Shown: positions 1 through 20,000 of the stretch, piece by piece | How positions within the stretch are numbered: the first letter of the stretch is position 1 | Layout: every line of letters begins with the position of its first letter | IMG/VR virus record: IMGVR_UViG_3300038317_000166 | Strand: one strand, 5' to 3' | Length of the DNA: 20,000 nt | DNA from: an uncultured virus (IMG/VR IMGVR_UViG_3300038317_000166) | Taxonomy: Duplodnaviria; Heunggongvirae; Uroviricota; Caudoviricetes | Notes under the pieces: model-generated | What the model saw: only the letters and a program-made list of their open reading frames with translations | Told to the model about the DNA's origin: nothing | Databases searched by the model: none | Program-made: the position numbers and the translations under genes

Positions 1-493
1 CTGCGTCGGTAACGGCAGCGGTCAGCCCACGGGCATCTTCACTGCGAGTGGCGGTGACGTCGGCGTGACCACCGCAACTGCGGCGGATATTAAGGCTGAT
101 GAAATCATCGACCTAACCTATTCCCTCAAGGACGGATATAAGAAAAATGCCGTGTTTGTTTTGAGCAGCGCCACTCTCGCAGGTATTCGCAAATTAAAGG
201 ACGGCAATGGCGCATATATGTGGCAGCCGTCGCTGCAGGCAGGTCAGCCTGACCGTCTGCTTGGTTTCCCGGTGTATGTCTCCCAGTATGCTCCGACCAT
301 CGCGGCAGGTGCATATACCGTTGCTTTCGGTGACTTCCAGAACTACTGGATTGCCGACCGCAGTGGCAGAACCGTGCGCCGTGCGGACGAACTGCATATC
401 GCCAACCTGCAGACCGGCTTCTACGCTTTCCAGCGCGTAGACGGAAAGACCGTACTGCCCGAGGGCATCAAGCTGCTCAAGCAGCACGCTTAA
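1..493 (+). CDS. Phage major capsid protein, HK97 family (5'-truncated by the window edge)
   Basis: Frame is open from position 2 (CVGNGSGQPTGIF...), so the GTG at 65 is not the true start. Typical HK97 motifs: IRKLKDGNGAYMWQP, LLGFPV, FGDF..Y.IADR, GF.AFQRVDG. Confidence 0.95.
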   Translation, partial: CVGNGSGQPTGIFTASGGDVGVTTATAADIKADEIIDLTYSLKDGYKKNAVFVLSSATLAGIRKLKDGNGAYMWQPSLQAGQPDRLLGFPVYVSQYAPTIAAGAYTVAFGDFQNYWIADRSGRTVRRADELHIANLQTGFYAFQRVDGKTVLPEGIKLLKQHA

Positions 494-506
494 GGAGGGC
501 TGACCT

Positions 507-728
507 ATGAGTGACTATAACGCAAAAAACTACACCGAGCAGGGCGGAGAAAAAACCGTCATTGGTGGCACACTCGAAATCTTGGAGGGAGCCTCGGTAA
601 CGGGGCTTCCTACTGCAGAAAATCAGGCGGACAGTACCGCGACCGATGCCGCAGGCTTGGTTACGGACTTTAACGCTCTTCTCGCCAAGCTGAAAGCGGC
701 GGGTTTGATGGTGGCGGACGAAGAATAA
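507..728 (+). CDS. Head fibre / capsid decoration protein
   Basis: 73 aa directly after the capsid gene with RBS AAGGAGG. C-terminal AENQADSTATDAAGLVTDFNALLAKLKAAGLM resembles phage head-fibre proteins. Confidence 0.75.
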   Translation: MSDYNAKNYTEQGGEKTVIGGTLEILEGASVTGLPTAENQADSTATDAAGLVTDFNALLAKLKAAGLMVADEE

Positions 729-747
729 CCCAAAGGAGGCGGATGGC

Positions 748-1065
748 ATGACAACAGATAACCTTCTCCCCAAAGTCAAAGCGCACCTTATTTTGTCACA
801 CGACGAGGACGACGGATTGCTACTGAGCTATATTGCCGCCGCCGTCTCCTATGCCGAAAGTTACCAGCACGTTGCTAAGGGCTATTATGAGGAAACTTCC
901 ATGCCGCCCACCACAGAGCAAGCCGTGATTATGCTGTCGTCCTTCTTCTACGAAAGTCGGGACGGCAGCACGGCCGGCTTTTTCGCGGATAGCGTGCAGG
1001 CCGGCCAGCAGGTGTGGGATACGGTCAATATGCTTCTTCGGCTTGACCGGGATTGGAAGGTGTGA
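748..1065 (+). CDS. Head-tail connector protein (HK97 gp6 / SPP1 gp15-like)
   Basis: RBS AAGGAGG; LLPKVKAHL..HDEDDGLL..YI.AA and QAVIML..FYE.R motifs; synteny. Confidence 0.88.
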   Translation: MTTDNLLPKVKAHLILSHDEDDGLLLSYIAAAVSYAESYQHVAKGYYEETSMPPTTEQAVIMLSSFFYESRDGSTAGFFADSVQAGQQVWDTVNMLLRLDRDWKV

Positions 1066-1067
1066 CA

Positions 1068-1403
1068 ATGAGCTACGGTAAAATGAATACCTTCATTGGC
1101 ATCATCTCCACCGCCCCGGCAAAGGATGCGGATGGCTTTGTTACAAGCGGCGACCATATTGTTGCTTCCATCCGCGCATACAAAGAGGACCGCCACGGAA
1201 ACGAGAAGTGGGCAAATATGGCAGCGTTCAGCGAAGCGACGGCCCTTTTCCGTTTTCGTAAGATTCCCAACGTAGAGATAACAACCTCTCTGTTTATCAT
1301 CTGCGGCGATGAGCAATATCGAATTATCAGCGCGGAGGATGTTCGCGGGCGCGGAATGTACATTGAGGTGCTCGCGGAAAAGCAGGAAGGGACGGTGAGG
1401 TAA
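1068..1403 (+). CDS. Head closure / head-tail adaptor protein (SPP1 gp16-like)
   Basis: ATG at 1068 preceded by GGAAGGTG (preferred over the TTG at 1053); FRFRKIP and YRIISAEDVRGRGMYIEVLA pattern; synteny. Confidence 0.82.
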   Translation: MSYGKMNTFIGIISTAPAKDADGFVTSGDHIVASIRAYKEDRHGNEKWANMAAFSEATALFRFRKIPNVEITTSLFIICGDEQYRIISAEDVRGRGMYIEVLAEKQEGTVR

Positions 1404-1834
1404 TGGCAAAAGCCCAAATTAAGATGCCGGAGGAATTTCTTTTGAAGGTTTCCCGGCTGGCTGACCAAACAGACGCGATTATCCCCAAGGTGCTGGAGGC
1501 GGGCGGCGAGGTCGTTCTATCCAAAGTAAAGTCGAATCTGTCAAGCGTGGTAGGCAGCGGAATAAAAGAAAAAAGCCGCTCCACAGGCGAATTGGAACGC
1601 TCCCTCGGACTCTCTCCCGCCAAGCAGAACCGGGACGGTAACTGGGATGTGAAGATCGGTTTTGCGGAACCGCGCTCTGACGGTGACTCCAACGCAAAAA
1701 TTGCCAACATTCTCGAATACGGCAAATCCGGCCAGCCGCCCAAGCCTTTTTTAAAGCCTGCAAGAACTCAGAGCAAAAGCGCCTGCATTGAAACCATGAA
1801 GTCAAAGCTTCAGGAGGAGGTCGACGGAATATGA
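1403..1834 (+). CDS. HK97 gp10-family neck/tail-completion protein
   Basis: RSTGELERS and ILEYGKSGQPPKPFLKPA motifs; start overlaps upstream stop (TAATG). Confidence 0.88.
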   Translation: MAKAQIKMPEEFLLKVSRLADQTDAIIPKVLEAGGEVVLSKVKSNLSSVVGSGIKEKSRSTGELERSLGLSPAKQNRDGNWDVKIGFAEPRSDGDSNAKIANILEYGKSGQPPKPFLKPARTQSKSACIETMKSKLQEEVDGI

Positions 1835-2169
1835 GCATTTTAACAGAATTGAACACATTGCTTTCGCCTGTTCTCCCTGTGGAGACAGGCGTTTTTTCCG
1901 GCGTTCCTCCCGACGAATACCTTGTATTCACACCCATGACGGACGAATTTGCCCTGTTTGGAAATAACACACCGCTCTTCGATATCTCCGAAGTGCGGAT
2001 TTCGCTGTTTTCCAAAGGCAACTACCTCCAGAGGAAAAAGCAGATAACAGCGCTGCTTCTGGGCGCAGAATTTACGATAACCGACCGCCGGTATATTGGC
2101 CATGAGGACGATACCGGCTACCACCACTACGCCATTGATGTGGAAAAATCATACGAAACGGAGGAATAA
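1831..2169 (+). CDS. Putative tail terminator / tail completion protein
   Basis: 112 aa between gp10-like and major tail genes; ATGA overlap; C-terminal EDDTGYHHYAID motif typical of this position. Confidence 0.7.
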   Translation: MSILTELNTLLSPVLPVETGVFSGVPPDEYLVFTPMTDEFALFGNNTPLFDISEVRISLFSKGNYLQRKKQITALLLGAEFTITDRRYIGHEDDTGYHHYAIDVEKSYETEE

Positions 2170-2172
2170 ATT

Positions 2173-2763
2173 ATGGCGACAATCGGTCTTGATAAACTGT
2201 ATTATTCAAAAATAACCGAGGATTCCAACGGCGAAGAAACATACTCTACGCCTTTGGTGCTTGCCAAAGCCATCACTGCCGAACTCTCGGTGGAACTGGT
2301 GGAGGCAATATTATACGCTGACGACGGTGCCGCCGAAGTGGTGAAAGACTTCAACAGCGGTACGCTCACACTTGGCGTTGACGACATTGGACCCACTGCA
2401 GCGGCGGATCTGACCGGCGCATCCACAGACGATAACGGCGTACTGATCTCAGCAAGCGAGAACGTGGGAACGCCTGTCGCAGTAGGCTTCCGCGCGAAGA
2501 AAGCAAACGGTACCTACCGCTATTTCTGGCTTTACCGCATAAAATTCGGTCTGCCCGCGACCAATCTGCAGACCAAGGCAGACTCCATCACATTTTCCAC
2601 GCCGACTATCGAAGGGACGGTCATGCGCCGCAACAAACTGGACGCTTTTGGCAAGCACCCGTGGAAGGCGGAGGTTACCGAAGGTGACGCCGGAGTGGCT
2701 TCTGCCACAATCACCGGTTGGTTCACCGAGGTTTACGAACCTGCCTATACACCGGAGCCGTAA
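2173..2763 (+). CDS. Major tail protein (phi13 family)
   Basis: MATIGLDKLYY, LYADDG, VAVGFRAKK.NG.YRYFWLY, TKADSITFSTPTIEG motifs; RBS GGAGG. Confidence 0.92.
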   Translation: MATIGLDKLYYSKITEDSNGEETYSTPLVLAKAITAELSVELVEAILYADDGAAEVVKDFNSGTLTLGVDDIGPTAAADLTGASTDDNGVLISASENVGTPVAVGFRAKKANGTYRYFWLYRIKFGLPATNLQTKADSITFSTPTIEGTVMRRNKLDAFGKHPWKAEVTEGDAGVASATITGWFTEVYEPAYTPEP

Positions 2764-2775
2764 GGAGGATGCAGA

Positions 2776-3186
2776 ATGAATAACGTCATTTTTACAAATG
2801 CCGCCGAAAGAAGCGCCGCTATCAATATCGGCGGCAAGGAATATGAACTGGTGCTGACCACCCGCGCGACCAAGGCGATTGCAGGGCGGTACGGTGGACT
2901 TGAAAATCTCGGCGAGAAGCTGATGAAATCGGAAAATTTCGAGATGGCGCTGGATGAGATCGTGTGGCTCCTGACACTGCTCGCTAACCAGTCCGTTTTG
3001 ATTCACAACCTCAAAAACAAGGATGCCCCGCAGGAGCTTCTGACAGAGGAGGAGGTAGAACTTCTCACCTCGCCCCTCGATCTGGCGGCCTACAAAAATG
3101 CGATTACAGAGGCAATGTTCAAGGGTACCAAGCGCAACGTGGAAAGTGAGGACGAAACCTCCTTAAAAAACGCACAAGTCGAGTAG
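2776..3186 (+). CDS. Tail assembly chaperone (lambda gpG analogue)
   Basis: Between major tail and tape measure genes; INIGGKEYEL..T motif; ends shortly after the slippery heptamer A AAA AAC. Confidence 0.85.
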   Translation: MNNVIFTNAAERSAAINIGGKEYELVLTTRATKAIAGRYGGLENLGEKLMKSENFEMALDEIVWLLTLLANQSVLIHNLKNKDAPQELLTEEEVELLTSPLDLAAYKNAITEAMFKGTKRNVESEDETSLKNAQVE

Positions 3187-3392
3187 ACGGACTGTGTCAG
3201 CAAACTGACGCGGAAACCTTTACTCGACTTCTTTATTACGGAACGGTGCAGATGGGTATGGCCTCGGAGGAATTCTGGCTCATGCCCATCGGCCTGTTTC
3301 TGGACCTGTGGGCCTGCCACAAACAGTTTCTCGGCATGGAAAAGCCGAAGAAAACCCGGACGATCGACGATATCATTCCACCCGGAATCTAA
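3165..3392 (+). CDS. Tail assembly chaperone frameshift extension (lambda gpT analogue), -1 frame; absent from the ORF track
   Basis: The -1 frame is open from the heptamer at 3165-3171 to TAA at 3390-3392: RTSRVDGLCQQTDAETFTRLLYYGTVQMGMASEEFWLMPIGLFLDLWACHKQFLGMEKPKKTRTIDDIIPPGI. Confidence 0.8.
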   Translation, partial: KKRTSRVDGLCQQTDAETFTRLLYYGTVQMGMASEEFWLMPIGLFLDLWACHKQFLGMEKPKKTRTIDDIIPPGI

Positions 3393-3406
3393 GGAGGTGA
3401 GCATAA

Positions 3407-5830
3407 ATGGCGGACAATTTTGGCTTAAAAATCGGCGTTGAGGGAGAGCGCGAGTTTAAAAAGGCACTTTCGGATATCAACCAGAGTTTCAAGGTTCTCG
3501 GTTCGGAAATGCAGCTGGTCACCAGTCAGTTTGATAAAAACGACAAATCCGTGCAGGCGCTCACTTCCCGCAACGAAGTCCTAAACAAGGAAATCGACGC
3601 TCAGAAAAGTAAGATTGAAACCCTGCGTGCCGCCCTGCAGAACGCCTACGAATCCTTTGGTGAAAACGACCGCCGCACCCAAAACTGGCAGATTCAGCTG
3701 AACAAGGCGCAGGCGGAGCTTAATGGCATGGAGCGTGAGCTGGCACAGTCAACGGAAGCTACTGACAACCTTGGTGATGAACTGAAGGATACCGCCGACG
3801 AAGCCGAAAAATCCGGCCCGAGGTTTGAAAAGCTGGGCGGTGTTCTCAAAGGCATCGGCGTAACGATAGGTGCGGTGGCTGTTGCGGCAGGCGCGGCGGC
3901 AATCAAGCTGGGCAAAGAGGTCGTGCAGCAGTTCGGTGAACTGGAACAAAATCTCGGCGGCTCAGAGGCGGTCTTCGGCGCATATGCCGCGTCAATTCAG
4001 AAAACCGGTGAGGAAGCGTACCGAAACCTTGGTGTTTCCCAGTCGGAATATCTGGCTACGGCCAACAAAATGGGCGCTTTGTTTCAGGGCTCCGGCATTC
4101 AGCAACAGAAATCGCTGGAACTGACAGAAAAAGCGATGCAGCGTGCGGCGGATATGGCGTCAGTCATGGGCATTGATATGTCCACAGCCATGGAAGCCGT
4201 CACCGGCGCGGCAAAGGGCAACTTTACCATGATGGACAATTTGGGCGTTGCAATGAACGCGACCAGCATTCAGGCGTATGCCGCCTCGAAGGGTCTGGAT
4301 TTCGTATGGAACAGCGCGAGCAATGCCGAAAAAGCCGAAGTCGCCATGCAGATGTTCTTTGAAAACACCGAGCAGTACGCCGGCAACTTTGCAAGGGAAT
4401 CTACGCAAACCATCAGCGGCTCTATCGGCCTGCTTCAAGCTGCCCTATCTTCATTCACGGCGGGGCTTGGAAACGCAGACGCGGATATGACGAATCTAAC
4501 GGAGAACCTTGTGGACGCGTTCCAAGCTGTAGTAAAGAATGTCGTGCCGGTGCTTGAAAACATCGTGGCGGCACTCCCGCAGGCAACGGGGGCAATTTTA
4601 CAGGCGGTTGGTGATCTTCTTCCTTTGCTGCTTGAAACGGTGACGAACATCTTCACGCAGGTGTTGAACACGATTCTGTCGCTCCTGCCCGAACTCATCC
4701 CCGCAGCCGTAGACGCTGTGATGACAATAGTCGGAGCGCTGATTGACAGTCTCCCGCTCCTCGTCGACGCGGCGGTGCAATTGGTAACAGCTCTGGTCGG
4801 CGGCATCGGCTCAGCTTTGCCAAAACTTATCCCAGCGGCAGTAAGCGCGGTCTCAACCATCGTTCAAGGCTTGGCGGATAATCTCCCAATGATTCTTGAA
4901 GCAGCGCTGCAGCTTATCCTTGGGCTTGCCCAGGGTTTGCTGGATGCAATTCCTCAATTAATCGCCGCCCTGCCCGCGATCATTACCGCCATCGTGGCCT
5001 TTATCATCGCGGCGATACCACAGATTATTGATGCTGGCATTCAGCTGTTGACCTCGCTGGTTGAGGCGCTGCCTGTAATTATCGAGGCAATTGTGGAAGC
5101 CATACCACAAATCATCGACGGGATTATTACGGCAGTCATTCAATCCATCCCACTCATTATCGATGCGGGGGTAAAACTTCTTATATCGCTGATTAAAAAC
5201 CTACCCCTAATTATTACAACAGTGGTCAGGGCTATCCCTCAGATTGTCGGTGGTTTGGTGAATGCCATCGTCGGGAACATCGATAAGATCATCCTTGCGG
5301 GCGTTCAGCTGCTTGTTGCTTTGATTGCGAACCTGCCGAAAATCATAGTCGAGGTGGTCAAGGCGGTTCCGCAGATTATCACGGGATTGGTTAGAGCGTT
5401 CGCCAGCTATATTGGGCAGATGGCTCAGGTTGGCGGCAACCTCATCAAAGGGTTGTGGCAGGGCATCTCGGACGCGGGCGCATGGCTGTGGAATAAAATC
5501 AGCAGCTTTTTCGGTGGGATTGTAAACCGCATCAAGGACTTCTTCGGCATTCACTCTCCCTCTACTCTTTTTGCCGGGCTTGGCAAAAACATGGGTGAAG
5601 GCATCGGTGTGGGCTTTGAGGATGCCATGTCCGCCGTTTCACGGGATATGCAGAATGCCATCCCCACACGCTTCGATTTCAGTACCGGCGGCATGTCCGG
5701 GCAAAGCGGATCTGTTCCCGGCACGAACATTACGCAGAACATCTCCGTAGTGACGCCGAAAGCACTATCCGAAAAGGAACTGGCGAGAGAATTCAAGAAC
5801 CTCTCGCGCAAGCTGGCACTGGAGTATTAA
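3407..5830 (+). CDS. Tail tape measure protein
   Basis: 807 aa; N-terminal coiled coil, amphipathic LP.II/IPQII repeats, C-terminal IKDFFGIHSPS motif; RBS AAGGAGGTGA. Confidence 0.95.
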   Translation: MADNFGLKIGVEGEREFKKALSDINQSFKVLGSEMQLVTSQFDKNDKSVQALTSRNEVLNKEIDAQKSKIETLRAALQNAYESFGENDRRTQNWQIQLNKAQAELNGMERELAQSTEATDNLGDELKDTADEAEKSGPRFEKLGGVLKGIGVTIGAVAVAAGAAAIKLGKEVVQQFGELEQNLGGSEAVFGAYAASIQKTGEEAYRNLGVSQSEYLATANKMGALFQGSGIQQQKSLELTEKAMQRAADMASVMGIDMSTAMEAVTGAAKGNFTMMDNLGVAMNATSIQAYAASKGLDFVWNSASNAEKAEVAMQMFFENTEQYAGNFARESTQTISGSIGLLQAALSSFTAGLGNADADMTNLTENLVDAFQAVVKNVVPVLENIVAALPQATGAILQAVGDLLPLLLETVTNIFTQVLNTILSLLPELIPAAVDAVMTIVGALIDSLPLLVDAAVQLVTALVGGIGSALPKLIPAAVSAVSTIVQGLADNLPMILEAALQLILGLAQGLLDAIPQLIAALPAIITAIVAFIIAAIPQIIDAGIQLLTSLVEALPVIIEAIVEAIPQIIDGIITAVIQSIPLIIDAGVKLLISLIKNLPLIITTVVRAIPQIVGGLVNAIVGNIDKIILAGVQLLVALIANLPKIIVEVVKAVPQIITGLVRAFASYIGQMAQVGGNLIKGLWQGISDAGAWLWNKISSFFGGIVNRIKDFFGIHSPSTLFAGLGKNMGEGIGVGFEDAMSAVSRDMQNAIPTRFDFSTGGMSGQSGSVPGTNITQNISVVTPKALSEKELAREFKNLSRKLALEY

Positions 5831-5843
5831 AGGAGGGACGGCT

Positions 5844-6695
5844 ATGGAACTAACCTATATCAATGCAAATGGCAAAAGCATCACGCTCGAACAAGGCCGC
5901 CCGTATTTTCTTAAGAAGATAGACGGCACTGGCGACATTCGTCAGACCGTTAACACGTTCAAGGCACCGGATCAGGACGGCGCTTTTTACATCTCCTCAA
6001 CACTGGATATGCGCAATATCACGCTGGAAGGCACAGTCATCGCGGACACACCTGATGAAGCCTACGCACGAAGGCACAGCTTCCTTCAAATATTCAGTCC
6101 CAAGGTGAACGGGACGCTTCTGTACCGGGAGCGGCAAATTGCCTGCGTCGTAGAGGAGGCGGGCTTTACGGTTTCCACCCGGCAGCGGATACCCGGCTTT
6201 TTTGTCAGTTTGCTCTGCCCGTCTCCATTCTTCGAGACACAGGATGAGGTTCGCGAGGAACTGGCGTCATGGATACCAATGTTCGAATTTGAACTGGAGC
6301 TGCCCGAAAGCGGCATGGAATTCGGAATGCGCCAGCCCAGCCAGATCATCACGGTTGACAACATCGGCGATGTTTCATGCGGCTGTGAAATTGTGTTCCG
6401 GGCGCTGGGTACGGTGACAAATCCCGAACTGCTGAACATGGATACTGGGGAATACATCCGGCTCCTAACAACAATGAACATCGGGGATGAACTCCGGGTA
6501 TACACGCATTTTGCCGGAAAGCGCGTAGTCAGCGTTGACGGCTCGACAGTAACAAACGCTTTCTCGCTATTGGATACCGGCTCGGCGTTTTTCCAGCTTG
6601 CCGCCGGGGTGAATACTTTACGTTATGACGCTTCAGTCAATATGGAACTGCTGGAGGTCAGCATATATTACCGGCCGCAGTTTTTGGGGGTGTGA
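5844..6695 (+). CDS. Distal tail protein (Dit, siphovirus tail component)
   Basis: Follows the tape measure gene; QDGAFY.S..LDMRNITLEG, LLCPSPFF, NIGDV, FFQLAAGVNTLRY motifs. Confidence 0.88.
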   Translation: MELTYINANGKSITLEQGRPYFLKKIDGTGDIRQTVNTFKAPDQDGAFYISSTLDMRNITLEGTVIADTPDEAYARRHSFLQIFSPKVNGTLLYRERQIACVVEEAGFTVSTRQRIPGFFVSLLCPSPFFETQDEVREELASWIPMFEFELELPESGMEFGMRQPSQIITVDNIGDVSCGCEIVFRALGTVTNPELLNMDTGEYIRLLTTMNIGDELRVYTHFAGKRVVSVDGSTVTNAFSLLDTGSAFFQLAAGVNTLRYDASVNMELLEVSIYYRPQFLGV

Positions 6696-6697
6696 GG

Positions 6698-8614
6698 ATG
6701 GAACTGTATATCTATAATTCTGACCGGGAGCTTACTGGCATTGTGGAATCCTTTGAATACCTGCGTTGGACGAGACGTTACTCCCAGTGTGGCTCCTTCG
6801 AACTGCGGGCCATAGCGACACCGGAAAATACCGCGCTCCTGCAAGAAGGTAATTTCATCTGGAAGAACGATGATGAGGAAGCTGGAATTATTGAACATCT
6901 GGAAATGGCTCAGGCAGAGCAGGAAATCATCACGGTGAGCGGCCGTTTTGCAACCTCTTTTCTTTCACGGCGTATTGTCTGGCAAACGGAGGTGCTGTCA
7001 GGTGATCTTTCCGCCTGTGTGGAGCAGCTTTTAAATAATAACCTCATCAGTCCTACTGATACAGAACGGCAAATCGACGGTATAGTCTTCTCGTCCCCAA
7101 ACCTGAGCGTACCCGTCAGCACCCAGATATCATACCGGGGCCTGATGGATGTGGTAACAGAACTGTGCGGTGCTTCAGAAATTGGCATTAAGACCGTGTT
7201 CACTCCGGCAACGCACCTTTTTACCGTTACACTGTATAAAGGCACCGACTCTCAGGCGGTATTCTCCAAGGAATATGAAAACCTGACGGAACAGAGCTAT
7301 ACGGAGAGCGCGGCGGATTACGCCAACACCGCTCTCATCGGCGGCGAGGGTGAAGGCGAAGGCCGCACATTTGCCACCATTACCAGCGGCTCCGGCGAGA
7401 CCCGGCGAGAAATTTTCGTGGATGCCAAAGACCTGCAAGCGGCAGATTTCGGTACAGGTTACACCGACGCACTGATCTTCCGGGGACAGAGCAAGCTGAG
7501 CGAGCAGGGAATCCTTTATTCGTTCGACACGTCGGTGAACTCTCACGGCAACTTAACCTACAAGACAGATTTTGACATTGGCCAGACTGTAAAAGTCATT
7601 TCCAAGGCGTGGGGCGTATCCATGACGACGCGCATCACTGAAATTGAAGAGACTTATGACGCGGACGGTCTGAGCATCAGTGTTGTGTTCGGAAAGGCCG
7701 AGTTAACAATCGCGCAGAAGATCCGCTCCGACATGAGCGAAATCAAAACGGCTCTGTCGGCTCCAACCGGGATAACCGAAGTAACGGAGGCACTGAACGC
7801 TGTGGAGGGAACGCTGGGAAATCTCTCGGAGGTGGACCCGGATATTCAGGGGGCAACCTTTACAGCTACCGTGAACAACTTATATGGAAAGCTGCCCGCG
7901 CTTGAAATAACCGTGGGTGCGGGCACGATATCGGTCGGGCAATATGCCCTGCATCATATGGAACCGGGAGATTCGTTGTATTTCACATCGTGGAGCGGCA
8001 ACAAATTCAGCGACCAGCCGAGTGACGACGGTCATGTCTTTCTGGTAAAGCATAATGGTGACAATACGGGAAGCGGATACCAGCGGGCAATGGGTTTCTT
8101 TATATCCCGCAATACCATGACGTTTTATGTGGTTTCTCTTTTCGTTTACAACAATCCGTCCGTCGAGGCGAACTGGCTGAATATCAACAATGAGCCTATC
8201 ACTACGACACGGATTGCAACCGGAGCGGTCACCGGAGTAAAGATTGCGGACCGCACCATTACCGCTGTCAAAATTGCGTCTGCGCTGACCGATTACTCCG
8301 CAACAGAACAAAACACCGGGCGACTATGGATAGACGGTAAGACCATTTACAGAAAAGAAATCAATCTCGGCTCTCTTCCGAATGCGGTGCCGGGAAGTGT
8401 AGCGCACGGTATATCCAATCTCAGCACGGTTGTGAGTTTATCAGGCTTCGCTACAAACGGGACGGTGTTCCTGCCGTTACCGCTTGCACGATACAACAAC
8501 TTTGCTTCCCAGATTGGTCTCTACGCGGATACCACCAATATTATCGTCGAGCCCGGAAATGACCGAACCGCATATACGGGCTACGTGATAATTGAATATA
8601 CAAAAACCAGCTAA
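6698..8614 (+). CDS. Baseplate hub, ReqiPepy6 Gp37-like protein, with a ~295-aa C-terminal fibre-like extension
   Basis: N-terminal GIVESFEYLRWTRRYSQCGSFEL, NTALIGGEGEG..R, RREIFVDAKD, YKTDFDIGQTV motifs; ATG at 6698 (alternative GTG at 6692). Confidence 0.85.
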   Translation: MELYIYNSDRELTGIVESFEYLRWTRRYSQCGSFELRAIATPENTALLQEGNFIWKNDDEEAGIIEHLEMAQAEQEIITVSGRFATSFLSRRIVWQTEVLSGDLSACVEQLLNNNLISPTDTERQIDGIVFSSPNLSVPVSTQISYRGLMDVVTELCGASEIGIKTVFTPATHLFTVTLYKGTDSQAVFSKEYENLTEQSYTESAADYANTALIGGEGEGEGRTFATITSGSGETRREIFVDAKDLQAADFGTGYTDALIFRGQSKLSEQGILYSFDTSVNSHGNLTYKTDFDIGQTVKVISKAWGVSMTTRITEIEETYDADGLSISVVFGKAELTIAQKIRSDMSEIKTALSAPTGITEVTEALNAVEGTLGNLSEVDPDIQGATFTATVNNLYGKLPALEITVGAGTISVGQYALHHMEPGDSLYFTSWSGNKFSDQPSDDGHVFLVKHNGDNTGSGYQRAMGFFISRNTMTFYVVSLFVYNNPSVEANWLNINNEPITTTRIATGAVTGVKIADRTITAVKIASALTDYSATEQNTGRLWIDGKTIYRKEINLGSLPNAVPGSVAHGISNLSTVVSLSGFATNGTVFLPLPLARYNNFASQIGLYADTTNIIVEPGNDRTAYTGYVIIEYTKTS

Positions 8615-8632
8615 ACAAGGAGGAAACAGCGC

Positions 8633-9136
8633 ATGGAGAAAAGCGGATTTTTTAACTCGTCGGATGGAGACAGAGTCTATGACGCGACGGATTTCGCGGC
8701 ATATTTCGGAAGCCTTGTGTCGAACGGCGTATTCTACGCATCGGCGACGAACCTGCAGGCAACGCCCGGAAACGGGCTGGCGGTAAGCGTGGCAGCAGGC
8801 AGCGCTTGGATTAACGGATACCGGTATGAAAATACAGACGACCTCAACCTGCCGCTCACCACGGCAAACGGAAGCAATCCCCGAATTGACCGGATTGTGG
8901 TTCGTTTAAGCCAGGTCAGCCGAAGCATTCAGCTTGCCGTGGTTGACGGTACTCCGGCCGCGACGCCGTCAACTCCAGCGCTGACAAGGACCAGCGACAT
9001 CTATGAACTTGGGATTGCCGACGTTCTAATACCGGCTGCCGCCACATCGATAGCCACAAACAACATTACCGATACCCGGCTGAATACCAGCCTTTGCGGG
9101 CTGGTCAATTCTCTTGTGACGGCAGTTTATGAATGA
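8633..9136 (+). CDS. Putative baseplate / fibre-anchor structural protein
   Basis: MEKSGFFNS..GDRVYDA.DFA.YF, V..GSAWINGY, PRIDRIVVRL, YELGIADV, ITDTR motifs, commonly found after Gp37-like genes; RBS AAGGAGG. Confidence 0.75.
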   Translation: MEKSGFFNSSDGDRVYDATDFAAYFGSLVSNGVFYASATNLQATPGNGLAVSVAAGSAWINGYRYENTDDLNLPLTTANGSNPRIDRIVVRLSQVSRSIQLAVVDGTPAATPSTPALTRTSDIYELGIADVLIPAAATSIATNNITDTRLNTSLCGLVNSLVTAVYE

Positions 9137-9150
9137 GGAGGTGAACGACG

Positions 9151-11505
9151 ATGGCGGATATTTACGGCGTAACGCTACAGGCAGGTTCAAGCCCAACCGT
9201 CTATTACACCATTACCTATTCTAAGAGCCGACCGAACAATAGCCAGATGACCTATAACTTTACTATATCCGCAGCGCTGGGTTCGTCAGGTTCTTACATC
9301 CACAGCGGCTACGCCCTGCTCTGTACCATGACCGTAAACGGTTCATCTGCACAAGTGCGCATCAAGGCGGCGGACGGCGACGACTGGGATGGAACCACGC
9401 CTAGGCTCAGATATGTTTCGGTCACATGTGCTTCCACTACGGGAAACACCGCACAGGGCGTGCGCTTTCAGGTGGTGTCGGACGGACGGCTTCCTCTATC
9501 CTCCGGCGTAATTGATAACTCAAGCTACACCGTGTTAAGTTCAGCCCTTCTGACCACGGCCTGCGGAGCACCGACCTCCTGCTCGGTTAGTCCAATACTC
9601 GCGGAAGGAACCGTTACCCTTTCTTGGAGTGGAGCTTCCAGCGGCATAAACAATACGATTTCCAGTTATGAAATCCAGTACAGTGATTCCACTGACAATC
9701 TCACATGGGGAGCTTGGGCTGCACTGACAACGGTGACTACTACAGCTACAAGCGGCAGTGTATCAGTTGATCCGCCTTCGACGCGGGGCAATTACCGCAG
9801 GTTCCAGGTGCGGACGCGTGGTACGGCAGGAGCAAGTTATTACTCCGGCTGGAAAGTATCCACGAACTCCGTCCGCAGGAATACAGCACCGAGTCCGGCG
9901 ACGTCAGCCGTTGCTTCTCCCGCTGAATACAGCAATGAGACGATAACGCTGACTTGGAGCGGAGCCTCTGGCGGCACCAGTCCGGTAAAGGGCTACCAGA
10001 TTGCCAGCCGAACATCCTTGGACAACAGCACCTGGAGCACGTGGAATGTATTGGTCATTCTGACCCTGTCCGCCAGCGGTGGCAGCTACAACCCGGCTGT
10101 ATCAAGCACGCCGGGGACCTATACGCAATTCGGCATCTGGACAATCGACACCTTTGATGTCTATTCTGTTGAGAAAATCAGTAACAGCATCTACTGCGAC
10201 GTCACAGCTTGCGGAGCACCGACCGTCTGCTCGGTAAGCGCGGCATTAGCTGAAGGAAACGTCACCCTCTCGTGGAGCGGTGCAGCCAATGGCGCGGGCA
10301 ACGCCATCACGTCCTATGAAATACAGTACAGCGACTCTCCCGACAACAGCAGCTGGGGCGATTGGACGGCTCTGACCACGGTGAGCACCTCGGCGACAAA
10401 TGGCATCTTGAGTGTCAGCCCTCCGGCCACGAGGGGCAATTACCGCCGGTTTCGGATACGGACGCGCGGTGCCGCCGGTGAAAGCTTCTATTCCGACTGG
10501 ACGGTGTCCAGCAATACTGTTCGCAGAAATACACTGCCAACGCCGCCGGCATCTTTTACCGCCGCACCCGCGATTTATGAAGGTGGCGTCGTAACGCTTA
10601 CGTGGAGTGGAGCAGCTCCCGGAACCAGCGCCATCAAACAGTACGTCATCCAGCGTTCAACTTCTACGGATGGAACGAACTGGTCGGCATACGAAGCTCT
10701 TACAATAGTTGTTTCAAGCTCCACCTCTGGAACGTATACGGCGAACGCTTCCCAGATAGCCGGAACATATACTCGCTACCGTATCAGCGTAACCGATACC
10801 TTAGATGCGGTTTCCGCCTATGTAATCAGCGGGACGGTAAAGAAAAACAGCCCTCCGTCTGCTCCGGTAATCGTCTGCCCGCCGTCCGGCGGTTCCAGCT
10901 ACAATACCACTCCGCGTTTTATGATTACAACGGGTGTCGAACCGGACGGCCAGTCGCAGATTGTGGAAGTAAAAATCGATACGGGTGTTTGGATCAACAG
11001 TGTGGATAATCCCGAGCGATTTTCCACGAGCGGATACCTTGGGAATGGCGTTAAAACAGTCTATCAGGCGGAAACGCTGGCGGCAGGAAGTCATTCTATT
11101 ACCATCCGCTGCCTTGACAGCGATATCGAGTCGGCGAGTCCGGAGGTTGTCCGCACTTTTACAGTCCTGTCAACGCCATTCGAGACAATTACCGCGAACG
11201 AAACCCATGTGAAAGCGGTGCATATTCGGACACTCCGAACCGCTGTAAACATGGTACGAAGCTATTATGGCTTATCGCCCGCAACTTGGAGTGAGGACAT
11301 TTCCGCTGGAAAGACTACGGTCAAAAACTGGCCGTTCCACATCACGGAACTTCGAAAAGCCATCGAGCCTGTCATTACGGCGGTCAACGGTTTCGATTTC
11401 TCATCTTCTTTTGATATCCCACCCGTAACTTGGCTGCCCATCGGAGCAGGGCGTCCAAAAGCGGATGTGATGCAGCAGATTCAGAATTTGATTTTAACAC
11501 TTTAA
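9151..11505 (+). CDS. Tail-associated protein with four fibronectin type III-like repeats (putative adhesin)
   Basis: Ser/Thr-rich 784 aa; four VTL(S/T)WSGA...Y.I...D...W...Y.RF/Y units; RBS GGAGGTGA. Confidence 0.8.
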   Translation: MADIYGVTLQAGSSPTVYYTITYSKSRPNNSQMTYNFTISAALGSSGSYIHSGYALLCTMTVNGSSAQVRIKAADGDDWDGTTPRLRYVSVTCASTTGNTAQGVRFQVVSDGRLPLSSGVIDNSSYTVLSSALLTTACGAPTSCSVSPILAEGTVTLSWSGASSGINNTISSYEIQYSDSTDNLTWGAWAALTTVTTTATSGSVSVDPPSTRGNYRRFQVRTRGTAGASYYSGWKVSTNSVRRNTAPSPATSAVASPAEYSNETITLTWSGASGGTSPVKGYQIASRTSLDNSTWSTWNVLVILTLSASGGSYNPAVSSTPGTYTQFGIWTIDTFDVYSVEKISNSIYCDVTACGAPTVCSVSAALAEGNVTLSWSGAANGAGNAITSYEIQYSDSPDNSSWGDWTALTTVSTSATNGILSVSPPATRGNYRRFRIRTRGAAGESFYSDWTVSSNTVRRNTLPTPPASFTAAPAIYEGGVVTLTWSGAAPGTSAIKQYVIQRSTSTDGTNWSAYEALTIVVSSSTSGTYTANASQIAGTYTRYRISVTDTLDAVSAYVISGTVKKNSPPSAPVIVCPPSGGSSYNTTPRFMITTGVEPDGQSQIVEVKIDTGVWINSVDNPERFSTSGYLGNGVKTVYQAETLAAGSHSITIRCLDSDIESASPEVVRTFTVLSTPFETITANETHVKAVHIRTLRTAVNMVRSYYGLSPATWSEDISAGKTTVKNWPFHITELRKAIEPVITAVNGFDFSSSFDIPPVTWLPIGAGRPKADVMQQIQNLILTL
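9556..10851 (+). repeat. Intragenic tandem duplication of a 648-bp (216-aa) two-domain unit
   Basis: TACGAPTSCSVS at 9556 recurs as TACGAPTVCSVS at 10204; SYEIQYSDS.DN..WG.W.ALTTV and TRGNYRRF..RTRG.AG.S.YS.W.VS.N.VRRNT are shared. Confidence 0.9.
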
Positions 11506-11518
11506 CACAGTATGGATG

Positions 11519-11549
11519 ATGCGCCTTTGCGGATGCGGGGCGCATTTTT
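11519..11549 (+). terminator. Probable intrinsic terminator or attenuator between tail and lysis genes
   Basis: ATGCGCC (11519-11525) pairs with GGCGCAT (11539-11545), extendable by G-U pairs, followed by TTTT. Confidence 0.55.
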
Positions 11550-11577
11550 ATATGCAAAACAAAAAGGAGGACTCCCA

Positions 11578-12006
11578 ATGAAAGAAGTATGGAACTGGAT
11601 TCAAGTATTGGTGGCAGCGGCTGGTGGCTTCTTCGGCTGGTTTTTCGGCGGCTTTGACGGCTTCTTGTATGCGCTGCTTGTGTTCGTAGTTGTGGACTAC
11701 ATCACCGGTGTCATGTGCGCCATCGCGGACAAAAAGCTGTCCAGCGAGGTCGGCTTCAAGGGCATCTGCAAGAAGGTGCTGATTTTTGTCATGGTGGGCG
11801 TCGCGCACATTATGGACATCTATCTCATCGGCAACGGCGAGGTTCTGCGTACCGCCGTCATCTTTTTCTACTGCTCCAACGAAGGCGTGTCCATGCTGGA
11901 GAACGCGGCGCATCTGGGACTGCCTATTCCCGAAAAACTCAAGGCAGCACTGGAGCAACTTCACGGGCGGAGCGACGATTCAGCAAAGCCGGGTGATGGC
12001 GCATGA
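11578..12006 (+). CDS. Phage holin (toxin secretion/phage lysis holin family)
   Basis: ATG at 11578 after AAGGAGG; hydrophobic helices with DYITG, LSSEVGFKGICKK and NEGVSMLENA..LGLPIPEKL motifs. Confidence 0.93.
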   Translation: MKEVWNWIQVLVAAAGGFFGWFFGGFDGFLYALLVFVVVDYITGVMCAIADKKLSSEVGFKGICKKVLIFVMVGVAHIMDIYLIGNGEVLRTAVIFFYCSNEGVSMLENAAHLGLPIPEKLKAALEQLHGRSDDSAKPGDGA

Positions 12007-13391
12007 TTGATTTAACAAAAGCTGCGACAGTATTCATCGGTCGGCAGGGCGAGAACCATTTTCGCAATCTGGAGTTTGATGTCTCCAGCTTGCTTGGTGA
12101 CGAATATCCCGGCGAGACGTTGACCGCCATTTACAAACGGCCGGACGGCGTCGCTTATCCCATAGTTACAAGCTATGCGGACGGCGTGCTGACCTGGTTG
12201 CCCGGTTCGACGGAAACCGAAATCGTCGGCGTGGGGCAGCTGGAAATCAGGGTTACCCATGAGGACGTTGTCGGGAAAAGCGCGCGGGTACTCACCATCG
12301 TGGAGGAGGCTCTTGCGGACGGAATAGTCGAACCGCCGGAGCCTCCCGCGCAGGAATGGCTGAATCAGGTGCTGACAGCTCTCGCCGCAATTGATGTGAA
12401 TGACACCTACGCGCTGCTCAATCTCACGTACAACCTGTTAAATGATAACTATACTCTGCTCGGAACCGCGCATGACCAGATGGTGAGCATGCGTGACACG
12501 CTGTATACCCGCACCGGGATTATCCTCAATCATCTGCACCCGGTGGAGACTGCCTCGGCACCGGATATGGCAAGCCGTAGAGCGTCCATCACCTTTGCCG
12601 GAATATCGGCGGGCAGCAATATGGTGATTGATAGCGTAACCTATTTGTTTGTTGCGGTGCTGGGCAGTCCGGCAGCAAATACAGTGCAGGTACTGATTCA
12701 GAGCAATCTCAGCGACACGGTCAAAAAGCTTGCCGAAGCCATACGGGGCGTTCAGGATGCGGTAAACATTGCATATGGAAGTGGAACAAATCCGCACCCC
12801 ACCTGTACAGGCTACTGGACAAAGCAGCGGTTTTCCATTGGGGACATTTCCGTTGCTCCCGGAGAAAGCCTGTTCCTGCTGGAAAAAGCAGAAGACGTCA
12901 ATACTGCCATGACGCTGACCTCCACTGCCGCATCAACCATCAACGCTTTCATTCGGATGCCGCACCTGCGGTATGTCTTGTCGGGTAATGCTCTCGGCTC
13001 GGGTGGCACCAACAGCCTCAGAGGGCCTATGCATACCATTCTGCCCATTGGCAGCATTGTAATCGGCGGTCAGGACGATCCGCTTATCCCGGTGCCCTAC
13101 GACTGCCATCTGGTCACCATATGCCGCCAATCGGATACCACCGAAAAGGAGCTGGACTTCTATATCTCAAACGACGAGCAGACCTTTACCCGGATTTCGA
13201 GAAGTACGCCACTCGGCGCGGATAGTTCCACAGAGGCCCAGCACGCTCAAATCGCTATGCGACAAAGCAGAGTGCCTGCCGGCTACGGGCTATACGCTCG
13301 CATTGGAAGCAACGGCACATCGACGACCGCTTACTGTGATCTGAAGTTTACCTACCATCTGTACCCGGCCGCGCTTGCGGCTTACATTTAA
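12003..13391 (+). CDS. Hypothetical protein; BppU-like N-terminus, putative auxiliary tail fibre / receptor-binding protein
   Basis: 462 aa; ATGA overlap with holin; N-terminal IGRQGEN..R.LEFD...YKRPDG..YP...LTW...G.G.LEI resembles upper-baseplate/fibre attachment domains; Pro-rich linker, heptad segment, beta-rich C-terminus. Confidence 0.6.
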   Translation: MIDLTKAATVFIGRQGENHFRNLEFDVSSLLGDEYPGETLTAIYKRPDGVAYPIVTSYADGVLTWLPGSTETEIVGVGQLEIRVTHEDVVGKSARVLTIVEEALADGIVEPPEPPAQEWLNQVLTALAAIDVNDTYALLNLTYNLLNDNYTLLGTAHDQMVSMRDTLYTRTGIILNHLHPVETASAPDMASRRASITFAGISAGSNMVIDSVTYLFVAVLGSPAANTVQVLIQSNLSDTVKKLAEAIRGVQDAVNIAYGSGTNPHPTCTGYWTKQRFSIGDISVAPGESLFLLEKAEDVNTAMTLTSTAASTINAFIRMPHLRYVLSGNALGSGGTNSLRGPMHTILPIGSIVIGGQDDPLIPVPYDCHLVTICRQSDTTEKELDFYISNDEQTFTRISRSTPLGADSSTEAQHAQIAMRQSRVPAGYGLYARIGSNGTSTTAYCDLKFTYHLYPAALAAYI

Positions 13392-13408
13392 ACTGTGAGG
13401 TGCTTTTT

Positions 13409-14128
13409 ATGAATCTGCATAAACTCATTCTGACAAACAACGCCTGCTACAAGGCGGGCCGCACCATTACGCCGAAGGGTATCATAGTGCATTCCACCGG
13501 GGCGAACAATCCCAATCTGAAACGCTATGTCGGCCCGGATGACGGACTGCTTGGCAAAAACCAGTACAACAATCACTGGAACCAGAATACGCCGGACGGC
13601 CGTCAGGTCTGCGTCCACGGTTTTATCGGTAAACTGGCTGATGGCTCCATTGCAACGTACCAGACCTTGCCGTGGAATATGCGCGGCTGGCACTGTGGCA
13701 GCGGTACAAAAGGCTCCGGTAACGATACACATATCGGCTTCGAAATCTGCGAGGACGGTCTGACCGATGCCTCGTATTTTTCTGCCGTTTACAAGGAAGC
13801 CGTGGAGCTTTGCGTATATCTCTGCAAGCAATACGGACTTACGGAAAAGGACATCATCTGTCACTCGGAGGGTGCGAAGCTGGGGATCGCCAGTAATCAC
13901 GGCGATGTCATGCACTGGTTTCCTAAGTTTGGCAAGAACATGGACACCTTCCGCGCTGCGGTCAAGGCCGGGTTGACGACAGCGAAAACGACCGCTGAAT
14001 CTGACACGCCGAAGAAATATTACCGTGTGCAGGTCGGTGCATATTCCGTCAAGGCAAACGCCGATGCTATGCTCAAAAAGGTCAAGGCGGCTGGTTTCTC
14101 TGACGCTTTTGTGAAGTATAGCGAGTGA
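13409..14128 (+). CDS. Endolysin: N-acetylmuramoyl-L-alanine amidase (amidase_2) with C-terminal SPOR domain
   Basis: GIIVHSTGANNP, VH.FIG, GWHCG, IGFEICE, ICHSEG, NHGD zinc-amidase motifs; YRVQVGAYSVKANADAMLKKVKAAGFSDAFV SPOR repeat; RBS GAGGTG before ATG 13409. Confidence 0.93.
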   Translation: MNLHKLILTNNACYKAGRTITPKGIIVHSTGANNPNLKRYVGPDDGLLGKNQYNNHWNQNTPDGRQVCVHGFIGKLADGSIATYQTLPWNMRGWHCGSGTKGSGNDTHIGFEICEDGLTDASYFSAVYKEAVELCVYLCKQYGLTEKDIICHSEGAKLGIASNHGDVMHWFPKFGKNMDTFRAAVKAGLTTAKTTAESDTPKKYYRVQVGAYSVKANADAMLKKVKAAGFSDAFVKYSE

Positions 14129-14145
14129 CCATATACACATTGCAG

Positions 14146-14188
14146 TAATGCCTACTGGAGATTTTCTCTCTGGTAGGCATTATTTTTT
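14146..14188 (+). terminator. Intrinsic terminator ending the late operon
   Basis: 16-bp stem TAATGCCTACTGGAGA / TCTCTGGTAGGCATTA (two G-U pairs), 5-nt loop, then TTTTTT. Confidence 0.88.
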
Positions 14189-14216
14189 GCTCTTTTTTCG
14201 TCCAAACAGACTGAAA

Positions 14217-14259
14217 TCTTCCAGTGAGTTGTGAGGACAGAGGTTCTCAGACTGGAGGA
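14217..14259 (+). promoter_or_regulatory. Predicted RNA hairpin occluding the RBS of the SHOCT-like gene
   Basis: TCTTCCAGT (14217-14225) pairs with ACTGGAGGA (14251-14259, contains GGAGG); inner stem TGAGGAC-AGAG-GTTCTCA (14232-14249). Confidence 0.5.
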
Positions 14260-14266
14260 AAAATAC

Positions 14267-14488
14267 ATGGCCAATATTACTGGCGTAATACCAGAAATCA
14301 ATTATGAAAAGAAACCTGTTCCGCAGGAGCAATTGCAGCGAGAAGTAGATTATGTAAGGGCACAGCGGATACTCTCTTTCATGCTCCAAAACGGACTTGT
14401 TTCCTTGTCGGAATTCAACAAGATAACCACATTAAACCGCAAATCTTTCTCACCGGCTCTGGCACAGATTATGCCCGAAAGCCGTTGA
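14267..14488 (+). CDS. Small SHOCT-like domain protein preceding the recombinases
   Basis: 73 aa from ATG 14267 with RBS GGAGG; EVDYVRAQRIL..ML..GLVS.SEFNKI...NR.SFSP pattern is typical of genes upstream of serine recombinase clusters. Confidence 0.75.
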   Translation: MANITGVIPEINYEKKPVPQEQLQREVDYVRAQRILSFMLQNGLVSLSEFNKITTLNRKSFSPALAQIMPESR

Positions 14489-14513
14489 TATTACTGAACT
14501 TCAGAGGTAATAT
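14485..14513 (+). promoter_or_regulatory. SigA-like promoter of the recombinase operon, overlapped by an imperfect palindrome
   Basis: TTGATA-N17-TAATAT, followed by RBS AAGGAGGTGA and the TTG start at 14539; ATATTAC...GTAATAT and CTGAA-C-TTCAG dyads lie over it. Confidence 0.55.
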
Positions 14514-14538
14514 GTCACACTGACAAGGAGGTGAAAAA

Positions 14539-16101
14539 TTGAAAAAGGTAACGAAAATCAATGAAAATACGTCTGATTTTACAGAGCTTCCCAAACTGCG
14601 TGTTGCGGCTTACTGCCGTGTGTCCACCGATAGTGATGATCAGCTGGTCAGTCTCGACACACAGATAAAGCACTACGAATCCTACATCAAATCAAATCCT
14701 GACTGGGATTTTGCCGGGCTTTATTATGACGAGGGCATCACCGGTACAAAAAAGGAAAAGCGGCCGGAGCTGCTTCGCATGATTGCCGACTGCGAGAACA
14801 AGAAAATTGACTTCATCGTAACAAAGTCCATTAGCCGGTTTGCAAGGAATACAACCGACTGTCTGGAACTGGTGAGGAAGCTGCTTGACCTCGGCATTTT
14901 CATTTACTTTGAGAAGGAAAATATAAACACCGGGTCAATGGAAAGTGAACTCATGCTGTCAATCCTGAGTGGACTGGCCGAAAATGAGTCGGTCTCTATT
15001 GCGGAAAACAGCAAATGGTCGGTAAAGCGTAGGTTTCAAAATGGGACCTTCAAGATTTCCTATCCGCCCTACGGCTACGATACTGCTGATGGAAAGCTGG
15101 TCATAAACGAATCACAGGCGGAAATAGTCCGTTTTATTTTCTTCGAAATTCTTTCCGGCAAGGGTACCGGCAAAATTGCAAATGAGCTGAACCGCCGCGA
15201 TGTGCCATCCAAGAAAGGCGGTCGCTGGACGGCGACAACCATTCGCGGGATGCTCGGTAATGAAAAATACACCGGCGATGCCATTTTTCAAAAAACCTAC
15301 ACCGATATGCACTTCAACCGCCACTACAATTACGGTGAAAAAGACCAGTTCCTGATTAAAAATCATCATGATGCGATTATCAGCCATGAGGATTTCGATG
15401 CCGCGCAGGCTATCATTGAACAGCACGGCAAAGAAAAAGGCGTGGAAAAATATCAGGATAAGTACCAAAACCGATATCCGTTTTCAGGCAAAATCATCTG
15501 CGGTCAGTGCGGTGGCAAATTCAAGCGTCGCATCCACTCCACCGGCAGGCATAATATCGCATGGTGCTGTACCAATCATATAGAGGACGCTAAGAAATGT
15601 TCCATGAAATACATCCCGGAGTCTGATTTTGAATATGCGTTTGTAACTATGGTGAATAAGCTCATATTCGGTCACCAAACCGTTTTAAGGCCCTTATTAA
15701 TGGGCCTTCGCGGTATCAACTCCGAAGACAGTGTGGCAAAGCTGCACACCCTCGATAAAAAGCTCGAAGAAAACGCGGAACAGCGAAAGGTGCTGGTTAC
15801 ACTACAGACCCGTGGCTACCTTGAGCCTGCCGTTTACAACAAGGGAAATAACGAACTTTTGCAAGAAGCCGAGCGCATACAGCGCCAGAAAGAATCCATA
15901 TCCCGCTTCATAAACAGCGACAATATTAACCTGCATGAGGTCAGCGAGCTCCTGCAATACGCCACAAAGGCGGCAATGCTGAAGGGCTTTGACAGAGAAC
16001 TGTTTACTCGCTTCGTGGAGCGGATTCTTGTATATTCACGAACAGAAATAGGGTTCGAATTAAAATGCGGCATTACGCTGAAAGAAAGGTTGGTGAGATA
16101 A
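14539..16101 (+). CDS. Large serine recombinase 1 (resolvase, recombinase, Zn-ribbon and coiled-coil domains)
   Basis: [15 protein letters not shown] with catalytic Ser, [34 protein letters not shown]...WCC...C zinc ribbon; TTG start. Confidence 0.95.
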   Translation: MKKVTKINENTSDFTELPKLRVAAYCRVSTDSDDQLVSLDTQIKHYESYIKSNPDWDFAGLYYDEGITGTKKEKRPELLRMIADCENKKIDFIVTKSISRFARNTTDCLELVRKLLDLGIFIYFEKENINTGSMESELMLSILSGLAENESVSIAENSKWSVKRRFQNGTFKISYPPYGYDTADGKLVINESQAEIVRFIFFEILSGKGTGKIANELNRRDVPSKKGGRWTATTIRGMLGNEKYTGDAIFQKTYTDMHFNRHYNYGEKDQFLIKNHHDAIISHEDFDAAQAIIEQHGKEKGVEKYQDKYQNRYPFSGKIICGQCGGKFKRRIHSTGRHNIAWCCTNHIEDAKKCSMKYIPESDFEYAFVTMVNKLIFGHQTVLRPLLMGLRGINSEDSVAKLHTLDKKLEENAEQRKVLVTLQTRGYLEPAVYNKGNNELLQEAERIQRQKESISRFINSDNINLHEVSELLQYATKAAMLKGFDRELFTRFVERILVYSRTEIGFELKCGITLKERLVR

Positions 16102-16533
16102 ATGGGCCACACTCCATACGGTTACCGGATTATAAACGGAAAAGCCGTGATTGATGAACAATCTGCCGAGCGGATAAAAATCCTGTTTCAGTCCTATCTG
16201 ACCGGCGATTCTTTGGCAACGGCAGCAAAAAAAGCTGAAATTATAGCATTCCACGCAGGCATCAGCAGGATGCTCCAGAATAAGCGCTATCTCGGTGACG
16301 AATATTACCCGGCGATTGTCGACCCGGACACATTTACGGCTGCTGAAGCGGAACGTATCAGACGGGCAGAAAAACTCGGCCGAGTCCGAGAACTAAAAGC
16401 AAAAAAAGAGGTCGTCTATCCCACTGCCTTCCGCATCAGCGAAGACAGAGAGCGGTTTGACGACCCATTCCAGCAGGCGGAATATTCCTACAGCCTGATA
16501 GAAACGGAGGTGGATATAGATGGAGGTCAGTAA
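16102..16533 (+). CDS. Recombinase-domain-only protein (no catalytic domain)
   Basis: Begins at PYGY.I.NG...IDE..A..I..LF..YL.G, then ML.NKRYLG..YPAIVD..TF; no YxRVS motif and no Zn ribbon; starts immediately after the upstream stop. Confidence 0.85.
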
Positions 16534-18088
16534 GAATGTAACCGTCATTCCGGCGAGGAAGCATACCCGAAAGAGCAAGGACGAAGAAAAACCGAAGCTC
16601 CGCGTTGCTGCCTACTGCCGCGTTTCCACAGACAGCGACGAACAGGCGACCAGTTATGACGCACAAATTGAACACTACACCGCTTACATTAACGGCCACC
16701 CAGACTGGGAATTGGCGGGAATCTATGCGGACGACGGCATCTCCGGCACCAATACAAAAAAGCGCGAGGAATTCAACCGCATGATTGACGAGTGCATGGC
16801 CGGCAATATCGACATGGTCATCACGAAGTCCATCAGCCGGTTTGCCCGAAATACGCTGGACTGCTTGAAATACATCCGTCAGCTCAAGGACAAGAACATT
16901 CCTGTTTTCTTTGAAAAAGAAAATATCAACTCTATGGATTCCAAGGGCGAGGTCATGCTTACCATCATGGCGTCGCTTGCCCAGCAGGAAAGCCAATCCT
17001 TAAGTCAGAACGTTAAGCTGGGCCTGCAATACCGATACCAGCAGGGCGAAATCCAGATAAATTGTGCTCGGTTCCTCGGTTATACAAAGGATGAGAATAA
17101 GCATCTTGTAATAGTGCCGGAAGAAGCTGAAATTGTGAAACGCATTTACCGGGAATACCTTGAAGGTGCCAGTATGCTTAAAATCGCTCGCGGTCTGGAA
17201 GCGGACGGTATTCTGAACGGAGCCGGTAAGGAAAAATGGCATACCAGCAACGTGAACCAGATTTTGCGCAATGAAAAATACATCGGTGATGCTCTACTGC
17301 AGAAAACCTATACCGTTGACTTCCTTACGAAAAAGCGGGTTAAAAATAACGGCCTTGTTCCACAATACTATGTTGAAAACAGCCATGAAGCCATCATCCC
17401 GCGTGAAATTTTCATGCAGGTGCAGGAGGAGCTTATCCGCCGCCGAATCGTCCACACCAGCCCGAATGGAAAAAACAGAACCTTCAGCAGCAATCACTGC
17501 TTCGCTCAGATGATTATCTGCGGTAACTGCGGTGAGGTGTTCAGACGGGTTCACTGGAACAACCGTGGCAAGAAGTCCGTCGTCTGGCGGTGCGTCAGCC
17601 GCTTGGAAAACACCGGTCTGTTCTGCGATGCTCGAACGGTGCCGGAAAGCCAGATTGAGCAAGTGCTGGTTACCGCTATCAACCAAACTTTGTGCGACAA
17701 GGACAACTTCCTCGTCACCCTTCAGAACAATATCGAGACGGTCATAATCCATGAAAACGACCAGACGCTGGACGCTATTGACAAGCGGCTTGAAGAACTT
17801 CAAACCGAGCTTTTGAAGCTGGCCAGTTCCAAGGCAGATTACGAAGATGTCGCTGACGAGATTTACCGCCTGCGCGAGGAAAAGCAGAAAGTGCAGCTCG
17901 ATAACGTCGGCCGGGATGAACTGAAAAAACGCATCACCGATATGGGCGACTTCCTGCGAAAACAGCCCACCGCCATTACGGAATACGACGAGCCGCTTGT
18001 CCGGCGACTGATTGAAAAAGTCACCGTCTACGAGGATAAATTCACTGTGGAATTTAAGTCGGGTGTTACGGTGGATGTGGATGAATAA
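16520..18088 (+). CDS. Large serine recombinase 2
   Basis: [15 protein letters not shown] with catalytic Ser, [42 protein letters not shown]...WRC...C zinc ribbon; RBS GGAGGTG. Confidence 0.95.
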
Positions 18089-18100
18089 ACTAAAAACGAA

Positions 18101-18145
18101 CGAAGCACTCTACGGAATTATAACGTAGGGTGCCTCGCTTTATTA
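18101..18145. terminator. Probable bidirectional terminator between convergent genes
   Basis: CGAAGCACTCTACG (18101-18114) / CGTAGGGTGCCTCG (18124-18137), 9-nt loop, A-rich on the left and T-rich on the right. Confidence 0.7.
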
Positions 18146-19108
18146 TTATCTTAGTTCCAAACGCTCGAAAATTCGGTAGCAAATGTATGTCAAATAAGGA
18201 GACGGCACTTTCTTCTGGCCAAAATCCCAGTCCTTTAATTTCAAATACACCGATTCAGGCGTAAAAAAGCCTTCTTTATCTTGTTTACTTTTTATATGCG
18301 CAACCATCTCAAGGAAGCGCGGGTCAATCCGTACAAACTCATATTTGCTCAGCACTCCGGCTACGCTGACAATATCATACCAGCATGACGGTGCCTTCAG
18401 CTTGCGGAAGTCGGTACCCATATAGAACATATAAGGATGCTGACCAAGGCTGTTTTCCCACAGGCTCAGCAGCGTTTTCGCGGAGGAAACCGCAATCTGT
18501 GAATCTTTATACTCCGGTATATGCGACAGCAGATCGGCCATAATCAGTGTCGCATACGGGCAGCAATCGTCCTTTTTACCGGGTCCTCTGAATTTGCCCA
18601 GTTCTGGGGAAACAGCGCAGGGGAAGCCGTTATCCCTACATAGAGATACCAAATAGTCAACGCCGGGCTTGATATATTCACGATAATCCATACCCGCCTT
18701 TAGCAGAGCGAGCAAAAGCTGCGGGGCGTCGCACAGGCACCAGCTGAACACATCCTCGCCCGTACCGCCGAAATGCTTCGGGACATTGGTCATAGACTGA
18801 TAGATGCCGTGCTCGTCCCGGTGCTTAAGAATTTCATCGACGGCCGCTTTTATTTCGGGAACTTCCATGCCGAATCCGATATCCAGCAGAAACAGCAGCT
18901 TGTGTATCGGCAGCTCGGGGTTTTTATGGTTTGTTACCAGCGTACCGTGAAATGCCGAAACGTCCTCAAGGTACTTTTTGATACGGCTATCCGCCAGCGC
19001 AGCGTTTCTGAGCTCAACGAGAGCGTCCTCTGAGTCGTTGCATAAATTATGATGAATCGCGTATTTAAGCCAGCCTTCGCTGCGCTCCAAGAGCTTTTGA
19101 TATTCCAT
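18146..19108 (-). CDS. Hypothetical protein, possibly alpha/alpha-barrel (prenyltransferase/squalene cyclase repeat-like)
   Basis: 320-aa ORF with RBS AGGTGA; repeated helix + (Q/R)DxxG(F/I) turns (HRDEHGIY, CRDNGFP, KQDKEGFF). The fold call is tentative. Confidence 0.6.
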   Translation of the reverse strand: MEYQKLLERSEGWLKYAIHHNLCNDSEDALVELRNAALADSRIKKYLEDVSAFHGTLVTNHKNPELPIHKLLFLLDIGFGMEVPEIKAAVDEILKHRDEHGIYQSMTNVPKHFGGTGEDVFSWCLCDAPQLLLALLKAGMDYREYIKPGVDYLVSLCRDNGFPCAVSPELGKFRGPGKKDDCCPYATLIMADLLSHIPEYKDSQIAVSSAKTLLSLWENSLGQHPYMFYMGTDFRKLKAPSCWYDIVSVAGVLSKYEFVRIDPRFLEMVAHIKSKQDKEGFFTPESVYLKLKDWDFGQKKVPSPYLTYICYRIFERLELR

Positions 19109-19140
19109 ACTGCAATCACCTACTTTTCACCAAACTCAAG

Positions 19141-19623
19141 TTATTCCATGGCCAGTCCTTTATCAATAGCTTCCTGAATAATTTTATGGCAGCAAACGCC
19201 AAGCGGATTATTCTCTTTGCAATTGGAGTTTTTCATCGCTCCGGTAATGGCGTTCACTTCCTTAACCGTTTTTGCTCCATGCTTTACAACTGCTTCTATT
19301 ATCTGTTCTTCAGTTACTTTACTGCAATAGCATGCATACTTAGGATTTGCATCTTTTTTGAACCAAATGGGAACACTGACCTGGTCTTTTAAGAATGTCG
19401 TTCCATTGTCCAAGTTATAGTAAACCACTTCGCAATCTTCATTCATGCAGATCTTGTAGCAATCTCCTGCTATATCTTTGCGATGGCTTTCTGCCACCAG
19501 ATGTTCAACGGTTACCTTGCCTACAGATATTCCCTCACTATTGCAGACGGGGCACTTATTTGCCTTGGCCATATCTGTCACTTTTGTGTTGCATCCACAA
19601 CAGCAGTCATTATTTAAATTCAT
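19141..19623 (-). CDS. CopZ-type Zn-binding / BFD-like [2Fe-2S] cluster protein (Csac_0668-like)
   Basis: CPVC...C...C.VVYY then YACYCSKVTEEQI..AV...GA and CKENNPLGVCC, as in the Archaeoglobus CopZ N-terminal domain; ATG 19623 lies 7 nt after GGAGGT. Confidence 0.8.
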   Translation of the reverse strand: MNLNNDCCCGCNTKVTDMAKANKCPVCNSEGISVGKVTVEHLVAESHRKDIAGDCYKICMNEDCEVVYYNLDNGTTFLKDQVSVPIWFKKDANPKYACYCSKVTEEQIIEAVVKHGAKTVKEVNAITGAMKNSNCKENNPLGVCCHKIIQEAIDKGLAME

Positions 19624-19658
19624 ATCCAAAACCTCCGTTTACTGAGATTGATTTGCGT

Positions 19659-19774
19659 ATCTAATCTGACCACACAACCTTGACATTTTCAAAAAACATC
19701 TAAACCGACCACTCACGAACCCATGTTATCTAAATCGACCACTCGTCAAACACCGACATCTAAATCGCTCTCTC
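19659..19774. repeat. Four 17-bp imperfect direct repeats, consensus ATCTAAAYCGACCACTC
   Basis: 19659 ATCTAATCTGACCACAC; 19698 ATCTAAACCGACCACTC; 19728 ATCTAAATCGACCACTC; 19758 ATCTAAATCGCTCTCTC; start-to-start spacing 39, 30, 30. Confidence 0.85.
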
Positions 19775-19860
19775 GCACTCGAAAATGCCCGCTTTGACTT
19801 GTTTCCTCGAAGCGATAAATTTGCGATTTTAGCACGTCGGATTTTTACACCCAAACTCCG

Positions 19861-19886
19861 AAAAGCCCAGTGCTACTGAACTTTTT
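19861..19886 (-). terminator. Hairpin just downstream of the rlmD stop codon, possible weak terminator
   Basis: Minus strand AAAAGTTCAGT-AGC-ACTGGGCTTTT; pairs fully only on this strand (two G-U pairs). Confidence 0.45.
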
Positions 19887-19892
19887 ATGCAC

Positions 19893-20000
19893 TTACTTAT
19901 CAACCCTTGTTATCAATACAACTGTCTCAACGTGGCTTGTTCTCGGGAACATATCAACAGGGGTAATACATTCGGTTTTATATCCTAATTTTGCAAAAAA
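19893..20000 (-). CDS. rlmD: 23S rRNA (uracil-1939-C5)-methyltransferase RlmD/RumA, 3' end only
   Basis: Minus-strand translation FFAKLGYKTECITPVDMFPRTSHVETVVLITRVDK*; VDMFP.T.HVE is the TrmA/RlmD C-terminal signature. Not in the ORF track. Confidence 0.9.
   Translation of the reverse strand, partial: FFAKLGYKTECITPVDMFPRTSHVETVVLITRVDK
19902..19964. other. Predicted prophage-host attachment junction inside rlmD, crossover near the His-Val-Glu codons
   Basis: Imperfect inverted repeat ACCCTTGTT (19903-19911) / AACAGGGGT (19956-19964) centred on 19933/19934; the rumA 3' end is a known serine-integrase target. Confidence 0.6.

Follow-up and report, generated by a model that had tools for sequence, protein, structure and literature searches.

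A four-gene serine recombinase module with half-site copies at the phage ends in an rlmD-inserting Bacillota prophage family

The module and its attachment site

The window that we analysed, a stretch of 20,000 nucleotides from an uncultured virus of the Caudoviricetes (IMG/VR IMGVR_UViG_3300038317_000166), belongs to a tailed, siphovirus-type prophage and includes its right end, which lies at the 3' end of rlmD/rumA. It carries a module of four genes in the order S-A-B-C, more than the recombinase triplet first noted, together with an attachment site at the phage end:

14144-14184, plus strand: terminator-like hairpin, 3' of the endolysin gene
14231-14488, plus strand: S, a SHOCT_2-domain gene; the likelier start, ATG at 14267, gives 74 aa
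14485-14513, plus strand: sigma-70-like promoter consensus between S and A
14539-16101, plus strand: A, 520 aa, TTG start, large serine recombinase with intact active site
16102-16533, plus strand: B, 143 aa, paralogue without catalytic domain
16520-18088, plus strand: C, 522 aa, large serine recombinase with intact active site
18146-19629, minus strand: cargo between module and prophage end, a 320-aa protein and a Csac_0668-family 2Fe-2S/CopZ-N protein
19657-19774, plus strand: four direct repeats (spacing 39, 30, 30) resembling the phage half-site, putative accessory sites
19793-19816, minus strand: phage-internal copy of the motif of the host (B) half-site, 117 bp inward from the end, rank 2 of 39,952 positions
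19893-20000, minus strand: rlmD (rumA) 3' end, running off the window
19909-19932, minus strand: P half-site, phage-borne, also encoding the replacement RlmD C-terminus
19933-19934: crossover dinucleotide (inferred), within a His codon of the motif conserved at the RlmD C-terminus
19935-19958, plus strand: B half-site, the odd one, borne by the host within the coding frame of rlmD

The preliminary description had recognised a recombinase triplet at 14539-18088. This triplet is real and conserved and its ORF coordinates hold, including the abutment of A and B at 16101/16102 and the 14-nt overlap of B and C at 16520-16533, but the fourth gene S, ending at 14488, and the att site at 19933-19934 had been overlooked. 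Module features were counted in 85 distinct complete modules, and gene presence in 161 loci. A and B abut in frame in the window, as they do, with a gap of 0, in 75/85 modules. Read-through or fusion of A, B and C as the normal form was rejected because the stop codon of A varies (TAG in 44/85, TAA in 27/85 and TGA in 7/85 modules) and because fusions occur only as singletons; the fused forms number four (three of the four longer matches of one search, and P0203). One RNA run, which may hold DNA, gave two contigs, neither of them over A or B. For the 320-aa cargo protein, family searches gave no match.

A and C are 36% identical, and each has Resolvase, Recombinase and Zn_ribbon_recom domains, all above the Pfam cut-offs. 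The YCRVST and SRFARN motifs and the four-Cys ribbon first noted in both proteins are indeed there (zinc cysteines C321, 324, 344 and 354 in A, and C334, 337, 358 and 369 in C), and the catalytic Ser (S29 in A, S36 in C), both Arg and the four Cys are invariant in 85/85 distinct complete modules. The two zinc-ribbon hairpins are unlike each other, and each is conserved. C is the most constrained gene of the module (dN/dS 0.071, against 0.107 for A, 0.112 for S and 0.153 for B). A, which at 520 aa has a full coiled coil, is broken in 13/161 loci and absent in 2/161.

S matches Pfam PF20612 (SHOCT_2) with an E value of 1.5e-13, and a fold search returned nothing at E <= 0.001. It is present in 137/161 loci and truncated by a contig end in 14, and it also lies upstream of a B-less pair. 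S is a conserved fourth member of the module and a candidate RDF. The intergenic sequence between S and A is conserved among modules, and both promoter-like hexamers are found again, at times with a single change, in the 17 modules listed out of 85. The count of sigma-70-like consensus sites, 2 against 1.1 expected, is weak taken alone.

The crossover was placed at the symmetry centre of attP and at the break in identity, and among the contig pieces listed, those from three of four runs end at 19934. At the rlmD position of one locus (L115), the gene scores 452.6 bits against the TIGR00479 model of RlmD (cut-off 183.55). For prophages of a distant clade, the other end was found in one of five genomes (L275). 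We consider it almost certain that this is a functional rlmD integrase module.

The small protein B and its predicted docking on A

B had been described as a shortened recombinase domain only. The domain is reduced (residues 2-112), and domain search and alignment found no catalytic domain, but B has in addition a conserved coiled-coil-derived C-terminal helix (119-135), aligning, in longer relatives, with the coiled-coil region. Its match to the Pfam Recombinase domain is sub-threshold (19.7 bits, cut-off 21.1), with no other Pfam domain, and PHROG 7701 is matched over positions 1-136 of 137 (E 1.6e-53). Against PDB sequences there was no significant match, the A118 integrase appearing at E 0.55. 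The fold is that of an att-binding domain; as B is missing a recombinase hairpin of 27 residues and, ahead of the recognition helix, 9 more, and as the charge is near neutral, DNA binding by B stays putative. B descends from a recombinase and is probably a duplicate that lost the catalytic and zinc-ribbon domains. Longer, intermediate forms of B exist, and a 283-aa middle protein had no relatives in the viral contigs searched.

Such descent and such forms are also what one would expect if B were the decaying remnant of a third integrase. Neither neutral decay nor variable truncation of the middle gene, the outcome that the preliminary description had set against its own reading, was seen, however: dN/dS of B is 0.153 (95% 0.139-0.169; 36 disjoint pairs), its length is 136-143 aa in 83/85 modules, its C-terminal helix is its most constrained part (pN 0.015 vs pS 0.238) and 125 clusters (50% identity) match it at E <= 1e-30. 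The dN/dS, fixed length and spread refute decay, which we find scarcely credible, with the proviso that the loci were collected with B as the query and are biased accordingly.

In complex models B scored 0.77 on A, and the best of three controls scored 0.00; the mark used was reached by 116/157 solved pairs and 2/215 mismatched pairs, a calibration that is rough for this complex, modelled from our own alignments and with four chains. Runs shared no less than 77% of contacts, and partner pLDDT was 77 or higher. Every confident contact of B is with residues 362-393, 480-483 and 511-515 of A, that is, B is predicted to dock on the hinge between the zinc ribbon and the coiled coil. Known RDFs have been modelled at this same junction of their integrases, according to the consulted part of bioRxiv 10.1101/2024.06.11.598349. 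The contact positions of A are conserved at 0.82 versus 0.71 for the rest of 356-518 (26 vs 137 columns); the interface residues of B, at 0.82 versus 0.75 for the rest of B (p 0.08), do not stand out clearly. The divergence of the C-terminal part of B follows that of the C-terminal domain of A by a small margin (rho 0.83, against 0.75-0.80 for the others), the pairs not being independent. The docking strand of B is homologous to the first zinc-ribbon strand of A itself, and so the model may pass by mere likeness. We think that B probably binds A. Multimer prediction, proposed earlier as a check, placed B on A and gave no support for B on C or S; the control with A replaced, which scored 0.00, does not speak against B binding either of these two. 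The role first proposed for B, a directionality or architectural subunit, is in line with this modelled contact and has against it the existence of two-integrase relatives without B. From the modelling, the chances that B affects direction or synapse architecture may be about even.

Half-sites and their copies at the phage ends

A and C share their domain order with the canonical serine integrases (A118/LI, Bxb1, phiC31, SPbeta), which act as one enzyme on sites of about 50 bp with an attB motif shifted by 5 bp. In the attP of the module, a symmetric 9-bp motif occupies positions 16-24 on either arm, around the 2-bp crossover; the canonical motif has the same place on both arms (PMC3783163, in the part consulted). 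Here the motif matched at 8.2/9 in P (19 arms) and at 8.0 and 7.1 in P' (5 and 12 arms). The host B arm matched it at only 2.1/9 at 16-24 and 2.0 at 11-19 (23 arms), and the host B' arm at 4.9/9 (35 arms, tandem P arms among them). A 5-bp shift of the phage motif in attB was not seen, the B arm giving 2.0/9 and the arms right of P' 2.9/9 at 11-19. In contrast to the canonical systems, the host arm bears a different motif, at positions 11-21 and set by rlmD codons, and the ends with half-site copies extend 100-280 bp.

Both phage ends carry copies of the B-arm motif in their non-coding DNA, and inside the element these exceed all 20 shuffles in 20/22 P sides and 29/29 P' sides. P-type copies do so in 17/22 P sides. 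Repeat columns are conserved at 0.80-0.84 versus 0.63-0.72 for the spacers (27/30 aligned ends). The B-less elements CWou-2020b and phi-SsuFJSM5_rum have the same P arm and B-motif copies nonetheless; the copies therefore do not need protein B, and B is unlikely to be their reader. Taken with the two integrases and the catalytically dead B, these copies at both ends suggest a multi-part, regulated integration machine.

It had been proposed that each large paralogue reads a different att half-site. The distinct host motif, repeated at both ends of the phage, and the distinct hairpins of A and C fit a division of labour, but both attP arms share one motif, which rules out a left-versus-right split of attP; any split would therefore set the one odd host half-site against the others. 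We regard such a half-site division between A and C as a little likelier than its absence. When hairpin sequences of other modules were compared, neither motif could be matched to A or C.

Known systems and the proposed mechanism

Serine integrases are core tools of genome engineering, and the textbook scheme of serine integration combines a single enzyme with two sites of 50 bp and an RDF unrelated to it; to our knowledge, they are taught to work without accessory-site control. A close parallel is SCCmec, whose CcrA and CcrB are likewise two tandem large serine recombinases that target the 3' end of a gene for an rRNA methyltransferase, with tandem accretion, similar element half-sites and one odd half-site within the host coding frame. 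CcrA was reportedly (Misiura, 2013) needed only for the odd half-site. In SCCmec, three half-sites are similar and the fourth lies in the rlmH frame (PMC13739063, in the part consulted). Unlike SCCmec, our element is a prophage and not a cassette, targets rlmD and not rlmH, and has the extra genes S and B and arrays of half-site copies; A and C score far below the cut-offs of the NCBIfam equivalogs (142-144 bits for CcrB, cut-off 900; 63-73 for CcrA, cut-off 700; 85-111 for CcrC, cut-off 900).

Tandem serine recombinases after lysis genes, in part with rum targets, are also found in SMphage/phi-m46.1 (IntI-IntE) and Phi1207.3 (orf56-orf57). These streptococcal modules differ from ours in having no middle gene and a first integrase of about 400-413 aa that largely or wholly lacks the coiled coil. 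In phi-SsuFJSM5_rum, with three B-motif copies, the integrase pair is presumably IntI/IntE. Cooperation of the streptococcal tandem recombinases was proposed in the portion consulted of PMC4260502. The part of PMC13651849 consulted reports a double deletion of IntI and IntE, and only that one, which abolishes excision; in its section 7, every att probe tried was bound by IntI as well as by IntE. The S-A-B-C arrangement recurs in Erysipelothrix phage phi1605, Streptococcus phage Javan105 and related phages, under the annotations integrase, recombinase and site-specific recombinase, with a B 42-45% and a C 56-60% identical to those of the window; we found annotation only for these modules and no published test of their mechanism.

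Serine-integrase triplets of ICEs also comprise three recombinase genes that cluster by module position, but all three have catalytic domains and the elements are conjugative, differences taken from their description in the part consulted of Ambroset 2016 (PMC4701971), with sequences uncompared. The preliminary description had assigned such triplets to rumA-targeting streptococcal elements; the same source gives these ICEs a single serine integrase and places the triplets in mutT, traG and hsdM. The Bacillus cereus gin element combines three serine recombinase genes (GirA, GirB, GirC) with a small RDF, GirX; by its description in the part consulted of PMC5595907, it differs in being non-phage, in targeting gerE and in having girC apart from girAB, one of the three recombinases being sufficient with the 42-aa RDF.

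The best reading overall, to which we give even chances, is a CcrAB-like half-site division with B as a regulator of A. The prophage inserts into the 3' end of rlmD and supplies a replacement C-terminus, the module serving its integration and excision, and two catalytically intact integrases would share the job as CcrA and CcrB do. One would read the 9-bp motif of both attP arms (16-24) and the other the host half-site motif (11-21); as a weaker guess, C would be the generalist for phage-type half-sites and A the reader of the host half-site. The extra copies at both ends would be accessory integrase-binding sites, and, since integration sorts them onto attL and attR, they could set direction. 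Sitting at the hinge of A, B would tune or switch it, and might tether it to DNA through its recombinase fold. The heteromeric integrase first envisaged is thereby kept in part: B is conserved and the host half-site motif distinct, but the attP arms are alike and B-less relatives exist. Also against the best reading are the ICEs that reach rumA with a single integrase, the binding of all att probes by both SMphage enzymes, the sufficiency of one recombinase in gin, the partial match of the host B' arm to the phage motif and the loci in which A is broken or absent.

Directions rather than half-sites might be divided, one integrase integrating and the other excising, with B as a simple RDF that allows A to excise. 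We hold this to be unlikely without dismissing it: both active sites are retained, the model places B on A alone, at the RDF junction (0.77 vs 0.00), and the SMphage enzymes, named IntI and IntE, each bind all att probes, but the host-motif repeats at both ends are left unexplained, the paper on these enzymes reports, in the part consulted, the double deletion only, and A, B and C look like a coupled operon, in which enzyme and RDF would be co-produced. Alternatively, C could work alone with S as its RDF while A and B form a separate unit, like girAB, occupying the arrays or acting under other conditions. The gin precedent, the strong constraint on C, the grouping of last-position integrases of B-less modules with C (support 97/94), the occurrence of S before a B-less pair and the promoter-like site separating S from A all fit, as do three deleted elements (L093, L095, L125) that keep C and both kinds of end sequence without the catalytic domain of A. 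These elements were found with B as the query, however, and may be immobile relics, the active site of A is invariant in 85/85 modules, and the host half-site is devoid of the phage-arm motif, leaving this alternative a small chance. An inhibiting or autoregulating B that does not influence direction, either a dominant-negative decoy on A or a repressor of the S-A promoter, would agree with its modelled binding to A and with the conserved S-A intergenic sequence; we deem it improbable, as no operator-like repeat is tied to B and the fold of B is of the att-binding type.

Beyond the preferred CcrAB-like division, we tentatively entertain direction control as in lambda Int, although we doubt it, in which heteromeric A/C would assemble on extended ends through phased half-site arrays and B, trimmed stepwise from a complete DNA-binding half, would be a paralogue-specific RDF or bending subunit. 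If true, an RDF would have been born from an integrase gene itself, and serine integrases would have accessory-site control. The module brings three questions within reach of plasmid assays: how half-sites are split between paired integrases beyond SCCmec, whether an RDF can be a dead paralogue, and whether a serine integrase can be steered by accessory sites. Its sites are defined, its genes are small and only four in number, and one protein interface is named.

The module typifies a common and wide family of Bacillota prophages, whose insertion machinery is described here. B is not required across the family, since two-integrase modules without it exist; its homologues occur in 15 phage records (at least 80% cover). 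Separately, a gene cluster that by sequence is mef(A)/msr(D)-like lies directly downstream in 14/81 loci, and phi1605 is annotated likewise.

Conservation of the serine integrase module

We could confirm in the sequence the three open reading frames, the motifs and the gene overlaps that a preliminary description had claimed for the integrase genes. These genes are placed after the holin and endolysin genes of a tailed prophage. They encode two large serine integrases, A and C (36% identity), and between them protein B, a paralogue without a catalytic domain. A fourth gene, S, lies between the endolysin gene and A (SHOCT_2 domain, E 1.5e-13), and the order S-A-B-C is already annotated in phi1605 and Javan105.

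12003-13391: gene for 462 aa, flanked by holin and endolysin, without Pfam or PHROG match; found in 11/81 loci
14539-16101: integrase A, 520 aa
16102-16533: protein B, 143 aa
16520-18088: integrase C, 522 aa
18105-18133: probable terminator, a hairpin noted by eye in the gap that separates C from the convergent cargo gene
18146-19108 (-): cargo gene, 320 aa, without Pfam, PHROG or NCBIfam match; G001, the genome nearest to the window, carries a DNA copy with 67% identity at another place

With protein B as query, we found 241 viral and 210 genome loci and compared the 80 best of each kind. Of these 160 loci and the window, a set biased to B-bearing loci, 138 have an intact A and 13 a broken one; A is missing from 2 and runs off a contig end in 8. 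C was intact in 115, broken in 8 and cut in 38. S was present in 137, cut in 14 and scored absent in 10, including L114, where it is present further upstream. Among 100 complete modules (85 distinct), all 85 distinct ones retain the catalytic serine of each integrase as well as the four zinc cysteines, and protein B measures 136-143 aa in 83/85. The dN/dS comparison of the middle gene across homologues, suggested in the preliminary description, gave 0.153, with 0.107 for A and 0.071 for C (36 disjoint pairs) and 0.112 for S (35 pairs). Within protein B, constraint is strongest at residues 119-131. Of 773 candidates of similar length, 703 are homologues of protein B, and its relatives form 125 clusters at E <= 1e-30. 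The triplet is real and conserved and, by these sequence measures, gene B is functional.

In a tree of 33 integrases, several of them on long branches, the integrases encoded first in modules with a middle gene form one group and those encoded last another (support 100/97 and 98/97), and the last gene of most B-less pairs groups with C. Such two-integrase pairs without gene B exist, rumA is also targeted by ICEs with a single serine integrase (PMC4701971), IntI and IntE each bound all att probes (PMC13651849), and GirC and GirX were sufficient in the Bacillus cereus element gin (PMC5595907). Thus, the parts of the module are not universally needed, which speaks against the division of labour proposed below.

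Deleted elements of 5.5-8.7 kb (L093, L095 and L125) retain C and end sequences of both kinds; S is missing, as is A wholly or in its 5' half, and in L095 protein B is also without its first 7 codons. In phi-SsuFJNP3_rum (L081:1762-4086), an A remnant, B and C lie directly after rumA, and the opposite end carries a different integrase pair.

Protein B and its predicted contact with A

By profile comparison, B 2-112 aligns to A 174-319 (probability 97%; gaps of 9 and 27 residues). In an alignment of 11 chosen proteins, we observed a graded series of middle proteins ending in protein B: the longest (283-302 aa) have recombinase, zinc-ribbon and coiled-coil parts, forms of 254-298 aa share the N-terminus of protein B and have a shortened coiled coil, and protein B retains the recombinase part and one helix. 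Protein B is thus more than the shortened recombinase domain of the preliminary description, since it ends in a conserved helix. The structure model of protein B (pLDDT 84) finds its best fold matches, with weak E-values, in serine-integrase DNA-binding domains (4kis, E 1.2e-3). As its net charge is close to zero, protein B can be called DNA-binding only as an inference from this fold.

Non-phage-looking modules (L233:3051-7408 in G001 contig 57, L242 and L243) contain a middle gene for 283-325 aa with recombinase, zinc ribbon and coiled coil but no catalytic domain; by this domain composition, its product is a long form of protein B.

We computed a single four-chain complex model, with protein B as the partner of A 300-520, C 315-522 and S 28-85. 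Protein B scored 0.77, against 0.00 for the highest of 3 controls. The mark, reached by 116/157 solved complexes and 2/215 mismatched pairs, is only roughly calibrated for a model with four chains and our own alignments. Contact agreement between runs was at least 77% and partner pLDDT at least 77. In the contacts predicted with confidence, B 104-112 and 122-135 touch A 362-393, 480-483 and 511-515, that is the zinc-ribbon/coiled-coil hinge, where known recombination directionality factors (RDFs) have been modelled (bioRxiv 10.1101/2024.06.11.598349). The contact surface of A is conserved (0.82 vs 0.71, p 0.007, with non-independent columns), conservation being less clear on the contact side of protein B (p 0.08). 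Since the docking strand of protein B is homologous to A's own strand, this likeness may contribute to the model result.

Half-site motifs and arrays

Across 58 distinct junctions, we compared positions 16-24 with the motif ATTGATGTC. The mean match was 8.2/9 in the phage P arms, 8.0/9 and 7.1/9 in the two P' types, and 4.9/9 in the arms right of P', where host B' and tandem P arms are mixed. Host B arms match it at 2.1/9 at these positions and at best 4.5/9, with a 3-bp shift; their own motif, GGRAACATRTC at positions 11-21, is set by rlmD codons. Positions 16-24 of the phage arm are those read on attP by the zinc ribbon of LI integrase, which reads attB at 11-19 (PMC3783163).

Of 39,952 positions scored with a matrix built from P and P' arms, three window repeats rank within the first 7; with a matrix built from B arms, 19793-19816 comes second of 39,952, behind the true arm. 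The repeat pattern, derived from these ends, occurs 3 times in the window (0.05 expected). B-type copies exceeded all 20 shuffles on 20/22 P sides (near position 117) and 29/29 P' sides, and P-type copies on 17/22 and 1/29, counts that are non-independent across loci because many P' ends are close kin. On P' sides, similarity stops directly past the last copy. The tandem pattern was seen in 11 viral contigs, 9 of which carry B and C in the stretch examined. That the host motif has non-coding copies suggests its recognition by a protein of the element and, since copies are also present in two B-less modules, this reader is probably an integrase. The B-arm motif has its third exact match inside gene S (14394-14404, minus strand).

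In SCCmec, CcrA is reportedly required for the odd half-site only, as a specificity factor (Misiura 2013). The layout there is alike, with similar half-sites and one odd half-site in the host frame (PMC13739063). Our module is not a Ccr; by analogy, it probably works like CcrA/CcrB. For Phi1207.3, it has been proposed that the tandem resolvases cooperate (PMC4260502). That A and C divide the half-sites as CcrAB would, with protein B regulating A, seems to us evenly balanced between right and wrong. Direction control as in lambda Int, where an A/C heteromer would act on the arrays and protein B would be a paralogue-specific RDF or a bending subunit, we hold to be doubtful. In the open-access papers searched, we found neither the middle gene nor the arrays studied.

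Target site and prophage ends

19893-20000 (-): RlmD-type C-terminus
19933-19934: crossover, by symmetry of attP-like junctions

Two loci, L023 and L094, match the window without a difference over 19600-19935 and diverge beyond. Among the contig pieces listed from public sequencing runs, ends fall at 19934 in 3/4 runs, and one piece runs on into a different rlmD allele. Of 59 loci with 6 kb or more available, 14 have an rlmD motif downstream and convergent. Instead of such a motif, a more distant clade (L130-L170, plus-strand junctions) has the P' arm at the end downstream of C, with the old rlmD 3' end after it; judged by these arms, the orientation of attP to the module is the reverse of that in the window's clade.

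The nearest genome shares 99% identity with window 1-17352 and has its left prophage end ~36.5 kb before window base 1, which would give a prophage of about 56 kb if both are colinear. Tandem accretion at rlmD was observed at L094:13834, L095:9697 and L121:13616 and 16319, with P arms followed by a neighbouring element's P' arm or a second end. Another related element end, likewise inserted in an rlmD and with the same arrays, lies in G001 contig 41 (L234).

Follow-up and report, generated by a model that had tools for sequence, protein, structure and literature searches.

Four direct repeats close to the end of a prophage inserted at the 3' end of host rlmD are copies of a half-site of its own attachment site. 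Together with one inverted copy of the host half-site, they form an array that is a real and strongly conserved cis feature of the element. The arrays suggest extra DNA binding sites used by these serine integrases, a class thought not to need such sites. Based on sequence comparison, we regard it as fairly probable that the repeats are accessory binding sites for the recombinases of the element itself, acting in cis in integration or excision. About two thirds of the weight that we give to this reading lies on directionality or the selection of synapsis, and the rest on plain loading or enhancement.

The window, that is, the whole stretch of 20,000 nucleotides analyzed here, covers the tail, lysis and recombination region of the prophage. 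A SHOCT gene, Rec1, Rec2 and Rec3 (14231-18088) are followed by two cargo genes on the − strand, approximately 300 bp of noncoding DNA and the 3' end of rlmD, also on the − strand. The conserved recombination module is opened by the SHOCT-domain protein of 85 aa (14231-14488, + strand). Rec1 (14539-16101, +) and Rec3 (16520-18088, +) are large serine recombinases, each with Resolvase, Recombinase and zinc-ribbon domains above the Pfam cut-offs; the catalytic Ser and the four zinc-ribbon Cys are invariant among 53 aligned relatives of Rec1 and 54 of Rec3, and both enzymes of the window are intact. Rec2 (16102-16533, +; 143 aa) consists of a recombinase domain only, without a catalytic or zinc-ribbon domain. 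The preliminary description of this DNA had proposed a noncatalytic partner of this length, and three comparisons agree with it: Rec2 aligned to the recombinase (DNA-binding) domain of both Rec1 and Rec3 with a probability of 97.5-97.6, 66 of 68 Rec2 relatives matched Pfam Recombinase at E ≤ 0.01, and the predicted Rec2 model (pLDDT 88) had the LI integrase-DNA structure as its best structural match (E 4e-4). Prediction of a Rec2-Rec3 complex gave a score of 0.00, which speaks neither for nor against such a complex. In relatives, the two full recombinases, Rec2 and the SHOCT gene are kept as one block. The cargo genes encode a 320-aa protein with no family match (18146-19108, −) and, adjoining the array, a Csac_0668-family 2Fe-2S protein resembling the CopZ N terminus (19141-19629, −), the start of which lies 26-32 bp from the last repeat copy. 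The cargo slot is sharply bounded (18077-19658), from the end of rec3 to the fourth repeat. As additional observations, a conserved promoter-like site, TTGATA-17-TAATAT, lies between the SHOCT gene and rec1 (14487-14515), two phages carry a beta-like motif just upstream of rec1 (L226:3890 and L230:8695) that is a possible autoregulation site, and a tail-region protein of 784 aa (9151-11505) contains internal repeats of 648 bp and 330 bp.

The rlmD gene encodes the 23S rRNA m5U1939 methyltransferase, and its 3' end in the window (19893-20000, −) takes its last codons from the element, ending in DMFPRTSHVETVVLITRVDK before the stop codon. Its best matches were RlmD/rumA (E 3e-5 over 35 aa). Just past the rebuilt stop codon, a hairpin with an 11-bp stem and a weak z of −1.9 (19861-19885, −) is probably the rlmD terminator; a terminator scan did not flag it. 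Sequence comparison places the P' arm of attL at 19909-19933 (−), where it also encodes the new RlmD C terminus, and arm profiles place the B arm within host rlmD at 19935-19958 (−). The ends of two genomic elements, G008 and G002, are identical to window positions 19600-19935 and diverge beyond, and their left neighbor arm mirrors the right arm about a central CA. We therefore place the crossover dinucleotide, CA on the − strand, at 19933-19934, the center of symmetry of the P.P' junction. Independent metagenome contigs stop or run loose at 19934 (X4, X11), and the far end of the G008 element diverges after the CA.

Half-site profiles were built from arms only, out of 116 distinct junctions. 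The profile that we call alpha comprises 24 P-arm sites and 38 right-arm sites over positions +6 to +25 and reads roughly GA-n2-G-n7-TTGATGTC; a chance junction in L203 was included in the P set, where it accounts for 1 of the 24 profile sites and 1 of the 31 arms. The beta profile, from 46 rlmD arms, reads roughly GTnGAtATGTTcCC-n4-AC, corresponding to the codons D-M-F-P-x-T. Right arms keep the outer motif at +18 to +25, as P does, and the motif of the B arm differs from alpha, matching it at best with a 3-bp shift. The att sites are thus composed of two half-site types, alpha in P, P' and often B', and beta in the host B arm. Many host rlmD ends are without a clean alpha B' arm, and true host B' arms vary.

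The four repeats start at 19659, 19698, 19728 and 19758, with the spacing of 39, 30 and 30 bp noted earlier, and differ from the third unit by 4, 1, 0 and 3 mismatches, whereas no other position in the window has fewer than 5. None of 300 dinucleotide-preserving shuffles of 19500-20000 contained four nonoverlapping 17-mers within 4 mismatches of each other. The 17-bp consensus given in the preliminary description closely fits the two middle units and fits the outer ones (4 and 3 mismatches) less well. The repeats are copies of the outer 20 bp of the alpha-type attP half-site, all on the − strand: copy 1 at 19755-19774 (+160 to +179 from the crossover), copy 2 at 19725-19744 (+190 to +209), copy 3 at 19695-19714 (+220 to +239) and copy 4 at 19656-19675 (+259 to +278), the outer edge of which is the edge of the conserved end. 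The distance of approximately 160-278 bp inside the crossover agrees with that first proposed, and AACCTTGACAT is present at 19676-19686, as reported. The likeness of the repeats to the phage-side arm had been argued from an ungapped alignment of 19718-19744 with 19902-19928. The identities of 17/27 overall and 12/13 at the 5' end were reproduced, but 17/27 is reached once elsewhere in the window (11004, − strand); this alignment is therefore weak evidence, and the att-arm likeness rests on the arms-only profiles.

These profiles are the independent test, since an earlier repeat profile had been trained on the ends that it counts. With arms-only profiles, 97-99% of 185 repeats exceeded the 99th percentile of the scores obtained elsewhere in the same flanks, and column shuffles reached the observed mean in 0, 1 and 0 of 1000 cases for the P-arm, right-arm and pooled profiles, respectively. 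Matches occur at fixed offsets and on one strand only. The best fit to the repeats was that of the P-arm profile (mean 8.1 versus 3.2 bits), so that the resemblance to an att arm stands, but the far (P) arm is matched at least as well as the adjacent arm with which the repeats had been compared. In the window, alpha copy 1 is the second-best match of the pooled profile, behind the att arm itself. The beta profile does not recognize the alpha repeats. Among 39,962 positions, its sole site beyond the B arm is 19793-19812 on the opposite (+) strand, with 16.5 bits against 6.3 for the next; according to this rlmD-arms-only profile, the site is an inverted copy of the host rlmD half-site, including the D-M-F-P-x-T codons. 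The preliminary description included neither this inverted beta copy nor the beta array at the opposite end (see below). Per-position conservation of beta copies and rlmD arms is correlated (rho 0.86), a circular result that we do not count because the copies were picked with the same profile.

A search with Rec3 yielded 79 genome loci and 80 viral loci, of which 89, including the window, form clade A (Rec3 identity of at least 76%). The junction is reached in 58 of these, giving 52 nonredundant ends, which were recognized by the junction pattern; a prior scan for the rlmD motif had missed ends abutting another element. The other 31 loci reached no recognizable junction, mostly because of short flanks, and were all left out of the 52; among the four of them with at least 4 kb of flank, L047 has the array, and L052, L106 and L109 have neither junction nor repeat. 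Two to four alpha copies plus the inverted beta copy are present at fixed distances in 51 of the 52 ends. Four alpha copies were found in 35 ends, three in 13, two in 3 and none in 1; in this lone exception, L073, the arm contains a group II intron, beyond which three repeats follow. In 49 of 51 ends, the first alpha copy is located between +158 and +164; of 134 repeat steps, 86 measure 29-31 bp and 47 measure 37-41 bp. The 52 ends are related by descent and do not represent 52 independent events. In a quick tree, repeat variants track Rec3 loosely: L021 has a Rec3 near that of the window and repeats like those of L045. The median pairwise identity of the ends is 0.57. Conservation is 0.93 in alpha and 0.94 in beta core columns, compared to 0.58 in spacers and 0.39 in cargo, and falls directly past the fourth copy.

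As a control, rlmD ends were picked by pattern from 212 genome searches regardless of recombinase (59 loci, 49 with full flank). The array was absent from 45 of the 49, comprising 39 with neither feature and 6 with a beta match only; of the 4 with an array, two look the same as ends in the main set, and one is the G001 end. Presence in the ends of relatives and predominant absence from control rlmD ends indicate that the array belongs to the element, not to rlmD. A blastn search of the window end against 50,697 phage records gave one partial match.

The preliminary description had offered two other origins for the repeats, operators of cargo genes and scars of repeated capture, and neither fares well against these ends. 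An operator or structured RNA leader would agree with the position of the array just upstream of the CopZ-like gene. However, the 50 array-adjacent cargo genes fall into 48 unrelated families that share the same array at the same fixed position, which answers in the affirmative whether the motif persists regardless of cargo, and folding of the array strand was no stronger than that of shuffled sequences (z −1.5). Contigs from two metagenomes have other cargo joined at 19659 (X6, X9). We conclude that a role as cargo operator or leader can scarcely be correct. Cargo independence refutes it except in the form of one element-encoded regulator serving all cargo, which is considered below. It is very improbable, too, that the copies are scars of repeated capture or insertion with no present function. 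Elements do accrete at the rlmD site, and repeats within one element are slightly more alike (12.8/17) than those of unlike rank between elements (11.6), as scars might be. By contrast, genuine accretion junctions retain the crossover core and are separated by kilobases, whereas the copies have no core and lie 30-40 bp apart; an array of cassette junctions, in which each repeat with its core bounds a gene unit, was rejected for the same reason. In addition, the near-constant spacing and position of the copies, the far better preservation of core letters than of spacers, and the inverted beta copy, which cannot come from direct tandem insertion, all argue against scars.

A third alternative accepts the arm likeness of the copies: the recombinases would bind them for regulation and not in the synapse, with the array serving as an integrase sink, a block to adjacent re-insertion or a control of transcription into the cargo slot. 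The first cargo gene reads away from the array in 43 of 50 cases, many starting less than 60 bp from the last copy, as would agree with a regulatory sink or a cargo promoter role. On the other hand, no sigma-70-like promoter is conserved in the array (3 of 51 ends compared to 7.7 expected; a promoter scan of the window array likewise found nothing conserved), tandem insertions beside array-bearing ends are common, and a sink would not need fixed crossover distances, a fixed orientation or sorting of arm types between the two ends. We consider this alternative unlikely, while granting it an appreciable chance.

The sorting of arm types becomes apparent when the opposite end is considered. There, direct beta copies, two or three in number, precede 26 of 31 P-type arms, with fewer at contig ends or where copies are worn; the five P-type arms that lack beta copies comprise four built in another style and one fortuitous match. 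For the far end of the window's element, we relied on the G008 element, the P' end of which is identical to that of the window; this element is approximately 55.7 kb long and has three beta copies at its far end. G004, G005 and G009 also carry beta copies at the far end, on one contig. The beta copies lie 33-35, 43-44, 72-74, 86-87, 93-96, 117-118 and 127-131 bp from the native position. These offsets fall close to integral numbers of helical turns (R 0.80 for a period of 10.5 bp, p ~0.004), in a test with post hoc classes and period and nonindependent offsets. In summary, two to four alpha copies and a single inverted beta copy lie at the P' end, and two or three beta copies in direct orientation lie at the P end. 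In terms of att sites, attP is flanked by both arrays (~430 bp in all), attB by none, attL by the alpha side and attR by the beta side. A beta-array P arm is joined to an alpha-array P' arm at 14 junctions. G005 and G009 contain both junctions of one element on one contig, indicating that B.P' was used as a target. P.P' junctions inside chromosomal contigs would represent attL used as a target, and those on viral contigs may be attP.

This layout recurs outside clade A. In a second clade (Rec3 69-73%), it is the P end that carries the recombinase module, together with two beta copies (−58 and −97), and the rlmD ends combine the inverted beta copy with, in most cases, a pair of alpha-like repeats spaced about 31 bp. 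Read by eye, phage record PV036457.1 contains three beta copies, the core, the inverted beta copy and a diverged 30-bp array, and PP197246.1, from a culture supernatant, contains a diverged version of the layout in mid-genome. In phi1605, beta copies are present on both sides of the junction and the profiles detected no alpha repeats, and phage record PV036439.1 (63% Rec3) has no recognizable array at its junction.

Alternatively, the copies may have arisen by duplication of att arms and may now serve another factor in the manner of iterons or of a parS-like site; this factor could be the SHOCT protein, a protein of phage replication or partition, or a nucleoid protein of the host. Regularly spaced direct repeats of 17-20 bp have the appearance of iterons. 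Moreover, repeat positions 10-17 have conserved letters of their own (G10, C13) that are absent from the P' arm. Against this possibility, there are two motifs, each copying a different arm, at opposite ends; units of only 3.7 and 7.9 kb keep the copies; and in the second clade, with the recombinase module at the other end, the arrays are still located at the att ends. We view binding by another factor as distinctly unlikely.

If, instead, the copies are accessory sites for the element's own recombinases, they would provide what the cores appear to lack. Since the P' arm restores rlmD and is similar to B', attB and attL would have nearly the same 50-bp core, as would attP and attR, and therefore the usual P-versus-B spacing code alone could not tell integration from excision. 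It is the flank that differs, by the distribution of the two arrays among the four sites. One recombinase probably reads alpha and the other beta, in analogy to CcrB and CcrA of SCCmec. Further recombinase subunits on the copies would shape the synapse; they could not cut, because no crossover core lies beside the copies, and could bridge to core-bound subunits via their coiled coils. In this way, attP would be wrapped into a complex that captures attB, which has no arrays, and attL x attR would form a complex of another kind, with Rec2 or the SHOCT protein as the likely switch. Several observations count against arm sites, including the published view that serine integrases need no auxiliary DNA (PMC3783163), the loose tracking of Rec3 by the repeat variants, and the results for phi1605 and PV036439.1 given above. 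The preliminary description had proposed a spacing of roughly three helical turns, but with 10.5 bp per turn a step of 30 bp amounts to 2.86 turns, and the last step in the window measures 39 bp. The alpha array is therefore not in strict helical phase, and among the ends its spacing (30, then 39-41 bp) is out of phase as well. In addition, the copy number varies from two to four. The attB and attL cores may also differ more than the model assumes, given that host B' is often not clean alpha. With a shift of 3 bp, the beta arm and alpha have ATGTC-like letters in common; beta may therefore be a displaced site for one protein and not a second specificity.

In phage lambda, attP has accessory arm sites on both sides, attB has none, and attL and attR have one set each. 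The arrays, judged by their layout, appear to be divided among the att sites in the same manner. The arm sites of lambda differ from its core sites and are recognized by a domain of their own, whereas the accessory sites of the present element copy the half-sites themselves, and serine enzymes take the place of a tyrosine integrase with an arm-binding domain. A more far-reaching proposal is that a widespread class of Bacillota prophages employs lambda-like, architecture-controlled large serine recombination, in which two integrases of different half-site specificity act on two arrays of noncleavable half-sites, the flanking arrays and a recombinase-domain-only protein choose between integration and excision at equivalent core sites, and the same ends license recombinase-free units in trans. 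We put this forward tentatively, as somewhat short of probable.

Classical serine integrases (LI/A118, phiC31, Bxb1, SPbeta) share with the present enzymes the domain order, half-sites of approximately 25 bp with an outer motif, and a central dinucleotide, as far as the available sections of the sources describe them (PMC3783163, PMC11722253), and the Rec2 model folds like the LI recombinase domain. The same sections describe a single integrase, sites of 40-50 bp and no auxiliary DNA, and PMC3783163 describes serine integrases as needing no accessory proteins either. In the part of that source concerned with LI, the attP has a 9-bp outer motif at 16-24, compared to +18 to +25 here, that is shifted by 5 bp in attB; for SPbeta, the corresponding shift between B and P is given as 4 bp (PMC11722253, in the section available). 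Both classical attB halves carry the outer motif with such a 4-5-bp shift relative to attP. In the present system, by contrast, B' is often P-like, there are two integrases per element instead of one, and 150-280 bp of patterned flank lie on each side.

CcrA of SCCmec is said to read the odd host half-site, a finding credited to Misiura in 2013, and work by Wang in 2012 reportedly addressed the flanking-DNA needs of CcrAB, which may bear on the arrays. According to the available portion of PMC13739063, SCCmec uses two recombinases and three like half-sites, with a fourth overlapping the rlmH frame. The present element resembles this CcrA/CcrB system in having two large serine recombinases, in targeting the 3' end of an rRNA methyltransferase gene and in tandem insertion (PMC13739063, same portion). 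Three like half-sites and one host-coding half-site are found here too, with host B' only partly alpha. Unlike in SCCmec, the target is rlmD and not rlmH, and a tailed prophage serves as the carrier. The scores of Rec1 and Rec3 are 140-145 bits, compared to a CcrB cut-off of 900, and the ccrA/ccrB/ccrC NCBIfam models give 62-144 bits compared to cut-offs of 700-900. A third, recombinase-domain-only protein and half-site arrays go unmentioned for SCCmec in the portion of PMC13739063 available.

Streptococcal ICE triplets, in the sections available of PMC4701971, similarly have three tandem recombinase-related genes and cargo between these genes and the att site. They target mutT, traG or hsdM; rumA/rlmD is also the target of single serine integrases in streptococcal ICEs, which have one integrase and an att site inside the gene (PMC4701971). 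The same sections report only terminal repeats of 2-21 bp for both kinds of ICE, and the catalogues of triplets and rumA integrases in those of PMC4701971 and PMC5704250 say nothing of internal arrays. The recombinase modules of phi1605 and phi-SsuFJNP3_rum were compared, and phi1605 shares the long-short-long gene layout. IS607 serine transposases assemble a synaptic complex on several direct repeats inside the element end, as described in the part available of PMC6188088; these are 9-bp motifs located 20-60 bp from the end with 10-11-bp spacing, an unrelated DNA-binding domain and no site-specific target. None of the entries returned by full-text literature searches describes half-site arrays at the att sites of large serine recombinases; att-site alignments in the supplements of streptococcal or SCC papers may contain repeats of this kind. 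In our view, the element works like an SCCmec-type two-recombinase system to which a lambda-like layout of arms has been added, and it belongs to neither family.

Serine integrases are prized for one-way recombination on short sites without auxiliary DNA, and a natural family that appears to need several hundred bp of patterned flank would be an exception to the short-site rule. The arrays provide a testable answer to how direction is chosen in two-recombinase systems with near-equivalent cores, which is also the problem posed by SCCmec. They lead to the prediction that screens of single integrases on 50-bp sites will score these enzymes as dead. They also give precise, sequence-defined ends to a large group of rlmD-integrated prophages and islands, the relatives of which include phages with resistance cargo, and mark the edge of the cargo slot.

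Several smaller units and insertions were observed at the same sites. A 3.67-kb unit (L058:1215-4885) keeps both end arrays and has no recombinase match, making it a candidate cassette moved in trans. A 7.9-kb unit in L021 (G009:C34:105044-112902) has both ends, Rec2 and Rec3 and no Rec1. In a 3.3-kb unit of L045 (G010:C20:22984-26318), the far arm is beta-type (copies at −25 and −62) in place of a P arm, and is perhaps a beta copy used as a half-site. Small units stacked at the same rlmD site beside triplet elements (L026, L035, L041 and L055, with units of 1.5-2.7 kb, L229:7228-8950, and L232) encode a serine recombinase of approximately 300 aa without the zinc-ribbon part and have a different left arm; some keep the alpha array. 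Group II introns start right past +24 of the right att arm in L073 (9883-11759) and L158 (12585-14459), as well as in L122, L165, L183, L213 and L217; Rfam confirmed those of L073 and L158, and none reached the cut-off in L213. An intron lineage thus seems to home into the right att arm. Finally, a beta-like array of another style (L175:18509-18631) lies beside a truncated P arm in G003.
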